Source of the DNA: Candidatus Cloacimonadota bacterium
GTDB taxonomy: Bacteria; Cloacimonadota; Cloacimonadia; G963667145
Assembly: GCA_963676615.1 (NCBI GenBank)
Contig: OY781092.1
Location: 973,745-1,037,744 of the forward strand
DNA length: 64,000 nucleotides
Direction of reading: 5' to 3'
Positions within the stretch are counted from its first letter, which is position 1. The number at the start of each line of letters is the position of its first letter. The notes beneath the pieces were generated by a model. The model worked only from the letters and a program-made list of their open reading frames with translations, did not search any database and was not told the DNA's origin. Positions 1 through 64,000 of the stretch are shown piece after piece. Position numbers and translations under genes: made by a program.

Positions 1-437
1 CCTAATGATGCAAACAAAGAAATTATTGTTTTTAACAATTCTCCTCCTTGCATTGATAAAAGTCCTTTTACATTTTCAAATAGAAAGGCTTTCGGATTAA
101 ATTCTTTAAGAATTCTATAATATTCTTGAAACAATTTACCTTTAGGGTCATCTACCCATCTTTTGCCAACCGTCGAATATGCTTGACAAGGCGGACCGCC
201 AACAACTAAATTAATTTCCCCTTTTTTTATATTAAAATCTTTTTCTAAATCTTTAATTCCAAATTCTTTAATATCTTTACAATACATTTTAACGACAGGA
301 TGATTTAATTCATAAGCCTTTGCCATATTAGGCAAAATTTCGTTAGCTGCAATTATTTCAAAATCGTCATCTTGTGCAAATCCATAACTTAAACCACCAA
401 CTCCAGCAAATAAATCAATTATTTTAATTTTTTTCAT
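1..437 (-). CDS. DNA (cytosine-5)-methyltransferase; only the N-terminal part lies in the window and the gene runs past position 1
   Basis: The reverse-complement translation starts MKKIKIIDLFAGVGGLSYGF (motif I FxGxGG). It later has GGPPCQAYS (the PC catalytic motif IV) and FLFENVKGL (ENV motif VI). The start codon is the complement of 435-437. Composition is AT-rich. Confidence 0.8.
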   Translation of the reverse strand, partial: MKKIKIIDLFAGVGGLSYGFAQDDDFEIIAANEILPNMAKAYELNHPVVKMYCKDIKEFGIKDLEKDFNIKKGEINLVVGGPPCQAYSTVGKRWVDDPKGKLFQEYYRILKEFNPKAFLFENVKGLLSMQGGELLKTIISLFASL

Positions 438-447
438 AGTAAATCCT

Positions 448-1242
448 CTAATTAAAATTTAAATCTGAAAATTTAGGGGGTTCTTCTGTTAATTTCCATA
501 CAAAATAATTTTGCTCAATATTAAATACAGTTTGACCTTCCATTTGTTGTCTTGTGATCCAATTTACATTATCATCTTCAATTTCATTCAATTTTACAAA
601 AGCAACTTGACCATTAAATAAATCAAAATGAATTACCATTGAAGAAATATTTTCTTCTCGTTTGATTTTTTTAGCTTCCAAAACTTTATGCTGTTTAATA
701 TCATTTACACCTACAAATCCTGATTGAATCTCTAGCCTGATCTTTTCTCCATTTTTTAAATTTACTTCTAAATCTGCTTTTGGTGTTCTTTTAAAAGTAT
801 TGATATTAATAAAATCATCATCACCAATTAATTTTATGTCTTCAATACTAACTTCAAAAACTAAACTTAATGCCTTTAGAAAATAATTGGTAATTATAAA
901 TCCCCTCATCCAAGAAAAATAGACTTGTTCTGGTCTTCTTCCTTGATTATTTAACTTTGGAATAATCTTATTTTTTTTCAGCTTCTCAAATACACAATTT
1001 ATATTTCCTAAGCAAAAAGTATCTAAATTTTTAATTTTAATCGATGAATCTGACAACTCGTCTATTTTTTTAATAATTTCAATTAACCTTTCATTAAATA
1101 ATGCAATATAGTTAAAATCAACAGTAGGAATTATATCTTTTCCTCCAAAAAAAGATTTAACATCTTGCTGATTAGTAAAACCAAGTTTTTGCCTGTATTC
1201 TTTAAAATATTTTGTATCTATTAGTTCCATTTTTGCCCCCAT
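448..1242 (-). CDS. Putative type II restriction endonuclease, partner of the adjacent C5-methyltransferase
   Basis: This 264-aa ORF lies 10 bp upstream of the m5C methyltransferase on the same strand. It shares the same AT-rich composition, which is atypical for the surrounding genome, and I recognise no housekeeping family. The nuclease assignment rests on gene context only. Confidence 0.35.
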   Translation of the reverse strand: MGAKMELIDTKYFKEYRQKLGFTNQQDVKSFFGGKDIIPTVDFNYIALFNERLIEIIKKIDELSDSSIKIKNLDTFCLGNINCVFEKLKKNKIIPKLNNQGRRPEQVYFSWMRGFIITNYFLKALSLVFEVSIEDIKLIGDDDFININTFKRTPKADLEVNLKNGEKIRLEIQSGFVGVNDIKQHKVLEAKKIKREENISSMVIHFDLFNGQVAFVKLNEIEDDNVNWITRQQMEGQTVFNIEQNYFVWKLTEEPPKFSDLNFN

Positions 1243-1469
1243 ATCATAAATTAAAAGTATTCATATTATATTAAGTCTTGCTTTCCTATTTAAAAATATT
1301 TTTGAAACGAAATGAATAAACACAGTAATTATCCCACATTTTATTTTAGGGAAAAAATCAAAATTATTCCCATTTGAAGCCTGCCAGCACCCATTCTTTA
1401 TTAAAAAAATACCGCCAATAAAAAAATTGGCTATCTAAAACACGGCAAAAACACCCAATTCGCAAATTT

Positions 1470-1964
1470 CTACCTATCTATAGCTTTAGCTTTTAGCCGC
1501 CTTAGCGCTTTGAACTTCAACTGTCGCACCTTTTCTCTGCTCAGATTCAGCCGCAGGGCGATTTTGTCCAGCGGCAACTTTTGCTCAAAAAATAGCCGCA
1601 AAACCGCCTCTTCCGCCTTGGGCATATCCTGCGGAACGCAAAGCTGAAAACCTTGCTCGTCCTCTGCCTCCGCCATTTCCGCCTTGTTCTGCGAAACCTC
1701 CTGCGCCAAATCTCGCTCCTGCAAATCACTGGTCTGCAACTCAAACTCTTTGCCCAAATACGCCAAAATCCGCTTTTTCACCCAAAAAAACGCGTAGGTC
1801 GAAAACTTCACCCTTTTGCTTGCGTCAAAGCGCTCCTGAGCATCCAAAATTCCCAAAAAGCCCTCTTGCTCCAAATCTTCCTGCAGGTGCTTATCGCCGC
1901 CAGAATAACGCTTCGCTACGCCTTTCACCAGCGGCAAAAACTCCTGAATTTCTTGGCTATCCAT
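1470..1964 (-). CDS. RNA polymerase sigma factor, sigma-70 family (small, ECF/SigH-like)
   Basis: It has a region-2-like segment (FSTYAFFWVKKRI) and a C-terminal region-4-like HTH (LSREKVRQLKFKALRRLK). It sits directly downstream of the histidine-kinase gene. Confidence 0.7.
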   Translation of the reverse strand: MDSQEIQEFLPLVKGVAKRYSGGDKHLQEDLEQEGFLGILDAQERFDASKRVKFSTYAFFWVKKRILAYLGKEFELQTSDLQERDLAQEVSQNKAEMAEAEDEQGFQLCVPQDMPKAEEAVLRLFFEQKLPLDKIALRLNLSREKVRQLKFKALRRLKAKAIDR

Positions 1965-3128
1965 CTACTGCTTGGACATCGAAACTCGCACCGTCGTGCC
2001 TTGTCCCAGCTGACTTTGCACCGCAATCTGCCAGCCGTGCTTTTCCACAATTTTCTTCACAATTGCAAGCCCCAAGCCAGTATTATCAACCGTTTTGGAG
2101 CGCGAGCTATCTCCCACAAAAAATCGCTGAAAAATTTTCGGCAAATTTTCCTTAGAAATCCCAACTCCAGAATCTGCTATCTGCAAAAAAACACCGCCGC
2201 TGGCATCTTCGCCAACCTCCACCAAAATCTGCCCCTGATGCGTATATTTCACCGCATTGCTCAAAAGATTCACCACCACCTGCTGCAAACGAAAAAAATC
2301 CGCCTGAACCTCCACCTTTGGCTGCGCAAACTTGGTCTTTATCGGAATTTTACTATTGGGAAACAAAAGCGTGCTCTCCTGCACAATCGCCACCAAATCG
2401 ACCTGCTCCAACTCCAGCGACACGCCCGATTCCACCGTCGCCAGCTGCAAAATATCGTCCACCAACTGCTTCAGCCGCTCGGCGTTCCGCTTGAGAATCG
2501 TCAAAACCTTATCGTCCCCCGCAGGCAAAAGCTCCAAAAACCCGCTAATCGTCGTAAGAGGCGTCTTTAGCTCGTGCGAAATATTTATCAAAAGATCTTT
2601 TTTGAGAAGCTGCAACTCATACAGCTGACTAATGTCCTGCAAAACGAACACCTTGCCGCCAGAGGGCAAATTCGAGCCACCAGCCACAAAATGTTTTTCG
2701 TTCAACTTAATATTTTTCGTGCTTTGACTGTCCGCATCAAAATCGTCCACAAAGCGAAAAAGCTCGGGAAAATCTATCAAATTCCAGTAAAAATCTGGCT
2801 CGAAATCTTTGTCCAAAAGCTCACAAAAAGCACTGTTTCCTCGCAAAATAATGCCCTGCTCGTTCTGAATCCAAACAGGAGACGGCAAAAATTGCAACAC
2901 CCCTTTCAGATCGTCCTTTTCCCGCAAAGCCAACTGTTTAGCCTGCTTTCCCTGCCCTTTTAGCTCCTGCAAATAAAGCGACCACGCCTTGCCTTTTTGC
3001 CTCTTGCTGATTTTTCCTTCCAAAGCCAGCTGCTGCAAAGCTCCAAGCAGTTGCAAATAGCGCCAGCGAAAAAACAGCCAACCAGCCAAAAAAACGCCAG
3101 CCAGCGTTGCCAAAAACCAAATCACCAC
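1965..3128 (-). CDS. Sensor histidine kinase
   Basis: It has an N-terminal TM helix, an H-box (ELKTPLTTISGFLELL) and a HATPase G-box (GLGLAIVKKIVEKHGW). It overlaps the upstream response-regulator gene by 7 nt. Confidence 0.85.
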   Translation of the reverse strand: MVIWFLATLAGVFLAGWLFFRWRYLQLLGALQQLALEGKISKRQKGKAWSLYLQELKGQGKQAKQLALREKDDLKGVLQFLPSPVWIQNEQGIILRGNSAFCELLDKDFEPDFYWNLIDFPELFRFVDDFDADSQSTKNIKLNEKHFVAGGSNLPSGGKVFVLQDISQLYELQLLKKDLLINISHELKTPLTTISGFLELLPAGDDKVLTILKRNAERLKQLVDDILQLATVESGVSLELEQVDLVAIVQESTLLFPNSKIPIKTKFAQPKVEVQADFFRLQQVVVNLLSNAVKYTHQGQILVEVGEDASGGVFLQIADSGVGISKENLPKIFQRFFVGDSSRSKTVDNTGLGLAIVKKIVEKHGWQIAVQSQLGQGTTVRVSMSKQ

Positions 3129-3823
3129 AGCTCCAATCTGTATCCAACCGAGCGAACTCCCGATATTTTCAGAGATTTTAGCTTGCTCCGCAGCTTTGCA
3201 ATGTGCACATCCACCGTCCGATCACTCACGATTTTATCTTGCCCCCACACAAAATCCAAAATTTTCTCCCGCGAAAAAACCGCACCAATTTTGCTCGAAA
3301 GCAGCTTCAAAATCGAAAACTCGGCGAAAGTCAAAGCGACCGCTTCACCATTTTCCAAAACCAAATGCGCATCAAAATCGATGCGCACAGATTGTCCCAA
3401 ACTCCGCACTTTTTCCTGCGGTTTTTGCTCGTTTTTTTGTGAAAAATCCCGCTGACGACGCAAAAAGGCTCGCACCCTTGCCAGCAACTCCTTGGGATGA
3501 AAAGGCTTGGTAATATAGTCGTCTGCGCCAAGCTCCAGCCCAAGCACCTTGTCCGTGATGTCGCCTCTGGCAGTGAGCATCAGCACAAAAACCTGCGGAA
3601 AAGCTTTTTTCAAATCTTTGCAAATCTCAAGACCGTCTTTGCCAGGCAGCATCAAATCCAAAACCACCAAGTCTGGCAGCTGCGCTATCACAGCGTCCTC
3701 AAAATCCCGATAATCCGCAAAAGTCTGAAGCACAAAATTCGCATCGGCAAGGCTGGCGCGCACCAGCTCCAAAATATCTGGCTCATCGTCCAAAACATAA
3801 ATCAGCTTTTTCACTTTCGACAT
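3122..3823 (-). CDS. OmpR/PhoB-family response regulator with a winged-helix output domain
   Basis: The receiver domain carries conserved Asp residues (VLDDEPD ... LVVLDLMLPGKDG). The C-terminus is a trans_reg_C-like winged helix (RTVDVHIAKLRSKL). Confidence 0.85.
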   Translation of the reverse strand: MSKVKKLIYVLDDEPDILELVRASLADANFVLQTFADYRDFEDAVIAQLPDLVVLDLMLPGKDGLEICKDLKKAFPQVFVLMLTARGDITDKVLGLELGADDYITKPFHPKELLARVRAFLRRQRDFSQKNEQKPQEKVRSLGQSVRIDFDAHLVLENGEAVALTFAEFSILKLLSSKIGAVFSREKILDFVWGQDKIVSDRTVDVHIAKLRSKLKSLKISGVRSVGYRLELW

Positions 3824-3844
3824 TCAATTTTCCACATTTTTTAA

Positions 3845-4318
3845 TTAGACGACGCCGGGATAAAAATTTTGCACAAGTTCCAGCAAAAACCGCAAAATCC
3901 GAGACGACGCCACCGCAGGATTTTGCAAGAGATTGTAATCGAAAAAAATATTGAAGCCAACAGAAAGCAGCGCCACAATTCCCAAAAATAAAAGCACAAT
4001 GAATAGAGCGCCCAAAATCTTATCGTAAATTCCTAAGTCCAAAAAATCCAATCCTTTACGAATATAGACGCTAAAAATTTTGAGCAAAATCACGACCGCC
4101 AAAAAAATCAAAACGAAAGCAATCAACTTGCCCACAAAAACAGAAAGCCCAAACTCGTTTGCAAAAATTCCAGCCAAAACATCGCCAAAAAATACGCCGA
4201 AAACGACTGTGCCGACCACCGCCAGCACCTTGGTCAAAAAGCTGACAAACCCTTTGATGAAGCCATATACAAACAAGCCAAAGCCCAAAATCAACAAGAC
4301 AATATCTAAAATATTCAT
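3845..4318 (-). CDS. cvpA: CvpA-family membrane protein (colicin V production protein-like)
   Basis: The protein starts MNILDIVLLILGFGLFVYGFIKGF and has several TM helices, a typical CvpA N-terminus. The start is chosen at the internal Met of the track ORF. Confidence 0.6.
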   Translation of the reverse strand: MNILDIVLLILGFGLFVYGFIKGFVSFLTKVLAVVGTVVFGVFFGDVLAGIFANEFGLSVFVGKLIAFVLIFLAVVILLKIFSVYIRKGLDFLDLGIYDKILGALFIVLLFLGIVALLSVGFNIFFDYNLLQNPAVASSRILRFLLELVQNFYPGVV

Positions 4319-4402
4319 ACCATAAACAAAAGGCAATGCCTACCTCGTCTCACATCGACCAGCATACGCACTGCCTTATTTTTTTTAGTTCAAATTTGAA
4401 AA

Positions 4403-4609
4403 CTAATAACCTCTCATACGAGTCAACTTGCGTTGCTTGTTAAAAAGCTTTCTCTTAACCGCATTCACTTCGCGGCGTTTTTTGACAGAAGGCTTCTCGT
4501 AGCGTTGATTTTTTTTGATATCAGACAACACTCCCGCAATCTCGCACTTCTTCTTAAACTTGCGAAGCAAAACCTCAAAAGGTTCTTTATTTTTGGAAAC
4601 AACCATCGG
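4403..4609 (-). CDS. rpsU: 30S ribosomal protein S21
   Basis: The sequence MPMVVSKNKEPFEVLLRKFKKKCEIAGVLSDIKKNQRYEKPSVKKRREVNAVKRK matches the S21 consensus. The start is chosen at the internal Met. Confidence 0.85.
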   Translation of the reverse strand, partial: PMVVSKNKEPFEVLLRKFKKKCEIAGVLSDIKKNQRYEKPSVKKRREVNAVKRKLFNKQRKLTRMRGY

Positions 4610-4838
4610 CATAAGTAACATCACCCCACTTTTTGCTGTATTTTTTTCCTTTAGCAAAACCAAAACAAACTCCCTGCGTTATCGGTCAAGGAAATTGTTT
4701 GCTATTGGGGAAATTTATTTTGACGACACCGCTGGAAAATCTGCTCGACCAAATTTGAAGCTAAAAACAAACGGCACAATTTATATATTTCTTGACACTC
4801 TCCACCCAATGACAAAAAAATGCTTCATAATTTGGAAA

Positions 4839-4915
<77 letters not shown>

Positions 4916-4940
4916 TTTTTTTAAAAAGCAAATAAAAAAA

Positions 4941-4972
4941 ACAGCCACTTTTTTACGAGTGACTGTTTTTTT
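4941..4972. terminator. Putative bidirectional intrinsic terminator between the tRNA gene and the permease gene
   Basis: An imperfect 8-bp hairpin (ACAGCCAC ... GTGACTGT) is flanked by an A-run on one side and a T-run on the other. It lies between convergent genes. Confidence 0.4.
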
Positions 4973-4986
4973 GTAACTAAAAATTA

Positions 4987-6357
4987 CTAAACATCAATTT
5001 CGTTCTCTTCTTTTTTATCAAGAGGCAAAATCATATTAGCGATGATAGCAGTAACACCACCTGTTGTAATAGGCGAGCTAAAGATGCTTTTGATAACAGT
5101 TGGGAAGTGATTCATCACCCCTGGCACCATTTGCACACCCAAGCCAAGTCCAAAAGAAAGCGCCAAAATCATCACGCCTCTTCTGTCCAAACCGTGCTTG
5201 GTGATAATCTTGATACCAGAAGACGCAACCGTTCCAAACATAATCAGAGTAGCTCCACCCAAAACTGGTTTAGGCATCACTTGGAAAACTCCACCGATAA
5301 CTGGGAACAATCCCAAAAGCACCAAAAGACCTGCAATGTAAAGCCCCACATAACGAGAAGCGATACCAGTCAATTGGATGATACCGTTATTTTGACTGAA
5401 AGTAGTGTTAGGGAAAGTGTTAAAAACTGAAGCCAAAGCTGAGTTGAAACCGTCACCCAATACACCGTCGCCGATTCTCTTGAGATACAAATCGCCTTCT
5501 ACAGGCTCGCCAGAAACCATACTTGTCGCAGTAAGGTCACCAGTTGACTCGATAATCGTGATGATATAAATCAAACCGATAGTAAGGAAAGCCGAAACAT
5601 CAAAATTGAAGCCGTATTTGAAAGGAATAGGAATGTTAAAAACTGGCAATTGAGCAATAGGACTAAAATCGATTCCCACGGTGAAAAGAGCTGTAAAATA
5701 TCCTACAGCCAAACCGATAACAATCGACGCCATTCTGAGCATTGGTTGTCTTGAGCGGTTAAAGATAATCACCGTAAATAAAGTCAAAAACGCCAAACCA
5801 AGGCTTTCCATAGATGCAAATTGATCTGGGAAGTGATCTTTGATATACTGTCCACCAGCCATATCGGTAATTCCTACTTGAATAAGACTAAGACCGATAA
5901 GAGTCACCACGATACCAGAAACCAGCGGCGTAATCACTGTCCGCAAACGGTGAATAAACCGACTACCGATCATCTCGATAAACGATCCGAAGAAACAAGC
6001 CGTAAAGATTGTAGCAAGAACGAGCTCTACGCCACCACCTTGACCTTTAATCGCAAAACCTGCGCCCAAAATCGGACCCAAGAAAGCGAAGCTAGTTCCC
6101 TGAATACTCAAAAGTCCAGAACCAATAGGTCCAAACTTTTTCACCTGAATGAATGTGGCAAGACCAGAGACGATAAGCGCCATTCCAATAAGATACGGAA
6201 CCTCGCTGCCCAGACCAAGCACACTGCCGATGATAATCGTTGGAGTAATAATAGCCACGAATACACCCAGCAGGTGCTGAAAAGCAGCCAAAAGAGCTGT
6301 AACCGGCGCAGGCCTATCATTCAATCCAAACACCAAATCGGTATTTTTGTTTTCCAT
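4987..6357 (-). CDS. Nucleobase:cation symporter-2 (NCS2) family permease (xanthine/uracil permease family)
   Basis: A 456-aa polytopic membrane protein with NCS2-like composition and Gly-rich helices. A strong RBS (AAGGAGG) lies upstream. Confidence 0.7.
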   Translation of the reverse strand: MENKNTDLVFGLNDRPAPVTALLAAFQHLLGVFVAIITPTIIIGSVLGLGSEVPYLIGMALIVSGLATFIQVKKFGPIGSGLLSIQGTSFAFLGPILGAGFAIKGQGGGVELVLATIFTACFFGSFIEMIGSRFIHRLRTVITPLVSGIVVTLIGLSLIQVGITDMAGGQYIKDHFPDQFASMESLGLAFLTLFTVIIFNRSRQPMLRMASIVIGLAVGYFTALFTVGIDFSPIAQLPVFNIPIPFKYGFNFDVSAFLTIGLIYIITIIESTGDLTATSMVSGEPVEGDLYLKRIGDGVLGDGFNSALASVFNTFPNTTFSQNNGIIQLTGIASRYVGLYIAGLLVLLGLFPVIGGVFQVMPKPVLGGATLIMFGTVASSGIKIITKHGLDRRGVMILALSFGLGLGVQMVPGVMNHFPTVIKSIFSSPITTGGVTAIIANMILPLDKKEENEIDV

Positions 6358-6640
6358 TCCCCCTCCTTATTTTTATGTGGAATAAATTATGATACCACGA
6401 TTGGACATAAACCAAAATCTAGTCAAATAATTTATGCAAAAAATACGCCACACGCACTGGCAATCTCCCGCTAACTGTTTAATAATTCAACCAACTAGCA
6501 CAAAATCCAACAAAATCAAGCGCGAGAGTTATTTTTGGCAAACTATCCCGTAAACCTTCGGATTTCTTCTGGCGGCAAAAAACCCTTGACTCCTATATGA
6601 ATAAATAAAAAATAGCTAAAAAAATAAGAGAAGGACGGTT

Positions 6641-7396
6641 ATGAAGATAGTATCAGTCGTCAATCAAAAAGGTGGAGTGGGCAAAACCACAACTTCGGTA
6701 AACCTGTCGGCAGCTTTGGGCGTCTATGAAAAAAAGACTTTGCTTATCGATTTCGACCCGCAAGGCAACTCCACTTCTGGCATCGGCATAAACAAAGACA
6801 AGGTCAACAGCCAAGTTTACAAAATGCTAATCGGCGAAAAAAGCATCAAATCTTGCATCGTCAAATCCAACTACAAAAAATTGGATGTCGTCCCCGCTGA
6901 CATAAACCTCACTGGAGCCGAAATCGAACTGGTCAAAGAGTATGCACGCGAGCAAAAGCTAAAAAACGCTCTAGCTCCGATTTTGGACGACTACGAATAC
7001 ATCATCATCGACTGCCCGCCATCGCTTGGACTGCTGACAATAAACGCCCTGACGGCTAGCACTCATGTAATTTTGCCCATTCAGTGCGAATACTACGCCC
7101 TGGAAGGCGTGAGCCAATTGCTAAACACAATTCGCCTGATCCAAAGCAACTTAAACCCCAAGCTCGATATTTTGGGCGTGCTCCTGACGATGTATGACAA
7201 ACGGCTCAACCTGTGCCAGCAAGTCGAAGAAGATGTCAAAAATTATTTCGGCGACAAAGTTTTCAAATCTTGCATCCACCGCAATGTGAAGCTCAGCGAA
7301 GCTCCCAGTTTTGGCAAAACCATCTTCGACTACGAAATCACCTCGCGCGGCGCACAAGACTATCTGAACTTGGTAAAAGAGGTCGCATCCAGATGA
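6641..7396 (+). CDS. parA: Chromosome partitioning ATPase ParA/Soj
   Basis: It has the deviant Walker A KGGVGKTTT and the overall ParA pattern. Its stop overlaps the start of parB. Confidence 0.9.
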   Translation: MKIVSVVNQKGGVGKTTTSVNLSAALGVYEKKTLLIDFDPQGNSTSGIGINKDKVNSQVYKMLIGEKSIKSCIVKSNYKKLDVVPADINLTGAEIELVKEYAREQKLKNALAPILDDYEYIIIDCPPSLGLLTINALTASTHVILPIQCEYYALEGVSQLLNTIRLIQSNLNPKLDILGVLLTMYDKRLNLCQQVEEDVKNYFGDKVFKSCIHRNVKLSEAPSFGKTIFDYEITSRGAQDYLNLVKEVASR

Positions 7397-8253
7397 AAAA
7401 AAAACTCGGACGCGGACTAGAAGCGCTCATCAAGCCCGTCGATTTCAAACCAGTTGACGAAAAACAAAGCGATACGAAAAGCGAAAATTTCGTAAACGAA
7501 GTCCAGACAAAACTGATTTTTCCCAACCGTTATCAGCCTCGGCGACATTTTGATTTGGAAAAATTGGCTGAACTGCGCGATTCGATTCTCGAAAACGGCA
7601 TTATTCAACCGCTGATTGTTACCCAGCAAGACGACGAGCATTACGAGCTAATCGCCGGAGAACGCCGCCTGCAAGCCGCAAAATTGGCTAAGCTGGAAAA
7701 GGTGCCAGTCGTTGTGCGAGAGGCGACCAGCCAACAGATGCTGCAACTGGCGATTATCGAAAATGTGCAGCGCGAAAACCTCAACCCTATCGAAGAGGCG
7801 GAGAGCTATCAGCGCCTGCGCCAAGAGTTCAACTATACTCACGGCGAAATCGCCACCGCAATGGGCAAAGACCGCACCACTATCTCCAACTTTTTGCGAC
7901 TTTTGAGTCTGGAAAATTCCATCAAACAGTTGCTCGTCAAAAACAAAATCAGTATGGGACACGCCAAAGTTATTATGCAAGCGGAGCCCGAACAGCGAGA
8001 AAAAATTGCGCAAACGATTGCCGAAAAAGGTCTCTCGGTGCGTGCCAGCGAATCTTTGGTAAAATCTTCTGCCACCGTCGCCAAAAACAAGCAAGCCAAA
8101 ATAGATTTTTCACAAATGGAACAAACGCTGAAAAACAAATACAAAGTTTCCGTGAAAATACAAGGAACAAGCAGCAAGGGCAAAGTCGTCCTTTCTTATC
8201 AGTCGAAAAATCAAAAAGAAGAGCTCCTAAAACTTCTCGCCGATGAAAAATAA
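7393..8253 (+). CDS. parB: Chromosome partitioning protein ParB/Spo0J
   Basis: The protein starts MKKKLGRGLEALI, contains the ParB box GERRLQAAKLA and an HTH. The start is taken at the ATG overlapping the parA stop. The track ORF extends further upstream. Confidence 0.9.
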   Translation: MKKKLGRGLEALIKPVDFKPVDEKQSDTKSENFVNEVQTKLIFPNRYQPRRHFDLEKLAELRDSILENGIIQPLIVTQQDDEHYELIAGERRLQAAKLAKLEKVPVVVREATSQQMLQLAIIENVQRENLNPIEEAESYQRLRQEFNYTHGEIATAMGKDRTTISNFLRLLSLENSIKQLLVKNKISMGHAKVIMQAEPEQREKIAQTIAEKGLSVRASESLVKSSATVAKNKQAKIDFSQMEQTLKNKYKVSVKIQGTSSKGKVVLSYQSKNQKEELLKLLADEK

Positions 8254-8896
8254 GCACTTTGGCATAATTCTCTTCATTTTGATGCTCACTTTTTTGCTGG
8301 CCAGTTTTTTTTTGAACTACCATTTGATGAATAGGCTGGAAAAAAGCTCGCAAAAAATCAACACTCTTACCAAAAAGCTGGATTCGTATCAGCAAAACTT
8401 ATTGCAAAACAAAGACTTAAACAACAATCTGAAGCTGGAAAAATTGCGTTTGGCGCTGGAAAATTATCTGACAGAAAAACCGAAACCCAAAAAATACAAA
8501 GGCGAAAATCTGAGCAATCCCCAAAATTTTTATCCCGATATTTTACCTGTAAAAAAGCCGTTTCGGATCAGCAAAAAATTTAGCGAAAATCACCAAGGGC
8601 TAGATTTTGCGGGAAAAAAAGGCTCTCCTGTGCTGGCTAGCGCTGCGGGAATGATCGAAAAAACTAGCGACGAGACATATTTTGGCAAGTCGATTGTCGT
8701 CAATCACCTGAACGGCTTCAAGACGGTTTATGCACACCTGGACTCGATTATTCCATCAAAAAACACATTTGTGCAAAAAAATGAGCAAATCGGCACACTG
8801 GGAAATTCGGGATACAGCACCAGCCCGCATCTGCACTACGAAATCTGGCAACACGAAAAAAAAGAAAATCCACAAAATTTTATAAAAGACAATTAA
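8243..8896 (+). CDS. M23-family metallopeptidase
   Basis: M23 motifs are present: HQGLDFAG, then GNSGYSTSPHLHYEI. There is an N-terminal TM or signal segment. Confidence 0.8.
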   Translation: MKNKHFGIILFILMLTFLLASFFLNYHLMNRLEKSSQKINTLTKKLDSYQQNLLQNKDLNNNLKLEKLRLALENYLTEKPKPKKYKGENLSNPQNFYPDILPVKKPFRISKKFSENHQGLDFAGKKGSPVLASAAGMIEKTSDETYFGKSIVVNHLNGFKTVYAHLDSIIPSKNTFVQKNEQIGTLGNSGYSTSPHLHYEIWQHEKKENPQNFIKDN

Positions 8897-8909
8897 GGAG
8901 CAAACTGTT

Positions 8910-9263
8910 ATGATAAAAGAAAAAAATCGGGAAATTGAAGTTTCTTCCATCATCGGCAAAGACCTGAAAATCAACGGCGACATCAGCGGCGAGAACGGTA
9001 TCAAAATCGATGGCGATGTCTGCGGCAATATCGTCGGCAAATCTTTGATTTCCATCACCACCAGCGGGAAAGTTGAGGGCAACATCGACTGCCACAACTG
9101 CATCATCGCTGGCATCGTAAACGGCGGCGTCAACTGCAAAAACACCATCGAAATCAAAAAAAGCGCCAAAATCACTGGCGACATCAAAGCCATCACCTTG
9201 ATTGTAGAGCCAGGAGCGACCCTCAACGGCAACTGCACGATGGGCAAAGATGTCATCGAGTAA
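8910..9263 (+). CDS. Bactofilin (CcmA-like cytoskeletal protein)
   Basis: A beta-helical repeat pattern (ING DISGENGIKIDGDVCGNIVGKS ... ITGDIKAITLIVEPGATLNGN) typical of the bactofilin DUF583 domain. A good RBS (AAGGAG) is present. Confidence 0.75.
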   Translation: MIKEKNREIEVSSIIGKDLKINGDISGENGIKIDGDVCGNIVGKSLISITTSGKVEGNIDCHNCIIAGIVNGGVNCKNTIEIKKSAKITGDIKAITLIVEPGATLNGNCTMGKDVIE

Positions 9264-9621
9264 AAAACATTTCATCTACTTGGGCAAAGTCTGCCTGCTG
9301 AGCGTAGTGCTGGCTTGCCCGGGAATGCTCTTGCCCTCTGGATTCAGCCTTTTTTTGGGACTAATAGGAGGGTTATTTTTTTTGCTGGCAATGGGAGTGA
9401 GCACAATCATCGCCATCTCCTCGCGTTTTCGCACCAGCAAAGCCGTCCTCATCGGCTTCGGCGCCCGCTTTTTGTTCGTCGCCCTCTACAGCTACCTGCT
9501 CTTTACGCACCTCAAATTGCAAGTCATCGCCTATGGCCTCGGGCTTTTTTTGCCAATCGTCAGCCTCTACATCTACGAAGCCTACCTCTTTTGGTTACAC
9601 CACAACCAGAAAAAATCTTAG
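9250..9621 (+). CDS. Small hypothetical membrane protein
   Basis: A 123-aa ORF with 3-4 hydrophobic helices. Its start overlaps the end of the bactofilin gene. Confidence 0.4.
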   Translation: MSSSKKHFIYLGKVCLLSVVLACPGMLLPSGFSLFLGLIGGLFFLLAMGVSTIIAISSRFRTSKAVLIGFGARFLFVALYSYLLFTHLKLQVIAYGLGLFLPIVSLYIYEAYLFWLHHNQKKS

Positions 9622-9661
9622 CTCGATAATTTCGCAACAAGCAAAACACACACAAAATTTT

Positions 9662-10582
9662 ATGCAAATCCAAACTCTTTGCCAAAACACCACTTGGCTC
9701 GCACCGCTTGCGGGATTCACCGATTTGCCCTATCGCCAAATCGCCAAAGAAAACGGCGTCGGCGTGCTAACCACCGAAATGGTCAGCGCCGCGGGACTCA
9801 CCTACAACCCCGCAGCCAGCTTGCCCTATGCGGACACAAAAAACGATAAATCTCCCATCGGAATCCAGCTCTTCGGCACTGAGCCAGACCATTTCCAAAA
9901 AGCCATTTCGATTTTGCCAAAAACAGATTTTTTGTGCATCAATATGGGATGCCCCGTGAAAAAAGTGGTCAAAACTGGCGCAGGCTCGGCTCTTATGGAC
10001 ACTCCCGAACTCGCAGCCGAAATCGTTCAGCGCTGCAAAAAACACCTGCCAAAAAACACTCCGCTGGTGGTCAAATTTCGCACGGGATTTTCCTCGGAAA
10101 ACTTTCTGAATTTCGGGCTGCAGATGCAAGAAGCTGGAGCCGACATCCTGATTTTGCACCCTCGCACCAAAGCGCAGATGTTCACAGGTCACAGCAATTG
10201 GTCGCAAATCAAGACGCTGAAAAAAAAATGCCAAGTGCCCGTAATCGGCAACGGCGATATTTTTTGCCAAGCTGACATCAAAAAAATGCAAGACGAAACC
10301 GCTTGCGACGGCGTGATGATTGGGCGAGGCGCTATCGGCAATCCTTGGATTTTTTCGGGAAAATCGTCCACAAAAAGCGAAAAACTGGCGACGATTAAAA
10401 GGCACTATCATCTCGCGATAGCTCATTATGGGCAAGAAAAAGGCGTCCGCACAATGCGAGCGCATATCGGCAAATACACCAAAAATCTGCAAGGCGGCAA
10501 CAAAGCCCGCCAAGCTATCAACGCTCTTATGAATTTGGAAGAGATTTTTTCGGTGCTGGACGAACTTTTTTTATCCTCTTAA
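9662..10582 (+). CDS. tRNA-dihydrouridine synthase
   Basis: It has the Dus-like TIM-barrel signature LAPLAGFTDLPYRQIA and later ICINMGCPVKKV (catalytic Cys). The start is chosen at the internal MQIQTL. The track ORF begins earlier. Confidence 0.8.
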   Translation: MQIQTLCQNTTWLAPLAGFTDLPYRQIAKENGVGVLTTEMVSAAGLTYNPAASLPYADTKNDKSPIGIQLFGTEPDHFQKAISILPKTDFLCINMGCPVKKVVKTGAGSALMDTPELAAEIVQRCKKHLPKNTPLVVKFRTGFSSENFLNFGLQMQEAGADILILHPRTKAQMFTGHSNWSQIKTLKKKCQVPVIGNGDIFCQADIKKMQDETACDGVMIGRGAIGNPWIFSGKSSTKSEKLATIKRHYHLAIAHYGQEKGVRTMRAHIGKYTKNLQGGNKARQAINALMNLEEIFSVLDELFLSS

Positions 10583-10761
10583 TCGGGGAAATTTTCTGCT
10601 TTTTGAACACCAAAATAGGGACTTATATTTTGCACGAAAAATGGTGACTGGCTTTTGCTCTTCTTCCCTCATTCCACCAAAAGAGGGAATCCATCTCTAA
10701 CACAATTCTGAAAAATGAAGTCAGGCGGCTACTTTTAACTTTTACCTAATAACTAATAACT

Positions 10762-10815
10762 GTCTGACACCAAAATAGAGGCTTATCATTTATTGCTTAT
10801 ATTTTGGTGTCAGAC
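10762..10815. terminator. Strong stem-loop at the convergent ends of the dus and lptF/G-family genes
   Basis: The two arms, GTCTGACACCAAAATA and TATTTTGGTGTCAGAC, are perfect 16-bp reverse complements with about a 22-nt loop. The structure overlaps the stop of the downstream minus-strand gene. Confidence 0.5.
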
Positions 10816-11909
10816 TAAACTTCCGCCCTGCTGGCGAACCAAAGCCCAATAAAAGTAAACAAAATATTCGGTCCCCAAGCAGCCCAAAAAGGCGAAAGAA
10901 CGCCAGTATAACCAAGATTTTGGCTAACTCGCAAAGCCGCCAAATAAACAAAACAAACCACCAAGCCGACCAAAAACACAACGCTTCTAGTTTTGCTACG
11001 AACAGAAGCTGACGCCATGGGAACGCTAAAAAACAAAATAATAAAATTCGCAAACGGGAAAGCCAATTTCGTCGCCAAATCGACACGCTCTTCCAAAGAT
11101 TTTTCGCCCACTTTCTCCTGCCGCTGAATATACTCATTTAGCTCCGAATAGCTCATCGCCAGCGGATCTTTGGAAGATTTAACAAAATCGATCGGCTTCA
11201 CATCCACAATCGGAATAACTTTTTTGTCCTTGAAATACTCCACCTCCGTGGGCATTCCGTCCTCAAATTTGCGGATATAGCACTTTTTAAAAAGCCACTT
11301 ATCTCCTTCCCAAACAGCCGATTGCGCCGATATCGTTTGCAGCAAACCGCCCGTTTTGGGGTCGTATTGCACAATGTCGATATTGTAGAGCTTTTTGCTA
11401 TAGCCGTCAAAAAAACCGATATTAAAAAACAGGTCGTTCTCGCCTTTATAGTTAATGTTGGCGCGGCGCTTGATGTCTTCCATCTTTTCGCCCCGAATTT
11501 TGACAATATAAGTGTGCTCGCGCAGCTGAATCGCTTTTGGCAAAACGGCTTCGCCGACCCACATCACAAAAAAACTATAAAAAAATCCAAAAATAAAAAT
11601 GGGCAAAACCATCCGCGCGATGCTGCGTCCAGAAGCCCGAACAGCGATCGACTCGTTAAATTTCGAGAGCTTATTCATCAAAAACAAACTCGCCAAAAGC
11701 ACCGCCACAGGCGATGTGAGGATAAAAAGATACGGCATATTGTAGAGAAAATACGAAAGCGAATCGTAGAGCGTCGCCCCATATTTCATAAACCTCGTCA
11801 GGCGGTCAAAAATGCTAATCACCACAAAAAGCACCGAAAAAGACAAACTAATCAGCACAAAATTTTTAATGTAAGAGCCCAAAATGTAGCGGTCTAAAAT
11901 CTTTATCAA
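10815..11909 (-). CDS. LPS export ABC transporter permease, LptF/LptG (YjgP/YjgQ) family
   Basis: A 364-aa protein with TM helices at both ends and a central periplasmic domain. It overlaps its paralogous neighbour by 4 nt. Confidence 0.75.
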   Translation of the reverse strand: MIKILDRYILGSYIKNFVLISLSFSVLFVVISIFDRLTRFMKYGATLYDSLSYFLYNMPYLFILTSPVAVLLASLFLMNKLSKFNESIAVRASGRSIARMVLPIFIFGFFYSFFVMWVGEAVLPKAIQLREHTYIVKIRGEKMEDIKRRANINYKGENDLFFNIGFFDGYSKKLYNIDIVQYDPKTGGLLQTISAQSAVWEGDKWLFKKCYIRKFEDGMPTEVEYFKDKKVIPIVDVKPIDFVKSSKDPLAMSYSELNEYIQRQEKVGEKSLEERVDLATKLAFPFANFIILFFSVPMASASVRSKTRSVVFLVGLVVCFVYLAALRVSQNLGYTGVLSPFWAAWGPNILFTFIGLWFASRAEV

Positions 11910-13207
11910 ATTTGGCTTCCTTTTGATTTTACTATTTTTTGGAAAAATTTGCGAACCTTAAAGCGCACAGAATCGAAAGCGTTGGTGTCGCGTCGAGATT
12001 TCCAGGTGAGGAAAATTCCCAAAATAATCAGCACAATATTCGACAGCCACATCGCCAGCCACGGCGCAACATAGCCGCGGTCTGCCAGTTCTTCGCCTCC
12101 CAAAAGCATCGAATGATACAGCACGAATACGACCATACTAAAGCCAAAAGCCGCGCCAACTCCGCTGCTTTTCGCCATCAAACCCACTGGCACTCCCAAA
12201 AACAAAAACACGATGCAAGCAAAAGCCAAAGCGTTCTTCTTGTGAATTTCCACCCAATAAGCGTAATTATACTCCCGATGCTTGCGAGACTTACTCTCTT
12301 GCTGCAACATCTTGGTCGTCGTGGCATCATACGCTCTGCCATGCTCCATTTTTTCCAATTTTTGATGATAAATCTCCCGCAGAGAGTCAGCCGTGAGGAT
12401 AATCTTGGCATTCTCGCCAATTTTTTGCATCATCACTCTCGTGTTCATCTCCCTATCGCTGAGCGTGTGCCGCAAATTACTATCGCCCGTGCTCCCGAAG
12501 ATATTAAAGTTGAAAGTTTTGAACTTCACAACTCTGTAAGTGCTTGGATTTTTAAGGCTTTTCTCGTGAATTTCGCCATCGTAGAGCTTGGCAATCAAAT
12601 CGTTGCCGTTATTAGCAAGGTCAATTTCGCCATACTTGGCGCTAACTATCTGAAAAGTCTCTCGTTGCCCCTTGTTGTAGATAATCACATCGCGCAAATA
12701 CCGCTCGTCCTTTCCGCCAGCGTAAATCACCAAATCGGAGATGTTTTGATTTTTGTTAAAAACGCCCGTTTTGATATTGCTAATAGGGTTGCGATACGCA
12801 ATGTGAATGAGTAAATCACGCGAGTTGTAATTGCTGTCGGGCAAAATTATGTGATTGAAGTAGAGCATCCCGCACGAAAAAAGTATCACCAAAAGGTAAA
12901 GCGGACGAAGCAATCGGTAAACGCTTATTCCACAAGACTTTATCGCCGTTAGTTCATTATCGATGGAAAGCTTGCCGAAAGTCATTATCGACGCAAACAA
13001 AATCGCCATTGGAATAGTGAGCGCCACCATTGCCGGCAGATTGTAGCCAAACAAGCTCAACACCGTCATAAACGAGAGTTTTTTTTGAATAATCAGGCTG
13101 AGTTTGCTGATAATCATATCGATAAGGAAGAGCGATGTGAACACGCCAAGCGCACCAATAAACGGCTTAAACGACTCCTTAAGCAGATATCTTTCCAGTA
13201 TTTTCAT
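11906..13207 (-). CDS. LPS export ABC transporter permease, LptF/LptG (YjgP/YjgQ) family
   Basis: A 433-aa paralogue of the preceding gene with the same architecture. A pair of such genes is typical for lptF and lptG. Confidence 0.75.
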   Translation of the reverse strand: MKILERYLLKESFKPFIGALGVFTSLFLIDMIISKLSLIIQKKLSFMTVLSLFGYNLPAMVALTIPMAILFASIMTFGKLSIDNELTAIKSCGISVYRLLRPLYLLVILFSCGMLYFNHIILPDSNYNSRDLLIHIAYRNPISNIKTGVFNKNQNISDLVIYAGGKDERYLRDVIIYNKGQRETFQIVSAKYGEIDLANNGNDLIAKLYDGEIHEKSLKNPSTYRVVKFKTFNFNIFGSTGDSNLRHTLSDREMNTRVMMQKIGENAKIILTADSLREIYHQKLEKMEHGRAYDATTTKMLQQESKSRKHREYNYAYWVEIHKKNALAFACIVFLFLGVPVGLMAKSSGVGAAFGFSMVVFVLYHSMLLGGEELADRGYVAPWLAMWLSNIVLIILGIFLTWKSRRDTNAFDSVRFKVRKFFQKIVKSKGSQI

Positions 13208-13229
13208 CTAAGTTTTTTAAAAAGATTTT

Positions 13230-14000
13230 TTAGTAAGATTTTGCAATTCTAAATCCGACATTAGATTTTCGCCGCGATGGTCTTGCATAGTTGCGGAAAG
13301 CAACTCCCGCTTCTTTTTTGCCAGAAGTAAATCCTCCGCCTCTTATCACTCTATAATTTGAGTAGTTTGCGCCCTTAGGATTGTTTGGCATTAGCTTTGC
13401 CAATCGATAATAGGTAAGGTCATACCAATCGTTGCACCACTCGTTCACATTGCCTGTCATATCGTAAATTCCCAAGCTATTCGGAGATTTTTGCCCCACT
13501 GGATGCGGCAGAGTGTCGATTATCCAGCCGACATTATCTGCTATCAAACTCCCCGAATACTCGTTTCGATTTTTGTCGTTTCCGCCAATAGCCGCCAGCT
13601 CCCATTCCGCCTCAGAAGGCAATCTGTAACCAGAAGCGTCGTAGTTGCACTTTATCATCTCTCCTTTTTGCAAATCGTAGCACGGAGTCAGCCCCTCTTT
13701 TTCGCTCAATTTATTACAAAACAAAACTGCGTCCCACCAACTAACATTAGACACAGGATAATCGTCGCCATCTACAGGCCAGTCGCGGCGCCCCATTAGG
13801 CTATTCCACAATTTTTGCGTCACCTCGTATTTGGAAATGTAAAAACTGTTGACTTTGACTTTATGCTCTGGGAAAAGATCATCGGTTTGAGCGTTGTCGC
13901 CGCGCGTGTAACTATTGCCACGCACCTTCACCATCTGCACTCCCCACAGCAGCGAAAAACTCACAAAAACCAGCAGAAAAATCAACTTTTTCGTTTTCAT
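13230..14000 (-). CDS. Formylglycine-generating-enzyme (SUMF1/FGE-sulfatase) domain protein, secreted
   Basis: It has a signal peptide and FGE-domain motifs (VSNVSWWDAVLFCN, GNVNEWCNDWY, RVIRGGGF). Confidence 0.7.
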   Translation of the reverse strand: MKTKKLIFLLVFVSFSLLWGVQMVKVRGNSYTRGDNAQTDDLFPEHKVKVNSFYISKYEVTQKLWNSLMGRRDWPVDGDDYPVSNVSWWDAVLFCNKLSEKEGLTPCYDLQKGEMIKCNYDASGYRLPSEAEWELAAIGGNDKNRNEYSGSLIADNVGWIIDTLPHPVGQKSPNSLGIYDMTGNVNEWCNDWYDLTYYRLAKLMPNNPKGANYSNYRVIRGGGFTSGKKEAGVAFRNYARPSRRKSNVGFRIAKSY

Positions 14001-14174
14001 AATAAAAATCCCTTTAAAAAAAATTAAATCAACCGTTTACCTTAAAGATGCAAAAAGCAAAAACTCACAAAATAAAACGCGATTATAAACTCAAATAAGA
14101 TTGTGGGCTGTCAACCAAAAATTCCAGAATTTCCACTTTACAACTGCAGGAGATTAGTTTTGTTTGCGATAATT

Positions 14175-14501
14175 ATGAAAAAAGCGTATTATTCTATCGG
14201 CGAGGTCTGCAACCTGTTGGAGTTGCCCGATTACACCGTCCGTTATTGGGAGAGCGAGTTCAAGCAGCTATCGCCCAGCAAGCTCTCTGGACGCAAACGG
14301 CAGTTCACCAAAAAAGATATCAAACTCTTGCAAGAGATAAAATATATGCTCCACACGCAAGGCTACACCATCAAAGGCGTGAGAAAAATTTTGAACAATC
14401 GCAACAAAAAAGAGGACATCAAACAGGAGTTCGACCGAGCAACTGTGAAAAAACAGATCCTCAAAGCAATCCAAGAGATTGAAAATATTATAGCTGAATA
14501 A
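14175..14501 (+). CDS. MerR-family transcriptional regulator
   Basis: It has a MerR HTH (YSIGEVCNLLELPDYTVRYWESEF) and a C-terminal coiled-coil. It lies 10 bp upstream of hisG. The start is chosen at the internal Met. Confidence 0.7.
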   Translation: MKKAYYSIGEVCNLLELPDYTVRYWESEFKQLSPSKLSGRKRQFTKKDIKLLQEIKYMLHTQGYTIKGVRKILNNRNKKEDIKQEFDRATVKKQILKAIQEIENIIAE

Positions 14502-14511
14502 AGGACACAAA

Positions 14512-15369
14512 ATGAAGAAATTAAACCTAGTTTTGCCCAAAGGAAGAATTTTTGATCAGGTAAAAGATCTGCTCAGCCAAGCTGGCGTCAAGCTCACCCT
14601 CAGCGGCAGAGGACTGCGCCCGGCAACGAACAACGAAGATTTAATCGTTAAGATAATGAAGCCGCGCAACATCGCCAATCTGCTGGCTTTGGGCAGGCAC
14701 GACATCGGCTTTAGCGGGGACGACTGGATTTTGGAATCTGGGGTAACCAACGAGCTGACCACAATTTTGCCTCTGGGATTCAACCCCGTGAATATCGTGG
14801 CAGCGATTCCCGACAATCTAACTCTAGAGGGGCTAAAAAAGCGAAAAATCGTTGTCGTTTCTGAATACGAAAAAATCGCCAAAAGTTGGCTCGACGACCA
14901 AGGTTTCGACTACGAATTACTGACGGTGCACGGCGCAACGGAGGTTTATCCGCCCGAGGACGCGGATATGATCATAGACAACACCTCGACGGGTAACACA
15001 CTGCGAGACAATAATTTAAAGATTGTTGCCACGCTTATGCAATCTTCGACAAATTTCGTTGCCACCAAAAGCGCGATGAACGATTCCTGGAAAAGCGAAA
15101 AAATTTTGGAGCTGAAAATGCTGTTTGAGGCTATCCTTTTGGGACGCAACAAATCGATGATCGAGATGAATATCCCCCTAGAAAAAAAGGAGATTATCGA
15201 AAAATTGCCAGCGCTGAAATCGCCAACCGTGATGCCTTTGGCTGGCAATGCTGGCTTTGCTGTAAAAATCACCATCGACACGCAAGAGGTCGCCTCGCTT
15301 CTACCAAAGCTGAAAAAAATGGGCGCTTGCGACATTTTGGAATACAATCTGAACAAGGTAATCTTATGA
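14512..15369 (+). CDS. hisG: ATP phosphoribosyltransferase, long form with a C-terminal regulatory domain
   Basis: It begins LNLVLPKGRIFDQ and has the P-loop-like DNTSTGNTL. At 285 aa it is the long form. Its stop overlaps the next gene in an ATGA overlap. Confidence 0.85.
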   Translation: MKKLNLVLPKGRIFDQVKDLLSQAGVKLTLSGRGLRPATNNEDLIVKIMKPRNIANLLALGRHDIGFSGDDWILESGVTNELTTILPLGFNPVNIVAAIPDNLTLEGLKKRKIVVVSEYEKIAKSWLDDQGFDYELLTVHGATEVYPPEDADMIIDNTSTGNTLRDNNLKIVATLMQSSTNFVATKSAMNDSWKSEKILELKMLFEAILLGRNKSMIEMNIPLEKKEIIEKLPALKSPTVMPLAGNAGFAVKITIDTQEVASLLPKLKKMGACDILEYNLNKVIL

Positions 15370-17024
15370 TTAAAACCAAGCCCAGCGTAGAAAATTTGGC
15401 GCCGTATCAAGGACCGCCAGCGGACAGAATCGAGAAAATCCGCCTAGATTTCAACGAAGTAAATTTGCCGCCATCACCAAAATTGAGCCAGTTAAAATTC
15501 GACCCGCTGCTCTCGGGCGTCTATCCGCAAGAGGACAAGCTCATCGAAATTTTGGCAAAACGGTTTGGCGTCGCACCAAATTCTTTGCTGATTTGCAACG
15601 GCTCAAACGAAGCTATCACCTTGATTTTTGAGGCGTTTATTCAAGAAGGCGATCAGGTGCTCATCCCATTTCCGACTTTTTCGGTCTACTATCTGTTGCT
15701 ACAAAGCAAAAACGCCAAAATCAACAAAATCGCTTACGACGAAAATTTGCGCTTCCCCAAAGAAAAATTTCTGGCAGCCGCCAAAAAAAATCCCAAGCTC
15801 ATCGTTTTGGTGAACCCCAACAATCCCACGGGCGATATGCTCTCAAAGGCAGAAGTCGAGCAAATTTTGCAAGCTGCACCCGACTCGCTGCTCGTGCTGG
15901 ACGAGGCTTACATCCACTTTGCGGAAACGGAGCTGTGGGACTTGACACTGAAATACGAAAATTTGGTCGTGCTCAGAACTTTTTCCAAAGCCTACGCTCT
16001 GGCAGGACACAGAATCGGTTTTGCCATCGCAAATCCTGCAACAATGTCGCTGCTCTACAAGGTTTCACTGCCGTTTCGCATCAATTATTTTTCGCTAAAA
16101 GCCGCCAAAATCGCCCTTGCCGACGAGGAGCATTTTCAATACATTTTATCCACCATCAAAGACGAAAAGCAAAAAATGGAGAAATTTTTCCACTCGCTAA
16201 AAATCGATTTTCTGCCTAGCCAAACCAACTTTCTTCTGGTCAAAACTGGCATATGGAGCAAAGCGATTTACCAAACTTTGGCAGAGCAAGGCGTTATGGT
16301 ACGGCATCAAAAAAGCGGTCCGCTCAAAAATTACATCCGCATCTCGATGGGCACGCCAAAGCAGAACGAAATTTTTCGGGACGCTTTCCAAAAATTGTGG
16401 GCAAATCGGCTTTTGGCGTTCGATATGGACGGCACGCTCATCGATGTCGAACAGTCATATGTCCAGTCGATTAAAGACACCGTCGAGCATTTTTCGGGGA
16501 AAGCGGTCTCGTCTGCGCAAATCGACGCTGTGCGGAAAATTGGCGGCTACAACAACGATTGGGACTTAACGGAGTATCTTTTGCTGCAAGAAAAAATCGA
16601 AGTTGAAAAAACCGAAATTATCGAAAAGTTTGAAAATTTTTATCGTGAAAACAAAAAAACGGAAAAGTGGCTTTTGCCCAGCGAAGATTTGGCGGCTTTG
16701 AGCCAAGAGATTCCGCTGGCGATTTTTTCGGGACGACCACGAAAAGATATCGCTTACGCTCTCGATTTTTTCCAGAAAAAAGAGTTTTTCGGCGAAATTG
16801 TCGGAATGGAAGACACAAAAGATAAGCCAAAGCCCGACGGTTATGGGCTGGAGTTACTTCGCCAAAAATGCAACGCAAAGTTGATTGTATATGTTGGCGA
16901 CACCGTGGACGATGTCAGCGCGGCGCTTTCCGCTGGCTGCGTTGCGGTCGGTTTGCCCCAAGATGAGCGGGCGGATTACTACCTAAAAAAAATTACCGAG
17001 ATAAAAAATTTGGTGTTAAAATGA
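15366..17024 (+). CDS. hisC: Histidinol-phosphate aminotransferase fused to a C-terminal HAD-family phosphatase domain
   Basis: The N-terminal roughly 350 aa are a class-II aminotransferase with the PLP lysine in TFSKAYALAGHRIGF. The C-terminus carries HAD motif I LLAFDMDGTLID and motif IV VGDTVDDVSAA. ATGA overlaps on both sides show translational coupling. Confidence 0.8.
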   Translation: MIKTKPSVENLAPYQGPPADRIEKIRLDFNEVNLPPSPKLSQLKFDPLLSGVYPQEDKLIEILAKRFGVAPNSLLICNGSNEAITLIFEAFIQEGDQVLIPFPTFSVYYLLLQSKNAKINKIAYDENLRFPKEKFLAAAKKNPKLIVLVNPNNPTGDMLSKAEVEQILQAAPDSLLVLDEAYIHFAETELWDLTLKYENLVVLRTFSKAYALAGHRIGFAIANPATMSLLYKVSLPFRINYFSLKAAKIALADEEHFQYILSTIKDEKQKMEKFFHSLKIDFLPSQTNFLLVKTGIWSKAIYQTLAEQGVMVRHQKSGPLKNYIRISMGTPKQNEIFRDAFQKLWANRLLAFDMDGTLIDVEQSYVQSIKDTVEHFSGKAVSSAQIDAVRKIGGYNNDWDLTEYLLLQEKIEVEKTEIIEKFENFYRENKKTEKWLLPSEDLAALSQEIPLAIFSGRPRKDIAYALDFFQKKEFFGEIVGMEDTKDKPKPDGYGLELLRQKCNAKLIVYVGDTVDDVSAALSAGCVAVGLPQDERADYYLKKITEIKNLVLK

Positions 17025-17611
17025 ACAGAATTGCGAAAATCGAACGAAATACCAGCGAGACGAAAATCAAAATCGAGCTAAACCTCGATGGCGAAGGCAA
17101 CTATCAAATCGACACAGGCGTCGGATTTTTCGACCATATGCTCGAAGGGCTCTGCAAGCACGGCTTGTTTGACCTGAAGCTGAAAGCAACGGGCGATTTG
17201 CATGTCGATCAGCATCACTTGGTGGAAGATGTCGGCATCGCTTTAGGGCAAGCTTTTGGCAAAGCTCTGGCGGACAAAAAAGGCATCGAACGCAGCGGCT
17301 ATTTCGTCTATCCGATGGACGAGGCGCTCGCCGTGGTGGCTGTGGATTTAGGCGGCAGAGCCTATTTGCAATACGACTGCAGATTTTCGCGGCAATTTTG
17401 CGGCGGTCTGGATTTGGACTTAATGCCCGATTTTTTCGCAGGGCTATCCCAAAATATTCCGGCAAATCTCGTGGTACGAATGCCATACGGTCGCAGCGAT
17501 CATCACAAATTAGAGGCGTGCTTCAAGGCTCTGGCGAAGGCTCTACGCTTTGCCTGCGCCTATCTGCCACGAGCAACCGACAAAATTCCCTCAACCAAAG
17601 GCAGCCTATGA
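17021..17611 (+). CDS. hisB: Imidazoleglycerol-phosphate dehydratase (monofunctional)
   Basis: IGPD motifs are present: RNTSETKIKIELNLDG, GFFDHML, HHLVEDVGIALGQA. At 196 aa there is no fused phosphatase domain. Confidence 0.9.
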   Translation: MNRIAKIERNTSETKIKIELNLDGEGNYQIDTGVGFFDHMLEGLCKHGLFDLKLKATGDLHVDQHHLVEDVGIALGQAFGKALADKKGIERSGYFVYPMDEALAVVAVDLGGRAYLQYDCRFSRQFCGGLDLDLMPDFFAGLSQNIPANLVVRMPYGRSDHHKLEACFKALAKALRFACAYLPRATDKIPSTKGSL

Positions 17612-18462
17612 AAACCTACCTCGAGTGCTTTCCCTGCTTCCTCAAACAAGCGTTACACATCGCCAAACTTTGCGGGCTGAGCCAAGCAAATCAAAAAAAA
17701 GTGATTGACCAAACTGGCGCCCTTTTTGCCCAAATCGACTTGAACGCTACCGCGCCGCAAATCGCCAGCATAATTCACGACAAGCTCAAAGATTTTTTGC
17801 AAAACGACGACCCTTACGCACAAATAAAAGAGCAAAATGTCGCCCAAGCGCTAAAACTTGTGCCTGCGCTTACCTCCAAACTGCAAGCCGCAAAAAATCC
17901 GCTGCACAGCGCCGCTCGCCTTGCAATCGCTGGAAATGTTATCGACCTTGGCGCACACCAAAAATTTAATCTCGAACAAGAACTGCAGAGCGTGCTTACC
18001 GCCGGCTTTGCCATCGACGACTTCGACGATTTCGCCCAAGACATCAAAAAAGCTAAAAAAATCGTCTATCTTGGCGACAACACCGCCGAAGGCATTTTCG
18101 ACAAAATATTCATCCAACAAATTGCAAAACCAACAATTTACACAACTCGCGAAATTCCCGTAATAAACGACATTACCACACAATGGGCAAAAAGAATCGG
18201 CATCGACACCGTAGCAAATGTCGTCAGTTCGGGAGCGAAAACGCCAGGAACTGTGCCCGAGCTGTGTTCACCGCAATTTCAAAAAACTCTGGCAGAGGCG
18301 GAAATCATCATCAGCAAAGGACAGGGCAACTACGAGGCGCTCTCGGACACAAATTTGCCAATCTACTTTTTCCTCAAAGCCAAATGTCAGGTCATCGCCG
18401 ACCACATCGGCGTTCCGCTGGGTTCGTATCTCCTAATAAAAAATCAGAGGAGGGCAAAATGA
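17608..18462 (+). CDS. DUF89 (ARMT1-like, damage-control phosphatase) family protein
   Basis: It begins MKTYLECFPCFLKQALHIAKL, a characteristic DUF89 N-terminus. It sits inside the his operon with ATGA overlaps at both ends. The track ORF starts earlier in the same frame. Confidence 0.65.
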   Translation: MKTYLECFPCFLKQALHIAKLCGLSQANQKKVIDQTGALFAQIDLNATAPQIASIIHDKLKDFLQNDDPYAQIKEQNVAQALKLVPALTSKLQAAKNPLHSAARLAIAGNVIDLGAHQKFNLEQELQSVLTAGFAIDDFDDFAQDIKKAKKIVYLGDNTAEGIFDKIFIQQIAKPTIYTTREIPVINDITTQWAKRIGIDTVANVVSSGAKTPGTVPELCSPQFQKTLAEAEIIISKGQGNYEALSDTNLPIYFFLKAKCQVIADHIGVPLGSYLLIKNQRRAK

Positions 18463-19058
18463 TAGCCATAATCGACTACGGAGCGGGAAATCTGCATTCC
18501 GTGCAAAACGCCTTGAGCCACCTGCATGCCGACCACATCATCGCATCAACTCCGCAGCAAATTCTTGCGGCAGACAAAGTAATTTTGCCCGGCGTCGGAC
18601 ACTTTGGACAAGCCAGCGGCAAGCTGGAAAACTCGGGCTGCTACGACACTCTGCTCGACTGGATACGCCAAGACAAGCCGTTTTTGGGAATCTGCGTCGG
18701 TTTGCAACTTTTAATGGAAGGCAGCACCGAAGCACCCTCTGCAAAAGGGTTCGGTTTCTTTGCGGGGAAATGCGAAAAATTTGTCGGCAAAAGGGTGCCA
18801 CAAATGGGCTGGAATCAGATTTCGTTCCAGCGCGAAGACCCAATTTTTCAAGAAATACCCGACCAAAGCAACTTCTACTTCGTCCACAGCTACTACCCAA
18901 AAGCGCAAAATCAAGCCGACATCCTCGCCAAATGTAGCTATTGCGACCAAGATTTCGGGGCAATTTTGCAAAAAGGCAATATCTATGGCACACAATTTCA
19001 CCCCGAAAAAAGCGGCAAAGCGGGGCTGCAACTTCTCAAAAATTGGATAAATCTGTAA
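18459..19058 (+). CDS. hisH: Imidazole glycerol phosphate synthase, glutamine amidotransferase subunit
   Basis: It begins MIAIIDYGAGNLHSVQNAL and has the catalytic Cys in GICVGLQLL plus a C-terminal HPEKS motif. A strong RBS (GAGGAGGG) is present. Confidence 0.9.
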   Translation: MIAIIDYGAGNLHSVQNALSHLHADHIIASTPQQILAADKVILPGVGHFGQASGKLENSGCYDTLLDWIRQDKPFLGICVGLQLLMEGSTEAPSAKGFGFFAGKCEKFVGKRVPQMGWNQISFQREDPIFQEIPDQSNFYFVHSYYPKAQNQADILAKCSYCDQDFGAILQKGNIYGTQFHPEKSGKAGLQLLKNWINL

Positions 19059-19069
19059 CCGCAAAAACT

Positions 19070-19642
19070 TTGCAAAAAGTGGTCTTGCCCGACAAAAAAC
19101 GGCACATTTTTCAGACCGCCGCAGGTCAAGCCATCTCCAGTGACGGCAACTTTTTGGTCGAAACAGTTTTGCAAAATCACAGCCAAAAAACGCTGAAAGC
19201 TTTGGATATAGGTTGCGGTTGCGGAATTTTGAGTTTTATGCTCAAGCTAGCTCGTCCAGATTGGCAAATCTCCGGAATCGACATTCAAAAAAATCTAATC
19301 CAACTCGCCAAAGAAAACGCTCAACTCTGCCAGCTAGACGCAGAGTTCGCTTGCGAAGATCTAAACTCGCACCGCGAAAAATACGACCTCATTATCTGCA
19401 ATCCGCCATTCTTCCCAAAAAATTCGGGAAAAATGCCCCAAGAAATCGGCAAGCAAATCGCCCGCTTCGAGCTTAAATGCACCCAACAACAAGTCATCGC
19501 CGCCGTTCAAAATTGCCTGCAGCCCCAAGGAAACGGCTACATCCTCTACCCTCTGGCTCGTTTGCAAACCGCAGAACTTCAGGCGAAAATCGTCGCCAAA
19601 AAGGGAAATGTTGGGGTGATAGCCATAACATTAAGAAGCTGA
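19070..19642 (+). CDS. SAM-dependent N6-adenine-type methyltransferase (TrmN6/YfiC-like small methyltransferase)
   Basis: It has the SAM motif LDIGCGCGIL and the NPPF motif in DLIICNPPFF. The start is uncertain: TTG at 19070 or GTG at 19079, with no in-frame ATG near the hisH stop. Confidence 0.55.
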   Translation: MQKVVLPDKKRHIFQTAAGQAISSDGNFLVETVLQNHSQKTLKALDIGCGCGILSFMLKLARPDWQISGIDIQKNLIQLAKENAQLCQLDAEFACEDLNSHREKYDLIICNPPFFPKNSGKMPQEIGKQIARFELKCTQQQVIAAVQNCLQPQGNGYILYPLARLQTAELQAKIVAKKGNVGVIAITLRS

Positions 19643-19730
19643 ATTGGATTTTAATACTAATAAAACACCACATTAAAGAGCATAAAAAAAGCCCGCGAAC
19701 AACAACAAATTTAAAGCAACAAGCAGATTT

Positions 19731-20153
19731 TTATTGATTAAGCGACTTCATCCCAAAGCAATAGACAACATGAGCGACATCAGATTTTCGATAAAATCGC
19801 TCCATGATTGGTATCCAAATTTTAAACAAAATCTTGGCTATCGCTTGTGAAAAGGGAATTTTCGCCTTGTTGGTTTGTTCTTTGGCAGGATCAGATTTCC
19901 AAGGCGGCGCATCCGCATATCCCGATTGCACAACGCTATACCCTTTTTTTGCGACCTCATCTTCCAACTCTTGCCTACTCATCCCTCTGCCAGAATGTTC
20001 CCGATTAGAATGCAAAAAAATCTTTCCTGTAGAGTACTTTTTTCGCAGTTTTTTACGCAAAACCTCAATCGAAACAATCTCAAAAATTTCGCCCAGACCA
20101 AAAATTTCACAACCATATTCCACATCCAAAGACAAACTAATCACCCTATCCAT
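19731..20153 (-). CDS. Hypothetical protein
   Basis: A 140-aa ORF with no family recognised. It lies in a local lower-GC patch. Confidence 0.3.
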   Translation of the reverse strand: MDRVISLSLDVEYGCEIFGLGEIFEIVSIEVLRKKLRKKYSTGKIFLHSNREHSGRGMSRQELEDEVAKKGYSVVQSGYADAPPWKSDPAKEQTNKAKIPFSQAIAKILFKIWIPIMERFYRKSDVAHVVYCFGMKSLNQ

Positions 20154-20186
20154 CTTTTGTAACCCTCAATATTTAACCCAAACAAT

Positions 20187-21158
20187 TCAGTCATCCAACT
20201 CTTTGATAACTGGCAAAATCCCAGGAATAGTAAAATATTTTTTCTCAATATTCAAGCTCTTCTTAAACTCACTACGGTAATACCAATCGCTACACAAAAA
20301 ATCTAGCTTTTTCTTAAACTCCTTCAGAGCAAAAAGTTGAAAAATAAATCTAGCGAAGGAGAAAACAAAATTTGGCAACTTATGCCACTTTCCATATCTC
20401 CCAGCACCTAAATTTTGACTAATAAAATCTGCCAAATCTGCCAAAATTACTGGCTCGTCATCAACAACAATATCTTCAAAACAATTAGAAAATTTTTCAT
20501 CTAAAATTTTCAAAAAAACTTCCACTAAAAGTTCAATGCTCGTTAAGTGAAACTTAACAGCTTTCCTCGGGAAAAACAGCTTTCTTTTGCGAACAAGGTT
20601 GATCAAAATGTTAGGAAACCCGTTTTTATCCTCTGTGCCATAAATGATACTAGGTCTGACGATATTGCAATTCAACCCTTTCTGCATCAAAATCTTCAAT
20701 CTTTTTTCTGCTTCAATCTTTGATTTATAATACAGGGAATCGCCTGACAAAACACTATTTTTACCCGCAGGAACTTTTGGAGGAATCGTGCCATAAACTC
20801 CCACAGAAGAGCAAAAAATAAACTTTGTTTTGTTTTGCAAAGCGCTTTTAGCCAAAATTTCGGTCGCCTCAACATTTGCCAAAAAATACTCTTTCTCAGA
20901 AAACTTCCGCTGCCTTAAAAGAGCTCCTATATGCAAAATTGCATAAAAATTTTCCGTTTCTAAATAGTTTTGCAAGCCGTCTAAATCGCACAAATCAATT
21001 TCAATAATTTTTATTTTCCCTGTAAATTCTTTTAATCTTTCAGGGGCAGTATTTGGTCGCACAATAGCTGTTACATTATATAAACCTGTCTTCAAAAGAG
21101 CCCGCGCAGTGTGTTTGCCGACAAATCCCGTAACGCCAGTGATTAGAACTTTCTTCAT
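20187..21158 (-). CDS. NAD-dependent epimerase/dehydratase (extended SDR family)
   Basis: The N-terminal Rossmann motif is ITGVTGFVGKH. It has the YxxxK region and lower-GC codon usage. Confidence 0.7.
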   Translation of the reverse strand: MKKVLITGVTGFVGKHTARALLKTGLYNVTAIVRPNTAPERLKEFTGKIKIIEIDLCDLDGLQNYLETENFYAILHIGALLRQRKFSEKEYFLANVEATEILAKSALQNKTKFIFCSSVGVYGTIPPKVPAGKNSVLSGDSLYYKSKIEAEKRLKILMQKGLNCNIVRPSIIYGTEDKNGFPNILINLVRKRKLFFPRKAVKFHLTSIELLVEVFLKILDEKFSNCFEDIVVDDEPVILADLADFISQNLGAGRYGKWHKLPNFVFSFARFIFQLFALKEFKKKLDFLCSDWYYRSEFKKSLNIEKKYFTIPGILPVIKELDD

Positions 21159-21161
21159 TTT

Positions 21162-21884
21162 TTATTTTGATTTTTTTTTAGAACAAATATACAAAAAACC
21201 TAAAGAAAAAAGTTTCGGAAAAATTTTGTGTATTCTTAAAAAAAGCAATATACTTTCAACAATCTGAAAAACAAATTTATCTTCTTTTCTCCTAAAAAAA
21301 CAATAATTTTTCTTCTCAATTTTAAAGCCCGCATCATCTAAAAGTTTTTCCAACTTCCCTTTGGAAAAAACCCTAATATGCTCAGAAAAAAGGTCTGTCC
21401 CATTTTTGTGCGAAATATCCATATAATCGACAAACTCACCCAAAACAAAGCGAATTCTATTAGCTATATTCAGCATATTCGGCACACAGACCACAAATTT
21501 CCCGTCGTCTTTCAAAGAAGCAAAAATAGAATTAACAGCCGCTTGAGGATCAAAAATATGCTCCAAAACATCCAAACAAAAAATAGCGTCAAACTCATTT
21601 TTTGAAAAAGGCAAAGCCTGTGTATTAAGGTTACAAACTTTGGCTTTAATTCCCAACTTGCTAGCTTTTTCAACAGCATTATTCGAAATATCTACACCGT
21701 ATGTTTGGTTATTTTCGATAAAAGGCGTTAACATAAAACCATCACCACAACCAATATCGAGAATTTTTTTATTACCCCCATCTTTCATAAAAGAGGAAAG
21801 CAAAATTTTTCTCACCCAATCGTGATAATAGCCACCGATATAAATCTTCTCTTTTTTCCAATACTCGTCATAATACTCTTTCAT
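21162..21884 (-). CDS. Class I SAM-dependent methyltransferase
   Basis: Motif I is ILDIGCGDGFM and the post-I acidic motif is FDAIFCLDVLEHI. It is adjacent to and co-oriented with the epimerase. Confidence 0.7.
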   Translation of the reverse strand: MKEYYDEYWKKEKIYIGGYYHDWVRKILLSSFMKDGGNKKILDIGCGDGFMLTPFIENNQTYGVDISNNAVEKASKLGIKAKVCNLNTQALPFSKNEFDAIFCLDVLEHIFDPQAAVNSIFASLKDDGKFVVCVPNMLNIANRIRFVLGEFVDYMDISHKNGTDLFSEHIRVFSKGKLEKLLDDAGFKIEKKNYCFFRRKEDKFVFQIVESILLFLRIHKIFPKLFSLGFLYICSKKKSK

Positions 21885-22027
21885 TTTATCTCCATTATTA
21901 GTCGTTCTAACTTTGAAATCGCAAATATACTGACAAGCAAATTTTCCACCTTTTTATTTTCGCTTGACATCATAGAGTCCGCTGCAAACTGTTATCAAAA
22001 TTATTTTTGTTAAAAAAGAGGGACAAA

Positions 22028-23422
22028 ATGAGTAAACTTTGGGGCGGCAGATTTCAGAAAGAGACCGACAAGTTGGTGGAAGATTTTCATTCGTCGATTG
22101 GGTTTGACCAAAGGCTTTATCGGCAAGATATTCAAGGATCAATCGCTCACGCCAAGATGCTAGGAGAGCAAAATATCATCTCGCAAAATGAGGCGAAAGT
22201 TCTTGTAAACGGGCTGCTGGAGCTGCAAGCCGAGATAGACGCTGGCAAAATCAAGTTCGACCCCGCTGCCGAAGATATTCATATGAACATCGAGACTCTG
22301 CTGACAAAAAAAGTTGGCGATGTTGGCAAAAAGTTGCACACGGGCAGGTCGCGAAACGACCAAGTCGCTTTGGATATCAAGCTGTATCTGAAGAAAGAGA
22401 TTGCGAGCTTGCAAACTCTACTCCTGCAATTGCAAAAGACTATTTTGGAGCTTGCCAAAAAAAACTTGCACACCATTATGCCGGGCTACACGCATCTGCA
22501 AAAGGCGCAGCCGATCACTTTTGCGCACCACATTATGGCATATTTTTTTATGTTTGAACGAGATTTGAGCAGGTTCGCCGATTGCCAAAAAAGAGCAGAC
22601 ACTTGTCCGCTTGGCTCTGGCGCCCTTGCCACAACCACTTTTCCACTGGATAGAAAAATGGTCGCCGATGAGCTTGGCTTTGCCGAAATCACCGCCAACT
22701 CTCTGGACGGCGTGAGCGACCGCGACCACATCGCCGAGTTTCAGTCTGCCGCCGCAATTTTGATGATGCACTTTTCCCGATTGTGCGAAGAGATTATCCT
22801 CTGGTCGAGCGACGAATTCGGCTTCATCACGCTGGACGACGCCTATTCCACGGGCTCGAGCATTATGCCGCAAAAGAAAAATCCCGATGTTGCCGAACTG
22901 ATTAGAGGCAAAACTGGGCGAGTTTACGGAAATTTGCTGGCGATTTTGACGATCCTGAAGTCGCTGCCGCTTGCCTATAACAAAGATATGCAGGAGGACA
23001 AGGAGAGCTTTTTCGATACGGTCGATACGCTCTACGGCTGCCTTTTGACCATCACGCCGATGCTGGCGACGATGAAGATAAACAGCGAAAAAATGCTGGC
23101 TGGAGCCTCAGGCGGCTTTACCAACGCCACAGATGTCGCCGACTATCTTGCCAAAAAAGGGACACCTTTCCGCGAGGCTCACCGCATCGTGGGCGAGATT
23201 GTTTTTCATTGCCTAGAGAAAAAAATCGCCATCCAAGAGTTAACTTTGGCTGAATTTCAAAAATTTTCGCCGATTTTCACTGATGATATTTACGAGTTTA
23301 TCACCTTGCAAACTTGTGTCAACAAGCGAGATTTGCCCAGCGGACCAGCGCCAACGGCGGTAAAAGAGAGCATCGAGCTTGGCGAAAAATTGCTCGCAAA
23401 ATTTAGGCAAGAAAATTTTTAG
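22028..23422 (+). CDS. argH: Argininosuccinate lyase
   Basis: It begins MSKLWGGRFQKETD and carries the fumarate-lyase signature GSSIMPQKKNPD. Confidence 0.9.
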   Translation: MSKLWGGRFQKETDKLVEDFHSSIGFDQRLYRQDIQGSIAHAKMLGEQNIISQNEAKVLVNGLLELQAEIDAGKIKFDPAAEDIHMNIETLLTKKVGDVGKKLHTGRSRNDQVALDIKLYLKKEIASLQTLLLQLQKTILELAKKNLHTIMPGYTHLQKAQPITFAHHIMAYFFMFERDLSRFADCQKRADTCPLGSGALATTTFPLDRKMVADELGFAEITANSLDGVSDRDHIAEFQSAAAILMMHFSRLCEEIILWSSDEFGFITLDDAYSTGSSIMPQKKNPDVAELIRGKTGRVYGNLLAILTILKSLPLAYNKDMQEDKESFFDTVDTLYGCLLTITPMLATMKINSEKMLAGASGGFTNATDVADYLAKKGTPFREAHRIVGEIVFHCLEKKIAIQELTLAEFQKFSPIFTDDIYEFITLQTCVNKRDLPSGPAPTAVKESIELGEKLLAKFRQENF

Positions 23423-23432
23423 CTAAAAAAGT

Positions 23433-23855
23433 TTATCCGCTTTGGCAGGCGAGTTTTTCCAGCTCGTCCAACGCCTGACTTGGCGTTTTGGCAACGACAA
23501 AAAGCTCTTCCGCCGTCGAAAATTTTTTTGCGATTGTGAACTGGATAAATTCCAGCAGTTTGTCGTAAAATCCAGCCGTGTTCAAAAAAACAATCGGTTT
23601 GTGATGGTAGCCCAATTTTCGCAAAGTTATCATCTCCAGCACCTCCTCCAGCGTTCCGTATCCGCCCGGCAGAGCGATGAAAGCGTCGGCGTTGTCTTGC
23701 ATTACCGCCTTGCGAATCCGCATATTTTCGGTGAAAATCATCTGGCTAGCGCCGCGATAAGCCAGCTCTAGATTTTTCAACTTGTGTGGAATCACGCCCA
23801 AAGTGTAACCTCCTGCGCTCATAACGCTTCTGGCGAGCTCGCCCATCAGACCCAC
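23433..23855 (-). pseudogene. LOG-family (TIGR00730, cytokinin riboside 5'-monophosphate phosphoribohydrolase-like) gene, C-terminal fragment left by an IS insertion
   Basis: It begins (G)LMGELARS and contains PGGYGTLEEVLEMITL. The N-terminal Rossmann region is missing here and is found on the far side of the IS at 25185..25339. Confidence 0.7.
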
Positions 23856-23909
23856 ATTTCGGCACCGTCCAAAAAAGTGTGTCTAATCTCCAATTTGGTT
23901 TCCATTTTC

Positions 23910-24428
23910 TTAACTTTCTGGGAACAAAATTTTGTCAAATTTAAATTGATAAATCGGATAATTCAGATATTTATCGACCTTGTCCATCGCGACCTTGCTC
24001 AGCAGCAGTAGCACAGACTCATCGCTGGGCATCGAGTTCCTGATTTTCAAAACTTTCCGAAACTGTTTATTCAAATTTTCGATCCAATTTGTGGTGTAAA
24101 TCAGCCGCTGAATTCTGTGGTCAAACTCCAAAAAAGTGAAATAATAAACGACATCGTCTCTGTTTAATAACTTCTTGGTAAATCGATACTTATCTCCCCA
24201 TTTTTTCGCAAAATTATCCAAATTTTTCAAAGCAATTTCTTTCGTATAGCGTTCTTGTCCGACGCAAAAAATTTCCTTCAAATCGTCGCTAATTTCGCTT
24301 TTATCACTATTCCTGACCTTAGCTAATAGACTTCTTTTAAAGTGAGTTACACACTTTTGAAATTTCGCATTTTTAAAAACTTTGCTCACCACATTTTCCA
24401 GCCCAACAAGGCCGTCAGCCACGACCAA
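23910..24428 (-). pseudogene. IS256-family transposase, C-terminal part (split ORF)
   Basis: It begins VVADGLVGLENVVSKVFKNAKFQKCVTHFKRS, which continues the conserved core (DGxxGL ... FPxAxxQRC-like). Together the two parts give about 386 aa. Confidence 0.7.
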
Positions 24429-24437
24429 TTTTGTCGT

Positions 24438-25079
24438 TTACAAGCCTCGCGATTTTAGGCGATTAAACAAGAATTCCCAGCCAGCAGCGCTCTCGGTCGG
24501 GATATTTTCGAGCGCCAAAATGTCCCGACTTTTGTCCTCTCGGACGCCGATAACCACGCAAAACGCCTCAGTTTCAACACTGTCGAGCCGCCTCAATTTG
24601 GAATGTATGGCGTCAATCATAATAATCGGATAGTTTTTTTCTAGCGGCCTATTTCGCCAATTTGTCAACAATTCTTTGAATTCTTGGCTGATATTGCTGA
24701 TGGTCGATTTTTTGTAATTCGTGCCAAAAACATTTGCGAAAACATTCTCTATGTCTCTGGTAGACAAGCCTTTAGCATACAGCTGAAACGCCAATTCTCG
24801 TACTTCTTGCTCCTGCTTTTTCAAAATTTCCAAGATAAATGGATAAAATTGACCGAATCTGTCGCGCGGAATTTTGAATTGAATTTTGCCGCTGAGAGAT
24901 GAAAAACACCTGCTGCGATAGCCGTTGCCTTTGTTGTTTGAGCTTTTGTTTTCCGCCATAAAAGCCTGTCTTTCCAGCTTCATAAGGCTGTTAAAAACGA
25001 ACTCGATCAATTTATTCGCGCCATAATCATTGACATTTTCGTCTAAAATTTTTTGTAGTTGACTTGCGTTAAATCGCAT
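24438..25079 (-). pseudogene. IS256-family transposase, N-terminal part (split ORF)
   Basis: The sequence MRFNASQLQKIL ... AFQLYAKGLSTRDIENV ... IIMIDAIHSKLR matches the Transposase_mut pattern. The ORF terminates about 10 nt before the next ORF, which continues the same protein. Confidence 0.7.
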
Positions 25080-25184
25080 AAGAATCTCCTTTTTTGTTCT
25101 TTTTTTTATAAAAATTGGAGATTCTTTTTTTGTGTCTAGTTTTTTTTGCTGCAGACACACTTTTTTGGACAGTGCCCACATTTT

Positions 25185-25339
25185 CCACCGCCATAAACCA
25201 AACTATGCCCCCGAGTGACCATCTGCCTGCCCAAATCTTTAGCGGCGTCTTTGTAAGTTTGATCGATATTTTCCGCCGAAGCACAATAAACACAAATATT
25301 CATAACTTCCTCTGGTTTTGTCAAAAAAAGCACCTCCAC
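25185..25339 (-). pseudogene. LOG-family gene, N-terminal fragment
   Basis: The sequence ICVYCASAENIDQTYKDAAKDLGRQMVTRGHSLVYGGG then reads into the IS end. Joining it across one copy of the target-site duplication restores GGG-NV-GLMGELA, the LOG GGGxxGLMG motif. Confidence 0.7.
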
Positions 25340-25374
25340 CTTTCACGATGGAAGTGCTTTTGCTTTTTTATTTT

Positions 25375-27123
25375 TTACTCTTGTTTGCCCGATAGTTTGT
25401 TGCGTTTTTTGTAGTGCGTATGCAAATATTGGTGAGATTTGTGCGAGAGCGGCTCGCCCAAAAACTCTTTGTAAATTTTGGTAATCATCGGGTTGGTGTG
25501 CGAAGCCCTAAACTGGCAATCTTTGTCCTCTTTGTAGAGCGATTCGCCGCGTCTGGCACGGTCGGCAATGCTAGAGCCATACGGCTGTCCGCCGCCACCA
25601 ACGCATCCGCCAGGGCACGCCATTATCTCGATAAAGTGGTAAGATTTTTTACCCGACTGCACATCTTCGAGCAGCTTTTTGGCGTTGCCAAGCCCGTGCA
25701 CCACAGCCACATTCACCGTCAAAGTCGTCGAACTGTCTTTCAGCGGAATGTCCAAACTCGCTTCCTTAATTCCTTGCATTCCGCGCACAGCTTCCACCTC
25801 CATCTTGCCCAGCTCTTTGCCCGATAAAATTGCATAAGCTGTGCGAATTGCCGCTTCCATCACTCCACCTGTCGCACCAAAAATCGTCCCCGCACCTGTG
25901 TATTGTCCCATAAGCTGGTCGGCTTCCTCTTCTGGCAAATTTTTGAAATCCAAATTTGCCGCCTTTATCATCTTTACAAACTCCCGCACAGTCAGCACAC
26001 AATCGACATCCTGATAGCCAGAAGCGTTCATCTCGGGGCGCTTTGCCTCAAATTTTTTGGCTGTGCAAGGCATAATCGACACGCTGACAATATCTTTGGG
26101 GTCGATTTTCTCTTGCTCGGCAAAATAGGTCTTCACCATCGCGCCGAACATCTGTTGCGGCGATTTGCAAGTAGAAACATTATCGAGCAAATCTGGGAAA
26201 TAGGTCTCCACAAACTTCACCCAGCCAGGCGAACAAGAGGTGATAAGCGGTAAAGTTCCGCCCTCTTTTATCCGCTGAATAAGCTCCGAGCCCTCTTCCA
26301 TTATCGTCAAATCCGCAGCAAAGTTCGTATCGAAAACGCGGTCAAATCCCAGACGACGCAAAGCGGCATACATTTTGCCAACCGTCACTTTCGTCGGATC
26401 CATTCCAAACTCTTCGCCAAGAGCAGCCCGAACCGACGGCGCCTCTTGCACCACCACAATTTTGCTCGGGTCGAACAAAGCGTCTTGCACCTGCTCAATC
26501 TCACTCTTTTCCTTGAGCGCGCCCACAGGACAATACACCGTGCACTGCCCGCAGTTCACGCAAGGACTATCGGCAAGGCTCGTATCAAACGCCGCAGTCA
26601 CCTTGCTGGCAAAGCCACGACCGCTCACACAAAGAGCGTGAACTTTTTGAATATCGTTACACACCGTGATGCAACGCCCGCAATGGATGCACTTGTTGGT
26701 ATCTTTCACAATCGAAGGCCCCAAATTATCCACCTTCGCCCGCTCGAAAATCGGCTCGTAATCCGACTCGGGAATGTCCAAATAGTTGATCAGCTCCTGC
26801 AACTCGCATTTGCCGTTTTGGTCGCAAGTCGGGCATTTCACATCGTGTTCCAACAAAATCAAAGACAAGAGCTCTTTGCGAAGTTTGCGAATTTCTGGCG
26901 AATCGGTAACTATCGACATTCCGTCTGCCACAGGCGTAACACACGCCCGCTTTAGCGGACCCACACCCTCTATCTTCACCACACAAACTCCACAATTTCC
27001 AGTAGGAGTCAAATCTTTGTGATAACACAAACTCGGGATGTAATGTCCGCTCTGCTCAGCCGCTTCCATAATGGTCTGACCAGCCTTAGCCTCTACCGTT
27101 TTTCCGTTTATCGTTATTTGCAT
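25375..27123 (-). CDS. hydA: [FeFe]-hydrogenase catalytic subunit (M3-type, CpI/HydA-like)
   Basis: It has an N-terminal plant-type [2Fe-2S] domain and [4Fe-4S] motifs (CIHCGRCITVC). The H-cluster motifs are L1 SCSPGWV, L2 MPCTAKKFE and L3 EIMACPGGCVGGGGQP. Confidence 0.9.
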   Translation of the reverse strand: MQITINGKTVEAKAGQTIMEAAEQSGHYIPSLCYHKDLTPTGNCGVCVVKIEGVGPLKRACVTPVADGMSIVTDSPEIRKLRKELLSLILLEHDVKCPTCDQNGKCELQELINYLDIPESDYEPIFERAKVDNLGPSIVKDTNKCIHCGRCITVCNDIQKVHALCVSGRGFASKVTAAFDTSLADSPCVNCGQCTVYCPVGALKEKSEIEQVQDALFDPSKIVVVQEAPSVRAALGEEFGMDPTKVTVGKMYAALRRLGFDRVFDTNFAADLTIMEEGSELIQRIKEGGTLPLITSCSPGWVKFVETYFPDLLDNVSTCKSPQQMFGAMVKTYFAEQEKIDPKDIVSVSIMPCTAKKFEAKRPEMNASGYQDVDCVLTVREFVKMIKAANLDFKNLPEEEADQLMGQYTGAGTIFGATGGVMEAAIRTAYAILSGKELGKMEVEAVRGMQGIKEASLDIPLKDSSTTLTVNVAVVHGLGNAKKLLEDVQSGKKSYHFIEIMACPGGCVGGGGQPYGSSIADRARRGESLYKEDKDCQFRASHTNPMITKIYKEFLGEPLSHKSHQYLHTHYKKRNKLSGKQE

Positions 27124-27127
27124 TTTC

Positions 27128-28684
27128 TTACTCTCCTATAAACTTTTCAAATTCATCTCCAAAATATTTGACCATACTGCCAATGGGCATCGCAGGAGAT
27201 TGTCCCAGTGCGCAAAAAGAGGTTTTTTGCATCAAGCTGGAAACTTCGTCCAACCTTTTCACATCAGCGCGGCAGCCTTCTCCAGCCAATATTTTGTCTA
27301 TCAAACCAACCAAAACTTTGCAACCAATCCGACAAGAGCTACATTTTCCACAAGATTCGTGCAAAAAGAAGTTCAAAATAGAACGCAAAACTTTGAGCAT
27401 ATTTGCTTTTTCGCTCATAATCAAAATCGCCCCAGAGCCAAGCACCGCAGACTCTTTGGACAGATTTTCAAAATCGAGCTTAATCTGCAGAAGCTCCTTT
27501 GGCAAAAACATTCCCGCAGCTCCGCCAACCAAAGCGGCTTTGAACTTCTTGTCCTCTTTGAGTCCGCCGCCGTATTTAAAGATAATCTCCGACAAAGTCG
27601 TGCCCATAGGCACCTCTATCAAGCCGGGACTGTTCACATCGCCCAAAATCGTGTAAACCTTTGTTCCGCAAGAGCCAGGCGTGCCAATCTCGGCAAACTT
27701 CGCTCCGCCATTTTCCACAATCTCTGGCAAATTGGAGAGCGTCTCGACATTGTTAACCACCGTCGGTTTGCCCCAAAGTCCGCTCACGCCAGGATAAGGA
27801 GGCTTCGAGCGAGGATTACCTCTGCCGCCCTCCAGCGAATTCAAAAGCGCCGTCTCCTCACCGCAAACATAAGCACCAGCGCCAACTTTGACCATCACAT
27901 CAAAATCGAAACCGCTACCCAAAATATCTTTGCCCAAAAGCCCATACTCTCTGGCTTGCGCAATCGCTTTTTTGAGCCGATTAATGCAAAGCTTATACTC
28001 GCCACGAATGTAGATAAATCCAGTGTCCGCGCCAGCCACAAAACCCGCTATCATCATTCCCTCGAGCAGCTTGTGCGGGTCGCCTTCCATAATCAGCCGA
28101 TCCTTAAAAGTTCCCGCTTCGCCCTCGTCGGCGTTCACGACGATATACTTGTGCTTTTCGTCCAATTTGGCAGTCAGCTCCAGCTTCATTCCCGTGGGAA
28201 ATCCAGCACCGCCACGACCACGCAAATTGGAAGTTTTAATCTCTCGCAAAACCTCGTCTCTGCCCAGCTGCAAAGCTTTTCCCAAAGCTTGATAACCGTC
28301 CACGGCGATATACTCGTCGATAGATTCTGGGTCAATTTTGCCCGAATTTTTAAGCACAATTCGGTGTGAAAAAGCAAAATCAACCTCTTGTTTGGCTGGC
28401 TGACTCAAACTTTTCACAGGTCGCCCTTTAAGGAAATGTTCCAAAACAATCTGCGGAACATCCTCCACGGTGATATTGTGATACAAAAGATTATCGGGAT
28501 AAACCAGAAAATGCACGCCTTTGGACACATAGCCCAGCGTCCCTGTCTCCAGCACACCGACCTCTTTCTCCAAACCGTTTTTCGCCAGCTCGTCGCGCAT
28601 AGCCTGAATGACCGCCTTGACGCCCTTGTCCAGAGTGTGATCGTCAACTACAAAAAGAATGTGAGTTCTATAAAACATTTTCAC
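27128..28684 (-). CDS. NuoF-like flavoprotein subunit with a Cys-less N-terminal thioredoxin-like domain
   Basis: It has the FMN/NADH-site motif GRGGAGFPTGMK and the N3 [4Fe-4S] motif ESCGKCSSCRIGC. The N-terminal roughly 90 aa align with thioredoxin-like [2Fe-2S] domains but lack the Cys ligands. There is no C-terminal ferredoxin domain. Confidence 0.8.
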   Translation of the reverse strand: MKMFYRTHILFVVDDHTLDKGVKAVIQAMRDELAKNGLEKEVGVLETGTLGYVSKGVHFLVYPDNLLYHNITVEDVPQIVLEHFLKGRPVKSLSQPAKQEVDFAFSHRIVLKNSGKIDPESIDEYIAVDGYQALGKALQLGRDEVLREIKTSNLRGRGGAGFPTGMKLELTAKLDEKHKYIVVNADEGEAGTFKDRLIMEGDPHKLLEGMMIAGFVAGADTGFIYIRGEYKLCINRLKKAIAQAREYGLLGKDILGSGFDFDVMVKVGAGAYVCGEETALLNSLEGGRGNPRSKPPYPGVSGLWGKPTVVNNVETLSNLPEIVENGGAKFAEIGTPGSCGTKVYTILGDVNSPGLIEVPMGTTLSEIIFKYGGGLKEDKKFKAALVGGAAGMFLPKELLQIKLDFENLSKESAVLGSGAILIMSEKANMLKVLRSILNFFLHESCGKCSSCRIGCKVLVGLIDKILAGEGCRADVKRLDEVSSLMQKTSFCALGQSPAMPIGSMVKYFGDEFEKFIGE

Positions 28685-29108
28685 CTCCCTGCAGATTTTT
28701 GAGCAACCCCTCCAGCTTCTCTTGGGTCATATTTCCGTAAACTTTATCGTTGACCAGCACCACAGGAGCGTTACCACACACGCCCAGACACTGACAAGCT
28801 TCCAAAGTCACATCGTTCATTTTTTTGGTCTTTTTTTTCAGATAATCAAGCAAATTGTCCGAGCCCTGCACAACGCAATGAGGCGACTGACACACCTTGA
28901 TTACAAACTTTCCTCTGGATTCAAGCGCAAACATCGAATAAAAACTCGCCACAGAATACACCTGATTATAAGGCATCTTCAAATAATGTGCCACCTCTTT
29001 CAGAGCATCAACGCTCAGATGCTGCGTAGGGCTAGCGTCCTGAGCTATATGCAAAATCTGCAAAATATTCTCAGGCTTTGGTGGATATTTCGTAAAATCT
29101 GTCAACAC
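28668..29108 (-). CDS. NuoE-like [2Fe-2S] subunit (HydC/HndA-like)
   Basis: It has the thioredoxin-like [2Fe-2S] Cys pattern: CQSPHCVVQG, then CLGVCGNAP. Confidence 0.8.
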   Translation of the reverse strand: MLTDFTKYPPKPENILQILHIAQDASPTQHLSVDALKEVAHYLKMPYNQVYSVASFYSMFALESRGKFVIKVCQSPHCVVQGSDNLLDYLKKKTKKMNDVTLEACQCLGVCGNAPVVLVNDKVYGNMTQEKLEGLLKNLQGGENVL

Positions 29109-29139
29109 AACCTCCTTTTAGTTTCCACAACTTTCAACA

Positions 29140-30965
29140 TTACAATTCTTCACTAACTTCGCCTTGCCCAGGCAACTTTTTGATCGCTCCCACAGGGCAA
29201 ACCTCCATACAATTTCCGCACTTAACACAATCCGCCTGCGAAATCTCAAACTTCTCCTGGCGACTGCCGTGAATGCTGCTAACTGGGCACTTCTTCGCGC
29301 AAAGCGAGCAGCCCACACACTTGTCCTTATTTATCTGAAAATGCAAAAGATCAGGACAAACAAGCGCAGAACATTTTTTCTCATTTATATGCTCTTCATA
29401 CTCGTTTCGGAAATGTTTAATCGTTGACAACACTGGATTTGGCGCGGTCTGTCCCAAGCCGCACAAAGCGGTTTTCTTGATCACATTGCCCATTCGCTCC
29501 AGCTCTTGCAAATCTTCCATTGTCCCCTTTCCAGAAGTGATTTTTTCCAAAATATTGTGCAAATGCCGAAGTCCAATACGACACGGCGAACACTTGCCGC
29601 ACGACTCTTCCATCGTAAATTCCAAGAAAAATTTGGCAACATTCACCATACATTTGCTATCGTTCATCACAATCACGCCGCCAGAGCCCATCATCGCGCC
29701 CTCGGCAATCAGCGAATCGTAATCGATAGGCACATTCCAATGCTCTTTGGTCAGACAGCCGCCAGAAGGTCCGCCCAGCTGCACAGCCTTAAACTCGCCG
29801 CTGCTCATACCTCCGCCAACTTTATCGATAAGCTCGCCAATCGTCACGCCCATCGGCACTTCCACAAGCCCCGTATTTTTCACATCGCCCGTCAGCGCAA
29901 AAACTTTCGTGCCTTTGCTTTTTTCGGTGCCCATCGCCGCAAACCACTTGCCACCTTTTTCGATAATCGGCGGCACATTCGCCAAAGTCTCTACATTATT
30001 GATGTTCGTCGGCTTGTCCCAAAGTCCGCTAATAGCAGGAAACGGCGGTTTCGACCTCGGATGCCCTCTTCTTCCTTGAATCGACGAAATCAGAGCGGTC
30101 TCCTCTCCGCAAACAAAAGCGCCCGCTCCTGTGCGCACCTCCATATCAAAGCTAAAGCCACTGCCCAAAATATTCTCGCCCAGAAGCCCATACTCACGAG
30201 CCTTCTCAATCGCTAGCTTCACCCGCTCAATCGCCAGGGGATACTCCGCGCGGATATAAAAAAAGCCCTTCGTCGCTCCAATGGCATACGCGGCTATCAT
30301 CATCCCCTCCAGCACCTTGTGCGGATCGCCCTCCAAAACAGACCGATCCATAAAAGCGCCTGGGTCTCCCTCATCTCCGTTACAAATCAAATACTTAACG
30401 CCGTCATCGCTCTTGGCTTTTCGGGCAAATGTCCACTTCAAAAAAGTCGGGAAACCGCCACCGCCACGACCACGCAAGCCAGAAATCTCAATCTCCTTAA
30501 TCACATCCTCGGGGCTCATCGACTCCAGCACCTTCGCCAGCGAGCCGTAGCCGTCAACAGCCACATACTCTTCCAGCGACTCCGGATCGATATAACCGCA
30601 ATACTCCAGCGCAACTTCGTCTGACTCTTGTAAAACGGCACATCCTCCACATTCCGCACAACATTCTCGGCAGCCGAGCCGTCCCTCATCAAAAGCCGCT
30701 CAACCACGCGCCCTTTAACAAAATGCTCCTCGACAACCTCTTTCATATCCTCAGGTTTGAGCTGCTTATAAAAAACGCCCTCGGGATAAATCAGCATCAA
30801 AGGTCCAAAATCGCAAGGTCCCATACAGCCAGTCTCGATGATGTTAACCTCGCTCTCAATCCCAAACTCCCGCACCTGTTTTTGCAGCTCTTGCTTTATC
30901 TTTTTGGCTCCAGCAGAAACACAACCCGAGCCAAAACACAGCAAAACATCGATTCTCTTTAACAT
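29140..30965 (-). CDS. HydB-like NuoF subunit (N-terminal thioredoxin-like [2Fe-2S], NuoF core, C-terminal 2x[4Fe-4S]), interrupted by an apparent frameshift near 30620
   Basis: The track splits it into two ORFs. ORF 30516..30965 is a [2Fe-2S] thioredoxin-like domain (CFGSGC ... CMGPCDFGP). ORF 29140..30564 is the NuoF core (GRGGGGFPT ... SCGKCSPCRIG) plus CVGCSLCAKKCP ... CVKCGNCMEVCP. The NuoF reading frame continues upstream of 30564 without a stop, homologous to the paralogue, but in a different frame from the upstream ORF. The 30564 start of the track ORF is a GTG codon within this continuous frame. Confidence 0.65.
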
Positions 30966-30976
30966 CCTAACCTTCT

Positions 30977-31330
30977 CTAGATTAAAAATTCGCTAATAAC
31001 ATTGCCGTTAACAATATGCTCGCTCACCACTCTTTTCGCCTTCTCGGCGCTCATCTGACAATAAGTCACGCTCTTGCCATCCTTCTGCATCACATCCACC
31101 ACAGGCTCCATACTCGACGCCCCTTTCTCTCCGCTCTGGGTAACGACGACGCCCGAAATATCTCGTTTGGAAATCTCATCCAAAAACGCCCGCATCACCT
31201 CTCGTGCGCCCATAGCAATTCCCGAAGTCCCCATTCCAACGACAATCTTGTATTTGTAGTCCGAATTTCGCAAGTTCATCTTTTTTTGAACTTCTTCCTT
31301 TAACTTTTTCAAATCAGCTAACGATTTCAT
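30977..31330 (-). CDS. Small thioredoxin-like ferredoxin-fold protein lacking the [2Fe-2S] cysteine ligands
   Basis: KIVVGMGTSGIAMGAREV ... VTQSGEKGASSMEPVV aligns with the Cys-containing CFGSGCVSAGAKKI ... ETGCMGPCDFGPLM domain of the adjacent gene. The Cys residues are replaced by Met, Thr, Gly or Ser. Confidence 0.5.
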   Translation of the reverse strand: MKSLADLKKLKEEVQKKMNLRNSDYKYKIVVGMGTSGIAMGAREVMRAFLDEISKRDISGVVVTQSGEKGASSMEPVVDVMQKDGKSVTYCQMSAEKAKRVVSEHIVNGNVISEFLI

Positions 31331-31872
31331 CTATCCTCCAATTTTCCAATCTGCTGGCAAAGAATCTCTTCCATAAAATTTCTTATCTCTGGCTGATCCA
31401 AAGGCACGCCATCTAGCTCCTTCTTCACCAGCCGAGTATCAAAACAATCTTTTTCTCCATTCACACTGCTACGCAAAACAAAATCAACTTTTGGATGCGC
31501 CACAATGCAGGTAACCATCGTCAAGGCGACATCGCCAAGCGGCAAAGCGTCGATGCTGGAAACCACAAAACTCGCCTTCAAAATAGTGCCTTTGCCCAGC
31601 TCGGACTGCAAATCAAAACTACCGCCCGACAAAGTGGCACTCTGGGCAAACAGCGGAATGCCCAAACCGACCTTCTTTTTGCGAAACGCCTTGCTCGTAT
31701 AAAAAGGGTCAACCGCCGCCTTCAGCGTCTGCTCGTCCATCCCTTTGCCATTATCCTCCACGCTCAAACTCAAAACATCCTCTTTGCGCGAAAAACAACA
31801 CTCAATCAAAGTAGCACCAGCACTCACCGAATTTTGGAGAATATCTAAAAGGTGTAAAGATATATCTTCCAT
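31327..31872 (-). CDS. GHKL/HATPase_c-type ATP-binding protein (anti-sigma-factor / serine-kinase-like)
   Basis: It has the N-box/G1 motif SVEDNGKGMDE and G2 GLGIPLFAQSA. At 181 aa it has no His-kinase dimerisation domain. Confidence 0.7.
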   Translation of the reverse strand: MEDISLHLLDILQNSVSAGATLIECCFSRKEDVLSLSVEDNGKGMDEQTLKAAVDPFYTSKAFRKKKVGLGIPLFAQSATLSGGSFDLQSELGKGTILKASFVVSSIDALPLGDVALTMVTCIVAHPKVDFVLRSSVNGEKDCFDTRLVKKELDGVPLDQPEIRNFMEEILCQQIGKLEDR

Positions 31873-31905
31873 AAATTTGCGACTCCCTTATCTGCTCACC
31901 AAAAA

Positions 31906-32382
31906 CTAATACTTACTCAAAATCTCTTTAATCTGCCCTTTAGAAGCAATTTTACCATAAGTATCTTCGCCGATAACCACCACTGGCGCAAGCGAACACG
32001 CACCCACGCAGCGCACCGACGACAGCGAGAACTTGCCATCCTGAGTCGTTTGCCCAAGGCTCACGCCAAGCTCCTGCTCAAACATCTTAATCACATTCGC
32101 AGCGCCCTTCACATAACACGCAGTTCCCGTGCAAATATTGATAACGACCTCGCCGCGCGGCTTCATCGAAAAGAAATTATAAAAAGTCACCACGCCGTAG
32201 ATTTTGTTCACAGGCAAATCCATCTGCTCGGCAACAAACGCCTGCACCTCTTTCGGCAAATAGCCAAACAACCTTTGCGCCTCACGCAAAACCTCGATCA
32301 AAGGGTCTCTCAGACCTTTTTTCTCTTGGATAATCTCCTTCAGCTCCGCATAAAGTTTATTCTCACACTTCTCCACATTCAC
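31906..32382 (-). CDS. NuoE-like [2Fe-2S] subunit (HydC/HoxE-like)
   Basis: Its Cys motifs are CTGTACYVKG and CVGACSLAPV. Confidence 0.8.
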   Translation of the reverse strand: MNVEKCENKLYAELKEIIQEKKGLRDPLIEVLREAQRLFGYLPKEVQAFVAEQMDLPVNKIYGVVTFYNFFSMKPRGEVVINICTGTACYVKGAANVIKMFEQELGVSLGQTTQDGKFSLSSVRCVGACSLAPVVVIGEDTYGKIASKGQIKEILSKY

Positions 32383-32389
32383 CCCCTAC

Positions 32390-33103
32390 TTAAATCGTTT
32401 TTGTCTCAAACTCATTTTTTTGTAAAGCTATTTTTAAACTTTCAAAATTCAGCTCGTCCAGACTATACTCCGTATATCTTTTCCCAAAATCTTTTCGATA
32501 ATGAGCGTCGGAATTTCGCACCAGCGGCAACCCGTATTTTTCCCATGGCGCAAAATCTCCCACAACCTCCAGCGCATCAAAATCCACATCCTGCGGCAAA
32601 AATCCCAGCTGCGACTTTGTGCTAAAGCTATCGGCGTCCACATGCGAGGCGACCAAAAAGCCGCCATACTGCGCAACTTTGGCAGAAGTCGTCTGCAAAT
32701 CCCAGCTCACCGAATTCAGCAAAAGCTTGCCCTCAAACCCAAGCACCATCTCGTTTTCGTCGATAAGCACCTGATCGCCAAAAAAACCTTTGCGATTTTG
32801 AATGTCAGGCAGCGCCCGATACAGCTCCGCATCAAAAGCCGCCGCAGTCTTGCAGTCGGGAAAATACGCCAAAAGGTGCACCTCCAAACTGGTTTGAATC
32901 TCCACGCCGTAAATAAAATGGATGCCAAATTTTTGGGCAATACTCGCATAAGCCAAAGAGTTCGCCAGACTATTATGCTCCGTGATAGAGAGCATCCCAA
33001 AGCCCAAATCTCTGGCTTTTTCAAACAAAAGCGAGGGCGACATCGAATAATCGCCACACGGCGACAAAACAGAATGCAAATGCAAATCGGCCTTGCAAAC
33101 CAT
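32390..33103 (-). CDS. PHP-domain (polymerase/histidinol-phosphatase-like) metal-dependent phosphoesterase
   Basis: It begins ADLHLHSVLSPCGD and has SITEHNSL, the PHP His-rich motifs. Confidence 0.7.
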   Translation of the reverse strand: MVCKADLHLHSVLSPCGDYSMSPSLLFEKARDLGFGMLSITEHNSLANSLAYASIAQKFGIHFIYGVEIQTSLEVHLLAYFPDCKTAAAFDAELYRALPDIQNRKGFFGDQVLIDENEMVLGFEGKLLLNSVSWDLQTTSAKVAQYGGFLVASHVDADSFSTKSQLGFLPQDVDFDALEVVGDFAPWEKYGLPLVRNSDAHYRKDFGKRYTEYSLDELNFESLKIALQKNEFETKTI

Positions 33104-34723
33104 CTATTGCACCGCCACCAACTTATACAAAATCCCCGAAATCTGAAAAGAGTTATAAGGACTGCTCACAAGCACAATCCCCTCTTCGTTTGCCTTCTCA
33201 ATCACCTCTGGCGTCGGCATCTTATTCTTGGCAAAAATTATCGCATCAATCTCCAAGAGCGACGCCACAGCAATCGAATTTTGATGCTGCATAATCGTCA
33301 CCCACACTTGGCTATCGCCAGCCGAAGCCATCACATCCGAAAGCAAATCGCCCGCATAAACGCTGCTAACTCTCACGCTCGACAAATCTTTCTCCTTCGT
33401 CAAAAGTTTGCCGCCAATATACTCAATCAACTTCGCCAAAGACATCTCTTTTTTCTCCTGCAAATTAAAAACACAATCCGAAAACTTCGCCTTTCCACTC
33501 ACAATCTCCTTCGCCAAAACCTCGCAAGTCGGACACCCGCAAATCCCGCAATTTTTACCCGGCAAAAGCTTTTTAATGTCCTCATACTTTTTCATTTTGG
33601 CGATTTTTTCTTTAATCGACAAATTATCCACCTCGCGCGGCACAGGCGTAATCTCATTTTTTATCTCGAACTCTTTGTTTTTGAACAACTTATAAAAAAG
33701 CTCTTTGTCGATTTTTTCGAACTTCACATCCGAAGAAGCGATACGATTTGCCGCAATAAACGGATTTTCCACATTCAAATCTCCGCCGACACAACCGTTG
33801 GTGCAACTGCGCAGCACCACATAATCGTAATAATCCAGCTGACCGCCCTCGATTTTGGACAAAATATCTTTCGCACCCTTAAAACCGCTAACCGCCAAAG
33901 TCTTAAAATTGCTCTCCTTCACCTGATTGCCCTCGGAAATATAAATCCCCCAATTCTCGTGATTTATAACGCCACCCGAGTTTTGCACATCCTTTTTCTC
34001 GTCCTGCTTCTGATTATAACAAATATTCATAATCCGATTGTAAACATCGCGCATCGCCAAAGCGCCGTCCTGAAAAGATTTATCTTGCCCAACAGGATTT
34101 TTGAAAGCGGTAATTTGCGACGAACACGGAGCCACCGAAAAAATTCCAATCTCGTCTGGCTTGAACCCTTTTTTTTCTGCCAAATAGTGCCGATAGTAGG
34201 CGCTCAAAATCGCCACAGAAGACTCCAGCGGCACAATATGCTCCAGCAGCGACGGGTACTTAACCCTTATCAGCCGCACAATCGCAGGACAATTCGACGA
34301 AATCAAAGGGCGAATTTTGGCATCGTTCAACTTTTGCGCAAAAATCGGCGCCATCACTCCAGTAATCATATTTTCATCGATCACCTTGTCGAAACCCAGC
34401 TGCAAAAGGGCGTCCGTCGCCACCGCATAATCGATTTTGGGCGGAAGCTGCCCGATAAAAACATTCGACAAAAGCGCCACACGATATTTAAACCTAGAAT
34501 CGTGCAAGAGCTCATCGAAATCGTCGTAAACGCTTTTGATGGCTCCCACAGGGCAAATTTTGATGCACTGTCCGCAGCTGATGCACTTGTGCTGATACAG
34601 CTCGACCTTGCCGTCGCGGAGCCTGATGGCAGACACTGGGCAAACCCGAATACACCTCGTGCAACCGATGCACTTCTCCTTATCCTCCTGCACCGAGCCG
34701 CTAAAATTCACAATATTTTCCAT
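33104..34723 (-). CDS. Sensory [FeFe]-hydrogenase-like protein (HydS/HfsB-type) with a C-terminal DRTGG-like domain
   Basis: It has an N-terminal 2x[4Fe-4S] (CIGCTRCIRVCP, CISCGQCIKICP). The H-cluster-like motifs are degenerate: SSNCPAIV (L1 with one Cys), APCSSQ (L2) and CTNGCVGG (L3). An extra CGICGCPTC motif is present. The C-terminal roughly 110 aa (AGDLLSDVMA ... VLVSSP) resemble the adjacent DRTGG protein. Confidence 0.7.
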   Translation of the reverse strand: MENIVNFSGSVQEDKEKCIGCTRCIRVCPVSAIRLRDGKVELYQHKCISCGQCIKICPVGAIKSVYDDFDELLHDSRFKYRVALLSNVFIGQLPPKIDYAVATDALLQLGFDKVIDENMITGVMAPIFAQKLNDAKIRPLISSNCPAIVRLIRVKYPSLLEHIVPLESSVAILSAYYRHYLAEKKGFKPDEIGIFSVAPCSSQITAFKNPVGQDKSFQDGALAMRDVYNRIMNICYNQKQDEKKDVQNSGGVINHENWGIYISEGNQVKESNFKTLAVSGFKGAKDILSKIEGGQLDYYDYVVLRSCTNGCVGGDLNVENPFIAANRIASSDVKFEKIDKELFYKLFKNKEFEIKNEITPVPREVDNLSIKEKIAKMKKYEDIKKLLPGKNCGICGCPTCEVLAKEIVSGKAKFSDCVFNLQEKKEMSLAKLIEYIGGKLLTKEKDLSSVRVSSVYAGDLLSDVMASAGDSQVWVTIMQHQNSIAVASLLEIDAIIFAKNKMPTPEVIEKANEEGIVLVSSPYNSFQISGILYKLVAVQ

Positions 34724-34738
34724 CTTCTACTTTTTTCC

Positions 34739-35218
34739 TTAAAAAAACACGACCAAATCTAGCTCCGTATTTCCCGCAGAATAAAGCCTCATAATATCCA
34801 CATTATCTTTGATATTCGGCAGTCCCATACCAGCACCAAAACCCATTGAACGCGCCAAATCGTCTGCCGTGGAATAGCCCGGCTGCATCGCTTTTTCGAT
34901 ATCGGCAATGCCAGGACCATTATCGACAAACCGCAGATGCACAAACTCTGGATAAATTCCCACCAGCATCTTGCCACCCTTGGAATGCGCCACCACATTT
35001 ATCTCCGCCTCATAGCTCGCCACAGCAAAACGCCGCAAAGAGCCCGTATCGATGCCCAAACTTTTCAGCTTCTTCTTAACTTTCGTCGTCGCTTTTCCCG
35101 ATTCGACAAAATCTTTGGCTTTAATCTCAAAATCGAAATTTATCGCTGGCTTATCCAGCTCGTTCAAAAAAACTTCTGGCTCAACCTGTGCATCTTTGCT
35201 AAACTCAAAACTACTCAT
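34739..35218 (-). CDS. GHKL/HATPase_c-type ATP-binding protein (anti-sigma regulatory factor-like)
   Basis: It has VDNGPGIADIEK and GFGAGMGLPNI. At 159 aa it is a second paralogue within the same locus. Confidence 0.7.
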   Translation of the reverse strand: MSSFEFSKDAQVEPEVFLNELDKPAINFDFEIKAKDFVESGKATTKVKKKLKSLGIDTGSLRRFAVASYEAEINVVAHSKGGKMLVGIYPEFVHLRFVDNGPGIADIEKAMQPGYSTADDLARSMGFGAGMGLPNIKDNVDIMRLYSAGNTELDLVVFF

Positions 35219-35576
35219 CGATACTCACCTTTATCTCAAGAGGCGCAAGACCGCCCTTATACGAAAAAGCGCAAGCCTCAAAAAGCGACATCTTCGTGCA
35301 CAAAACTGGCAAATCGTGATCTTCTGCCAGCTGCAAAATTTCCGCCGTCGGCTTCTTCCCTCGCACAAACACAACCGCTTGCATATCAACCATTTCCGCC
35401 ACTCGAATAATCTGATGATTAACAAGCCCCGTAAAAAGCACCGCCGAATCTTTCACGCACATCAAAATATCGCTAATCAAATCTGACGCCGCGCCGCAAC
35501 TCACATCATAATCCAAATGCTTGGGCGAACTCAGCAACTTGCCGTCCACCAACTCTAAAAGTTCTTTCAATTTCAT
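35211..35576 (-). CDS. DRTGG-domain protein
   Basis: A 121-aa protein with CGAASDLISDILM ... AVLFTGL ... AVVFVRGKKP, the DRTGG domain pattern. It overlaps the next gene by 8 nt. Confidence 0.6.
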   Translation of the reverse strand: MKLKELLELVDGKLLSSPKHLDYDVSCGAASDLISDILMCVKDSAVLFTGLVNHQIIRVAEMVDMQAVVFVRGKKPTAEILQLAEDHDLPVLCTKMSLFEACAFSYKGGLAPLEIKVSIDE

Positions 35577-37931
35577 CTAATGCACCCTTATATATTGCTT
35601 GAGCGCTTCCAAATCTTTCTTCAGCTGCGCCATCAACTCCGCCTGCGAAGCGAACTTTTTCTCCGCCCGCAAAAACCGCAAAAACTCCACTTTCACCTCT
35701 CGGCCGTAAATATTTTTATTAAATTTATAAAGATAATTTTCGATCGTCTTCTTCCGCTCATCGCTACGCACAGTAGGCGCAAAGCCGATATTCGTAAGGC
35801 CATAATAGCCCTTGTCGCCGATTTTGGTATGCGTGATATATACCCCTTCGGCTGGATAAATTTTGAACTCCTCTTTGGGGCTTAAATTCAAAGTCGGGAA
35901 GCCAAGACTTCCGCCAATTTTGCGACCTTTCTCCACAGTTCCCACAACCGAATAGTTCCGCGAAAGATAGCGCCTGATGCCGTTAATCTCGCCTTTTTTT
36001 ATCTTCTCTCGAATGAGTTTGCTGCAAACAATCTCGCCGCTCATAATCAAAGGATCAACCAGACGCACCTTGATGCCATAAGGCTTGCCCAGCTTCATCA
36101 AAAGCCGATAATCGCCCTCTTTGCCTTTACCAAATCTGGTGTCGTGTCCACAAACAATCTCGCGAATATGCAACTTCTCCAGCAAAATCTTCTTGAAAAA
36201 CTCCTCGGCCGTAAAATGCGCGACCTCATCAAAATCCAGATACAAAATCGAATGCACCCCAAATTTGTGAAAAAGCAAATGCTCCTTATGTTTCCGCTCC
36301 AAAATCATATACGGTTCTATCGGGCGGTTGTCCATTTTCAAAAAATGCTCCCGAGTATGAGCGCGATAAGTCAGCACCAAAGCCTCTCCGCCCGTATCCG
36401 TCGCACGAGAATACAACCTGTTCAAAAGTTTCGAATGCCCAAAATGCAACCCCTCAAAATTGCCAATGGCAACAATCGGATACTTATACCGCAAGCTCGT
36501 CTGCTGGGTAATATCCACGATGCTCCCTTTCGGTGTATAGGGAATATCCTGGCTGGCAATCACGATTTTGAACATCTTCGACAAATTCGCAAAACTTTCG
36601 ACCTTCTTAATTTCGTCAGTTGAAAACTCAATCTTTTTCAAGTTTCGGAACCTGCCCAAAAAAGTCAAATCGACAAAAGATTGCAAAAACTCTGGCGTCT
36701 CGTCGTAAAAGCTCAACCGCTCCAGCTTTGTGCAATTTTGCAATCCCGATAAGTTGGTCAAATTTTCGGCTTGTATCCGAAAAAAGTTACTATTCACCAG
36801 CTCCCGCAGCTCGCTAGAATTTGGCAAAAACAAAGAGTAGCCGTTGTCCAGCTGCACATTAAACGCTCGCTTCCACTGCGGCTCCAGATTATTCCACCAC
36901 TGCCGCAAAAGCTTTTTAGAGTCAAAAAACGACGCATTTTGAGTTGCAAAAAGTTTCCGCAATCGCAAAAATTCCCTTCGCTTTTCCTTCCGCAATCTCC
37001 ATTTTTCCCAAAATTTGAACGAAACCATACTCACTAAAATCAAAATCAGCAATCCCAAAACTCCACCAATGATTAAAATCTTAGTATTCCGCTTCTCTGT
37101 AAAAAGCGCGCTCACCCTCTGTTTTTCTGACTCCGGCAAAGTTTTGCTATCCTCAGAGAACAAAAAAACTTTCAAACTTTTAAGCTTTTCCACGCCATCC
37201 AAATTGGTTAATTTATTTTTGAAAATAAAAATCTTTTCCAAATCTTTCGCATTCTCAAGACCTTTTATGTTGGCAATCTCGTTGTTGTGCGCCAACAAAA
37301 TCTTCAACTTCGGACTGCTACTCAGCGGCTCCAGCGACGAAATATTGTTGTGATTGATCGAGAGTTCCTCCAAAAGCGGCTTGTTCGCCAACGGCTCTAT
37401 CGACGAGATAAAGTTCCGATGCACATAAACCCTCTTCAGATTTTGCAAATCCTCAAGCCCTCTCAAATCTTGCAAATCGTTAAAATCAGCCCGCAAATAC
37501 TCTAGCTTCTTCAAATTCCGCAAGCGCCACAGCGACTGAATTCGGTTGTCACTTAGCTTCAACTCTTTTAGGTTCACCAAATTTTCAATGCCGTTCAAAT
37601 CAGCAATCTGGTTGTAAGAGCAATTGACATTTTCCAAATGATCTAGCTGACTCAATCCGCTGACATCCGTGAGGTTATGCCCATACAAAAACAAAGTTTT
37701 TCGCTTCAGCAAACTTTCCAAAAACACATCTTTTGGTTTTTGCACAGTTTTTCCTAACCCCAAAACCCTATTGAACGCCAGCTTCCACTGATAATCCAGA
37801 CCGTTCCACCATATCTCCCGTTTTTCGGGGGTATCAAATTTTCGACTCATCTCCACTTTTTGAGCAGCTGCCCACAAAAACCCTTGTAAAACCACAACTA
37901 TAAATAAAATTTTCAACAATTTTTTCATCAC
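35577..37931 (-). CDS. ribF: Fusion ORF: signal peptide + leucine-rich-repeat domains with a mid-protein TM helix, fused in frame to bifunctional riboflavin kinase/FMN adenylyltransferase (RibF)
   Basis: There are about 22-residue LRR units (NLxxLxxLxLxxNxIxxL) in two blocks around the TM helix ILIIGGVLGLLILILVSMV. The C-terminal roughly 310 aa are RibF (VAIGNFEGLHFGH ... riboflavin-kinase motifs GEIVCSKLIREKI, PTLNL). The 784 codons contain no stop. A possible internal GTG start for RibF, with an AAGGGAG SD, lies at the complement of 36515-36517. Confidence 0.7.
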   Translation of the reverse strand: MMKKLLKILFIVVVLQGFLWAAAQKVEMSRKFDTPEKREIWWNGLDYQWKLAFNRVLGLGKTVQKPKDVFLESLLKRKTLFLYGHNLTDVSGLSQLDHLENVNCSYNQIADLNGIENLVNLKELKLSDNRIQSLWRLRNLKKLEYLRADFNDLQDLRGLEDLQNLKRVYVHRNFISSIEPLANKPLLEELSINHNNISSLEPLSSSPKLKILLAHNNEIANIKGLENAKDLEKIFIFKNKLTNLDGVEKLKSLKVFLFSEDSKTLPESEKQRVSALFTEKRNTKILIIGGVLGLLILILVSMVSFKFWEKWRLRKEKRREFLRLRKLFATQNASFFDSKKLLRQWWNNLEPQWKRAFNVQLDNGYSLFLPNSSELRELVNSNFFRIQAENLTNLSGLQNCTKLERLSFYDETPEFLQSFVDLTFLGRFRNLKKIEFSTDEIKKVESFANLSKMFKIVIASQDIPYTPKGSIVDITQQTSLRYKYPIVAIGNFEGLHFGHSKLLNRLYSRATDTGGEALVLTYRAHTREHFLKMDNRPIEPYMILERKHKEHLLFHKFGVHSILYLDFDEVAHFTAEEFFKKILLEKLHIREIVCGHDTRFGKGKEGDYRLLMKLGKPYGIKVRLVDPLIMSGEIVCSKLIREKIKKGEINGIRRYLSRNYSVVGTVEKGRKIGGSLGFPTLNLSPKEEFKIYPAEGVYITHTKIGDKGYYGLTNIGFAPTVRSDERKKTIENYLYKFNKNIYGREVKVEFLRFLRAEKKFASQAELMAQLKKDLEALKQYIRVH

Positions 37932-37940
37932 TTTCCCTAA

Positions 37941-38801
37941 TCAAAACACTATTTTTGGCTGAACTTTTCCTTGTTCAGTCCAAGCTACACCCACAAATTC
38001 TTCGTTGTGGTAAATTTTTGTAAAGCCATTTTTTGCTCTTTCTTCTTCCCAAAAATTGCCGTGACAAAATCTTTCAAACAGAGCGTCGTCAATCTGCAAA
38101 GCGGGAAAATCTTGCAGCAAAACATCCGCCGAAAGCACTCGGGAACGCAAAAATTCGCCACTAGTTTGCTGATCAATCTGCACGCAATCGTCTATCCCAA
38201 AACCTGCACACTCCACACGCCGCAGCGCTTGCGTCGTGCCCACGACACCCAAAAGCTGGCTAATATCCTGACTGAGCGTCCGAATATATGTCCCTTTGGA
38301 AACTTTGGCTTCGTAGCTCATGAGCCTTCCGTCAAAATCTTTTATCGTAAAATTGGAAATTTTTATCGCTCGCGGTTTCATCGCAGGGGAAGCTCCCGCT
38401 CTTGCCAAGGCGTAAGCCCTTTTGCCATCGACTTTTATCGCCGAATAAATCGGAGGAATTTGCGAGGTCATCCCCAAAACTTTTTCCGCCAAATCGGCGC
38501 TCAAACCCTTGGGCAAATCGCTGATTGCAATCACCTTGCCCGTGATGTCCGCCGTGTCAGTTTTTTGCCCGAACAAAATCGTCGCCTGATAGCGTTTGTC
38601 CTGCACCGACACGAACCTCGCAAGGCGTGTGGCTCTGCCCAGCAACACCACCAGCACGCCCGTGGCAAAATTGTCCAGCGTTCCGCAATGCCCCACTTTT
38701 TTTATGCCCAAAATTCGCCGTATTTGCGCGATAACCCCAAACGAGCTGATTCCCGCGGGTTTATCCACCAAAAGCACGCCACTCAAAGAGCTTGCCTGCA
38801 T
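37941..38801 (-). CDS. truB: tRNA pseudouridine(55) synthase
   Basis: It has GVLLVDKPAGISSF ... GHCGTLD (catalytic Asp). The start is chosen at an internal Met. Confidence 0.85.
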   Translation of the reverse strand: MQASSLSGVLLVDKPAGISSFGVIAQIRRILGIKKVGHCGTLDNFATGVLVVLLGRATRLARFVSVQDKRYQATILFGQKTDTADITGKVIAISDLPKGLSADLAEKVLGMTSQIPPIYSAIKVDGKRAYALARAGASPAMKPRAIKISNFTIKDFDGRLMSYEAKVSKGTYIRTLSQDISQLLGVVGTTQALRRVECAGFGIDDCVQIDQQTSGEFLRSRVLSADVLLQDFPALQIDDALFERFCHGNFWEEERAKNGFTKIYHNEEFVGVAWTEQGKVQPKIVF

Positions 38802-39730
38802 AGCGCCAACACTTCCTTTTCGATTTCGTGCCGCTTGCCACAAACCTCACAACCAGCAGCCAAGCGGTGACCACCTCCGCCAAATTTTTGGCAAACAGCC
38901 TGCACATCCGCCACTTTCGAGCGAAAACTGAGCTTATACACGCCCGGTTCCTTCTGCTTAAACATCACAATTATCTGATAATCGCCCAGCTGCTTGAGCC
39001 TGCTGACGGCAGACGGCAACTCCTCATACGCAAATCCAAACCGTTCCTGTAGCTCCAAATCGCTATGAGCAAACACAATTTTTCCGCTCTCAAACTCTTT
39101 CAAATCGGCATAAACCGCCGCCAAATACCGAAACTCGGAAACTTTCATCTGGCAAAAAAAATCTTCGTAAGCTTGCCCAGCGTTCAATCCAAAATCGAGC
39201 AACGCCGCACAAACCGCAAAACATTCAGCGTCCACATTCCGATTCTGAAAACCGTCTGTGTCGCCCAAAATCGTATAGTAAATCGCCCGCGCAAACCTCG
39301 CCCGCTCCGTCTGCGGCAAAGCTTCGACCAACTTCTGACAATGCCGAAAAATCAAAATCCCAGCGCTGGCGGCACAAGGCTCAATAATCTCCTGCGCAGT
39401 CGGCAATTTGTCCGCGCCAACTTGATGATGATCGATCACAAAAATCTCTTTGTCGAAATCGCCGACAAACTTTTCCCACTTGCCAAGGCGCGACTTTTGG
39501 TGCGCATCCACCACCACCAAAGCGTCGAAATTGCAGGAGCTGATATCCACCTGCTCATAGCCAAACTCCAAAAACGCCAAACTTTGCGGCGGAGCCTCCA
39601 GCATCACCTTCGCCTTGCTTTTGCCCAGCACCATCTGCAAAGCAAAACAAGAGCCCAAAGCGTCCGCATCTGGATTTTGATGCGTAAATATCCCTATTTG
39701 CTTATATTTCAACAGATTATCGACAATCAT
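38783..39730 (-). CDS. nrnA: Bifunctional oligoribonuclease / pAp phosphatase NrnA (DHH-DHHA1)
   Basis: It has the DHH motifs HQNPDADALGS and DHH, and a DHHA1 GGGH near the C-terminus. The start is chosen at an internal Met. Confidence 0.8.
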   Translation of the reverse strand: MIVDNLLKYKQIGIFTHQNPDADALGSCFALQMVLGKSKAKVMLEAPPQSLAFLEFGYEQVDISSCNFDALVVVDAHQKSRLGKWEKFVGDFDKEIFVIDHHQVGADKLPTAQEIIEPCAASAGILIFRHCQKLVEALPQTERARFARAIYYTILGDTDGFQNRNVDAECFAVCAALLDFGLNAGQAYEDFFCQMKVSEFRYLAAVYADLKEFESGKIVFAHSDLELQERFGFAYEELPSAVSRLKQLGDYQIIVMFKQKEPGVYKLSFRSKVADVQAVCQKFGGGGHRLAAGCEVCGKRHEIEKEVLALCRQAL

Positions 39731-40283
39731 TCCACGCCTTTTGCACTTTAGCAAAATCGAGCAAACCCTCTCGCACGCAAAAAAGCTCGCCCGCTTCAAC
39801 CTTCACCACCGTAGATGGCGTGCCAGCCGCTTCTACAACGCCTTTTGGCACCCAATCTTCGTCGAACCAATCTCCAAATTTCTGCAAAATTTGCTCATAA
39901 TTTTGCAGCGGCTGCTCACCCGAACGGTTGACGCTGGTGCTCACCACCGCCCTCTTTTGCAAAAACTCCCGCAAGACCCTATCCTGCGGCACCCTAAAAG
40001 CGACAAAACCGTCTTGCGCCAGATGCGGCAAATTTGCACACGGCAAAATCACCGTTAATTTTCCCGGCCAAAATTTCGCCAAAAAACGCTCCAACCGCCC
40101 ATCAACACGAGTATAATCGCCCAATTTCGCAAGGCTAGACAGCAGCACAATAAAAGCTTTCCCCTGTCCTCTTCGCTTGAGCCGATCGATTTTTTGCAAA
40201 GACGCCAAATCGCCTATCGGAGCCCCAACACCGAACATATAGCCCGTGAAATGCAAATTTATTTTCGACATCGCAAAACTCAT
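39717..40283 (-). CDS. tsaC: L-threonylcarbamoyladenylate synthase (YrdC/TsaC domain)
   Basis: It shows the YrdC fold pattern ... KRRGQGKAFIVLL ... VSTSVNRSGEQP. Confidence 0.7.
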   Translation of the reverse strand: MSFAMSKINLHFTGYMFGVGAPIGDLASLQKIDRLKRRGQGKAFIVLLSSLAKLGDYTRVDGRLERFLAKFWPGKLTVILPCANLPHLAQDGFVAFRVPQDRVLREFLQKRAVVSTSVNRSGEQPLQNYEQILQKFGDWFDEDWVPKGVVEAAGTPSTVVKVEAGELFCVREGLLDFAKVQKAWNDCR

Positions 40284-40286
40284 TCC

Positions 40287-41309
40287 CTAAAAAAACGACC
40301 GCGGATCGACCGACTCTTTCAAATCTTTACGAAGCTCAAAATGAATCATATCCGAATGCAGTCGCGCCAAATTTTGCCCGCGCTTCACCTTGCTACGCAG
40401 CTCCGCCAAAGTGCTGCCCTTATACACATACACGCTAATATAGCCGTTGCGATGATCCACCACCAGGCACTTTTTATTCCCGATGCGAGTGTAATCTGCC
40501 ACCACTCCGTCGTCCACAGCTATGCAAAAATCGTCGTGGGTCTTGATGTCCAGCCCGCTTCGCCGCAAATCGTTCTCCACAATTTCGCCCTTGACTGGCC
40601 ACAAAATATTCCCAGTGCTGAACTCATACGAATAGCCAGAAATCTGCCGCTCCAGCTTCAAATTTGCGATAATCTTCTCCAGCTTGTCTCGCTCCTCCTG
40701 CAAAAAAGCCAGCTTCTTGCTAACCTCTTTCTCCTTCTTTTTGCTCTCCGCCAAATTTTTGCTCACCGCCGAAGTCACATACCGCGAAAACGAAATATTT
40801 TTCTGCTCCTTCCGCCGCTTCTCCTCAATCTCCCTTATCTGCTTATTCAAACTCACCGTATTATTTTTCAGCTTCAGATTTTTCTGGCTATACTGCTCCA
40901 CCTTCTCATCCGAGGCACGCACCAACGAGCTCAACACATTCGAACTAATGGGCTCCTCCTCGATATACTCCGCCTCAAAAAGCCGTATAAACGACTGAAC
41001 ATACAGCCCCTTAATCTCCTCAATCTTCGTCTTCAGCGCCTGAATTTGCTCGTTAAGCTTCCTCTTCTCCAAACTTTTGCCAGAATATTTACTCTCCAAA
41101 AACTTCATCCGCGACTGCGCATTTTTCAGCTTCTTATTATAAACCTCAATCTTCTTTGAATACTGACTCTGCTCCGAGCGAATCTCATCGATTTTGTGCT
41201 TCTGCTGCTCAATCTCCTCCAGCACCATATCCAGCTTCTGCTCCTGCCCAGCGTAAGCAAAACCAATCGCCGCAAAAAGCAACCCAAAAACTAAAGCTCG
41301 TTTATCCAT
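40287..41309 (-). CDS. Coiled-coil M23 peptidase-domain protein (EnvC-like activator/peptidase)
   Basis: It has a signal peptide, a long heptad coiled-coil, and a C-terminal M23-like domain (GLDIKTHDD ... VDHRNGYISVY). Confidence 0.7.
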   Translation of the reverse strand: MDKRALVFGLLFAAIGFAYAGQEQKLDMVLEEIEQQKHKIDEIRSEQSQYSKKIEVYNKKLKNAQSRMKFLESKYSGKSLEKRKLNEQIQALKTKIEEIKGLYVQSFIRLFEAEYIEEEPISSNVLSSLVRASDEKVEQYSQKNLKLKNNTVSLNKQIREIEEKRRKEQKNISFSRYVTSAVSKNLAESKKKEKEVSKKLAFLQEERDKLEKIIANLKLERQISGYSYEFSTGNILWPVKGEIVENDLRRSGLDIKTHDDFCIAVDDGVVADYTRIGNKKCLVVDHRNGYISVYVYKGSTLAELRSKVKRGQNLARLHSDMIHFELRKDLKESVDPRSFF

Positions 41310-41878
41310 TCCAGCACCTTACTCACGCCCTTTTTGCTCTTGGAAGAAAACGGCACCACCGCAAAAGGAAAATTTTTCTTGCAAATCGACGCAACCTTAC
41401 TAACGCCCAGCTTATCGCTCTTGGTCGCCACCACCAAATACGGAATCTTCTGCTCCTGCAGCATCTGCTGCATCAGTTCGTCCTTAAAATCCAGTTTGTG
41501 CCGAATATCCACCAGCAGCAACACCCCCAAAAGTTGCGGACGCCCAGCCAAATACGCCTGAATCATCCGCCGCCAACTCTCCTTCTCCTGCAAATTCACC
41601 TTGGCATAGCCATACCCCGGCAAATCCACAAAACTCAGCTCGCCCTTCTGCTCCTGCGCATCGTCCTTCACACCAACACGAAAAAAATTTATCAGCTGAG
41701 TTTTACCCGGCCTTCCCGAAGTTTTCGCCAGTAGCTTCCTGCCCAAAATCGCGTTAATCATCGACGACTTTCCCACATTCGAGCGACCCACAAAAGCCAC
41801 CTCTTTGCAGCTCACAGGCGGATATCCCTGCGGCTTTGTCGCACTTTTCACAAACTCAGACTCTATTACTCTTATCAA
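41291..41878 (-). CDS. engB: Ribosome-biogenesis GTPase EngB/YihA
   Basis: It has G1 GRSNVGKSS, G3 DLPGYG and G4 TKSD. Confidence 0.85.
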   Translation of the reverse strand: MIRVIESEFVKSATKPQGYPPVSCKEVAFVGRSNVGKSSMINAILGRKLLAKTSGRPGKTQLINFFRVGVKDDAQEQKGELSFVDLPGYGYAKVNLQEKESWRRMIQAYLAGRPQLLGVLLLVDIRHKLDFKDELMQQMLQEQKIPYLVVATKSDKLGVSKVASICKKNFPFAVVPFSSKSKKGVSKVLEWINEL

Positions 41879-42046
41879 AATCTAACCCACTTTAATCTAT
41901 AAATTTCGCCCAAAAAATCAAGCAAAACCAACATTTAGCAAATTGACCAAGTGTCAAAAAAAATCAAAATTTACTTGCTCAAAAAAGCGTTTTTTTTTCT
42001 TTGCGAAAAAAAATGAACTACTAACTTCATAAAAAACAAAGGAAGT

Positions 42047-42826
42047 ATGGTCACACAACACAAACCTGCGCTCTTTTTTCTACTTTTGATAATTGGCTTA
42101 TTTTGCAACAAGTTACACTCGATCGAAATAAACATCTCGCCCATTCAGGCAAATCTGCTCTCGCAGCGAATTTTCATCAACGAAACCGACCAACGCCACG
42201 CAAAACTTTTGCAATGGAACAAAGAAGAAAACTTCCTCTCACTGGGCATCGCCCACTTTATTTGGTATCCAAAAGAGCAAAAGCAAAATTTTGTGGAAAG
42301 CTTCCCTTTATTTCTAACCTACCTAAAAAACAGCGGCTACACCTTGCCAGAATGGCTATCCGACACCAGCGCTTGCCCTTGGCAAACCGAAGAAGATTTT
42401 TATACCGACGAGAACTCCCCACAAAAAAAGCAGCTCTACTCGTTTTTACAAGATTGCAAACAACAACAAACGCAATTCCTCGTCAGCCGCTTGCAGCAAG
42501 CAATTCCCAAGATTGTGCAAGCCAGCTCGCAAAAAGAAAAAGTTGCAGACAACATCAAAAAACTCGCCAAATCGATGAACGGCGTTTACGCGATGCTGGA
42601 CTATGTCAACTTCAAAGGCGAGGGGCTAGACCCCAAAGAGTCCTACGGCGGCAACTGCTGGGGCTTGCTACAGGTCTTGGAAAATATGCAAGACTCAACG
42701 CTCTCGCCCGCTCACGATTTTGCTAACGCTGCCAAAAAAATCCTCAAGCGCAGGACAAAGCTCGCACCGCACGAAAAAAACTGGCTGGCTGGCTGGAATA
42801 AACGCCTAGAAACCTATTATGAGTAA
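42047..42826 (+). CDS. Hypothetical exported protein
   Basis: It has an N-terminal signal sequence. It overlaps the downstream lipid A acyltransferase gene by 8 nt, which suggests an operon. No family is recognised. Confidence 0.4.
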   Translation: MVTQHKPALFFLLLIIGLFCNKLHSIEINISPIQANLLSQRIFINETDQRHAKLLQWNKEENFLSLGIAHFIWYPKEQKQNFVESFPLFLTYLKNSGYTLPEWLSDTSACPWQTEEDFYTDENSPQKKQLYSFLQDCKQQQTQFLVSRLQQAIPKIVQASSQKEKVADNIKKLAKSMNGVYAMLDYVNFKGEGLDPKESYGGNCWGLLQVLENMQDSTLSPAHDFANAAKKILKRRTKLAPHEKNWLAGWNKRLETYYE

Positions 42827-43664
42827 AAAAAGCAAAAACTTTTGGGAATATTTAGGGTTTCTGACTTTTCGCACTCTGCTAGCGCCACTTCCCAGTTTTT
42901 TGCAAAAATTCATTCTCGTGCGACTCGTCTTGCTCATCAAAATTCGCAAAAAGCTTGTCATAAAACAGCTCAAAATGGTTTTCCCCAAAAAAAGCGACCA
43001 ACAAATTTCGGCTCTTTGCCGAGAAATTTATCGCAATTTGGCACTTTTTGCCCACGAATTTTTCTTCTGTAATCAAAAAAAACTTCTCAAAAATTTTGAA
43101 ATCGAAGGGCTGGAAAGCCTGCAACATTCCCTATCGCAGCACAAAGGCGTGATTTATCCAAACCTGCACATCGGCAACTGGGAAATCGGGATGAAATATA
43201 TGGTCGAGAAGATGAATCTGCCCATAAACGCCCTTGCCAAAAGGATACGCAACCCGCATCTTGACGATTATATCGAAAAAATCCGCCGCAAAAATGGCGT
43301 AACAACAATTTTCTTGGAAAACGCATTTCGGGGCACTCTCGCCGCTCTGAAAAACGACGAGGGCATCGGCATTATGATCGACCAAAACGCCCGCAAAGTC
43401 GGACTAAAACAAGACTGGCTCGGGCATCCAGCTTCGGTCTTTCAGGGACCAGCCAAATTCGCCATAAAATCGGGAGCGATGATTCAGCCCATAATCTGCA
43501 TCAGAACAAAAAACGGGTTCAAAGTTATCGCCGAAGAGCCAATCGACGGCAGCCTCTACACCAAAAACCAAATCCCAGAACTAACAAAAAAAATCTGCAA
43601 CTCGCTAGAAAAGCAAATTTTGAAATACCCCGAACAGTGGTTTTGGATGCACAAAAGATGGTGA
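42819..43664 (+). CDS. Lipid A biosynthesis late acyltransferase (LpxL/HtrB family)
   Basis: It has an N-terminal TM helix and the HxxxxD-type acyltransferase motif (NLHIGNWEIG). It is the size of LpxL. Confidence 0.7.
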   Translation: MSKKSKNFWEYLGFLTFRTLLAPLPSFLQKFILVRLVLLIKIRKKLVIKQLKMVFPKKSDQQISALCREIYRNLALFAHEFFFCNQKKLLKNFEIEGLESLQHSLSQHKGVIYPNLHIGNWEIGMKYMVEKMNLPINALAKRIRNPHLDDYIEKIRRKNGVTTIFLENAFRGTLAALKNDEGIGIMIDQNARKVGLKQDWLGHPASVFQGPAKFAIKSGAMIQPIICIRTKNGFKVIAEEPIDGSLYTKNQIPELTKKICNSLEKQILKYPEQWFWMHKRW

Positions 43665-43747
43665 GATAGGAAACTTTGCAAGAACCAAAATCTAAAATTT
43701 TATCAAAATTAAAAACAACAAAAAAATCGAAATTTTAAGGAGAAATT

Positions 43748-44353
43748 ATGGTCGAAATCATCGCCTGGACGACAGAACACGCCATCGAAATCTTTGCGGC
43801 ACTCAGTGGCATACTTTTTTTGTATTTGGAAATTAAAGAAAATATTTGGCTCTGGCCGATTGGCATAATCTCCTCAGCTTTATACATTTATGTCTATTTC
43901 GACAGCAAATTTTACGCCGATATGGGCTTGCAAGTTTACTATCTGCTGATCAGCGTTTACGGCTGGATTTTGTGGTTCAAAGGCGCCGAAACCTCCAAAA
44001 ACGACCATCTGCCCATCGTCAAAGCGACCAAAACACAAGCCGTTTGGCTCACTGTCGCCTCGATTTTCACCTTCGTCCTCATAAAATGGATTTTGGTCAA
44101 ATTCACCGACTCGCCAGTGCCGACAGGCGACGCCATAACCACCGCTCTATCAATCGTTGCCACCTGGATGCTCGCCAAAAAAATCATCGAGCAATGGTGG
44201 ATTTGGATTTTCGTCAACCTCCTGTCGCTGGGGCTATATCTATACAAAGGGCTCTATCCGACCTCGGTCTTGTTCGTTTTTTACACGCTGGGCGCAGTCG
44301 TCGGTTACTTCCAATGGAAAAAAAGTTTCGCGCATCAGGTAAGTGATGAATAA
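43748..44353 (+). CDS. PnuC-family transporter (likely a thiamine-type PnuT, given the neighbouring gene)
   Basis: It has PnuC-like repeats with conserved Trp residues (W ... WLWPIG ... YGWILW). Its stop overlaps the TPK gene. Confidence 0.7.
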   Translation: MVEIIAWTTEHAIEIFAALSGILFLYLEIKENIWLWPIGIISSALYIYVYFDSKFYADMGLQVYYLLISVYGWILWFKGAETSKNDHLPIVKATKTQAVWLTVASIFTFVLIKWILVKFTDSPVPTGDAITTALSIVATWMLAKKIIEQWWIWIFVNLLSLGLYLYKGLYPTSVLFVFYTLGAVVGYFQWKKSFAHQVSDE

Positions 44354-44966
44354 ACAAGCAGTTATCGTTGCCGACGGAGAATTTCCGACTCACAAAATTC
44401 CCCTAGAAGCAATCAAAGCAGCAAAATTCCTCGTCTGCTGCGACGGCGCAATAAACCAGCTAGACGCCAGAAAAATTGTCCCCGATTTAATCGTCGGGGA
44501 TTTAGACTCGGCAGACCCAAAATTGCTCGACAAATACAAAACAAAAACTTGCAAAAGCGACTGCCAAGACACAAACGACCTAACCAAAGCGGTGAACTGG
44601 CTATTGGACAAAAATTTTGAGGAAATCGTCATCGTCGGCGCTTGCGGAAAGCGCGAAGACCACACCTTGGGCAACTTCTCGCTCCTGTTCGACTATTGCC
44701 AAAAAATCAAAGTGAGTATGCTCACCGACCACGGCAAATTCTCCACCGCCACCAAATCTACCACATTCGAGAGCTTCGCAGGGCAACAGGTCAGCATCTT
44801 TTCCATAAACCAAACGCTGAAAATCACATCCGAAAACCTAAAATATCCGCTGCGAAAAACCGCACTTTCCTCACTTTGGTGCGGCACACTCAACGAATCC
44901 ACCGCAGAAAATTTCACCCTCTTATTCGATGAGAGCGGTCAAATCGTGGTGTATCAGCTGTTTTAG
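44346..44966 (+). CDS. Thiamine pyrophosphokinase
   Basis: It begins AVIVADGEF, then CCDGAIN, then LIVGDLDS (the TPK catalytic motif), with a C-terminal thiamine-binding beta domain. Confidence 0.75.
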   Translation: MNKQAVIVADGEFPTHKIPLEAIKAAKFLVCCDGAINQLDARKIVPDLIVGDLDSADPKLLDKYKTKTCKSDCQDTNDLTKAVNWLLDKNFEEIVIVGACGKREDHTLGNFSLLFDYCQKIKVSMLTDHGKFSTATKSTTFESFAGQQVSIFSINQTLKITSENLKYPLRKTALSSLWCGTLNESTAENFTLLFDESGQIVVYQLF

Positions 44967-45127
44967 TTGCCTTTTTCGATGATATAACACTTCGCTAGTT
45001 GTCATAGCTCGCTCGATTAAGCAATTTTACGCTTTCCGATTTGAGTTTTTATTACCTGCCTCTTTCCAGCTAAGCGCGAGCAGGGAAGAGAAACGGCGTG
45101 AAATCATCAATCATCAATTGTAATTTA

Positions 45128-45460
45128 TCAATTATTCTGCAGTGCCTCGATTTTCCCGCTGAGCTCCACCGCTTTTTCCGTCGTATCATCGTAAATAAAC
45201 TTCAAATTTGGAATCCTGCGAATCGTCTTCAGGCTCGCCAGCTCGCCCTTAAACACGCCCGCGCTTTTTTTCAGATGCGACAACACATCCCCCTTTTTCA
45301 CCTTCGGATCAAAACACGACACAAAAACATTCGCCAGAGACAAATCTTTGGCAATCTTCACATCGTTAATATTCACAAACTGCAAAATCGGGTCGTCGAT
45401 ATTTTTTCGCAAAATCGCGCTAAAAATCTTAAACAACTTCATCTCCAACTTTCGAGTCAT
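45128..45460 (-). CDS. rbfA: Ribosome-binding factor A
   Basis: It has the KH-like RbfA pattern IFSAILRKNIDDP ... VKIAKDLSLANVFVS ... ELASL. Confidence 0.75.
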   Translation of the reverse strand: MTRKLEMKLFKIFSAILRKNIDDPILQFVNINDVKIAKDLSLANVFVSCFDPKVKKGDVLSHLKKSAGVFKGELASLKTIRRIPNLKFIYDDTTEKAVELSGKIEALQNN

Positions 45461-45500
45461 TTCCTACACTCTCCTTTTTCAAAAAAAAAATAGTTACAAA

Positions 45501-45533
45501 TAAAAAAAGCAAACTCGCTAATACAAGTTTGCC
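45501..45533 (-). terminator. Rho-independent terminator downstream of rplU-rpmA
   Basis: On the minus strand a hairpin GGCAAACT ... AGTTTGC is followed by a U-run. Confidence 0.5.
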
Positions 45534-45553
45534 TTAATATAAAAAAAATCAAG

Positions 45554-45802
45554 TTACACTACATTCACGAACTTCCGTCCATTTCTGCCAGTAGTGAACA
45601 AAACATTTCCGTCAACCAAACTAAAAATCGTGTGATCTTTGCCCAGACCAACATTTTTGCCTACCTTAAACTTCGTGCCTCTTTGGCGAACGATAATATT
45701 TCCCGCAATCACGCTCTCGCCACCATATTTTTTCACACCCAAATACTTAGGATTACTATCTCTACCGTTCTTGGACGAACCGACGCCTTTCTTATGTGCC
45801 AT
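45554..45802 (-). CDS. rpmA: 50S ribosomal protein L27
   Basis: The sequence [24 protein letters not shown] is a near-canonical L27. Confidence 0.9.
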
Positions 45803-45805
45803 TGG

Positions 45806-46123
45806 TTAGCTCCTTACAATATCATTTACTTTAATCTCGGTGAAATCCTGTCTGTGACCTTGTTTTCTCTTGTAACCTTTTCTTCTCTTCTTTTTGAAAA
45901 CAATCACTTTCTTATCTTTCTTATGAGCCAGCACCTCAATATCCACCTTAGTGCCGCTCACAGTGGGAGTTCCCAAAACTACATCGTTTTCATCTTTGAA
46001 AAAAATCACACTCTCCAAACTCATCTTAGCGCCAACCTCTGCATCGCTCAAAAACGGCACTTTGACAACCTTATCTTTTTCAGCCTTAAACTGCATACCC
46101 TTAAAATCCACTATCGCATACAT
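45806..46123 (-). CDS. rplU: 50S ribosomal protein L21
   Basis: It begins [13 protein letters not shown] and has a basic C-terminus. Confidence 0.9.
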
Positions 46124-46194
46124 CGCTAGTCTCCTGTTTACCTATTTCAACTTAATAAACGCTAATATTTTGTCTGCCTCTTTGTTGTCAACCC

Positions 46195-46776
46195 TTAACT
46201 TTCAACTTCAGCTTTCTCCTGCTTAATTTGCAAATACAACTGCGTCAAAGCTTGGTTAAAATACGGCAAACTCCACAAAAATCCGATGCCAAAAGTCATA
46301 CAACTCAACAAAAACCAACCAAAAAATCTCCAAAACAGACGAAAAATCTGCCACTTATGCCCCCGAGTCAGCTTTTTACTTTTCGCAATAATCTCCATAG
46401 CCAAAAGATCAGGCTCGTCCGCGGCTATCAGATACACAAACGAATAGCTAAACAAAGCGATAATTCCCGGGATTATCAATAAAAGCGACCACAAAAAAAC
46501 AAAAATCACCAAAAGCAAATACAGCAAAAAAGTTTCCAAAAAAATCTTGAACCCCGAAAACAAATCACCCAGCTGAGTCTCCTGCTTTCTGGCGATTTTT
46601 AGCGAAATCGAAGAAAAACCAACTCCCATTGCCACAGAAATCAAACAATTTCCGATAAAAGTAAAAGACGCGCCGCCAATCACAACATAATAAATCAGCG
46701 CAACCAGCACCATAAAACTCCACTTCCCCCGCAAATTCTCTCTCGCCAAACGAGTTATCTCACTATTCTTCACCAT
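46195..46776 (-). CDS. DUF975-family integral membrane protein
   Basis: It begins MVKNSEITRLARENLRGKW and has four or more TM helices. The start is chosen at an internal Met. Confidence 0.5.
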   Translation of the reverse strand: MVKNSEITRLARENLRGKWSFMVLVALIYYVVIGGASFTFIGNCLISVAMGVGFSSISLKIARKQETQLGDLFSGFKIFLETFLLYLLLVIFVFLWSLLLIIPGIIALFSYSFVYLIAADEPDLLAMEIIAKSKKLTRGHKWQIFRLFWRFFGWFLLSCMTFGIGFLWSLPYFNQALTQLYLQIKQEKAEVES

Positions 46777-46796
46777 TTTCACCTCCAATGTCTCCT

Positions 46797-47246
46797 TTAT
46801 TTTTGAACTCTCTCCACTTGCTCCAGCTGCCGAGCTGACCAATTATTTTTGCAAGCCTCTTCGATGTAATAAGTTCGCCTATCCTCGTCAACAATGCGTA
46901 TAAGCTGCTTGTATTGCGTCCAATTCAATTGCGCACGCACCTCGTGCGCAATTGGAAAAGCCTTATAAAACTGACGACTCATCTCCAGCTGACGAACGCT
47001 AAAACCGCTACCAAAATCTTTGCTCAATTCCGCAGAAAGATGCTTTATCAAAAAAGCGCCATACTCCGCTCTCTCCCGCTCATTCTGCTCCTGCACAAAA
47101 ATCTTTTGCCCAATCTTCCAATACATCATCACCCGCGCAAAATCGATAGCACGCACCGCCTTTTGCTGAGCATTCGAGATAATCGATTTTATCTCCTGAA
47201 CAAACCCAGACGAAAAATTTTTCCTCGTTTCAATCTCCATCGTCAA
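46797..47246 (-). CDS. DUF1016 (YhcG-like) N-terminal domain protein, apparently lacking the C-terminal PD-(D/E)xK nuclease domain
   Basis: It has AVRAIDFARVMMYWKIGQKI ... GFSVRQLEMSRQFY ... NWSARQLE, the YhcG N-terminal pattern. It is only 149 aa. Confidence 0.5.
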   Translation of the reverse strand: MTMEIETRKNFSSGFVQEIKSIISNAQQKAVRAIDFARVMMYWKIGQKIFVQEQNERERAEYGAFLIKHLSAELSKDFGSGFSVRQLEMSRQFYKAFPIAHEVRAQLNWTQYKQLIRIVDEDRRTYYIEEACKNNWSARQLEQVERVQK

Positions 47247-47255
47247 CTAAAAATT

Positions 47256-50200
47256 TTACACTCTCTCCACTTGCAAATAAATCTCAAGCCCGTTGATATC
47301 CCACTTTTGCATCCCCTGGCTAGAGTCCGCGCGCTCAAAACAGTCCGCCAAAGTCTCCTTTTTCAAATCCTCCAAATATCCAGCCAGCATCTGCGCCAAA
47401 TCCTCGCTGTAAAAATACCGCACCCGAATTCTATCCATCACCTGAAACCCAGAATTTTTCCGCGTAAACTGAATCTTGTTGATCAGCTCGCGGGCATACC
47501 CCTCGGCAATCAGCTCGTCCGACAGCTCCGTCTGCAGCGCCACAAAAAAATCGCCACCACTCTCCACCTGATAACCCACAAGGCTCTGAAGCTCCAGCGT
47601 CAAATCGTCCTTGTCCAGCCGATACTCTGCTTCCTCCAGCCGCACCGCAAAATCTTCGCCCTTGGCAAAAGCGCTCTGAATCGCCGCAACATCCGCCGAC
47701 TGCAAAAAATCTTGCAAAGCTTTCATCTGCTTGCCCACTTTCTTGCCCACATTCTTAAAATTCGGCTTAGCAAAATACGACACAAAATCTTCGTCCACAA
47801 AATCGACCTTTTTGATGTTAATCTCCTCCAAAATAAGCTCCTGCATCCCAGCAACCACGCTCTGCAACTTCTTGGGCAACTTAATTTGGGCAAGCGGCTG
47901 TCGCACCTTGAGCCCAGCATTATTCCGCGCAAATCGTCCCAGCGACACCACCTGAATGACCGTATCCATCTGCTTTTCCAGCTCCAAATCGATGGCAGCC
48001 AAATCACTCTTTGGAAAAGCCGCCAAATGCACCGACTCTTCGCCCGTGAGGCTACAATAAATATGATCCGCCAAAAACGGCGAAACTGGCGCAATCAGCT
48101 GCGTGAGCCGTGTCAAAACGGTCTGCAAAGTGTAATACGCATCCTTTTTATCATCGCTAAGCTCAAACGACCAAAACCGTTCCCGCGAGCGCCGAACATA
48201 CCAATTTGAAAGCTCCTCGCACGCAAAATTCTGAATCGCACGCACCGCCTTGGTCAAATCGTAGGCGTCCATCCGATCCTGCACATACGCAATCAAACCG
48301 TTGAGCTTGGAAAAAATCCAGCGGTCGATACTCGCGCTCACCTCCCGCGGCTTCTCGACTTTGTAACCGTCGATATTCGCATAAGTCGCAAAAAACGAAT
48401 AAACATTTTTGAGCGTGCCAAAAAATTTACCAGCCACCTCTTTCACGCCGCTAGCATCAAACTTCGTCGGCACCCACGGCGGACTGCCCGCCAAAAGATA
48501 CCACCGCACAGCGTCCGCTCCAAACTCGTCCATCACCTCAAACGGATTGACCGTGTTACCCTTGGACTTGCTCATCTTTTTGCCATTTTTATCCAAAATC
48601 AAATCGTTCACCAGCACATTTTTGTAAGGCGTTTGCCCTTTGATTATCGTCGAAATCGCCAGCAGAGAATAAAACCAGCCTCTTGTCTGGTCGATACCCT
48701 CACAAATAAAATCGGCAGGAAAAAGCTCGTCGAAATTTTCTTTGTTCTCAAACGGATAATGATGCTGGGCAAACGGCATCGCACCGCTGTCAAACCAGCA
48801 ATCTATCACCTGCGGCACTCGATGCATCACGCCGCCGCATTTTGGACACTCCAGCACAATATCGTCCACAAACGGCTTGTGCAACTCTGGATTTTCTGGC
48901 ACCGCAGAACCGTCGGAAGCCAGCCGTCCTTTCGCACGCAAATCAGCCTTTGAGCCGACACTTTCTTGAGCAGCACAATCATCGCAAACCCAAACATTCA
49001 GCGGAGTCCCCCAAAAACGATCCCGCGAAATCGCCCAATCCGTATTATTCTCCAGCCAAGAACCAAAACGCCCTTCGCCCACAAACGCAGGCGCCCAGTT
49101 GACCTTTTTATTCTCCGCAATCATTTTGTCTTTATAGTCGGTCGTCTTGATATACCAGCTCATCCGCGCGTAATACAAAAGCGGGCTATCGCAGCGCCAG
49201 CAGAAAGGATAGGAGTGTTTAAAACTCTCTTTCTTCAGAAACAAACCGCGCTCCTTGAGCGAAATCACGATCTGCTTCTCGACCTCCTTATCCTTGACAA
49301 AATATCCCTCCAACATCGGAAAATTCGCGTTATACTTGCCATCTTCGCCCACGGTATGCACCAGCGGAATGCCATTTTTTTTGCACACCTGATAATCGTC
49401 CTCACCATACATCCCCGCAGTATGCACAATCCCAGTTCCGTCCTCGGTCGTCACAAAATCGCCCGCGTAAATCTTATGCGAGTTCTCGTTCTGCAAACTC
49501 TCCACCGCAAAAAGCGGCTCGTACTCTTGCCCCAAAAGCGCATCGCCCTTGAACTCCTGCACGATTTTATACTCATCGTCCAGCACCTTCAGCAAATTTT
49601 TCGCCAAAATATAAAACTCGCCCTGGCACTCAACCTTCACATAATCGATCTGCGCTCCAACCACCAAAGCCACATTCCCCGCAAGCGTCCACGGCGTCGT
49701 CGTCCACGCCAAAAAATAGGTGTTCGCCTGATCTTTTTTGCGAAATTTGATAAAAACCGACGACTCGCTAACATCTTTATAACCAAGAGCCACCTCGTGC
49801 GAAGACAGCGGCGTCCCGCATTTCGGGCAAAACGGCACGACCTTGTGTCCCTGATACAAAAGCCCCTTTTCCCACATCTGCTGCAGTAGCCACCAAACCG
49901 ACTCTATATAATCGTTGTCCAGCGTGATATACGGATTGTCCAAATCGATTTCGTAGCCCATCTGCTGCGTCATCTTCCGCCACAACTTCTCGTAGCTAAA
50001 AACCGACTCGCGGCACTTTTGGTTAAACTCCTGCACGCCATAATCCAAAATCTTCTTCCGATCGTCCAACCCCAGCTGCTTCTGCACCTCAATCTCCACA
50101 GGCAAACCGTGCGTATCCCAGCCGGCCTTTCGCTTCACACGAAAACCCTGCATCGTCTTATATCGACACACCGTATCCTTGATCGAGCGCGCCATCACAT

Positions 50201-50366
50201 GATGAATTCCGGGCTTGCCGTTGGCAGTAGGAGGTCCCTCAAAAAAGATAAAATCTTCGCTTCCCTTGGCACTGCTCTTGCCCAAAATATCTATCTGCTC
50301 CCATTTTTTCGCCACTTCCGCCTCAATCCTAGCGCTCTTTTTTTTGGGATCAATCGGTTCATACAT
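47256..50366 (-). CDS. ileS: Isoleucine--tRNA ligase
   Basis: A 1036-aa protein with HIGH (PTANGKPGIHH) and KMSKS (KMSKSKGN) motifs, an editing domain and Zn-finger Cys residues. Confidence 0.9.
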   Translation of the reverse strand: MYEPIDPKKKSARIEAEVAKKWEQIDILGKSSAKGSEDFIFFEGPPTANGKPGIHHVMARSIKDTVCRYKTMQGFRVKRKAGWDTHGLPVEIEVQKQLGLDDRKKILDYGVQEFNQKCRESVFSYEKLWRKMTQQMGYEIDLDNPYITLDNDYIESVWWLLQQMWEKGLLYQGHKVVPFCPKCGTPLSSHEVALGYKDVSESSVFIKFRKKDQANTYFLAWTTTPWTLAGNVALVVGAQIDYVKVECQGEFYILAKNLLKVLDDEYKIVQEFKGDALLGQEYEPLFAVESLQNENSHKIYAGDFVTTEDGTGIVHTAGMYGEDDYQVCKKNGIPLVHTVGEDGKYNANFPMLEGYFVKDKEVEKQIVISLKERGLFLKKESFKHSYPFCWRCDSPLLYYARMSWYIKTTDYKDKMIAENKKVNWAPAFVGEGRFGSWLENNTDWAISRDRFWGTPLNVWVCDDCAAQESVGSKADLRAKGRLASDGSAVPENPELHKPFVDDIVLECPKCGGVMHRVPQVIDCWFDSGAMPFAQHHYPFENKENFDELFPADFICEGIDQTRGWFYSLLAISTIIKGQTPYKNVLVNDLILDKNGKKMSKSKGNTVNPFEVMDEFGADAVRWYLLAGSPPWVPTKFDASGVKEVAGKFFGTLKNVYSFFATYANIDGYKVEKPREVSASIDRWIFSKLNGLIAYVQDRMDAYDLTKAVRAIQNFACEELSNWYVRRSRERFWSFELSDDKKDAYYTLQTVLTRLTQLIAPVSPFLADHIYCSLTGEESVHLAAFPKSDLAAIDLELEKQMDTVIQVVSLGRFARNNAGLKVRQPLAQIKLPKKLQSVVAGMQELILEEINIKKVDFVDEDFVSYFAKPNFKNVGKKVGKQMKALQDFLQSADVAAIQSAFAKGEDFAVRLEEAEYRLDKDDLTLELQSLVGYQVESGGDFFVALQTELSDELIAEGYARELINKIQFTRKNSGFQVMDRIRVRYFYSEDLAQMLAGYLEDLKKETLADCFERADSSQGMQKWDINGLEIYLQVERV

Positions 50367-51272
50367 TGCAATCCTCCTGCTTTTCCAAACAAAATTTCTT
50401 CACATTAAAACTTTCGTCTCTTCATTTCTGTCAAGAGTTGTTTTGGCGCTACAAGAGAATTTCTCCCAAAAGCGTTACTTTTATTCAGCATTTTTTTATT
50501 GGTCTTGACACAAATAGAGAAATTTATCGAATTGGGAAAAGGTTAGAAAAGGGAATAAATGGACAAAATGTTGGATATAACACCAAATTGGAAGGCTAAA
50601 CGATATGTGGAGTTTGGTTAGTTGTGATAAAACATTTAAGGAGACTGACATAACTATGAATGGATTCCAAAGACCTGCACCAAAAACGAGAGATTCAATA
50701 AAAAATTTTTGCAAATCAATAGATTGTGAAGTTGGGGCACAAACAATTAATAGCATAATAGAATAATCAGACCTAATTTAGTGATTTTTGTGTCAAAATT
50801 TTCTTGGGACAAATTAAGGTGCAAAATTCCAAAATCAGAATTAAAGGTGAAATATGACTTTGTTTGTCATCCAGGAACAGGCGGTCTTTATTGGCATAAT
50901 AAGAATTATAATCACGGTGTGAAAAAATTTAAATCATTATATAGAAGAGAAAATAATAAAGCCCTCAAATAACATTTTGTATAAGTAATGGCAAGCAATG
51001 TGGTAAATATTAAGGCTTGTAGCCCGATCAAACTACGTAGCGGTTTAATAGGTTTGCTCTCCGAAATGCCAAACATTTCATATACTCACCGTTAGGCATA
51101 AGCTAAAAAAAACAGCGAATATAAAATATAAACTAAGAATTATTAAAAAAATCAATGCACAAACACACATTTAGTTTTGCCGACCAGAAAACCAAACCCT
51201 GAAAAACCCAAAGAGCTATTTTTTAGCCAGCGCACGAAAAATAATTATAAATTTGTAATTAAAGAGTTTAAA

Positions 51273-53465
51273 ATGAGTATAGAACAAGGAATTAATTCCA
51301 TACGAGAAAGTAATAAAAAGGTTGAAACTCAACAATGGTTTCAAAAACTTATTCAGACAGATGAATATGTTGGTGATTTGTATTCCATAAACTATGAAAC
51401 TGCGCGAGTAATAATTCATGACTTCTACAGAGAAAAAGTAGGAGGAATTCCAAGTTTGAGTTTCTTAATTGCTTCAAGAGTTGACCCAAATAATTCAGAA
51501 ATTGACTTTAAAACAGAGGATGCATCATTTATTCTTTTAAGAGTAATGGATGCAGCTGCACTTCCACAAGACAGAGAAGCTGAAAGAATTAGAGTTGAAA
51601 CAGCACAAAGAATAAGTGGTGAAACTGAAAAAAATTGGGATGAAGCAGGTTCAATGGATTTAAGAACAAAAAATCTGTTAAGTTTTGCTGGTGTGCAATG
51701 CAGAATAATCGGAACATTTTATCTCGAAGAAAATGGACAAAATGGAGAAGCACCACTTAATTTAAAATTCGGTAGTGACATTTCAAATTATTATCCAAAC
51801 AGAGGATTAAAAGTTTATAAACCAAATGGAAAGGCTCTTGAGTTAATTGTAAATTATTCTGACCCTTCAAATATTCAAGCACACATTGAAAAATATGGAA
51901 ATACAGAAAATGTAAAATTGGGTTTTGTAAGATATGCTTCAACAAATAGGAAATATCAGCAAATTGATGATGTCCCTGTTTATATTTATCCAGCAGACCT
52001 TCTATCTCAAAAATCTGCCTTGTTTGGAATGACAAGAACAGGGAAATCCAATACTACTAAAATAATTGCGAAATCTGTTTTTGAATTACGAAATGCACAA
52101 CAGTCTGGAGAAAAGCCATTAAGAATTGGGCAAATAATTTTTGACCCTAACGGTGAATATGCAAATGAAAACACACAGGATAAGGATGGCAGTGGAAATC
52201 CAAATGCACTCAAAAATATTTGGAAAAAAAACGAAACTTTAAAAAATGTAGCTGATAACTTAAAACAACAATATATCCAAGAGAAAGACATTGAAGATAA
52301 AAAAAGACTATGGAATGAAATTAAGACGTTGATTGATTCTGAAGTGGTTACTTTTGGTATTTTACCTCATCCAAATGATCCTGGCAGGAAGAGAATGCTA
52401 CTAAATTTCTATCTTGATGATAATTTACCTATTGGTAAAGAAATTATAAATTCTCTTTTGTCTGACGATACCACAATATATATAAAGAATTTTTTGCAGG
52501 TAAATTTGGAAAAACCTGACGAAAATGATAAGAGTGCAATGACAAGATATAAGAGAAGAGTTTTAGCATATCGTTCAGTTCTTGCACGAGCAGGTTTTCC
52601 TGTACCAGAAAAATTTAATGTTTCAGTAAAAAGTTTGTTTAATAAGGATTTATTGAATGCGATGGAAAATAGTAAAAGTGATAATTCGGTAGAATATAAA
52701 TCTGGGGCAAAAGTTTTTAAAGAAGAGAATCCTACTTTGCAACAATTAGCTGGTGCATTTGAATCACTTGATAAATTTATTCGCGAAAATAAAGAATACA
52801 AAATTTTTGAAACTGATTATGTTCAAAATTCAAAATCAGGTAATGCTTGGGCGGATGAGGATTTGAAAAAAATTATTGGGATTTTCCAATATCCAAATGG
52901 TACACGAAAAATTGGTAAAGCAGTAGAGCAACATAGTGCTGATACAACATGTGACTATGCAGATGATATTTATAATGATTTAAAAAACGGGAAACTTGTA
53001 ATTATTGATCAGTCAAGTGGAGATTCAGAGTTAAATGAGTCTTCAGCAAAAAGAGTGATGAAAAAAATATTTGATGAAAATAAAAATCTTTTTACATTGG
53101 GGAAAATTCCCCCCGATATAATGGTATATGTTGAAGAGGCACATAATATTTTACCATCTGATAAAGAAAAAGACTTAAAAGACATTTGGGTAAGAACAGC
53201 AAAAGAAGGAGCTAAATTGCATATAGGACTTGTTTACGCTACCCAAGAAGTAAGTAGTATTCAAAGAAATATTTTAAAAAATACAGCGAATTGGTTTATA
53301 AGCCATTTAAACAATACAGATGAAACCAAAGAACTCTGCAAGTACTATGACTTTGCAGACTTTGAACCGTCAATAAGGCGAGCACAGGATAAGGGCTTTT
53401 TAAGAGTTAAAACATTAAGCAATCTGTTTGTAATTCCTGTTCAAGTTGACAAATTTGAGGTTTAA
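51273..53465 (+). CDS. HerA/DUF87-family P-loop ATPase (FtsK-HerA superfamily)
   Basis: Walker A is FGMTRTGKSNTTK, followed by DPNGEY. Walker B is IMVYVEEAHNIL and the sensor motif is YATQEV. The N-terminal roughly 250 aa look like a HAS-barrel. The gene is very AT-rich. The start is chosen at MSIEQG (ATG 51273). Confidence 0.65.
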   Translation: MSIEQGINSIRESNKKVETQQWFQKLIQTDEYVGDLYSINYETARVIIHDFYREKVGGIPSLSFLIASRVDPNNSEIDFKTEDASFILLRVMDAAALPQDREAERIRVETAQRISGETEKNWDEAGSMDLRTKNLLSFAGVQCRIIGTFYLEENGQNGEAPLNLKFGSDISNYYPNRGLKVYKPNGKALELIVNYSDPSNIQAHIEKYGNTENVKLGFVRYASTNRKYQQIDDVPVYIYPADLLSQKSALFGMTRTGKSNTTKIIAKSVFELRNAQQSGEKPLRIGQIIFDPNGEYANENTQDKDGSGNPNALKNIWKKNETLKNVADNLKQQYIQEKDIEDKKRLWNEIKTLIDSEVVTFGILPHPNDPGRKRMLLNFYLDDNLPIGKEIINSLLSDDTTIYIKNFLQVNLEKPDENDKSAMTRYKRRVLAYRSVLARAGFPVPEKFNVSVKSLFNKDLLNAMENSKSDNSVEYKSGAKVFKEENPTLQQLAGAFESLDKFIRENKEYKIFETDYVQNSKSGNAWADEDLKKIIGIFQYPNGTRKIGKAVEQHSADTTCDYADDIYNDLKNGKLVIIDQSSGDSELNESSAKRVMKKIFDENKNLFTLGKIPPDIMVYVEEAHNILPSDKEKDLKDIWVRTAKEGAKLHIGLVYATQEVSSIQRNILKNTANWFISHLNNTDETKELCKYYDFADFEPSIRRAQDKGFLRVKTLSNLFVIPVQVDKFEV

Positions 53466-53476
53466 ACAGTATTTAT

Positions 53477-54865
53477 ATGGGATTTGAAGGAGAATTTGCC
53501 AGTTATGAGCCATTAAGGCGAATGCTTGATAGTGATAAAGTTAAATCACTCCAAGACAGACTGAAAATACGAAAACAAGAAGAAGAAACAGATACTTTTA
53601 CTGGCTCAATTGTTAAAAAGTCAGACTTGACTGAAAGTTCAATTCAACCAGATTTAGTTTTAGCTATTGATGGAAGTAATTTAGTGGCTAAAGCTGAAAA
53701 TGGTTTCCCAGGTGCAGAATTTGGTTATATTACAATAGCTTCTGTTTTAATAGATTTAAAGTTAATAGACAATTTAGAAAAGAAAAAGTTTATTGATCCA
53801 AAAAAAGTTAGAGAAACTGAAAAGGCATCAACAATAGAAAGTGTTTTTCCTGGGTGCAATGTAATATTAGATAACGAAAAAAATGCAAAAGCTTCAATTC
53901 GAAGAGCATTATTTGAAGAATTAAAAAGCAATACAATATTTGCGAATGGCGGAGAAACCTTATTGGGTACATACGAATATTTGTTCAGAATAAAGAGGGA
54001 ATATTTCTCCGAAATCCGCCTTCCAAGAAGCCCTATTGATGGTATTGATGATGAAATGACTTATGGATATGGTGAATATAATTGCCCTCATTCAGGAGAA
54101 AAACTATACTCAACTGATGCTTTGCGCTTACACGAATTAATGAATCCTGGTGGAACTAATGGAGAAATGTTTGGGCAAATAATGTCAACTCTTGAAAAAC
54201 TTTGGTTAGTTCACATACTTAGAGCCTTTGAACAAAAAAAATGGTTGTCAACACTTCGGAGAGTAGCATTTATTATGGATGGGCCATTAGCTGTATTTAG
54301 TACTTCATCATGGTTAACTAAAGTAATTAATTATGAATTAAATAGACTAAATGATTTGCAGAAAGCAGTTAACGGTCAGGATTTATTAATTATCGGTATT
54401 GAAAAATCAGGGACATTCGTAAATCATTTCGAGGAAATTGATACGACTAAAGATGGAGTTAGAGATAAATTCCCTAAACAATCAGCATTACTTCTTGATG
54501 ATGGATATATAAAAAGAAATATTATTTTTTCTGAAAGCATAAAACCATATGGTCAGGACACCTATTTTGGAAGGAAAATATTTTATAAAACTGCCTCTGG
54601 ACAAAAAATAGTTGCTGCAACTGCATTTTTGAGAAGCTTTTCTTCAGATAAAGAATTTTCCGAATATTTAGATTCTAGTAATCCTGTTAATTTTTCAAGA
54701 CTTCCAGATGTTATGAATTTACTTGATAAATTGGTTTCAAGTAGATACCCAAATTCCGTTTCACCTTTAGTATCAGCTCATGCAGAAGCAGCAATTCCTT
54801 TAAATTTAGGTAAACGTATATTTGAGGATATTGCAAGAGAAATAAGAGAAAATTCAAAACTATGA
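53477..54865 (+). CDS. NurA-like nuclease (RNase-H-like fold)
   Basis: It has LVLAIDGSNL near the N-terminus (catalytic-Asp motif) and later FIMDGPLAV. At 462 aa it lies immediately downstream of the HerA-like gene. Confidence 0.5.
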   Translation: MGFEGEFASYEPLRRMLDSDKVKSLQDRLKIRKQEEETDTFTGSIVKKSDLTESSIQPDLVLAIDGSNLVAKAENGFPGAEFGYITIASVLIDLKLIDNLEKKKFIDPKKVRETEKASTIESVFPGCNVILDNEKNAKASIRRALFEELKSNTIFANGGETLLGTYEYLFRIKREYFSEIRLPRSPIDGIDDEMTYGYGEYNCPHSGEKLYSTDALRLHELMNPGGTNGEMFGQIMSTLEKLWLVHILRAFEQKKWLSTLRRVAFIMDGPLAVFSTSSWLTKVINYELNRLNDLQKAVNGQDLLIIGIEKSGTFVNHFEEIDTTKDGVRDKFPKQSALLLDDGYIKRNIIFSESIKPYGQDTYFGRKIFYKTASGQKIVAATAFLRSFSSDKEFSEYLDSSNPVNFSRLPDVMNLLDKLVSSRYPNSVSPLVSAHAEAAIPLNLGKRIFEDIAREIRENSKL

Positions 54866-55989
54866 TAGTTTTAAATGATGTTTTAAAAGGGCGTAGTACT
54901 GCAGAAGCACGATGGGCAAGATTTGGTCCATATTATGCGATGTTTCCTGTAGATTTTGCTTTTGAAGTTGTTCAAAAATATTCAAAAGAGGGTGATTATA
55001 TAATAGATCCTTTTGCTGGAAGATGCAGTAGTATATATGCTGGGGGTGTTCTTGGTCGAGTTAGTTTAGGAATTGAAATTAATCCAGTTGGATGGCTTTT
55101 TGGAAAAGTAAAACTTCGACCTGCAAAAAAAGATCTTGTAATTGCAAGGTTGCTTGAGATTTATAAAAAAAGAGATTGTTATAGTTTAGCAATTGAAAAA
55201 ATGCTTGAATTTTATCGTATTTGTTATTGTGATGAGGTTTTAAAATTTTTATTAGCAGCAAGAGAAAATCTTGATTGGGAAAATAACAGTATTGATGCTT
55301 CCCTTATGTCTATTCTTTTGGTTTACTTACATGGTAAATTAGGAGAAGGCTTGTCAAATCAAATGAGAATGACAAAATCAATGGGAATGAACTATTCTGT
55401 TAAGTGGTGGAAGAAGAATGGTTTTATAAATCCGCCTGAAATTAATCCTTATGAATTTATTCTTAAGAAGATTGAATGGAGGTATGAAAAAGGTACACCA
55501 AGTATTACTGAAAGTGATGTTGTTTTTGGAGATAGCACTATTGAATTAAAAAAAATTGTCCAAAGAGCAGAGAGAAATAATATAAAATTTTCTTTACTTT
55601 TTACATCTCCGCCTTATTATTCAATTACGAATTATCATGCTGATCAATGGCTTAGAATATGGCTTTTAGGTGGGGCAGAAAATCCTCATTCATTTAATGC
55701 CAAATATAAAGGACGCTTTGGAAATAAACAAGAATATTATAATTTGCTTGATAGTGTATTTGGATATTCTTCTAAATTAATGGGGAAAGATAGTGCAATT
55801 TATGTTCGCACAGATAAAAGAGAATTTACTTTTAATTCAACTTTAGAAATATTAAAAAAACATTTTCCACATCATAAAATACAACTTATTGAAAAACCAC
55901 TGGATAATAATACTAAAACACAAACTAAATTATATGGAGATAAATCAATAAAGCCAGGGGAAGTAGATATAATATTGACAATAAAGTAA
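54862..55989 (+). CDS. DNA methyltransferase (N6-adenine / N4-cytosine type, SPPY motif)
   Basis: It has the SAM motif IIDPFAGRCSS and later the catalytic LLFTSPPYYSITNY. Its start overlaps the stop of the NurA-like gene (ATGA). Confidence 0.65.
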   Translation: MIVLNDVLKGRSTAEARWARFGPYYAMFPVDFAFEVVQKYSKEGDYIIDPFAGRCSSIYAGGVLGRVSLGIEINPVGWLFGKVKLRPAKKDLVIARLLEIYKKRDCYSLAIEKMLEFYRICYCDEVLKFLLAARENLDWENNSIDASLMSILLVYLHGKLGEGLSNQMRMTKSMGMNYSVKWWKKNGFINPPEINPYEFILKKIEWRYEKGTPSITESDVVFGDSTIELKKIVQRAERNNIKFSLLFTSPPYYSITNYHADQWLRIWLLGGAENPHSFNAKYKGRFGNKQEYYNLLDSVFGYSSKLMGKDSAIYVRTDKREFTFNSTLEILKKHFPHHKIQLIEKPLDNNTKTQTKLYGDKSIKPGEVDIILTIK

Positions 55990-56271
55990 AGTCAATGCTA
56001 AAGCCAATCACATTTGCAATTCACACAGACCACCTCTTGACCCAAAATTGCAAAAGAATATTTCTCACCAATGCACCGTAGAAAGTGAAAATAGTAGCAA
56101 ATTTGAAAGATAAAATGATTGCTCTAAAAGAAATTAGAAAAGGTTCAAGACAACATTACAAGTGTTAGACACAAGCTAGCTGTCTTGACCCAAAAAACCT
56201 TCTCTTCAATAAAAAAAGAGCCTCCAAAAAAATGAAGACTCTTTAAGTTTTTTAAGATTTTAAAATCAGCT

Positions 56272-57528
56272 CTATTTAATAAATTCAAGAAACGGCGAAA
56301 GAAACAGCAAAATACCAGTAAGAATTACAATAAACGGAACAACTCCACGATATTTCTTAAACCTATCCAACTTATACACAAGCAAAGTTGGGATAAAACA
56401 TCCAATTACAGCAAAAAATGGGCTGCATATACTCGTAAAATAAAGTATAGGGAAATTCGATAAAGCTGGAAGCCAAGCAATAATCACAATAAATATGATA
56501 ATGTAAATTGAGACTTTGCGCATATTGATCATATTTCTAGGGACTTTTCTGAAAAAAGTGTTAATAGTTATACCAGTACAAGCTTCATAAAATCCAAGCA
56601 TAACACCAAAAAAAGAAGTAACAACAGCACACAAATCAAGAGCAACACCCATTGATGGAATCGTTATTCCTGGTATTACTTCTGCCATAAGAGCAAGAAA
56701 TGAGGTATTGTCCTTAAAAGCCAATGCAGCTTCTGAATGGTCTATCGCCAATGTACACGAAAGAGCAAAAAAGAAAACAATGATAGCAAGAATAACAAAC
56801 GCAGTGTTCATTATCTTTAAAGACTTCAACCTAGCCATTTCTCTATCTTCATTCCGATTCTTAACCGAAAGAACCATTGGACTCAAAGACTGAAGAAAAA
56901 GTATGGAAGTCATCGCAAAAGGAAGAGTTATGATTACATTTTTCACTATTTCCCAAAACGACGGAAGCGCCATAATGTTCTTAATGTCCCAATATGGAAT
57001 TATCAAAAAACTCAGCACAATAAGAATTGCTAAAATGATAATGACAAGCACTTTAGAAATGTTTAACAACAATTTTCGACTTTTAAAAGCAAAAAATACA
57101 AGTAGTGAAATCAGCGCCAGAGAATACAAAGGATTATGATTAAGAAATCCCTTGGTCCAGCCAGCAGTATGAATATACGATGCGCTATCGTTTGTGATGG
57201 TCTCACTATAAATGAAAACCCATAGCAAAAGCATTATAAAGTAAATTATTCCCAACACAACACCCCATTTTTTCCCAAGATACTCCCCGATGATTGTTGG
57301 ATAATCGTCGGAAGAATCTGCCTCAGCCACGGTATTGACAAAAAGGCGTTGAAAAAGATACAAACCAGGATACGCAACCAATACTGTAATTAAAAATGTC
57401 CACAATCCGACCAAACCTGCCTGAATAGGCAAAAACACGATACCTGCCCCCACTCCCATTCCAATAGTTACCGCAACATAACCCCAATCCCAAGAGTCTA
57501 GCTTAACGATTTTTTTTTCATTTTTCAT
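56272..57528 (-). CDS. Amino-acid permease of the HAAAP type (aromatic amino acid/serine transporter-like)
   Basis: A 418-aa protein with about 11 TM helices and an N-terminal WDWGYVAVTIGMGVGAGIVFLP motif. The gene is AT-rich. Confidence 0.5.
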   Translation of the reverse strand: MKNEKKIVKLDSWDWGYVAVTIGMGVGAGIVFLPIQAGLVGLWTFLITVLVAYPGLYLFQRLFVNTVAEADSSDDYPTIIGEYLGKKWGVVLGIIYFIMLLLWVFIYSETITNDSASYIHTAGWTKGFLNHNPLYSLALISLLVFFAFKSRKLLLNISKVLVIIILAILIVLSFLIIPYWDIKNIMALPSFWEIVKNVIITLPFAMTSILFLQSLSPMVLSVKNRNEDREMARLKSLKIMNTAFVILAIIVFFFALSCTLAIDHSEAALAFKDNTSFLALMAEVIPGITIPSMGVALDLCAVVTSFFGVMLGFYEACTGITINTFFRKVPRNMINMRKVSIYIIIFIVIIAWLPALSNFPILYFTSICSPFFAVIGCFIPTLLVYKLDRFKKYRGVVPFIVILTGILLFLSPFLEFIK

Positions 57529-57743
57529 AAAAATCCCTTTTTTATTTAATAATTAAAAGCTGATTCAAAAATCAACTTTCCCTTCTCAACAAAATTTCTT
57601 AATTACAGTCGAAAACTGTCAATCTTTTTTTAAATATCTTCTCTTTATAATCTCCAAAATCAAAGAAAATCATAACTTTTCTTGACATTTCGCACAAATC
57701 TCACAGCCTAAAAATAAATTTATTTAATTTGCGGGAGGAACAA

Positions 57744-58682
57744 ATGAAAATCTTGGTCACCAAGAAATTGCCATATATGCCAGATTTTGCGGCGCTGGGC
57801 TATCAAACTTACATAAATCAAGACCAACAGTTGATGAGCTACGACCAAATCAAAAACGAAATCAAAGACGCAAGCGCCCTTGTCAGCGTTCTGGCGGACA
57901 AAATCGACCAAGAAATCATCGACGCAGCGCCAAACCTGAAGGTCATCTGCAACTACGCCGTGGGCTACAACAACATCGACTTCGCCTACGCCAAAAGCAA
58001 AGGAATCGTCGTCTGCAACACGCCCGATGTCCTAACCGACACCACCGCAGAGCTGGCTTGGTCGCTACTGATGTCCGCCGCAAGGCTCATCGTCGCCTCC
58101 GACCGCTTCGTGCAAAAAGGACTCTTCCAACAATGGCAACCCGACTTGATGCTCGGGCAAGACATCGTCGGCAAAACATTGGGCATAATCGGCTCGGGAC
58201 GCATCGGCACAGCTATGGGAAAAATGTCGCAAGGATTTAGAATGCCGCTGCTTTACACGCACAAAAAAAATCCCCAGCTAGATGCCATCGGCGGCAAAAT
58301 GGTCGAAATGAACAAACTGCTAGCAGAATCGGACTTCATCTCGCTTCACTGCCCGCTCACGCCAGCAACCAAACACCTCATTGGCAAAAACGAACTGAAA
58401 ATGATGAAAAAAAACGCAATCCTCATCAACACGGCACGCGGAGCGATTATCAACGAGCAAGATTTGGTGGACGCCCTCTGCTGCGGCGAAATCGCAGGAG
58501 CGGGACTCGATGTTTTCGAGGAGGAACCAAAAATCAACGAGGGACTGCTGAACAACGACAAAGTCGTCCTCACGCCGCACATCGGCTCGGCGACTCTTTC
58601 CACACGCACCAAAATGGCGAAAATGTGCTTCGACGATTGCTTCGCCGTCCTCTCTGGCAAAAAAGCCAAATTCACGGTTTAG
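57744..58682 (+). CDS. D-isomer-specific 2-hydroxyacid dehydrogenase (glycerate dehydrogenase / hydroxypyruvate reductase-like)
   Basis: It has the NAD motif GIIGSGRIG and a catalytic His in TPHIGSAT. The RBS is GGGAGG. Confidence 0.8.
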   Translation: MKILVTKKLPYMPDFAALGYQTYINQDQQLMSYDQIKNEIKDASALVSVLADKIDQEIIDAAPNLKVICNYAVGYNNIDFAYAKSKGIVVCNTPDVLTDTTAELAWSLLMSAARLIVASDRFVQKGLFQQWQPDLMLGQDIVGKTLGIIGSGRIGTAMGKMSQGFRMPLLYTHKKNPQLDAIGGKMVEMNKLLAESDFISLHCPLTPATKHLIGKNELKMMKKNAILINTARGAIINEQDLVDALCCGEIAGAGLDVFEEEPKINEGLLNNDKVVLTPHIGSATLSTRTKMAKMCFDDCFAVLSGKKAKFTV

Positions 58683-58687
58683 CGCAA

Positions 58688-59362
58688 ATGAACATCCTGA
58701 CAATCGACTCGCACTCCACTTCGGGCAGCGTCGCTATCGCCCAGAACGGACAAATCCGCTACCTCGCCTATCAGGACATCAAAGGCACACACAGTGCGCG
58801 CCTAATGAAAATGATCGACCAAGCGCTGCAAGTCTGCGAGCTACAAGTCGAAAACATCGACCAAATCGTCCTCTGCATCGGTCCTGGCTCGTTCACTGGC
58901 ATCCGCATCGGACTTGCCACCGCAAAAGGGCTTGCTTTCGCTCACAAAATCCCCATCGTGCCAGTCTCCTCGCTAGAGTTGCGAGCGCTGCCTTTGCAAA
59001 AATGCGGGGAAAAAATAATCAGCTTTTGTGACGCCAAAACCAAAGAGATTTACGCCGCCATCTACGACGAAAATTTCAAGCAAATTTTGCCCGCTGGCTG
59101 CTACAACGCAGAAAACTTTTTCAAAAACCTTAGCGGAAAATACATCGTCACTGGCGACAACTACCAAATAATCGAAAAACACTCGGCGCATTTGCAACTA
59201 GAAAAAGCCAGCCTTGCGCAAAGCCTGCCGCTCGCCGCTTTCCTCATCGAAAAAAATGACCCGCAGCAAAAATTCGACTTCGATCAGTTGGCAGACCTCG
59301 AGCCGCTATACCTGCGCAAATCGCAAGCAGAAATCGTCTGGGAAAAAAGAAAAGGGAAATAA
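58688..59362 (+). CDS. tsaB: tRNA threonylcarbamoyladenosine biosynthesis protein TsaB (YeaZ)
   Basis: It begins MNILTIDSHSTSGSVAI ... GPGSFTGIRIG. It is the inactive Kae1 paralogue. Confidence 0.75.
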   Translation: MNILTIDSHSTSGSVAIAQNGQIRYLAYQDIKGTHSARLMKMIDQALQVCELQVENIDQIVLCIGPGSFTGIRIGLATAKGLAFAHKIPIVPVSSLELRALPLQKCGEKIISFCDAKTKEIYAAIYDENFKQILPAGCYNAENFFKNLSGKYIVTGDNYQIIEKHSAHLQLEKASLAQSLPLAAFLIEKNDPQQKFDFDQLADLEPLYLRKSQAEIVWEKRKGK

Positions 59363-59390
59363 AAATCCCCATTTTGCAAAAATCATTCCA

Positions 59391-60005
59391 TTAAATATGA
59401 AATTTCTTGATTAAACCATCAAGGGCTTTATTCTGTTTTGTTGTCAATTCCCCTTTTTCAACATAATTTCTTTCCAAAGAAAGAACAAATTTACAATCAA
59501 ACCATTCATTGAATTTTACCCAATTTAAAATTTTATTAATTCTATACGGAACCGAAATATCCTCTCCACAAATAAAAATTAATACTTTTCTATTAATTTT
59601 CACCCTAAATTCAAGCTGTTTTTCAGTTAATTTTCTCTTTTTCAAAGTGTCAGAATAAAAGTTACATTCATACTTTGATAAAAACTTTTTTTCTTTAAGA
59701 TATTCTAGTATACTACTGCCAATACTTTTGTTTATATCTACTTTCACCCTTTCTGTTGCAGCCAAAATTTTAGTTCCAATATCAATATGCAAAAATTTAC
59801 TTACACAACAATTTCCCACCTCAGTTTGTTTATTATTTTTTACATTTTTTAACACACAAATATTTTTTATTGGATAATGTCCACAAAGACACTTTTTAGG
59901 GCTTCCACTCTTGTAAACAAAATCAAATTCCCACTCACTTTTAGCATTGTCCCAAATATTTGCTTCACTAATCTTTAAAATCTCTTCAAATAACTTATAT
60001 TCCAT
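59391..60005 (-). CDS. Hypothetical protein, AT-rich orphan with a CxCGH...GNCC motif
   Basis: A 204-aa ORF with about 30 % GC, unlike its neighbours. No family is recognised. Confidence 0.35.
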   Translation of the reverse strand: MEYKLFEEILKISEANIWDNAKSEWEFDFVYKSGSPKKCLCGHYPIKNICVLKNVKNNKQTEVGNCCVSKFLHIDIGTKILAATERVKVDINKSIGSSILEYLKEKKFLSKYECNFYSDTLKKRKLTEKQLEFRVKINRKVLIFICGEDISVPYRINKILNWVKFNEWFDCKFVLSLERNYVEKGELTTKQNKALDGLIKKFHI

Positions 60006-60028
60006 AAAAACATTTAATATGTCAAAAC

Positions 60029-60277
60029 TCAGGCTTTATACCGATGATACAGCGCCAAATCGACGCTCACCAGACAAAAATTGAACACATAAAGCCAAAC
60101 CACCGCGTCCATATTGTAAAAAAGTTTGTTCAAAATTCCAAACAGATAGCCCAAAAGCAGCAGAAACATAAACAGCGGGCTTTTCCCCGTAACCTGCTTT
60201 GTTCGCAAGGACTTAGCGATGCTCACTGGCCAGCTCGCGCCGAAACACACCAACATCAAAATTTCAAAAAAACTCAA
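60029..60277 (-). CDS. Small two- or three-TM membrane protein (possibly PQ-loop/SemiSWEET-like)
   Basis: An 82-aa protein with a GASWPVSIAKSLRTKQVTGKS motif loosely resembling a PQ-loop. Confidence 0.3.
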   Translation of the reverse strand: MSFFEILMLVCFGASWPVSIAKSLRTKQVTGKSPLFMFLLLLGYLFGILNKLFYNMDAVVWLYVFNFCLVSVDLALYHRYKA

Positions 60278-60297
60278 AGGTACTTCCTTTTTTTAAA

Positions 60298-60741
60298 TCA
60301 TCTCTTCGAGCGAAAATAGTCCCGCAAAATCTGCCCGCACTCTGTGGCTAGCACGCCTTTTCTCACGACTGGATTGTGATTGAGCCGCGCATCTTTCGCA
60401 ATATCGTAGAGCGAGCCCATCGCTCCAGATTTCGGATCGTCCGCGCCAAAAACCACCGTGCCCACTCGCGCCCACTGGATAATCCCTGCGCACATAACGC
60501 ACGGTTCCAGCGTCACATAGAGCGTGTAGTCATAAAAATAAACCTCGCCCCCAGCAATCGCAGACTCGATTACCAGCTTTTCTGCGTGCGCCAAACGATT
60601 GGACTTCTGCCCGTTTCCCGCCTCAGCCACCACTTTGCCGTCTTTCACCAAAACAGCTCCGATAGGAATATTCCCCGCTTTGGCAGCCAGCTCCGCTTGC
60701 GCAAGAGCCCGCCGCATAAATTTCTCGTCAGACTCAGCCAC
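60298..60741 (-). CDS. tadA: tRNA-specific adenosine deaminase
   Basis: It has the CDA zinc motifs HAEKLVI and PCVMCAG. Confidence 0.85.
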   Translation of the reverse strand: MAESDEKFMRRALAQAELAAKAGNIPIGAVLVKDGKVVAEAGNGQKSNRLAHAEKLVIESAIAGGEVYFYDYTLYVTLEPCVMCAGIIQWARVGTVVFGADDPKSGAMGSLYDIAKDARLNHNPVVRKGVLATECGQILRDYFRSKR

Positions 60742-61669
60742 TATTTCAGCTTGCCGCCTTTCAGATATTTAAACAGTTCCGAATCTGTCGATAAAATCAG
60801 CTCCGACTTGCCCGTCAAAGTTTTTTGATAAGCCTCCAGCGACTTCATAAATCTATAAAACTCAGGGTCTTTGTTATACGCCTTGGCATAAATCGAAATC
60901 GCCTGCGCATCCGCCTTACCCTTTATCGACTGCGCTTTTTGATAAGCCGCCGACTGAATATTGTCCAGCTCCCGCATCTTCATTCCCTCAATCTCCGCCT
61001 TTTTGCCCTTGCCCAGCGAGCGATACTTCTCGGCGATCTTTTGCCGCTCGGAAATCATCCGCTCATAAACCTTCTCACGCACATCTTTCACATAGTTAAT
61101 CCGCTTGATTTTCACATCGATGAGCTTGATGCCATACTTCGCCACTTCGCCTTTGGAAAGGTCAAAAATCTCCTTCTCCAAATCAGACCTGCCCACTGCA
61201 ATATCCATCCCATTGTCGTTCTCACGAGAGCGGGAATCTTCCGAATAGACCATCTTCCGATTGCTCGAACGCACCACGCTTATTAGCTTGTTACACGAAA
61301 TGATGTCCCTGGCAGAGCCCGAGATAATGTCGTCCAATCTGCCGTGCGCCAAACTTTCTGTCCGCACCGTCTGAAAAAATTTCAGCGGATTCTCGATCTG
61401 CCAACGAGAAAACATATCCAACCAAATATACCGCTTATCCGCCGTCGGAATTTGCTGCGGATCGCCATCCCATTCCAAAATTCGCTCATCGAAATAGTGC
61501 ACCTTTTGCACAAACGGAATTTTAAACTTCAGCCCAGCGGTTTTAATCGCGCCGCCCACTGGCTCGCCAAACTGCGTGACTATCGCCTGTTGACCCTCGG
61601 GCAAAATATAAAATCCGTTGAACAAAACCACCAGCGCTACAGCCGCAAGAGCCGCTAACTTCCAATGTC

Positions 61670-61673
<4 letters not shown>
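60741..61673 (-). CDS. hflC: Protease modulator HflC (SPFH/band-7)
   Basis: It has an N-terminal TM helix and an SPFH domain. It is paired with hflK. Confidence 0.8.

Positions 61674-64000
<2,327 letters not shown>

Follow-up and report, generated by a model that had tools for sequence, protein, structure and literature searches.

A leucine-rich repeat protein fused in frame to riboflavin kinase/FAD synthetase in Cloacimonadota, a predicted membrane-anchored RibF

In a small group of Cloacimonadota, a single open reading frame joins a leucine-rich repeat (LRR) membrane protein to a complete bifunctional riboflavin kinase/FAD synthetase (RibF). We consider it about 75% probable that the gene is expressed as one polypeptide, a type I single-pass inner-membrane protein whose cytoplasmic domain would be the housekeeping RibF. 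RibF is the essential enzyme that converts riboflavin to FMN and FAD and is a proposed antibacterial target, and the known RibF enzymes are soluble proteins of ~270–340 amino acids. The initial annotation of this DNA offered two explanations for the arrangement, either that a membrane or surface scaffold tethers RibF or that the enzyme is made separately from an internal start codon, with the LRR protein reading through for lack of a stop. The first of these is supported by the single frame, by its unchanged length and its place after truB in seven lineages at 41–70% identity, and by purifying selection.

The ORF lies on the minus strand at 35577–37931 of the window, by which we mean the whole 64,000-nucleotide stretch analysed, and comprises 784 codons from a GTG to the TAG stop at 35577–35579. 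The true start is likely the ATG at 37926–37928, one codon after the GTG, because all orthologues begin with MK, MR or MN at this point; the exact 783-residue product is already present in a sequence record. No Shine-Dalgarno sequence precedes the start in any of the six genomes compared, and even a 4-mer match to one is found at only 13 of the 60 genes in the window. The order of parts is a signal peptide, a capped nine-repeat LRR domain, a transmembrane (TM) helix with a basic stretch, then a second, degenerate LRR-like domain with its own cap, and a complete RibF. Domain profiles, hydropathy and orthologues uphold the composition given in the initial annotation. Against Pfam, the whole ORF matches LRR_4 in four stretches (E = 2.4e-25, 88.4 bits against a cutoff of 27), FAD_syn at residues 486–638 (E = 4.6e-33, 114.7 bits, cutoff 27) and Flavokinase at residues 656–780 (E = 1.8e-36, 125.5 bits, cutoff 19.6). 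The full-length AlphaFold2 (AF2) model has a pLDDT of 86.7, with nine strands at a 22-residue period and a long helix at 266–328.

The predicted signal peptide, MKKLLKILFIVVVLQGFLWAAA (37863–37928, minus strand), combines a basic n-region and a hydrophobic core with small residues ahead of Gln24, and is modelled as a helix at residues 2–22. Residues 1–25 are hydrophobic in all six orthologues; the Kyte-Doolittle peak passes the 1.6 threshold in five, and the sixth is similar in sequence type. The predicted TM helix, TKILIIGGVLGLLILILVSMVSF (37017–37085, minus strand; residues 283–305), reaches a hydropathy of 3.04 over 19 residues and falls inside the AF2 helix at 266–328, and an equivalent hydrophobic segment (~283–305) was found in six of six orthologues and also in P0227, a more distant homologue. 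It is followed by a basic juxtamembrane stretch, KFWEKWRLRKEKRREFLRLRKLF (36927–37016, minus strand), that holds the motif EFLRL.KLF, invariant across the core clade. Ten Lys/Arg and two Asp/Glu occur in the 25 residues past the TM helix, with 8–11 Lys/Arg across the orthologues, and by the positive-inside rule this basic stretch places the C-terminal part in the cytoplasm. In some orthologues, L001 and L002 among them (net +5), the residues ahead of the TM helix are fairly basic too, and we regard the positive-inside argument for a cytoplasmic RibF as good but not decisive. The signal peptide and topology assignments are drawn from hydropathy and charge distribution rather than from dedicated predictors. 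A RibF facing the periplasm was rejected in view of its need for ATP, the signal peptide and the basic stretch past the TM helix. With hydropathy and charge read in all orthologues, and with the order of domains, the predicted topology is that of a signal peptide, an LRR ectodomain, a single TM helix and a cytoplasmic effector.

The outer LRR domain has an N-terminal cap (37707–37862, minus strand) that holds the lead-in motif WWNGLDYQWKLAFN at 37770–37811 and is modelled as helices at 34–43, 46–55 and 67–74. Nine internalin-type repeats of 22 residues follow (37134–37706, minus strand; residues 76–266), predicted to lie in the periplasm, with strands every 22 residues from 78 to 257 at a pLDDT of ~90–97. 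Internalin A (2omz) matches this outer LRR domain at E = 3.8e-47, and InlC2 superposes on it with a TM score of 0.80 (Foldseek). In repeats 2–4 the variable positions of the concave face are conserved at 0.89–1.00, against 0.69–0.73 for the convex face; over all repeats the difference is a modest one, drawn from six or seven related sequences (p = 0.03 for the core clade alone; p = 0.06 once P0227 is added). We infer from this pattern that the concave face of repeats 2–4 is where the outer LRR domain docks a conserved partner in the periplasm or envelope. The same concave patch is the only hint of ligand control of the cytoplasmic domain.

A second cap and a degenerate LRR-like domain of ~4 rungs lie past the TM helix (36522–36926, minus strand; residues 336–470), with the other copy of the lead-in motif, WWNNLEPQWKRAFN, at 36858–36899. 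The duplication of this motif had been pointed out from the sequence, and both copies were located; the window holds no third. The inner domain is a true but degenerate paralogue of the outer cap and repeats (BLASTP E = 8e-13, 28% identity over 138 amino acids), scoring 14.7 bits with LRR_4 against the Pfam cutoff of 27, and AF2 places its strands at 382–386, 404–408, 432–435 and 454–457. Modelled alone, the cytosolic part gives a pLDDT of 93.2 and a pTM of 0.88, with five of five models at 91–93, and this agreement predicts that the inner domain and RibF are held in a fixed mutual orientation. On these models the inner LRR-like domain would be a rigid adaptor packed on RibF.

The RibF part consists of an FMN adenylyltransferase (FMNAT) module (36012–36482, minus strand; residues 484–640), with GNFEGLHFGH at 36435–36464, and a riboflavin kinase (RFK) module (35580–35966, minus strand; residues 656–784), with PTLN at 35886–35897 and Glu731. 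The two-module RibF fold is present. The NCBIfam ribF model TIGR00083 is passed narrowly, at 185.1 bits against a cutoff of 184.35, and NF004162 falls just short (240.2 against 241). In an alignment of 63–65 RibF sequences, the residues of the (H/T)xGH and SxxxR motifs (His496, His499, Ser637 and Arg641), like PTLN 679–682 and Glu731, occupy invariant or nearly invariant columns; the roles of the motifs are those established for the FAD synthetase of Corynebacterium ammoniagenes. As judged from these residues, the RibF part is catalytically intact. Its identity to RibF proteins beyond its own small clade does not exceed 42%, and no second RibF was found within the 64-kb window.

The same ORF of 783 or 784 codons is found at 58–70% identity in five closed Cloacimonadota chromosomes of ~1.55 Mb, namely OZ245797, OY781061, OY762943, OY762940 and OZ223280, and the six orthologues, all 783 or 784 amino acids long, differ by one single-residue indel. 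Four of the proteins retrieved (P0002, P0003, P0005 and P0006), each of 784 amino acids, come from closed Cloacimonadota chromosomes of 1.54–1.59 Mb, and P0227, with 776 amino acids and 41% identity in an end-to-end alignment, adds a further lineage with the fusion. Synonymous sites are saturated across the fusion (pS 0.6–0.85; 0.70–0.85 in the outer LRR), and pN is 0.07–0.27 in the LRR domain, 0.08–0.32 in the adaptor, 0.05–0.18 in FMNAT and 0.06–0.23 in RFK, values that indicate purifying selection on every folded domain. The fusion is confined to a narrow clade, forming two clusters among 1.84 billion representative proteins, and an alignment-based scan of metagenome contigs found no relative. 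Two apparent variants proved spurious: P0001, a seeming truB-LRR-RibF protein of 726 amino acids, derives from a palindromic contig, and P0107, a seemingly short RibF of 419 amino acids, is only part of a protein, its contig being frameshifted and matching L003 collinearly over the full 2355 nucleotides.

Directly upstream of the fusion lies truB (37941–38843, minus strand; TIGR00431, E = 6.8e-60), directly after which ribF is usually located, and the order DHH-truB-fusion recurs in L006 and L009. In a related lineage, L010, the order is DHH-truB-ribF with an unfused RibF of 377 amino acids, 49% identical, and five more identical genes upstream. Since this unfused gene occupies the same syntenic slot, the fusion appears to replace the housekeeping gene. 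The possibility that the fused gene is a paralogue beside a normal ribF was rejected at this locus, where the fusion itself fills the slot after truB. The genes downstream differ, a hydrogenase cluster in the core clade and moeA and mreB in L009, so gene context points to no functional partner.

Compared with the known bifunctional RibF proteins, or type I FAD synthetases, of C. ammoniagenes (2x0k), Thermotoga maritima (1mrz) and Streptococcus pneumoniae (3op1), the fusion carries ~480 extra N-terminal residues, namely the signal peptide, LRR domain, TM helix and LRR-like adaptor. In sequence and predicted fold its repeats strongly resemble those of Listeria InlA, InlB and InlC2 and of the Chlorobium Roco LRR, with 22-residue repeats and an N-terminal helical cap. 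Unlike internalins, it is without an inter-repeat Ig-like domain, an LPXTG motif or a GW anchor, and its cap is of the WWxxLxxxWKxxF type rather than the internalin type. The NCBIfam models internalin_A, internalin_H and internalin_J score 27–76 bits against cutoffs of 1050–1700, which falls well below full internalin membership; the likeness is confined to the LRR repeats. The only matches outside the fusions that cover ~50–64% of the query are multi-module LRR proteins of Bacteroidota (P0043 from Mongoliitalea, P0058 from Cecembia, P0025 and P0029), in which WWxxLxxxWKxxF likewise heads LRR modules, each one of them in P0043, P0029 and P0025. These are secreted three-module proteins of ~820–850 amino acids whose N-terminal domain is different and which have neither a TM helix nor an enzyme domain. 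Their source names read only "leucine-rich repeat domain-containing protein".

In the mechanism that we propose, the Sec pathway would export the first LRR domain to the periplasm of an organism that is presumably diderm, given the presence of lipid A genes, and the TM helix would act as a stop-transfer anchor. RibF would then use ATP and riboflavin on the cytoplasmic side of the membrane, with the inner LRR-like domain serving as its rigid adaptor, and a partner held by the concave face of repeats 2–4 could position or modulate the enzyme. FMN and FAD synthesis would in this way be local to riboflavin entry, trapping the imported vitamin, and/or to the assembly of membrane flavoproteins. Local coupling of this kind is our preferred rationale for tethering, put forward tentatively and by analogy for a small, uncultured clade. 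The proposed logic of keeping a kinase at the site of vitamin entry is shared with the pairs PnuT-thiamin pyrophosphokinase, PnuC-NadR and PnuX/RibM with RibF, although in the known trapping pairs the kinase is a separate soluble protein. Within the window, genes for a PnuC-family transporter and for thiamin pyrophosphokinase overlap one another at 43748–44966, and a facilitator of this sort with a kinase is a classical metabolic trapping pair (PMC5749112). No riboflavin transporter was identified near the fusion gene, so that the link to trapping stands as analogy, and a scan of the window with Rfam turned up neither an FMN nor a TPP riboswitch.

A second, doubtful reading of the same polypeptide is that it is a receptor-type enzyme, in which a periplasmic ligand or partner on the outer LRR domain would alter how the TM helix and adaptor are oriented or oligomerise and so switch FMN/FAD synthesis on or off. 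Plant LRR receptor kinases and Toll-like receptors have the same order of parts, from signal peptide through capped LRR, TM helix and basic juxtamembrane stretch to effector. Here the effector is a kinase/adenylyltransferase that works on small molecules and is related neither to protein kinases nor to TIR domains, and the likeness is one of layout only. If this reading were true, the protein would be a bacterial LRR receptor with cofactor synthesis, not protein phosphorylation, as its output.

A tethered RibF also has to be set against the proposal of two products from one ORF, in which free RibF would arise from an internal start and the read-through protein would be a by-product or serve as an LRR membrane protein only. 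The initial annotation had named an internal GTG after an AAGGGAG sequence. Both exist on the minus strand (36516–36529), with AAGGGAG at 36523–36529, but the GTG, encoding Val472, lies at 36516–36518 rather than at 36515–36517, and only 4 nucleotides separate the two. Codon 472 is GTG in the window, GTC in L001 and ATT in L002–L005. AAGGGAG spells codons of a conserved Lys-Gly-Ser, and the string occurs only in the window and L001, being missing from four of the five orthologues. We judge the site to be ordinary coding sequence (Lys-Gly-Ser-Ile-Val) rather than a start. Initiation without a Shine-Dalgarno sequence is frequent in organisms of this superphylum, which would leave room for internal starts, and Val487 is GTG in five orthologues, where initiation would give an N-terminus like that of the Thermotoga RibF (the alignment with 1mrz begins at residue 486). 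The window itself, however, has GTT as codon 487, and Met453 is replaced by Gln or Lys in L003 and L004; at no alignment column across residues 430–495 do all six core-clade sequences have a start codon. Minus-strand promoter-like sites between the TM helix and RibF were likewise not found, counts being at chance level. Nor would a separate RibF be expected where the adaptor is predicted to pack rigidly on it (pTM 0.88) and is as constrained as RibF itself. Separate production from an internal start therefore seems to us improbable.

A single translation product could still be divided afterwards, if a protease were to free soluble RibF, with or without the adaptor, and tethering were transient. 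The basic juxtamembrane helix at 306–335 has the lowest AF2 confidence of the model (pLDDT 51–61) and would be accessible to cleavage. No conserved motif resembling a protease site is evident, the invariance of EFLRL.KLF in the core clade fits a structural role, and the exact conservation of length points to a functional whole; we hold cleavage to be unlikely. That a sequencing or assembly error deleted a stop or joined two genes can practically be dismissed: faulty public contigs of the locus do exist (a palindromic chimera in L008, many frameshifts in L007), but L007 is broken within its LRR and adaptor regions rather than at the LRR/RibF boundary, and the frame is uninterrupted in six independent closed or long assemblies (58–100% identity) and in one at 41%. 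The comparison of orthologous loci called for at the outset thus gave an uninterrupted single frame throughout, and the suggestion of a lost stop codon fell with it, as the parts are not separated by a stop in any orthologue.

The remark that LRR-RibF fusions were not known agrees with our own search: nothing relevant was found in the literature on LRR/TM/RibF fusions or on riboflavin metabolism in Cloacimonadota, and these proteins carry no source name. We know of no characterised bacterial RibF that is other than soluble, and found no published one that is an integral membrane protein or bears a protein-binding ectodomain. The fusion provides a first link to an enzyme for LRR modules with the WWxxLxxxWKxxF cap, which are uncharacterised and common in Bacteroidota, and a single protein is here predicted to have modules of this type folded on either side of the membrane. 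That the only apparent RibF of these bacteria is predicted to be membrane-anchored suggests that the site of FMN and FAD synthesis can matter, and gives a natural setting in which to ask whether flavin cofactors are made in step with vitamin import, with flavoprotein assembly at the membrane or with an outside signal.

The minus-strand stretch 35577..37931 holds one long ORF only, of 784 codons from a GTG. The codon after this GTG is a Met, and because all orthologues begin with that residue the true start is probably the ATG at 37926-37928, giving a protein of 783 aa. The product matches LRR_4 (Pfam, E=2.4e-25), FAD_syn at residues 486-638 (E=4.6e-33) and Flavokinase at residues 656-780 (E=1.8e-36), scores 185.1 bits with the NCBIfam ribF equivalog TIGR00083 (cutoff 184.35), and has hydrophobic segments at residues 1-25 and ~283-305 by hydropathy, all of which bears out the initial annotation of a single frame with LRR, transmembrane and RibF parts. 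The duplicated W(W)NxLxxQWKxAFN lead-in that it described lies at 37770-37811 and 36858-36899, with no third WWNxLxxQWKxAFN copy in the 64-kb window.

The same ORF is found in five closed Cloacimonadota/Cloacimonadales chromosomes (1.54-1.59 Mb) at 58-71% identity, and the protein encoded in the window itself is recorded on a contig of 1.57 Mb. The six coding sequences have 783 or 784 codons, with a single one-residue indel in their alignment and saturated synonymous sites (pS 0.6-0.85), while pN is 0.07-0.27 in the outer LRR, 0.08-0.32 in the adaptor (the inner cap and degenerate LRR-like domain), 0.05-0.18 in the FMNAT module and 0.06-0.23 in the kinase module. Faster evolution is confined to the signal peptide and transmembrane helix, where hydrophobicity is expected to be the main constraint. 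When 1.84 billion representative proteins were searched exhaustively with HMMER, just two full-length fusion clusters came back, one represented by the core-clade protein P0002 and the other being P0227, a diverged fusion of 776 aa that is 41% identical, aligns over residues 7 to 783 and has the same signal peptide, caps, transmembrane helix and RibF.

The initial annotation proposed that RibF might be translated separately from a GTG inside the ORF. This GTG exists, one base from the position first assigned, as codon 472 (36516-36518), and a Shine-Dalgarno-like AAGGGAG (36523-36529) stands 4 nt from it; the codon, however, is GTG in the window only, the orthologous locus L001 having GTC and the four remaining ones ATT, and AAGGGAG, intact in the window and L001 only, is made of the AAA-GGG-AGC codons of a conserved Lys-Gly-Ser. 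Met453 is missing from L003, L004 and P0227, and Val487 reads GTT in the window, against GTG in five orthologues. The Shine-Dalgarno argument weighs little here, because in none of the six genomes does the fusion gene's own start have such a sequence, and just 13 of the 60 window genes match even a 4-mer. Promoter-like and terminator-like matches stayed at chance level, and on the coding strand none lay ahead of the RibF part. We consider a separate RibF improbable. A lost stop codon, also raised initially, is excluded by comparison of orthologous loci, and so is a misassembly, since the ORF is uninterrupted in the five closed chromosomes and in P0227.

Two seemingly contradictory database entries, P0001 and P0107, are artefacts of public contigs. 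The 8-kb contig L008 (ENA ERZ25074360 ctg17178_13x_l) is a palindromic long-read assembly chimera, in which the fusion locus (1821-3656 (-) and 4088-6268 (+)) and the genes downstream of it stand twice in opposite orientations; the odd 726-aa P0001 and 611-aa P0378 both derive from it. P0107 comes from contig L007 (ENA ERZ21831251 ctg8094l), whose fusion gene at 594-2954 is collinear with its L003 counterpart along the full 2355 nt (84% identity with 38 gaps) but has two frame shifts (frame 1 to 2 to 3), and is split by gene callers into ORFs of 92, 227 and 419 aa; the breaks probably reflect indel errors, although the gene may instead be a pseudogene.

The full-length AlphaFold2 model (63-sequence alignment; mean pLDDT 86.7) begins with the signal peptide as a helix (residues 2-22), followed by three outer cap helices, nine beta-strands at an exact 22-residue spacing (78-257), a long helix including the transmembrane segment (266-328), three further cap helices, four more rungs (382-457) and RibF. 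The outer LRR, which matches InlA 2omz (E=3.8e-47) and InlC2 (Foldseek, TM-score 0.80), is of internalin type. It is no internalin itself, since with the NCBIfam internalin models it stays far under the cutoffs. The domain behind the membrane segment duplicates the outer cap and first repeats in diverged form (BLASTP E=8e-13) and now falls below the Pfam LRR threshold in a profile search. When the cytoplasmic part (306-784) was modelled alone, each of the five models gave pLDDT 93.2 and pTM 0.88, which predicts that RibF and the inner LRR-like domain form one rigid unit. In four of six orthologues the transmembrane helix (283-305; 37017-37085) contains small-residue motifs of the GG(x)2-3G type (IIGGVLG, SIGGLILLLGGG, FGGGLL in L002 and IGGGLL in L005), in place of which L003 and L004 have Ser/Ala; such motifs might point to dimerisation through this helix.

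In the core clade the gene order is lipid A acyltransferase, unknown gene, GTPase, M23 peptidase, Sua5/YrdC, DHH phosphoesterase, truB, fusion; the P0227 lineage (locus L009) has DHH, truB, fusion; and at locus L010 the same seven upstream genes precede an unfused 377-aa RibF, P0239, 48-52% identical to the fusions in the RibF part. Core-clade proteins share 68-89% identity in this part; comparisons among the core clade, P0227 and P0239 give ~50%, and those with any other RibF <=42%. The fusion therefore occupies, in a narrow lineage, the truB-ribF slot that is ancestral. P0239 aligns with the fusions from ~22 residues ahead of where a canonical RibF starts, over a conserved KGSI(I/V)D strand. 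In another lineage P0288 (565 aa) joins a TruB N-terminal part to RibF (242-556), a different fusion from the same neighbourhood.

Directly after the ribF stop (TAG, then ATG at once), 32390-35576 (-) encodes a DRTGG-like protein (121 aa), a HATPase/anti-sigma-like protein (159 aa), a [FeFe]-hydrogenase-like protein with extra Fe-S domains, perhaps of sensory type (539 aa), and a PHP-domain protein, a set also behind the fusion in L006 and L007, not in L009. The FMN-dependent hydrogenase cluster downstream in the core clade is not counted as a partner because it is not beside the fusion in L009. A 753-codon ORF at 32501-34762 (+), antisense to the 539-aa gene, would encode a low-complexity protein with much Arg, His, Gln and Ile, and is almost certainly no gene but a shadow ORF. 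Elsewhere in the window, a truncated Mutator-family transposase (24438-25181 (-); profile positions 11-223 of 379) adjoins HydABC-type hydrogenase genes (25375-30564 (-); a HydA-like protein, 582 aa, and two NuoF-like subunits that bind FMN, 518 and 474 aa), and a HerA-like ATPase (DUF87), NurA nuclease and DNA methylase-like gene in a row (51177-55989 (+)) may form a DNA end-processing or defence-related module.

Sequence comparisons establish the parts, their order and conservation, and the intact catalytic residues of RibF. By established rules, the signal peptide would direct export of the first LRR domain through the inner membrane, transfer would stop at the hydrophobic helix, and the 8-11 Lys/Arg behind it would keep the remainder in the cytoplasm, where ATP, a RibF substrate, is located. 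The lipid A acyltransferase gene suggests an outer membrane, in which case the outer LRR would be periplasmic. Concave-face variable residues of LRR repeats 2-4 are almost invariant (0.89-1.00 vs 0.69-0.73 on the convex face; over all repeats p=0.03, or p=0.06 with P0227 added), which suggests, more weakly, a conserved binding partner. Speculatively, tethering would place FMN/FAD synthesis at the membrane, trapping imported riboflavin or serving membrane flavoproteins. The fusion-bearing genomes are small (~1.55 Mb). In the window a PnuC-family vitamin facilitator gene (43748-44353 (+); NMN_transporter E=1.6e-56) overlaps a thiamin pyrophosphokinase gene (44343-44966 (+)) by 11 nt, with no TPP riboswitch upstream in Rfam; the two form a salvage and trapping pair of the PnuT-TPK type, and the genome does apply to thiamine the facilitator-plus-kinase trapping logic known for vitamins (PMC5749112).

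The C-terminal part belongs to the bifunctional RibF family, with all testable features present. The WWxxLxxxWKxxF cap is not confined to the fusion, because it heads every LRR module of the Bacteroidota proteins P0043, P0029 and P0025 (~820-850 aa). LRR receptors resemble the fusion in predicted layout alone, its effector being unrelated to theirs. No PDB chain covers both halves, the source records give these proteins no name, and our literature search found no description of such a fusion, in agreement with the initial view that LRR-RibF fusions were undescribed. Limited to a small uncultured clade, and with a biological purpose that we infer, the fusion is nevertheless clearly real, and it is an unusual form for an essential cofactor enzyme to take: a known enzyme would here be built into a conserved architecture that is new, anchored in the membrane and receptor-like.

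Follow-up and report, generated by a model that had tools for sequence, protein, structure and literature searches.

We identified a cassette of three tightly packed, co-oriented genes (51273–55989, ~31 % GC) in a 64,000-nt stretch of Candidatus Cloacimonadota DNA (the window). Comparative genomics, profile searches and structure models suggested that it is a methylation-coupled, TdpAB-like motor-nuclease acting as an immune system of the restriction-modification (R-M) kind, a reading to which we give a probability of about 0.6. The three genes, which formed a conserved, horizontally mobile unit, were:

51273..53465, + strand: HerA-type hexameric-translocase ATPase, TdpA-like, 730 aa (Pfam, PADLOC, profile, AF2 model)
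53477..54865, + strand: NurA-fold (RNase H-like) nuclease, TdpB-like, 462 aa (Pfam, AF2 model, Foldseek)
54862..55989, + strand: DNA methyltransferase, PF01555, permuted motif order, 375 aa (Pfam, PADLOC, PDB matches)

The coordinates, orientation and overlap of these reading frames were exactly as in a preliminary description of the locus. The methyltransferase ATG overlapped the nurA-like stop codon by 4 nt. An alternative TTG start of herA at 51177, giving a longer reading frame, was not conserved among relatives.

The motor, the nuclease and the methyltransferase

The first protein matched Pfam DUF87/HerA (2.8e-12) and, in a PADLOC search, generic HerA models and part of mad8 (5.8e-14). 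A profile of its family matched TdpA (8wet_A) at 1.9e-31 and other HerAs at <=1.1e-15. The best matches of its AF2 model (pLDDT 77) were six TdpA chains (TMt 0.68–0.72); the model aligned over its full length to TdpA and HerA structures, and its N-terminal residues 30–185 were β-rich. Walker A (GMTRTGKSN), Walker B (EEAH), R641 and T657/Q658 were conserved. The protein was thus a HerA/FtsK-clade ATPase with Walker A and B, an arginine finger, a Gln sensor and an N-terminal β-barrel, and its assignment to the HerA superfamily, proposed earlier, held by Pfam, family profile and fold. A conjugation or secretion ATPase was rejected, since the protein was of HerA type over its full length by profile and fold. 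The NCBIfam equivalogs for repair HerA scored 36–44 bits against it (cut-offs 800–970), and HerA_antiphage scored 31.5 bits (cut-off 800).

The second protein matched Pfam NurA (2e-29), although its sequence had no detectable match to any solved NurA. When its AF2 model (pLDDT 84.4, pTM 0.84) was searched with Foldseek, the best match was TdpB in the TdpAB-DNA complex (8wfd_G, 3e-8), followed by NurA of Deinococcus, Sulfolobus, Pyrococcus, Thermotoga and Thermococcus; all 10 significant matches (E<=1e-3) were TdpB or NurA. A non-nuclease family was rejected for this gene on the Pfam result and on these fold matches, which were to TdpB and NurA only. The DGS/DG motifs noticed earlier (AIDGS at D65 and MDGPLA at D268) were both conserved. 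D65, E240, D268, K310 and G312 were invariant down to 23–24 % identity, and H317 was invariant in a 12-sequence alignment and at least 90 % conserved in a 41-sequence one. These results indicated a true NurA nuclease, with the RNase-H-like fold and conserved acidic catalytic residues. A Cys/His zinc-finger-like insertion was found at about residues 180–225.

The third protein matched Pfam N6_N4_Mtase (2.8e-9), PADLOC MTase_II (6.5e-17 over residues 25–270) and PDB 2zie (1.8e-5). Its motif I (DPFAGRCSS, 49–57) preceded a ~190-aa middle region, presumed to be the target recognition domain, and motif IV (TSPPY, 248–252). Among related loci, TSPPY was present in 99/99 methyltransferases and DPFAGRxSS in 96/99. 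The SPPY methyltransferase described earlier was thus confirmed, and the mark it writes is probably N4-cytosine, judging by TSPPY.

The catalytic motifs of all three genes were intact, and the genes were under purifying selection, with dN/dS of 0.07–0.27 for the ATPase, 0.10–0.14 for the nuclease and 0.11–0.23 for the methyltransferase.

Linkage, mobility and exchange of the methyltransferase

Among the first 21 loci fetched from the NurA side, the triad occurred in the same order in 20/20 with enough sequence. Their hosts were Cloacimonadota, Bacteroidota, Ignavibacteriota, Campylobacterota, Spirochaetota and Gammaproteobacteria. In metagenome loci anchored on the methyltransferase, NurA was adjacent in 65/65 and HerA in 54/55. 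A methyltransferase with conserved motifs was therefore strictly linked to a nuclease gene, as is generic for R-M, and the triad was, as a search of other genomes suggested in the preliminary description would ask, conserved as a unit. The cassette was distributed patchily over at least six phyla at 75–90 % identity, and its GC content was 0.31–0.39 in hosts ranging from 0.32 to 0.51. This patchy spread and foreign GC supported the horizontal acquisition that had been proposed.

The cassette and its relatives were found as Tn7-like cargo at glmS, in integrase islands, in a prophage int-xis locus, beside haloarchaeal provirus genes and beside Type III R-M, AbiEii, dGTPase and PADLOC candidate systems. 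Many insertion sites lay among housekeeping genes, which counts against a defence function; surroundings of this kind free of other defence genes were seen in the window and in loci L004 and L120. Integrase, att repeats, a Tth111II-type enzyme and transfer genes were not constant partners of the window cassette and nearly all its relatives.

More distant relatives (about 24–39 % identity) in Bacteria, Archaea and proviruses kept the HerA-NurA pair. In this wider family, a methyltransferase lay beside DUF87-NurA in 11 of 14 informative loci, either upstream or downstream of the pair. It was a homologous PF01555 enzyme in Halorarius, Deferribacter and Natranaeroarchaeum, and an unrelated Dam-like PF02086 enzyme in a Vibrio prophage, Helarchaeota, Binataceae and others. 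The window methyltransferase was homologous to that of the haloarchaeal cassette (25 % identity, 8e-17), and the divergence of the PF01555 enzyme between Bacteria and Archaea kept pace with that of HerA and NurA. In other clades it had not been lost; another type of DNA methyltransferase stood in its place. A constant HerA-NurA pair with swapped methyltransferase families is what one expects of a restriction module whose modification modules can be exchanged.

Two relatives were decaying. At one locus (L100), HerA and half of NurA had been replaced by another R-M module and the methyltransferase survived; in Deferribacter, herA was disrupted by an IS. This pattern suggests the decay typical of R-M systems. 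A cyanobacterial subclade carried XRE-HerA-NurA with no methyltransferase, beside AbiTii, NERD and STAND genes, indicating that the HerA-NurA pair can work without methylation.

Proposed function and alternative explanations

The nearest known system was TdpABC, in which tdpC modifies DNA and tdpAB restrict, making up a modification-based R-M system (PMC12914056). TdpABC of thermophiles (PDB 8wet, 8wfd, 8y1k) likewise consists of three genes, for a HerA-type TdpA, a NurA-fold TdpB and a writer of the self mark; TdpA and TdpB were the best solved relatives of the window ATPase (by sequence profile and fold) and nuclease (by fold). An et al. are said to have found in 2025 (Nat Chem Biol) that phosphorothioate on self DNA blocks the TdpAB complex. 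There were also differences. Sequence identity was only ~14–16 %, the window nuclease was ~100 aa longer, with the zinc-finger-like insertion, and the ATPase was ~150 aa longer. In place of the phosphorothioate-forming TdpC stood a PF01555 methyltransferase (PF02086 in other clades), and the hosts, among them Bacteroidota and Cloacimonadota, were mesophilic. A mark on a base, lying in the major groove, would have to be sensed by a mechanism unlike that for the backbone sulfur of TdpABC. The preliminary description did not know of TdpABC as a modification-coupled HerA/NurA-like restriction system.

In the proposed mechanism, the methyltransferase would mark host DNA. As solved structures of HerA-NurA and TdpAB show for those complexes, six copies of the HerA-type ATPase would presumably assemble into a ring to which a NurA dimer binds. 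Driven by ATP hydrolysis, this ring would feed DNA to the RNase-H-fold active sites of the nuclease, and phage or plasmid DNA lacking the mark would be degraded processively. By analogy with TdpAB, methylated sites may stall or exclude the motor-nuclease. What we infer here is that the proteins form a complex, that unmethylated DNA is attacked and methylated DNA protected, which base is modified, and that the outcome is an anti-phage phenotype; the earlier proposal of an uncharacterised R-M-like module gains support, with defence itself deduced from comparative genomics only. Against this reading stands the difficulty of explaining how one conserved motor-nuclease could read marks left by methyltransferases that are unrelated, some m4C-type and others Dam-type.

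Classical and ATP-dependent R-M systems (Type II, I/III and CglI/NgoAVII-type) share with the cassette the linkage of methyltransferase and nuclease, exchangeable modification, mobility and decay that spares the methyltransferase. Their nucleases are PD-(D/E)XK, HNH or PLD with an SF2 motor, whereas the cassette encodes an RNase-H-fold NurA and a ring translocase; no specificity subunit was recognisable in it. A fragment of BREX, DISARM or MADS was rejected, as PADLOC found no brx, pgl or drm, only partial mad8, and the unit has three genes. The Pfam and defence-profile searches proposed earlier thus gave significant matches for all three domains, those in PADLOC being limited to generic HerA, MTase_II and partial mad8. 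Nor was there an ICE core in the 64,000-nt window. The NurA-like nuclease has no model in PADLOC-DB 2023, and the search returned nothing for it, which counts against a defence function; the cassette as a whole was absent from PADLOC 2023, and no paper naming such a system was found.

The preliminary description knew of no operon joining HerA, NurA and a DNA methyltransferase, but one had been reported: the tdtA operon of ICEth1 in Thermus thermophilus encodes Tth111II, NurA-like TTC1878, TdtA (TTC1879) and a PF01555 methylase (TTC1880), and knock-outs of its nurA-like gene and tdtA abolished or strongly reduced DNA donation (PMC5365140). The cassette, itself highly mobile, might by this precedent serve DNA processing or export of a mobile element ("transjugation"), the methylase being accessory; for ICEth1 it is proposed that the NurA-like nuclease cuts donor DNA and the HerA/FtsK-type TdtA pumps it out of the cell. 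The likeness, drawn from domain content only, is of three shared domain types on a mobile element. The ICEth1 order is nurA-herA-methyltransferase after a Type IIG enzyme, in contrast to herA-nurA-methyltransferase here, and ICEth1 carries an integrase and, at a tRNA-gene site, direct att repeats of 47 bp, whereas no integrase, adjacent tRNA gene or Type IIG enzyme was found at 46000–60000 of the window. The ICEth1 operon, the only one with these three domain types that has been studied by experiment, was linked to DNA donation and not to defence, which counts against the immune reading. An export role for the cassette is nevertheless improbable: integrase, att repeats, Tth111II-type or transfer genes are not its constant partners, the strict linkage and the exchange of methyltransferase families would be left unexplained, and the nearest solved homologues of both proteins form the defence complex TdpAB.

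HerA and NurA might instead defend independently of methylation, by abortive infection or nuclease attack, with the methyltransferase shielding the element's DNA from restriction systems of the host or of neighbours, or regulating epigenetically. HerA does pair with diverse effectors in proven systems, SIR2-HerA (Nezha) and DUF4297-HerA, both among the PDB matches, which are likewise compact mobile defence operons of HerA plus effector, and the cyanobacterial subclade would fit. Those systems, however, act by abortive infection through an effector other than NurA and lack a modification gene. The near-obligate linkage on both the methyltransferase and the NurA side, the overlap of nurA stop and methyltransferase start, and a PF01555 enzyme that co-diverged with HerA-NurA and was elsewhere swapped, not lost, make this explanation unlikely. 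Type II R-M systems are known for addiction-type behaviour, and a selfish module acting by post-segregational killing, with little benefit against phage, would suit a compact cassette very widely transferred and often set among housekeeping genes away from other defence genes. Sequence alone does not separate addiction from immunity, and in classical R-M the two coexist, so that addiction would not exclude defence; with copies also in prophage accessory loci and defence islands, we hold addiction as the main role to be rather improbable.

Housekeeping resection of double-strand-break ends, with the methyltransferase a chance neighbour, is very improbable. NCBI labels relatives "DNA double-strand break repair nuclease NurA", and the fold is common to repair complexes: archaeal and Deinococcus HerA-NurA share the HerA hexamer with N-terminal β-barrel, the RNase-H-like NurA and adjacent genes. 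Archaeal repair HerA-NurA, however, is inherited vertically in a mre11-rad50 neighbourhood; neither mre11 nor rad50 was found in the window or any related locus examined, and the cassette was mobile, patchy and foreign in GC. The methyltransferase linkage was too regular for coincidence, and the repair-HerA scores fell far below their cut-offs.

On the R-M-like immune reading, the cassette could belong to a large unnamed class of methylation-coupled HerA-NurA immunity in which interchangeable m4C- or Dam-type methyl marks serve as stop or exclusion signals; we offer this only tentatively and regard it as doubtful. If true, the class would span Bacteria and Archaea, Asgard and haloarchaea among them, together with the proviruses of both, and would represent R-M logic without a site-specific endonuclease, closer to RecBCD/Chi than to EcoRI. 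Under such stop-signal logic, a delayed-expression controller would be unneeded on entry into a new circular chromosome.

Extent of the mobile unit and its flanking elements

The preliminary description placed an AT-rich island at 50400–56270. Its low GC relative to ileS (47256..50366, minus strand, GC 0.49–0.51), which adjoins it, was confirmed, with 0.27–0.34 in each 500-nt window from ~50500 to ~56500. Its limits were revised: low GC extended across a convergent permease gene as far as ~57700, and the conserved mobile unit was smaller (~51149–56078, ~4.9 kb), containing no gene beyond the herA-like, nurA-like and methyltransferase genes. The same island with the same flanks was present in an independent assembly (locus L033), indicating that it was not an assembly artefact. 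The unit was bounded by two copies of a non-coding element and included a candidate promoter:

51149..51237, + strand: left copy of a ~90-nt conserved non-coding element (sequence model R1, 58 bits, E 1.9e-16)
51248..51255, + strand: TAAATTTG, candidate -7 promoter box of Bacteroidota type (TAnnTTTG); the herA ATG follows 17 nt later
55994..56078, + strand: right copy of the ~90-nt conserved element (R1, 48.9 bits, E 1.4e-13)

A sigma-70 scan gave no enrichment. The box was conserved as (A)TAAATTTG in loci L007 and L009–L011; we take it to be a -7 box from the Bacteroides promoter consensus TAnnTTTG.

The two elements, detected with a model built on 13 copies, were related to each other. The left one lay just upstream of herA and the right one directly after the methyltransferase stop codon; both were conserved in L007–L013 and L016, where the DNA further out on the left was unrelated. 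The element thus travels with the cassette. Folding z-scores of the window copies were -0.16 for the left (weak hairpin potential) and -1.68 for the right, which contained a stem of 9 bp (TTTGCAATT/AATTGCAAA); comparison of loci showed compensatory changes at 4 of its 9 pairs.

The cassette and its three proteins

The preliminary description had placed three co-oriented genes, for a HerA-like ATPase, a NurA-like nuclease and a DNA methyltransferase, on an AT-rich island. The three ORFs were recovered at identical coordinates, and the GC content was 0.27–0.34 in every 500-nt window from ~50500 to ~56500, against 0.49–0.51 across ileS. The low-GC stretch reached ~57700, through a convergent permease gene.

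Features of the cassette and its surroundings (window positions)
46797–47246, minus strand: 149-aa ORF adjoining ileS; N-terminal domain only of DUF1016 (YhcG-type nuclease family), 5.2e-38
47256–50366, divergent from the cassette: ileS, GC 0.49–0.51
51149–51237, non-coding, direct orientation: left copy of a ~90-nt element
51273–53465, plus strand: herA-like gene, 730-aa ORF
53477–54865, plus strand: nurA-like gene, 462-aa ORF, starting 11 nt after the herA-like gene
54862–55989, plus strand: methyltransferase gene, 375-aa ORF, its ATG sharing 4 nt with the nurA stop
55994–56078, non-coding, direct orientation: right copy of the ~90-nt element
56272–57528, minus strand: convergent permease gene, 418 aa; weak Trp_Tyr_perm match, 3.7e-6
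59391–60005, minus strand: 204-aa Cys-rich ORF in a second small low-GC islet (GC 0.26–0.30)

The window lies on a metagenome-assembled contig of 1.57 Mb, and the same island was present between the same flanks in an independent assembly. Comparison with four relatives gave dN/dS values of 0.07–0.27 for all three genes, indicating purifying selection.

All three predicted protein assignments held in Pfam searches. The ATPase matched DUF87/HerA (2.8e-12), and its Walker A (GMTRTGKSN), Walker B (EEAH), R641 and T657/Q658 sensor were invariant both in a family alignment reaching down to 33% identity and among 76–79 loci. The ATPase family profile matched TdpA, the HerA-type ATPase of the phosphorothioate-based system TdpABC (PDB 8wet), at 1.9e-31, spanning the ATPase core and a helical insertion; the next matches were SIR2-HerA (1.1e-15) and archaeal HerA (7e-13). 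The top fold matches of its AlphaFold model (pLDDT 77) were six TdpA chains (TMt 0.68–0.72), ranking above HerA of Thermococcus, Sulfolobus and Deinococcus and the SIR2/DUF4297-HerA complexes. A Lys/Glu-rich insertion of ~30 residues (window 52281–52370, HerA residues about 337–366) was shared only with another Cloacimonadota copy (L006) and was missing in Acinetobacter, Campylobacterota and other copies.

The nuclease matched Pfam NurA (2e-29), and all ten significant fold matches of its AlphaFold model (pLDDT 84, pTM 0.84) were NurA-fold proteins. Ranked first, at 3e-8, was TdpB, the nuclease of TdpABC, as present in the TdpAB-AMPPNP-DNA complex; NurA of Deinococcus, Sulfolobus, Pyrococcus, Thermotoga and Thermococcus came next. 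Sequence searches of PDB with the single protein and with a family profile retrieved neither NurA nor TdpB, only zinc-finger noise from a Cys/His insertion, and kinship to TdpB and NurA was detectable by fold only. The RNase-H-type residues D65 (AIDGS), E240 and D268 (DGPLA) were invariant down to 23–24% identity. H317 was invariant in a 12-sequence alignment and ≥90% conserved among 41 sequences, as was C203 of the Cys/His insertion. This conserved insertion (residues about 180–225) carried the motif TDALRLHE, in which T213 and D214 were conserved and H219 was invariant in the 12-sequence alignment. Distant relatives kept a full CxxC...CxxC, while the window subfamily lacked the first Cys pair. 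The insertion looks like a zinc finger of the C2H2 or treble-clef type and is a candidate for reading DNA or the mark on it. Elsewhere in the protein, a loop in a variable surface region (residues 380–402, window 54614–54682) was 7 aa longer than in all close relatives and wholly unlike them, even the 90% identical Cloacimonadota copy; a compensated frameshift as its origin was rejected.

The methyltransferase matched N6_N4_Mtase (2.8e-9) and contained a TSPPY motif. Motif I (DPFAGRCSS) was close to the N-terminus, with TSPPY, motif IV, following some 190 residues on; both were conserved in 96–99 of 99 loci. SPPY in amino-methyltransferases points to N4-cytosine methylation, and the sequence suggests that the window enzyme is of this type.

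Linkage, mobility and distribution of the triad

At least 1,855 nuclease relatives from the close subfamily alone were found in a 90% clustered protein collection, the nearest 120 (75–89% identical) coming from Bacteroidota and Acinetobacter. Conservation of the triad as a unit was borne out: the same gene order occurred in all 20 loci with enough sequence among the 21 fetched first, which came from Cloacimonadota, Bacteroidota, Ignavibacteriota, Campylobacterota, a Treponema MAG and Acinetobacter. A search anchored on the methyltransferase gave 230 metagenome relatives, 80 of which were kept; NurA was directly upstream of the methyltransferase in all 65 loci where the sequence left space for it; for HerA the count was 54/55. 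The one exception (L100, 905–8917) was a decayed cassette, where a Type I/IIG methylase-endonuclease and an S subunit replaced herA and the 5′ half of nurA, leaving an intact methyltransferase followed by a DUF6088-AbiEii toxin-antitoxin pair. In another locus (L032, ENA ERZ25074360 ctg22551), an 18 kb contig, the island was duplicated as a perfect inverted repeat, which is most likely a chimera of the long-read assembly rather than a biological arrangement.

Surroundings of the cassette were wholly different from locus to locus, and among the fetched loci its GC content was 0.31–0.39 regardless of a flank GC of 0.32–0.51. In Acinetobacter a Tn7-like element at glmS carried it as cargo, and in Pontibacter it lay inside an integrase island splitting a Mg-chelatase/comM-like gene; in Flectobacillus and in the window it stood alone amid housekeeping genes. 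Neighbours in the close subfamily, surveyed qualitatively, included integrases, other restriction-modification genes, AbiEii, dGTPase and PADLOC candidate systems, and many housekeeping genes too.

HerA-NurA pairs at 24–39% identity were found on plasmids, proviruses and chromosomes of haloarchaea, Asgard archaea, Deferribacter, Vibrio, Binataceae and others. Of 14 informative loci, 11 had a DNA methyltransferase immediately next to the pair. Part of these enzymes were PF01555 with the same permuted motif order; the haloarchaeal one shared 25% identity with the window enzyme (E 8e-17), and NurA (27%) and HerA (33%) have diverged to a similar degree. The remaining ones were Dam-like (PF02086), had no detectable similarity and lay upstream or downstream of the pair. 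Such a pattern, in which the nuclease/ATPase pair stays constant and the methyltransferases co-diverge with it or are replaced non-orthologously, is expected of a restriction module with a modification partner. Three cyanobacterial plasmids (L023, L117 and L118, from Tolypothrix, Nostoc and Calothrix) carried an XRE regulator, HerA (DUF87) and NurA without a methyltransferase, next to AbiTii, NERD or exonuclease-STAND genes. Thus, HerA-NurA can also work methylation-independently, and this subclade suggests a methylation-independent form of the same motor-nuclease. Some herA genes were not in one piece: in the methyltransferase-herA-nurA module of Deferribacter plasmid pDF308 (L024, 2994–6792) herA was split by an IS200/IS605 tnpA-tnpB insertion, and it was also in two ORFs in a Vibrio prophage (L025) and in a further locus (L028).

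Probable function and alternatives

Searches against defence-system profiles gave only generic HerA/MTase_II matches and one partial mad8 match in PADLOC, no model of PADLOC-DB 2023 recognised the nuclease, and NCBIfam equivalogs scored far under their cut-offs. BREX, DISARM, MADS, SIR2-HerA and DUF4297-HerA were rejected. Full-text literature searches turned up no account of a defence system made of HerA, NurA and a methyltransferase; subscription papers may mention one.

HerA-NurA complexes consist of a NurA dimer docked on a HerA hexamer, and ATP drives DNA into the nuclease sites. The phosphorothioate mark reportedly blocks TdpAB, a result attributed to An et al. in 2025. In TdpABC, self DNA receives its phosphorothioate through tdpC, and DNA without this modification is restricted by TdpAB (PMC12914056). 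The two restriction proteins of the cassette are TdpA- and TdpB-like, and TdpABC would be the closest system in working; the defining TdpC/phosphorothioate component is missing from the cassette, which therefore does not count as a Tdp system. Taken together, the sequences, the predicted structures and the genomic context point to a modification-dependent restriction system on a HerA/NurA-type motor-nuclease, TdpABC-like with methylation as the mark (probability about 0.6). The methyltransferase would shield host DNA by methylation, and the TdpAB-like complex would degrade unmethylated incoming DNA processively. The methyl mark might be read by the Cys/His insertion of NurA, by a helical insertion of ~250 residues in the ATPase, at residues 300–560, or by the methyltransferase serving as a specificity subunit. 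The cassette has no controller protein, and the nurA stop and methyltransferase start codons overlap; speculatively, both would suit a nuclease that depends on DNA ends and so spares an intact circular chromosome during establishment.

One competing explanation is DNA export. In the Thermus thermophilus mobile element ICEth1, an operon with genes for a NurA-like protein, the HerA/FtsK-like TdtA and a PF01555 methylase is needed for DNA donation (PMC5365140); its domain content is the same as that of the cassette, but nothing in the window indicates an ICE. The cassette might instead provide methylation-independent HerA-effector defence with the methyltransferase as an accessory, or be mainly a selfish addiction module. 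Housekeeping end resection is disfavoured by the mobility, the foreign GC content, the lack of mre11/rad50 and the sub-threshold NCBIfam scores.

If methylation-dependent restriction is the function, a widespread family would be added to the modification-dependent defence systems, and the TdpAB-type motor-nuclease would be a general restriction chassis for various DNA marks and no phosphorothioate-bound thermophile curiosity. The cassette also bears on the debated role of HerA-NurA pairs in bacteria and on the "transjugation" operon of Thermus. Annotation would improve, because NCBI labels such genes double-strand-break repair nucleases. The cassette type is widespread, compact and mechanistically intriguing, and its three genes in 4.9 kb offer a system for studying how a ring translocase senses base methylation; after Tdp, a methylation-coupled version is a natural extension and no shock.

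Flanking elements and neighbouring genes

In some ten loci conservation reached beyond the genes, for about 120 bp on the upstream side and 88 bp on the downstream side, before similarity ended. Since each end contains one copy of a related ~90-nt element, with similarity ending outside, the transferred unit is ~51149–56078 (4.93 kb). The elements came to light only through cross-locus comparison, and the pair was also present in L007–L013, L016 and L021 (related loci). Their form was GCCAACGCAC...CACATTTG-stem-C/A-rich loop-stem-CAAAAGAG...GCCAACGCAC. Stem sequences varied between left and right copies and among loci with complementarity kept, a covariation resting on few independent lineages; the window copies folded weakly. 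No convincing further copy was found in the 64 kb window (best, a partial match at 3229–3279, 9.6 bits, E 0.25), Rfam gave no match, and a repeat search revealed no convincing terminal repeats or target-site duplications. An integron attC was considered as one identity; read by eye, its signature RYYYAAC...GTTRRRY was not consistent across copies. An IS200/IS605-like subterminal hairpin is another idea. The element is real as a conserved sequence and may be a recombination/mobilisation site or a 5′/3′ UTR structure. A 44-nt segment (50970–51013, ~260 bp upstream of herA) was 84% identical to 5064–5107 of L013, just downstream of the right flanking element there. The order of flanking pieces therefore varies among loci, as it would with circular permutation or a cassette array.

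The permease gene (GC 0.33–0.38, against 0.50–0.54 past 57750) had its own hairpin terminator (56215–56244). Because no other locus had it beside the cassette, it may have been acquired separately or may simply be an AT-rich gene for a membrane protein. The 149-aa DUF1016 ORF appears to lack the C-terminal nuclease domain. The 204-aa Cys-rich ORF, without a Pfam match, was flanked by tsaB-like and cytidine-deaminase-like genes.

Follow-up and report, generated by a model that had tools for sequence, protein, structure and literature searches.

The HerA-type ATPase encoded at 51273..53465 of the window (the whole stretch of 64,000 nucleotides from a Candidatus Cloacimonadota bacterium that was analysed) is the first gene of a mobile cassette, in which it is followed by a NurA-family nuclease and a DNA methyltransferase. 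Reasoning by analogy, we consider this cassette to be probably (at roughly 60%) an ATP-dependent restriction-modification-like defence system, in which a HerA motor with an enlarged helical-bundle (HB) domain would act together with NurA and the methyltransferase.

A mobile three-gene cassette

The cassette and its genes are located as follows:
51046..56076, plus strand: whole mobile cassette, comprising the genes for HerA, NurA and methyltransferase with an upstream region and a short tail
51273..53465, plus strand: HerA-family ATPase, TdpA-like, 730 aa, stop-free translation
53477..54865, plus strand: NurA-family nuclease, 462 aa (Pfam NurA, 2e-29)
54862..55989, plus strand: DNA methyltransferase, 375 aa, N6_N4 type (Pfam N6_N4_Mtase, 2.8e-09; PADLOC Type II MTase, 6.5e-17)

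DNA similarity to three unrelated genomes (L040, L067 and L069) starts at 51046-51249 and stops at 55981-56076; outside these limits the sequences are unrelated. The cassette of about 5 kb has a GC content of 0.313 compared to 0.447 in the rest of the window, and a GC skew of +0.2 compared to -0.1 to -0.3 in the flanks. The insertion site is not shared with the closest relative, L040, which is located on a Cloacimonadota chromosome. Phage or plasmid genes flanking the cassette were not seen within the window, no Mre11 or Rad50 genes were seen in its neighbourhood, and a promoter and terminator scan performed no better than on shuffled sequence.

The nuclease carries the conserved NurA residues D65 (in AIDGS), D214, D268 (in DGPL), E309/K310 (in GIEKSG) and H435. 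Comparison with solved structures, using the single sequence and two profiles, matched neither TdpB nor any solved NurA significantly. Besides zinc-finger noise it gave a weak match to TdpB, the best one (E 0.037), obtained with the diverse NurA profile and covering the N-terminal ~90 residues (1-96). PADLOC did not recognise the nuclease. The methyltransferase, whose gene overlaps that of NurA by 4 nt, contains the SAM motif IIDPFAGRCSS (aa 47-57) and the catalytic motif TSPPYY (aa 248-253).

The cassette spreads horizontally as a 5 kb unit. Wherever the flanking sequence suffices, in about 40 genome loci and about 60 metagenome loci, the genes for HerA, NurA and methyltransferase follow one another in this order. 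Hosts are Bacteroidota, Ignavibacteria, Treponema, Fibrobacter, Gammaproteobacteria, CPR and Cloacimonadota, and the same trio was found on a haloarchaeal plasmid. Across unrelated phyla the cassettes are 59-81% identical, patchily distributed and placed in differing genomic contexts, with neighbours that include integrase, C5-methylase, GmrSD, Vsr and transposase genes.

Distant relatives (27-45% identity) retain HerA and NurA beside a methylase of the same or another class, the class having been replaced non-orthologously. An adjacent methylase was found in 12 of 14 informative distant contexts, and D12/Dam-like methylases are encoded upstream of distant HerA-NurA genes in all six of six viral contigs. 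In a Vibrio temperate phage the trio is located between integrase and excisionase. No recognisable methylase was found in two relatives, one on a Tolypothrix plasmid (with an exonuclease/STAND gene instead) and one at locus L051 (with unknown genes and a DinG-like helicase). A modifying enzyme and a nuclease are thus kept as a unit across hosts in about 100 loci, as in a restriction-modification system in the broad sense. The constant linkage to a methylase, together with the swapped methylase class in distant relatives, suggests that the cassette is a restriction-modification-like system and, with methylation in place of phosphorothioation, a counterpart of TdpABC.

The ATPase belongs to the HerA clade

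The following features were located in the ATPase gene:
51273..51962, plus strand: N-terminal helix (aa 2-26), then a beta domain resembling the HAS barrel, interrupted by inserted helices and reaching about aa 230
52026..52055, plus strand: Walker A, GMTRTGKSNT, aa 252-261, with K258; matches the P-loops of solved HerAs
52143..52160, plus strand: HerA motif DPNGEY, aa 291-296
52926..52943, plus strand: EQHSAD motif (invariant residue: His554), C-terminal edge of the helical domain
53124..53147, plus strand: Walker B, VYVEEAHN, aa 618-625, with E622
53187..53249, plus strand: candidate arginine finger R641 and sensor-1 glutamine Q658

Judged by these motifs, the product genuinely belongs to the HerA clade of ATPases and is of the TdpA type. 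Its start codon ATG and the N-terminus MSIEQG are kept across homologues. Both Walker motifs align to those of TdpA and of the HerA proteins from S. solfataricus and T. kodakarensis, and in profile alignments DPNGEY aligns to the D-x-x-G-E-Y of TdpA, S. solfataricus HerA and SIR2-associated HerA, while the His554 region matches the conserved FHAPG of TdpA. Among 95 diverse relatives, R255, K258, E295 and H554 are kept in all, E622 and Q658 in 94 each, E621 in 92 and R641 in 80. [quoted passage not shown] The P-loop, Walker B, D-x-x-G-E-Y and the sensor-1 glutamine with its upstream arginine are all present, as are the N-terminal HAS barrel and a helical-bundle domain within the RecA-like core.

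Pfam assigns DUF87 to the protein, and its closest solved relative by sequence, profile and structure is TdpA (identity 16-21%). A PHROGs scan returned one family of unknown function and a distant terminase-ATPase match, and nothing else. The structure model is a monomer predicted from a 95-sequence diverse alignment (pLDDT 94.6); an earlier model from 27 close homologues was poor (pLDDT 59.6) and was discarded.

The original prediction, made from the DNA sequence, had described a HerA-like ATPase with a barrel-like N-terminal region. Both statements hold: the catalytic residues are conserved in 92-95 of the 95 relatives and the motifs align to solved HerAs, and a HAS-barrel-like domain does follow the first helix. 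That the Walker A motif could be a chance GKS match is excluded by the invariance of R255, K258 and E295. The motifs themselves were correctly named but misplaced, at residues ~285 and ~640; these numbers suit a longer frame that opens with TTG at 51177 (giving 284 and 650) and not the frame starting at 51273.

The region between the Walker motifs

K258 and E622 are 364 residues apart. This spacing is 202 in S. solfataricus HerA, 275 in TdpA and 297-381 across the ATPase's own family, showing that long spacing is a family trait. Two segments were distinguished in this region:
52224..52340, plus strand: optional charged helical hairpin, aa 318-356, 39 residues
52353..52982, plus strand: enlarged HB domain, aa 361-570, a discordant recombining block with its most variable core at aa 441-535

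According to the alignments and the predicted structure, the long gap consists of an enlarged HB domain, at the place where all HerAs carry a four-helix bundle, plus the optional hairpin. The model has ten helices at aa 382-571, and this part is all-helical with pLDDT above 90. Profile alignments place residues 186-271 of S. solfataricus HerA opposite roughly aa 300-542; they are the counterpart of the HB block aa 361-570, which is partly missing from TdpA. A helical domain of about 200 residues is held in more than 1,200 sequence clusters. The HB is a standard, flexible HerA domain with an inferred role in DNA binding, and NurA docks on the HAS face (PMC12977600).

The only unusual part of the region is the 39-residue charged hairpin, modelled as two helices (321-336 and 340-355). 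It is present in 11 of 93 HerAs from the trio, and its columns are gapped in 92-98% of the diverse family. Lysine makes up 20% and D+E 21% of its residues. The inter-motif region as a whole has 15.4% D+E and 11.3% K, close to the protein average of 14.6% and 9.3%.

The original prediction of an unusually long, acidic, Lys-rich insertion in the ATPase core is therefore partly supported. The long spacing is real, but the segment is no foreign insertion, since it sits at the HerA helical-bundle position and its length is family-wide; the charged composition applies to the hairpin and not to the whole region. As for whether the segment is merely the standard HerA helical domain, the position matches, but the domain is enlarged to about ten helices. 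Conservation in homologues, likewise raised there, was found across the family for the enlarged domain but not for the hairpin.

Mosaic evolution of the helical domain

Pairwise distances over aa 361-570 correlate only weakly with those of the remainder of the cassette (0.15-0.43), indicating that this domain has its own evolutionary history and is shuffled by recombination. The mean pairwise distance in this insert (0.46-0.55) is the highest of any segment, compared to 0.20-0.31 in the core. The distances are multimodal, and the block boundaries are sharp. Nearly identical cassettes differ by up to 60% in the insert, and in 51 of 269 pairs with near-identical backbones the inserts are more than 40% different.

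The window copy of the ATPase gene is itself a chimera. Compared to L040 and L067, it has 93-99% nucleotide identity in the flanks of the exchanged segment and 51-63% across aa 350-650; across the latter it is closer to L031, L064 and L072 than to L040 and L067, again at the nucleotide level. Co-variation of the insert with the methylase or NurA was not found over any segment (maximum rho 0.50). The exchangeable and discretely variable nature of the insert suggests an interface that is engaged in conflict.

Proposed function and alternative explanations

We infer a defence function with self/non-self logic and a role of the insert therein. The working model was reasoned by analogy from HerA-NurA and TdpAB: the methylase would mark host DNA; NurA would dock as a dimer on the barrel face of a HerA hexamer, which would pull DNA through its ring, and unmarked DNA would be degraded by HerA-NurA. 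The enlarged HB domain would be located at the DNA-entry face of the ring, where it may bind or escape invader factors or engage incoming DNA. More tentatively, and at somewhat less than even odds, the cassette could represent an undescribed, widespread class of ATP-dependent restriction-modification systems, which would combine a TdpAB-like HerA ring and NurA with interchangeable methylases. The hypervariable DNA-entry collar, swapped independently of the methylase, would then be a second layer of specificity or of counter-counter-defence.

Two other readings concern the insert. It could resemble a target recognition domain, reading the methylated target, setting restriction specificity and having to match the methylase; no other part of the protein varies as much, its discrete types are swapped by recombination like those of Type I specificity subunits, and the HerA HB domain lies on the DNA-entry side, where it probably binds DNA (PMC12977600). 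We regard this as unlikely, since no methylase window co-varies with the insert (rho 0.18-0.36 overall, at most 0.45 within 36 near-identical backbones). Furthermore, the most variable sub-domain is absent from TdpA, which reportedly (from the Tdp study) senses the modification even without it. The HB domain does not have the appearance of a module that reads methyl motifs in step with the methylase. It is very unlikely, too, that the insert is a loosely constrained surface decoration without specific function, varying under relaxed selection. Its top mean pairwise distance would fit, as would its position, that of a four-helix bundle found to be highly flexible by cryo-EM variability analysis of T. 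kodakarensis HerA (PMC12977600). Relaxed constraint, however, predicts distances proportional to those of the backbone and not discrete types, sharp boundaries and nucleotide mosaics; nor does it agree with a domain that is kept at this length in so many clusters, is modelled with such confidence and has the invariant His554 at its C-terminal edge.

The cassette as a whole could be housekeeping machinery for double-strand-break repair, a bacterial HerA-NurA end-resection pair with the methylase as an unrelated neighbour. Adjacent Pfam NurA and HerA domains, structural similarity to the T. kodakarensis and D. radiodurans HerA-NurA complexes and the NCBI label of relatives, 'DNA double-strand break repair nuclease NurA', agree with this. 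The reading is nevertheless highly improbable: the genes form a low-GC island with opposite GC skew, are similar across unrelated phyla in changing contexts and always with the methylase, lack Mre11/Rad50 neighbours and have relatives on plasmids, in prophages and near integrases and restriction-modification genes. In addition, the NCBIfam repair-HerA models give 44 bits, compared to a cut-off of 800. A selfish or phage-serving module, with which mobile elements destroy competing or host DNA and protect their own, or which acts as an addiction module without host benefit, would explain why relatives occur on viral contigs, in the Vibrio temperate phage and on plasmids, and why the cassette itself moves as a unit. 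We consider it quite unlikely; its molecular mechanism would be the same as in the defence reading, with the beneficiary alone differing, and the cassette in the window has no phage or plasmid genes beside it.

If the cassette does serve defence, the TdpAB principle, a HerA-type ring motor and a nuclease held in check by DNA modification, would reach ordinary DNA methylation. Known from a rare, phosphorothioate-based system in extremophilic bacteria, the principle would then also apply to a family with more than 1,200 sequence clusters, which spans many bacterial phyla, archaeal plasmids and prophages. The cassette would also be a further restriction machine, one that works without an SF2 helicase and without a PD-(D/E)xK nuclease. 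As a recombining module, the helical domain offers a testable handle on the HB domain of HerAs, which is poorly understood, and on how such motors may diversify under phage pressure. In these loci the methylase appears to be the only gene that current defence annotators flag, so the trio family is probably under-counted.

Comparison with known systems

The HerA-NurA-methylase trio was not described in the literature searched (combinations of HerA, NurA, methylase and Tdp) or in PADLOC. The HerA/FtsK 'capture' systems from the Aravind laboratory have other architectures, and NurA is never mentioned there (one of these: PMC10853773).

The archaeal and Deinococcus HerA-NurA end-resection complexes (PDB 4d2i, 9x1l/9x1m, 7f6d) share with the cassette the HAS barrel, the RecA-like core with a helical-bundle insertion and the adjacent NurA. 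Their Walker A-B spacing is 202-250, in contrast to 364 in the window, and the cassette differs further in having no Mre11/Rad50 linkage, an obligately linked methylase and horizontal mobility.

In the anti-phage systems SIR2-HerA (Nezha) and DUF4297-HerA, a HerA hexamer serves a defence complex as both scaffold and motor. The model of the window ATPase matches these structures with Foldseek E values of 1e-15 to 1e-16, and the PADLOC HerA models match the protein partially. Those systems use SIR2 or DUF4297 effectors and no modification enzyme, whereas the neighbours here are NurA and a methylase. With the NCBIfam HerA_antiphage model the ATPase reaches 31.5 bits, where the cut-off is 800. MADS (mad1-8) was rejected: mad8 matches the ATPase core partially (5.8e-14), and the neighbours tested include no other mad genes.

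Type I and III restriction-modification systems likewise combine a methylase with a nuclease and a DNA translocase driven by ATP, and the exchange of a variable module by recombination is comparable to that of the target recognition domains in Type I HsdS. The motor of the cassette is, however, a HerA/FtsK-type ring ATPase instead of an SF2 helicase and its nuclease is NurA (RNase H-like) instead of PD-(D/E)xK; its variable module is part of the motor itself and shows no co-variation with the methylase.

TdpABC is a phosphorothioate-based restriction-modification system (TdpA/TdpB, PDB 8wet, 8wfd; An et al. 2025, as cited in PMC12914056). TdpA and the window ATPase both have an HB larger than that of archaeal HerA as well as conserved AGF-x-P and F-H-x-P motifs, and in both systems the motor gene has a nuclease partner and one DNA-modifying enzyme for neighbours. 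Modification in the cassette is by a SAM-dependent DNA methyltransferase (DPFAG, SPPY) and not by a phosphorothioation enzyme, TdpC. The nucleases are a Pfam NurA of 462 aa and the 375 aa TdpB, without significant similarity, and the HB of the cassette includes a further hypervariable sub-domain of ~70-90 residues, which is missing from TdpA. The host range of the cassette is broad and mesophilic, whereas Tdp was reported from extremophilic bacteria (PMC12914056).

HerA reading frame and catalytic motifs

The HerA gene opens a three-gene cassette on the + strand (51046-56076), in which it is followed by NurA and methylase genes:

51273-53465, +: HerA-family ATPase, uninterrupted frame of 730 aa
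HerA aa 252-261: Walker A, GMTRTGKSNT
HerA aa 291-296: HerA-typical DPNGEY
HerA aa 618-625: Walker B, VYVEEAHN
53477-54865, +: NurA nuclease gene, next after HerA (Pfam NurA, 2e-29)
54862-55989, +: DNA methyltransferase gene after NurA, overlapping it by 4 nt, with DPFAG and SPPY motifs

Since homologues conserve the N-terminus MSIEQG, the ATG at 51273 is the true start of HerA. The original prediction had Walker A near residue 285 and Walker B near residue 640; these positions match a longer, TTG-started frame at 51177 (284 and 650) and have to be replaced by those listed for the ATG frame. Both motifs are genuine, with R255, K258 and E295 invariant across 95 relatives with identities down to 28%. 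In the same set, 92-94 proteins keep E621, E622, H624 and Q658, the glutamine of sensor 1, whereas R641, a candidate arginine finger, occurs in 80. The central domain is DUF87 (Pfam, 2.8e-12). Among solved proteins the best match is TdpA, which serves as ATPase in the TdpAB complex, at 2.1e-14 for a single-sequence query and 3.4e-45 for the family profile.

Walker A-B spacing and the helical domain

An unusually long insertion had been proposed between the Walker motifs, and the distance from the P-loop lysine K258 to the Walker B glutamate E622 does exceed that of solved HerAs. It falls, however, within the range of its own family, and the extra sequence occupies the position of the helical-bundle (HB) domain, which is inserted in the RecA-like core of every HerA (PMC12977600).

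Table. Lysine-to-glutamate spacing; values for the first three proteins were read from alignments with the window HerA.
S. solfataricus HerA: 202 residues
T. kodakarensis HerA: 250 residues
TdpA: 275 residues
Family of the window HerA, 95 diverse members: 297-381, median 327
Cassette-borne relatives, 93: 325-381, median 335
Window HerA: 364 residues

In profile alignments the HB domain of S. solfataricus HerA (residues 186-271) falls opposite ~300-542 of the window HerA. TdpA can be aligned with the helical domain over its first and its last third, and lacks ~70 profile positions in mid-domain compared with the window HerA family. The predicted structure contains ordinary core elements between the motifs (strands 286-291, 358-362 and 575-579, helix 585-608) and, from aa 382 to 571, ten helices that make up an all-helical domain. 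Given the spacing range, the HB alignment and the modelled helices, the long spacing is an enlarged standard HerA domain and a family trait. The sole rarer feature of the window HerA is a charged two-helix hairpin at aa 318-356 (K 20%, D+E 21%), which is absent from 92-98% of the diverse HerA family and is carried by 11 of 93 cassette relatives. The description of the insertion as acidic and Lys-rich holds for this hairpin alone, the rest of the region showing no marked excess of acidic residues or lysine. Although the helical domain is hypervariable elsewhere, His554 at its C-terminal boundary (motif aa 552-557, window 52926-52943) is invariant in 95/95 relatives and also conserved in TdpA.

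Neighbouring genes and genomic setting

The methylase carries the SAM motif DPFAG near its N-terminus and the catalytic motif SPPY at residues 249-252. The NurA family has a zinc-ribbon-like CCCH element (window 54029-54136, NurA aa 185-220) that matches C2H2 zinc fingers weakly (conservation: C185 15/20, C203 18/20, C206 12/20, H219 19/20). Because serines replace C185 and C206, the window NurA has probably lost metal binding.

The cassette has a GC content of 0.313, compared with 0.447 in the remaining window, and a GC skew of +0.2, compared with -0.1 to -0.3 outside. This skew and the 13-point GC drop are consistent with a recent, un-ameliorated acquisition. Nucleotide similarity to the closest relatives is confined to 51046-56076, the flanks being unrelated. 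The negative skew of the host + strand is itself unusually strong across 1-64000, especially at 28000-50000 against 51000-56000. Adjoining IleRS, a short ORF of 147-149 aa (46797-47246, -) matches the N-terminal part alone of DUF1016 (YhcG-like nuclease family) and may be a gene remnant. IleRS and the cassette are separated by an AT-rich stretch with two small ORFs at 50496-50972 (86 aa, -; 63 aa, +); this stretch is not common to the closest cassettes, and the 86-aa ORF had no match in Pfam or PADLOC.

Distribution and methylase linkage

A word-indexed search returned >4,150 homologues of the ATPase, and an exhaustive search 1,262 clusters at 50% identity. Close HerA relatives (59-81% identity) occur in Bacteroidota, Ignavibacteria, Caldisericales, Treponema, Fibrobacter, Alteromonas, Psychrobacter, Cloacimonadota and candidate-phyla bacteria. 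The order HerA-NurA-methylase is conserved in all loci with enough downstream sequence, ~40 from genomes and ~60 from metagenomes.

Methylase linkage extends deeper than this HerA sub-family. The trio is also present at 40-45% HerA identity and, at 32%, on a haloarchaeal plasmid, and at 27-37% identity a D12 (Dam-like) adenine methylase stands in place of the N6_N4 methylase. The D12 gene lies directly upstream in 6/6 viral contigs. Of two metagenome contigs, one has it upstream in divergent orientation; in the other, where the locus is inside a restriction-modification island, it lies downstream. In the temperate Vibrio phage 10N.286.55.C4_PE001 (PQ189371.1), genes for HerA, a NurA-like protein and a Type II methylase are flanked by those for integrase and excisionase; the methylase is the only one of the three flagged as defence by the depositors. 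Altogether, a methylase is adjacent in 12/14 informative distant contexts. No recognisable methylase was found near HerA-NurA in two relatives: a Tolypothrix plasmid (NZ_CP050441.1), where the pair is preceded by an HTH regulator and followed by an 816-aa RNase_T exonuclease/STAND-type NTPase, and a phage-like contig with a 662-aa gene and small genes without assignment and a DinG-like helicase. Other neighbours elsewhere include an integrase, a C5-methylase pair, GmrSD and a transposase. In a Candidatus Peribacteria contig (L043:2792-4150), translation of NurA with table 11 meets 18 in-frame stops, although HerA of this cassette matches over full length, which suggests that a stop codon is translated as an amino acid in this host and that the cassette works across genetic codes.

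Exchange of the helical domain

Pairwise protein distances among 93 non-identical cassettes were compared segment by segment. The N- and C-terminal parts of HerA, NurA and all methylase parts correlate strongly with each other (Spearman 0.63-0.93). HerA aa 361-570, comprising the enlarged HB domain, forms a discordant block with sharp boundaries, correlating weakly with the other segments (~0.3-0.4 as a whole, 0.15-0.43 in 30-residue windows). Variability within the block peaks in a core, aa 441-535, that TdpA lacks.

The window HerA is itself chimeric. Its nucleotide identity to two related loci, L040 and L067, is 93-99% over aa 100-300 and 91-95% over aa 650-730, and over aa 350-650 it is 51-63% to L040 and 59-77% to L067; to three others (L031, L064, L072) it is 72-83% in the flanks and 77-88% in aa 350-550. 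The methylase may also be exchanged as a module, since nucleotide identity to the closest backbones (L040, L067 and L069 compared) falls from ~0.91 to 0.79 at its start (54862), and it differs by at least 21% from every sampled relative, the window NurA by just 9% from its closest.

The enlarged HB domain is a structured, exchangeable module. Mere relaxed constraint could also make it variable, but inserts come in discrete types and recombine: distances are multimodal, inserts differ by >40% in 51/269 pairs whose HerA cores differ by <12%, and one cluster of 36 near-identical backbones holds six insert types. A simple reader of the methylated motif should follow the methylase, but no co-variation with the insert was found in any NurA or methylase segment (maximum rho 0.50). 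The most plausible role of the insert seems to be that of a conflict interface, which would engage the DNA or proteins of invaders or escape inhibitors from phages. In known HerA-NurA complexes NurA sits on the HAS face and the HB domains ring the opposite pore, where they are thought to bind DNA (PMC12977600); because of this placement, the insert would surround the DNA entry of the HerA ring as a variable collar.

Comparison with known systems

In comparative genomics, the hallmark by which restriction-modification-type systems are recognised is a nuclease machine obligately coupled to a DNA-modifying enzyme that is replaced non-orthologously. PADLOC (2023) matched the ATPase partially and NurA not at all, the ATPase is far under the cut-offs of the NCBIfam repair-HerA and anti-phage-HerA models, and a full-text literature search, with subscription papers outside its reach, found no description of the HerA-NurA-methylase system. 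We therefore rate the cassette as a putative Tdp-like, restriction-modification-like system, a variant not previously described in the literature searched. Its characterised analogue is TdpABC, in which, as An et al. 2025 reportedly found, unmodified DNA is degraded by TdpAB and TdpA is inhibited by modified DNA. There a single enzyme, TdpC, makes the phosphorothioate at GATC (PMC12914056).

Follow-up and report, generated by a model that had tools for sequence, protein, structure and literature searches.

What role does a NurA-like gene play when it lies between a HerA-type ATPase gene and a DNA methyltransferase (MTase) gene in a low-GC island? The question is raised by a stretch of 64,000 nucleotides from a Candidatus Cloacimonadota bacterium (GenBank assembly GCA_963676615.1, contig OY781092.1, positions 973,745 to 1,037,744), which is called the window here. 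A preliminary description of this DNA, made from the letters alone, had proposed a NurA-like nuclease as the effector of the island.

Family assignment of the nurA product

The product of the gene matches the NurA family (Pfam ID PF09376) with an E value of 2e-29 and 103.3 bits, compared to a gathering score of 21. The match lies above the curated threshold and covers profile positions 2 to 254 of 254 over NurA residues 60 to 440, which is the whole domain. The preliminary description had made its reading depend on similarity to NurA or another RNase-H-like nuclease in sensitive profile searches, and the Pfam search shows this similarity. It had also pointed to two Asp-bearing motifs; LVLAIDGSN indeed occupies residues 60 to 68, whereas FIMDGPL was placed near residue 285 and is found at residues 265 to 271. 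The spacing between D65 and D268 is 203 residues.

The search for NurA relatives among 1.84 billion cluster representatives (50% identity clusters) resulted in 632 relatives at an E value of at most 1e-3 and 127 at an E value of at most 1e-30. The family alignment contains 47 full-length members with 23 to 72% identity to the window protein, and D65 and D268 are invariant in all 47 of them. Other invariant columns of this alignment are R142, D214 (YSTD), and K310 (IEKSG), next to those of D65 (AIDGS) and D268 (DGPL), and the residues E6, E240, and H435 (AH..AA) are near-invariant. The insert at residues 176 to 211, ahead of the invariant YSTD, forms a Cys4 zinc ribbon in most of the family and holds only one Cys in the window clade.

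The PDB search with the window NurA sequence alone detected no solved structure and thus no PDB NurA. The profile of the 47 members reaches one structure, TdpB, with a weak E value of 0.18, and in this weak profile match TdpB has DG, DG, and AH where the window protein has its D65, D268, and H435 motifs. The N-terminal consensus of the NurA family, MPYxGE, agrees with the TdpB N-terminus MPYAGEG. The AlphaFold2 model predicted from the 47-member alignment has a mean pLDDT of 92.7 and a pTM of 0.91, and it folds into an RNase-H-like structure with NurA topology. The best Foldseek match for the model is again TdpB, with an E value of 1.4e-7.

By sequence and structure model, the product is a NurA-family nuclease whose conserved acidic and histidine positions are intact and which is predicted to be active. 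The NurA-like reading of the preliminary description is therefore supported by the Pfam match, by the invariance of D65 and D268, and by the structural match to TdpB. At the level of the gene, the annotation is correct but ordinary, as public pipelines already name close homologues NurA; these carry the NCBI product name "DNA double-strand break repair nuclease NurA." The PHROGs search showed no family for the window NurA, and PADLOC 2.0 has no model matching it.

Operon and low-GC island

The nurA gene lies in the middle of a 4.7-kb herA-nurA-mtase operon (Table 1). The ATPase reading frame is followed by an 11-bp spacer (positions 53466 to 53476), and the nurA stop overlaps the MTase start by 4 bp (ATGA, positions 54862 to 54865), both as the preliminary description had stated. 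Since the promoter/terminator scan found no terminator-like site at either gene junction of the cassette, the trio looks like a single operon. The overlap of nurA and mtase, or a near-abutment, is seen again in orthologues, and the HerA-family ATPase partner next to NurA is kept in all related loci.

Table 1. Features of the cassette and its surroundings (positions in the window)
Feature	Positions	Strand	Description
ileS, island neighbour	47256-50366	-	Pfam assignment
Low-GC island with the cassette	50500-56270		~31% GC, ~5.7 kb; flanks ~46% GC (composition profile)
Upstream non-coding leader	51153-51272	+	partly conserved with the upstream flank of the related cassette L008
herA	51273-53465	+	HerA/FtsK-type ATPase, 730 aa from ATG 51273
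nurA (feature under study)	53477-54865	+	NurA-family RNase-H-fold nuclease (predicted), ATG start, 462 aa
mtase	54862-55989	+	SAM-dependent DNA amino-methyltransferase, 375 aa, start overlaps nurA stop (ATGA)
Conserved 3' non-coding stretch	55990-56075	+	directly after the mtase stop; TTGCAA palindromes at 56014 and 56048
Permease gene, island neighbour	56272-57528	-	Pfam assignment

Besides these three genes, no other gene is found in the island. At its borders, neither an integrase nor a tRNA nor long terminal repeats were detected, and the Rfam search of the island found no RNA element. It is bordered by ileS and a permease gene, and neither mre11 nor rad50 lies near the cassette.

Non-coding sequence on both sides of the operon is shared with related cassettes. 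Upstream, blastn of the flanks aligns positions 51153 to 51223 with positions 216 to 288 of L008 at 78%. The leader is presumably the site of the herA promoter and ribosome binding site, a putative assignment; the promoter scan of the cassette region gave hits no more frequent than in shuffled sequence and did not locate the promoter. Downstream, the stretch after the MTase gene aligns with the downstream flanks of the related loci L002, L008, and L011 (blastn and alignment), and so accompanies the cassette in some relatives. TTGCAA was considered as a possible target site; its frequency in the window equals chance expectation, being neither depleted nor enriched.

The HerA ATPase

The window HerA matches the Pfam DUF87/HerA central domain (E value of 7e-11) and the PADLOC HerA models (best E value of 2.7e-16). 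The Walker A motif GMTRTGKS (residues 252 to 259, with K258) and the Walker B motif IMVYVEEAH (residues 616 to 624) are both intact, and the orthologues align from residue 1 of the tabulated 730-residue version. Two inserts at about residues 301 to 360 and 451 to 510 are hypervariable, with 28 to 51% identity among orthologues compared to 71% overall.

The top PDB sequence match for the window HerA is TdpA (PDB ID 8wet_A) with an E value of 2.1e-14, whereas the canonical HerA (PDB ID 4d2i) is matched at 1.7e-6. TdpA also outranks the Sir2- and DUF4297-associated HerAs in this search. The NCBIfam equivalogs for repair HerA score 36 to 42 bits on the window protein against cut-offs of 800 to 970, and the "HerA_antiphage" equivalog, whose cut-off is 800, reaches 31 bits.

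The DNA methyltransferase

The third protein matches the Pfam N6_N4_Mtase profile (E value of 2.8e-9) and the PADLOC MTase_II model (E value of 6.5e-17). It carries both the SAM-binding motif I, GDYIIDPFAG (DPFAG at residues 49 to 53, from D49 to G53), and the catalytic motif IV, TSPPY (residues 248 to 252, with SPPY at 249 to 252), as expected of a DNA amino-methyltransferase. The motif order is permuted relative to beta-class enzymes, with motif I first and motif IV about 200 residues later, and neither motif varies among 11 orthologues, one of them from an archaeal plasmid. All PDB matches to the profile of these 11 orthologues are genuine DNA N6A/N4C methyltransferases, namely, TTHA0409 (E value of 1.8e-14), N4CMT, CcrM, DpnA, MboIIA, PvuII, and RsrI. 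The SPPY form of motif IV is more typical of N4-cytosine methyltransferases. The predicted mark is thus m4C or m6A, where the SPPY motif favours m4C without proving it.

Relatives and genomic contexts

The scan for relatives, with one genome per species, yielded 16 loci with a NurA relative at 56 to 90% identity, hosted by Cloacimonadota, several Bacteroidota families, Ignavibacteria, Campylobacterota, and Treponema. Every one of these loci whose contig extends far enough has HerA, NurA, and an MTase of the same family in the same order, and the NurA and MTase motifs are kept across the related loci. The flanks differ in every locus, and similarity to the window is limited to about 70 to 110 nt of non-coding sequence adjoining the cassette. 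Unrelated housekeeping genes encode most of the 84 flanking proteins of the related loci, and the flanks of some loci contain a few defence genes (Avs2, PDC-S05, PDC-S23, and PDC-S56). The trio of Acinetobacter towneri is located just downstream of glmS, the Tn7 attachment hotspot, together with a TnsE remnant and an integrase, and the Flectobacillus trio lies alone between housekeeping genes.

Beyond these loci, the identity of the MTase changes. A distant relative at 36% NurA identity has the architecture HerA-NurA-PF01555 MTase, and relatives at 26 to 30% identity have a Dam-type MTase (Pfam ID PF02086) instead, located upstream or downstream. One copy with the upstream Dam-type MTase sits in a prophage-like region, and one locus with the downstream version adjoins a 1678-aa protein with a weak DUF87 match. 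A temperate Vibrio phage encodes HerA, NurA, and an opposite-strand Type II MTase directly after its integrase, and the gene order on a haloarchaeal plasmid is DUF87-NurA-MTase. The order on a Deferribacter megaplasmid is MTase-HerA-NurA, where HerA is split by an IS200/IS605 element and the MTase is intact, a decay pattern typical of restriction-modification (R-M) systems. In one further locus, HerA-NurA is convergent with a SacI-like REase/MTase pair.

An adjacent MTase is found in 9 of the 11 informative independent lineages of the wider NurA family. The link to an MTase persists while its family, position, and strand change, suggesting that methylation is functionally tied to HerA-NurA, and this persistence through MTase replacement is the strongest argument for such a tie. 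The low GC content, the differing flanks, and the copies in phage, Tn7, and plasmid contexts show that the herA-nurA-mtase cassette is horizontally mobile.

These distributions bear on the possibility that the pair is a housekeeping HerA-NurA machine for the end resection of double-strand breaks, lying beside an unrelated orphan methyltransferase. Canonical archaeal and Deinococcus HerA-NurA do resect DNA ends (PMC12977600), and the NCBI product name of the close homologues agrees with such a role. However, a repair machine fits poorly with a low-GC island, with a patchy distribution across phyla at up to 90% identity and differing insertion sites, and with an MTase linkage that outlasts the replacement of the MTase family. 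It is also at odds with the lack of mre11 and rad50 nearby, with the low scores of the repair HerA equivalogs, and with TdpAB being closer than the repair enzymes, and we regard a housekeeping repair function as highly improbable.

The mobile contexts could also suit a module that processes or pumps the DNA of a mobile element for export or transfer, rather than for immunity, as has been proposed for the tdtA operon of ICEth1. This operon of Thermus thermophilus HB27 encodes Tth111II, a 377-aa NurA-like protein, the HerA-like hexamer TdtA, and a 410-aa PF01555-family protein (PMC5365140). Experiments showed that DNA donation in transjugation depends on this operon, and without its NurA-like gene transfer drops by orders of magnitude (PMC5365140), which together with the phage, ICE, Tn7, and plasmid locations of the cassettes speaks for such a role. 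Yet the trios of the window and of Flectobacillus stand alone among housekeeping genes without an integrase or transfer genes, and an MTase that is strictly co-inherited and at the same time swappable is a signature of self-marking and not of DNA export. The solved relatives TdpAB are, moreover, described as a restriction module (PMC12914056). A role in DNA transfer therefore appears very unlikely for the window cassette.

Proposed function and mechanism

We propose that nurA probably encodes the nuclease subunit of a three-gene mobile R-M-like defence cassette formed with herA and mtase. The defence genes beside some of the loci and the decay seen in the Deferribacter copy also speak for this reading. 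The methyltransferase would mark the host DNA at a short motif, and a hexameric HerA ring would pump double-stranded DNA, driven by ATP, into a NurA dimer. NurA would then cut this DNA with an RNase-H-type acidic site made up of D65, D268, and probably H435 plus D214 or E240. Self DNA carrying the mark would escape, and phage or plasmid DNA that enters unmethylated would be degraded. We infer that a complex forms, that it has nuclease and ATPase activity, that it confers defence, and that it reads methylation. The parallel is drawn by analogy to TdpAB, in which phosphorothioate (PT) marks on self DNA reportedly inhibit both the ATP-driven translocation and the nuclease activity.

The sensing of methylation is the weak point of the R-M reading. 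A ring translocase contacts the phosphates of the DNA, and the methyl group of a base lies in the major groove. TdpAB can sense the backbone sulfur via its phosphate contacts, whereas it is unexplained how a phosphate-gripping ring would read a methylated base. The NurA insert before YSTD and the two hypervariable HerA inserts are candidate methyl readers. Further observations count against the R-M reading. Most flanks are housekeeping genes and not classic defence islands, PADLOC has no catalogued system matching the herA-nurA-mtase trio, and the cyanobacterial plasmids (XRE-HerA-NurA) and the locus L036 are exceptions without an evident MTase.

The sensing problem disappears if the cassette follows the logic of Type I and Type III systems, in which the MTase would itself belong to the complex, find the unmethylated site, and recruit or license HerA-NurA, so that HerA-NurA themselves would not sense methylation. 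The translational ATGA coupling of nurA and mtase in the window and in most of the close orthologues would fit such a stoichiometric complex. A conserved protein-protein interface is, however, hard to square with MTases that belong to different families (Pfam IDs PF01555 and PF02086) and whose genes may precede or follow the pair or lie on the opposite strand. The variability profile of the orthologues shows no hypervariability in the putative TRD region of the MTase, which also counts against this model, and we consider a recruiting MTase subunit rather unlikely.

Returning to the proposed R-M-like cassette, a broader claim can be put forward tentatively, with somewhat more doubt than conviction. 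The herA-nurA-mtase cassettes, which occur in bacteria, on archaeal plasmids, and in temperate phages and whose NurA partner alone counts 632 cluster representatives, might represent an undescribed and widespread class of ATP-dependent R-M systems, in which a HerA ring and NurA would replace the SF2 helicase and the PD-(D/E)xK nuclease and would discriminate m6A- or m4C-marked self DNA, suggesting that the Tdp-type engine might be a general, modification-agnostic chassis. The literature search found no description of a HerA-NurA-methyltransferase trio; this search covered subscription journals thinly, and an earlier description is possible.

If this is confirmed, the R-M repertoire would gain a compact and abundant three-gene family. 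The cassette would further indicate that HerA-NurA engines have repeatedly been joined to different DNA marks, namely, phosphorothioate, Dam-type m6A, and SPPY-type methylation, and it would pose the sharp mechanistic question of how a ring motor that grips the backbone senses a methyl group in the major groove. It would also bear on the current debate over archaeal HerA-NurA, which is seen either as a repair machine or as an antiviral DNA shredder (PMC12977600).

Comparison with known systems

The HerA-NurA pairs of Sulfolobus, Pyrococcus, Thermococcus, and Deinococcus act in canonical end resection; the window cassette differs in being mobile and linked to an MTase, and in lacking mre11 and rad50. 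The assignment to a repair HerA-NurA operon was rejected on this missing linkage and on the equivalog scores of HerA.

The anti-phage systems SIR2-HerA and DUF4297-HerA (Gao "Her") likewise combine a HerA-family ATPase with an effector in one cassette. The effector in the window is NurA, and a methyltransferase is present, whereas no Sir2 or DUF4297 effector is found and the HerA_antiphage score is far below its cut-off, so that these systems were rejected. The eight-gene MADS system (mad1 to mad8) was rejected as well, as only the mad8 model matches HerA (E value of 6e-14) and no other mad model matches the island proteins.

The ICEth1 tdtA operon, compared here by description, resembles the window cassette in joining a NurA-like gene (TTC1878), a HerA-like hexamer of a size for double-stranded DNA, and a PF01555 gene (TTC1880) in one operon of a mobile element (PMC5365140). 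It differs in its gene order, which is nurA-herA-mtase compared to herA-nurA-mtase in the window, in its additional Type IIG enzyme, and in its role in DNA donation.

The Type I and Type III R-M systems share with the window cassette the self-marking by an amino-methyltransferase, an ATP-driven DNA motor, and a nuclease, and also the appearance as mobile, compact, selfish-looking cassettes. The motor in the window is a HerA/FtsK-type ring and not an SF2 helicase, and the nuclease is an RNase-H-fold NurA and not a PD-(D/E)xK enzyme. An assignment to Type I or Type III was rejected, as the cassette contains no SF2 helicase, PD-(D/E)xK nuclease, or S subunit.

The closest known system is TdpABC, presented in PMC12914056 (with reference to An et al., Nat Chem Biol 2025) as a third R-M system, based on phosphorothioate and found in extremophilic bacteria, whose modification is made by the single gene tdpC. 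Its solved structures include 8wet, 8wfd, and 8y1k. TdpA is the best PDB sequence match for the window HerA, and TdpB is the best structural match for NurA. The sequence identity between TdpB and the window NurA is only about 14 to 17%, and TdpB has 375 residues compared to 462 in the window protein, which is about 90 residues longer and carries an extra insert; TdpA has 586 residues compared to 730 in the window HerA. The hosts differ too, with TdpABC found in extreme thermophiles and the window-type cassettes in mesophile-type lineages. The protein database search with a 111-aa TdpA fragment for the tdp operon and TdpC gave no matches. TdpABC in the strict sense was rejected because the third gene of the window is an MTase with DPFAG and SPPY motifs and the island holds no other gene, with TdpC being set apart by description. 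The modification gene is thus a SAM-dependent DNA amino-methyltransferase and not the PT-synthesis gene tdpC, and taken as a system, the cassette looks like the methylation-based equivalent of TdpABC, which was itself characterised only in 2025.

Sequence bordering the cassette

The methyltransferase stop codon is immediately followed by about 85 nt of non-coding sequence, which is kept across several loci that are otherwise unrelated (see the table for the window copy and its counterparts). The window copy holds two TTGCAA palindromes with a spacing of about 34 nt, and the count of this hexamer across the whole window equals the chance expectation. This stretch may serve in regulation or recombination and move together with the HerA-NurA-methyltransferase cassette.

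A 23-nt segment upstream of the cassette (window 50970-50992) has a 96% match of borderline significance downstream of the cassette at L008 (5061-5083), one of the related loci, which might hint at a common insertion-site or end sequence.

Features of the cassette, its borders and the low-GC patches
Feature	Sequence	Position	Remark
Conserved non-coding stretch, about 85 nt	window	55990-56075	immediately 3′ of methyltransferase stop
Counterpart of the stretch	L002	10496-10582	
Counterpart of the stretch	L008	4924-5036	
Counterpart of the stretch	L011	about 10511-10560	
HerA hypervariable segment	window	52173-52352	HerA residues about 301-360
HerA hypervariable segment	window	52623-52802	HerA residues about 451-510
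NurA N-terminus	window	53477-53500	conserved from Met1 in the family
NurA insert	window	54002-54109	NurA residues about 176-211, just before the invariant YSTD motif
Low-GC patch	window	1-2000	about 33% GC (window about 45%)
Low-GC patch	window	20000-22000	about 33% GC (window about 45%)
Low-GC patch	window	59000-60000	about 33% GC (window about 45%)

The second low-GC patch carries genes for an NAD-dependent sugar epimerase and a class-I SAM methyltransferase, and the minus-strand ORFs at 448-1242 and 59391-60005 have no Pfam match. The genes of these patches are probably further horizontal acquisitions.

Variation among related loci

At four related loci, the restriction half shows signs of decay or rearrangement while the methyltransferase is intact. 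On the Deferribacter plasmid pDF308 (L031), HerA is interrupted by IS200/IS605 tnpA/tnpB; in the Vibrio phage PQ189353 (L028), its annotation is divided between two ORFs; at L013, it has a frameshift close to its C-terminus; and at L010, a gap of 870 bp separates HerA from NurA.

The Tolypothrix, Nostoc, and Calothrix plasmid loci (L029, L032, and L033) and locus L036 belong to the wider family and carry an XRE-type HTH gene, HerA, and NurA, with no annotated methyltransferase. These variants either follow another self/non-self logic or have their methyltransferase located elsewhere.

Some cassettes adjoin other defence genes. On the JGI contig of the NurA relative P0225, HerA-NurA-Dam is adjoined by a 1,678-residue protein with a weak DUF87 match, and the cassette at L016 is adjoined by a 1,437-residue protein (947-5257), which we take to be the sole Avs2 match among the flank proteins.

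Variable and conserved regions of HerA and NurA

The N- and C-terminal parts of HerA are 80 to 98% identical among orthologues, and identity in both hypervariable segments is 28 to 51%, compared with 71% overall. These segments are possible target-recognition or anti-defence-exposed surfaces.

In most members of this NurA subfamily, the insert ahead of the YSTD motif resembles a Cys4 zinc ribbon (CPxxC...CxC); the window NurA and its close relatives retain the insert, but with only one Cys, and it is the least confident part of the structure model (pLDDT 63 to 81). The N-terminal family consensus is MPYxGE (MGFEGE in the window protein), matching MPYAGEG at the start of TdpB, the nuclease of the TdpABC phosphorothioate system. 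The conservation from Met1, together with this match to TdpB, suggests that the extreme NurA N-terminus is a functional peptide, for example, one contacting HerA.
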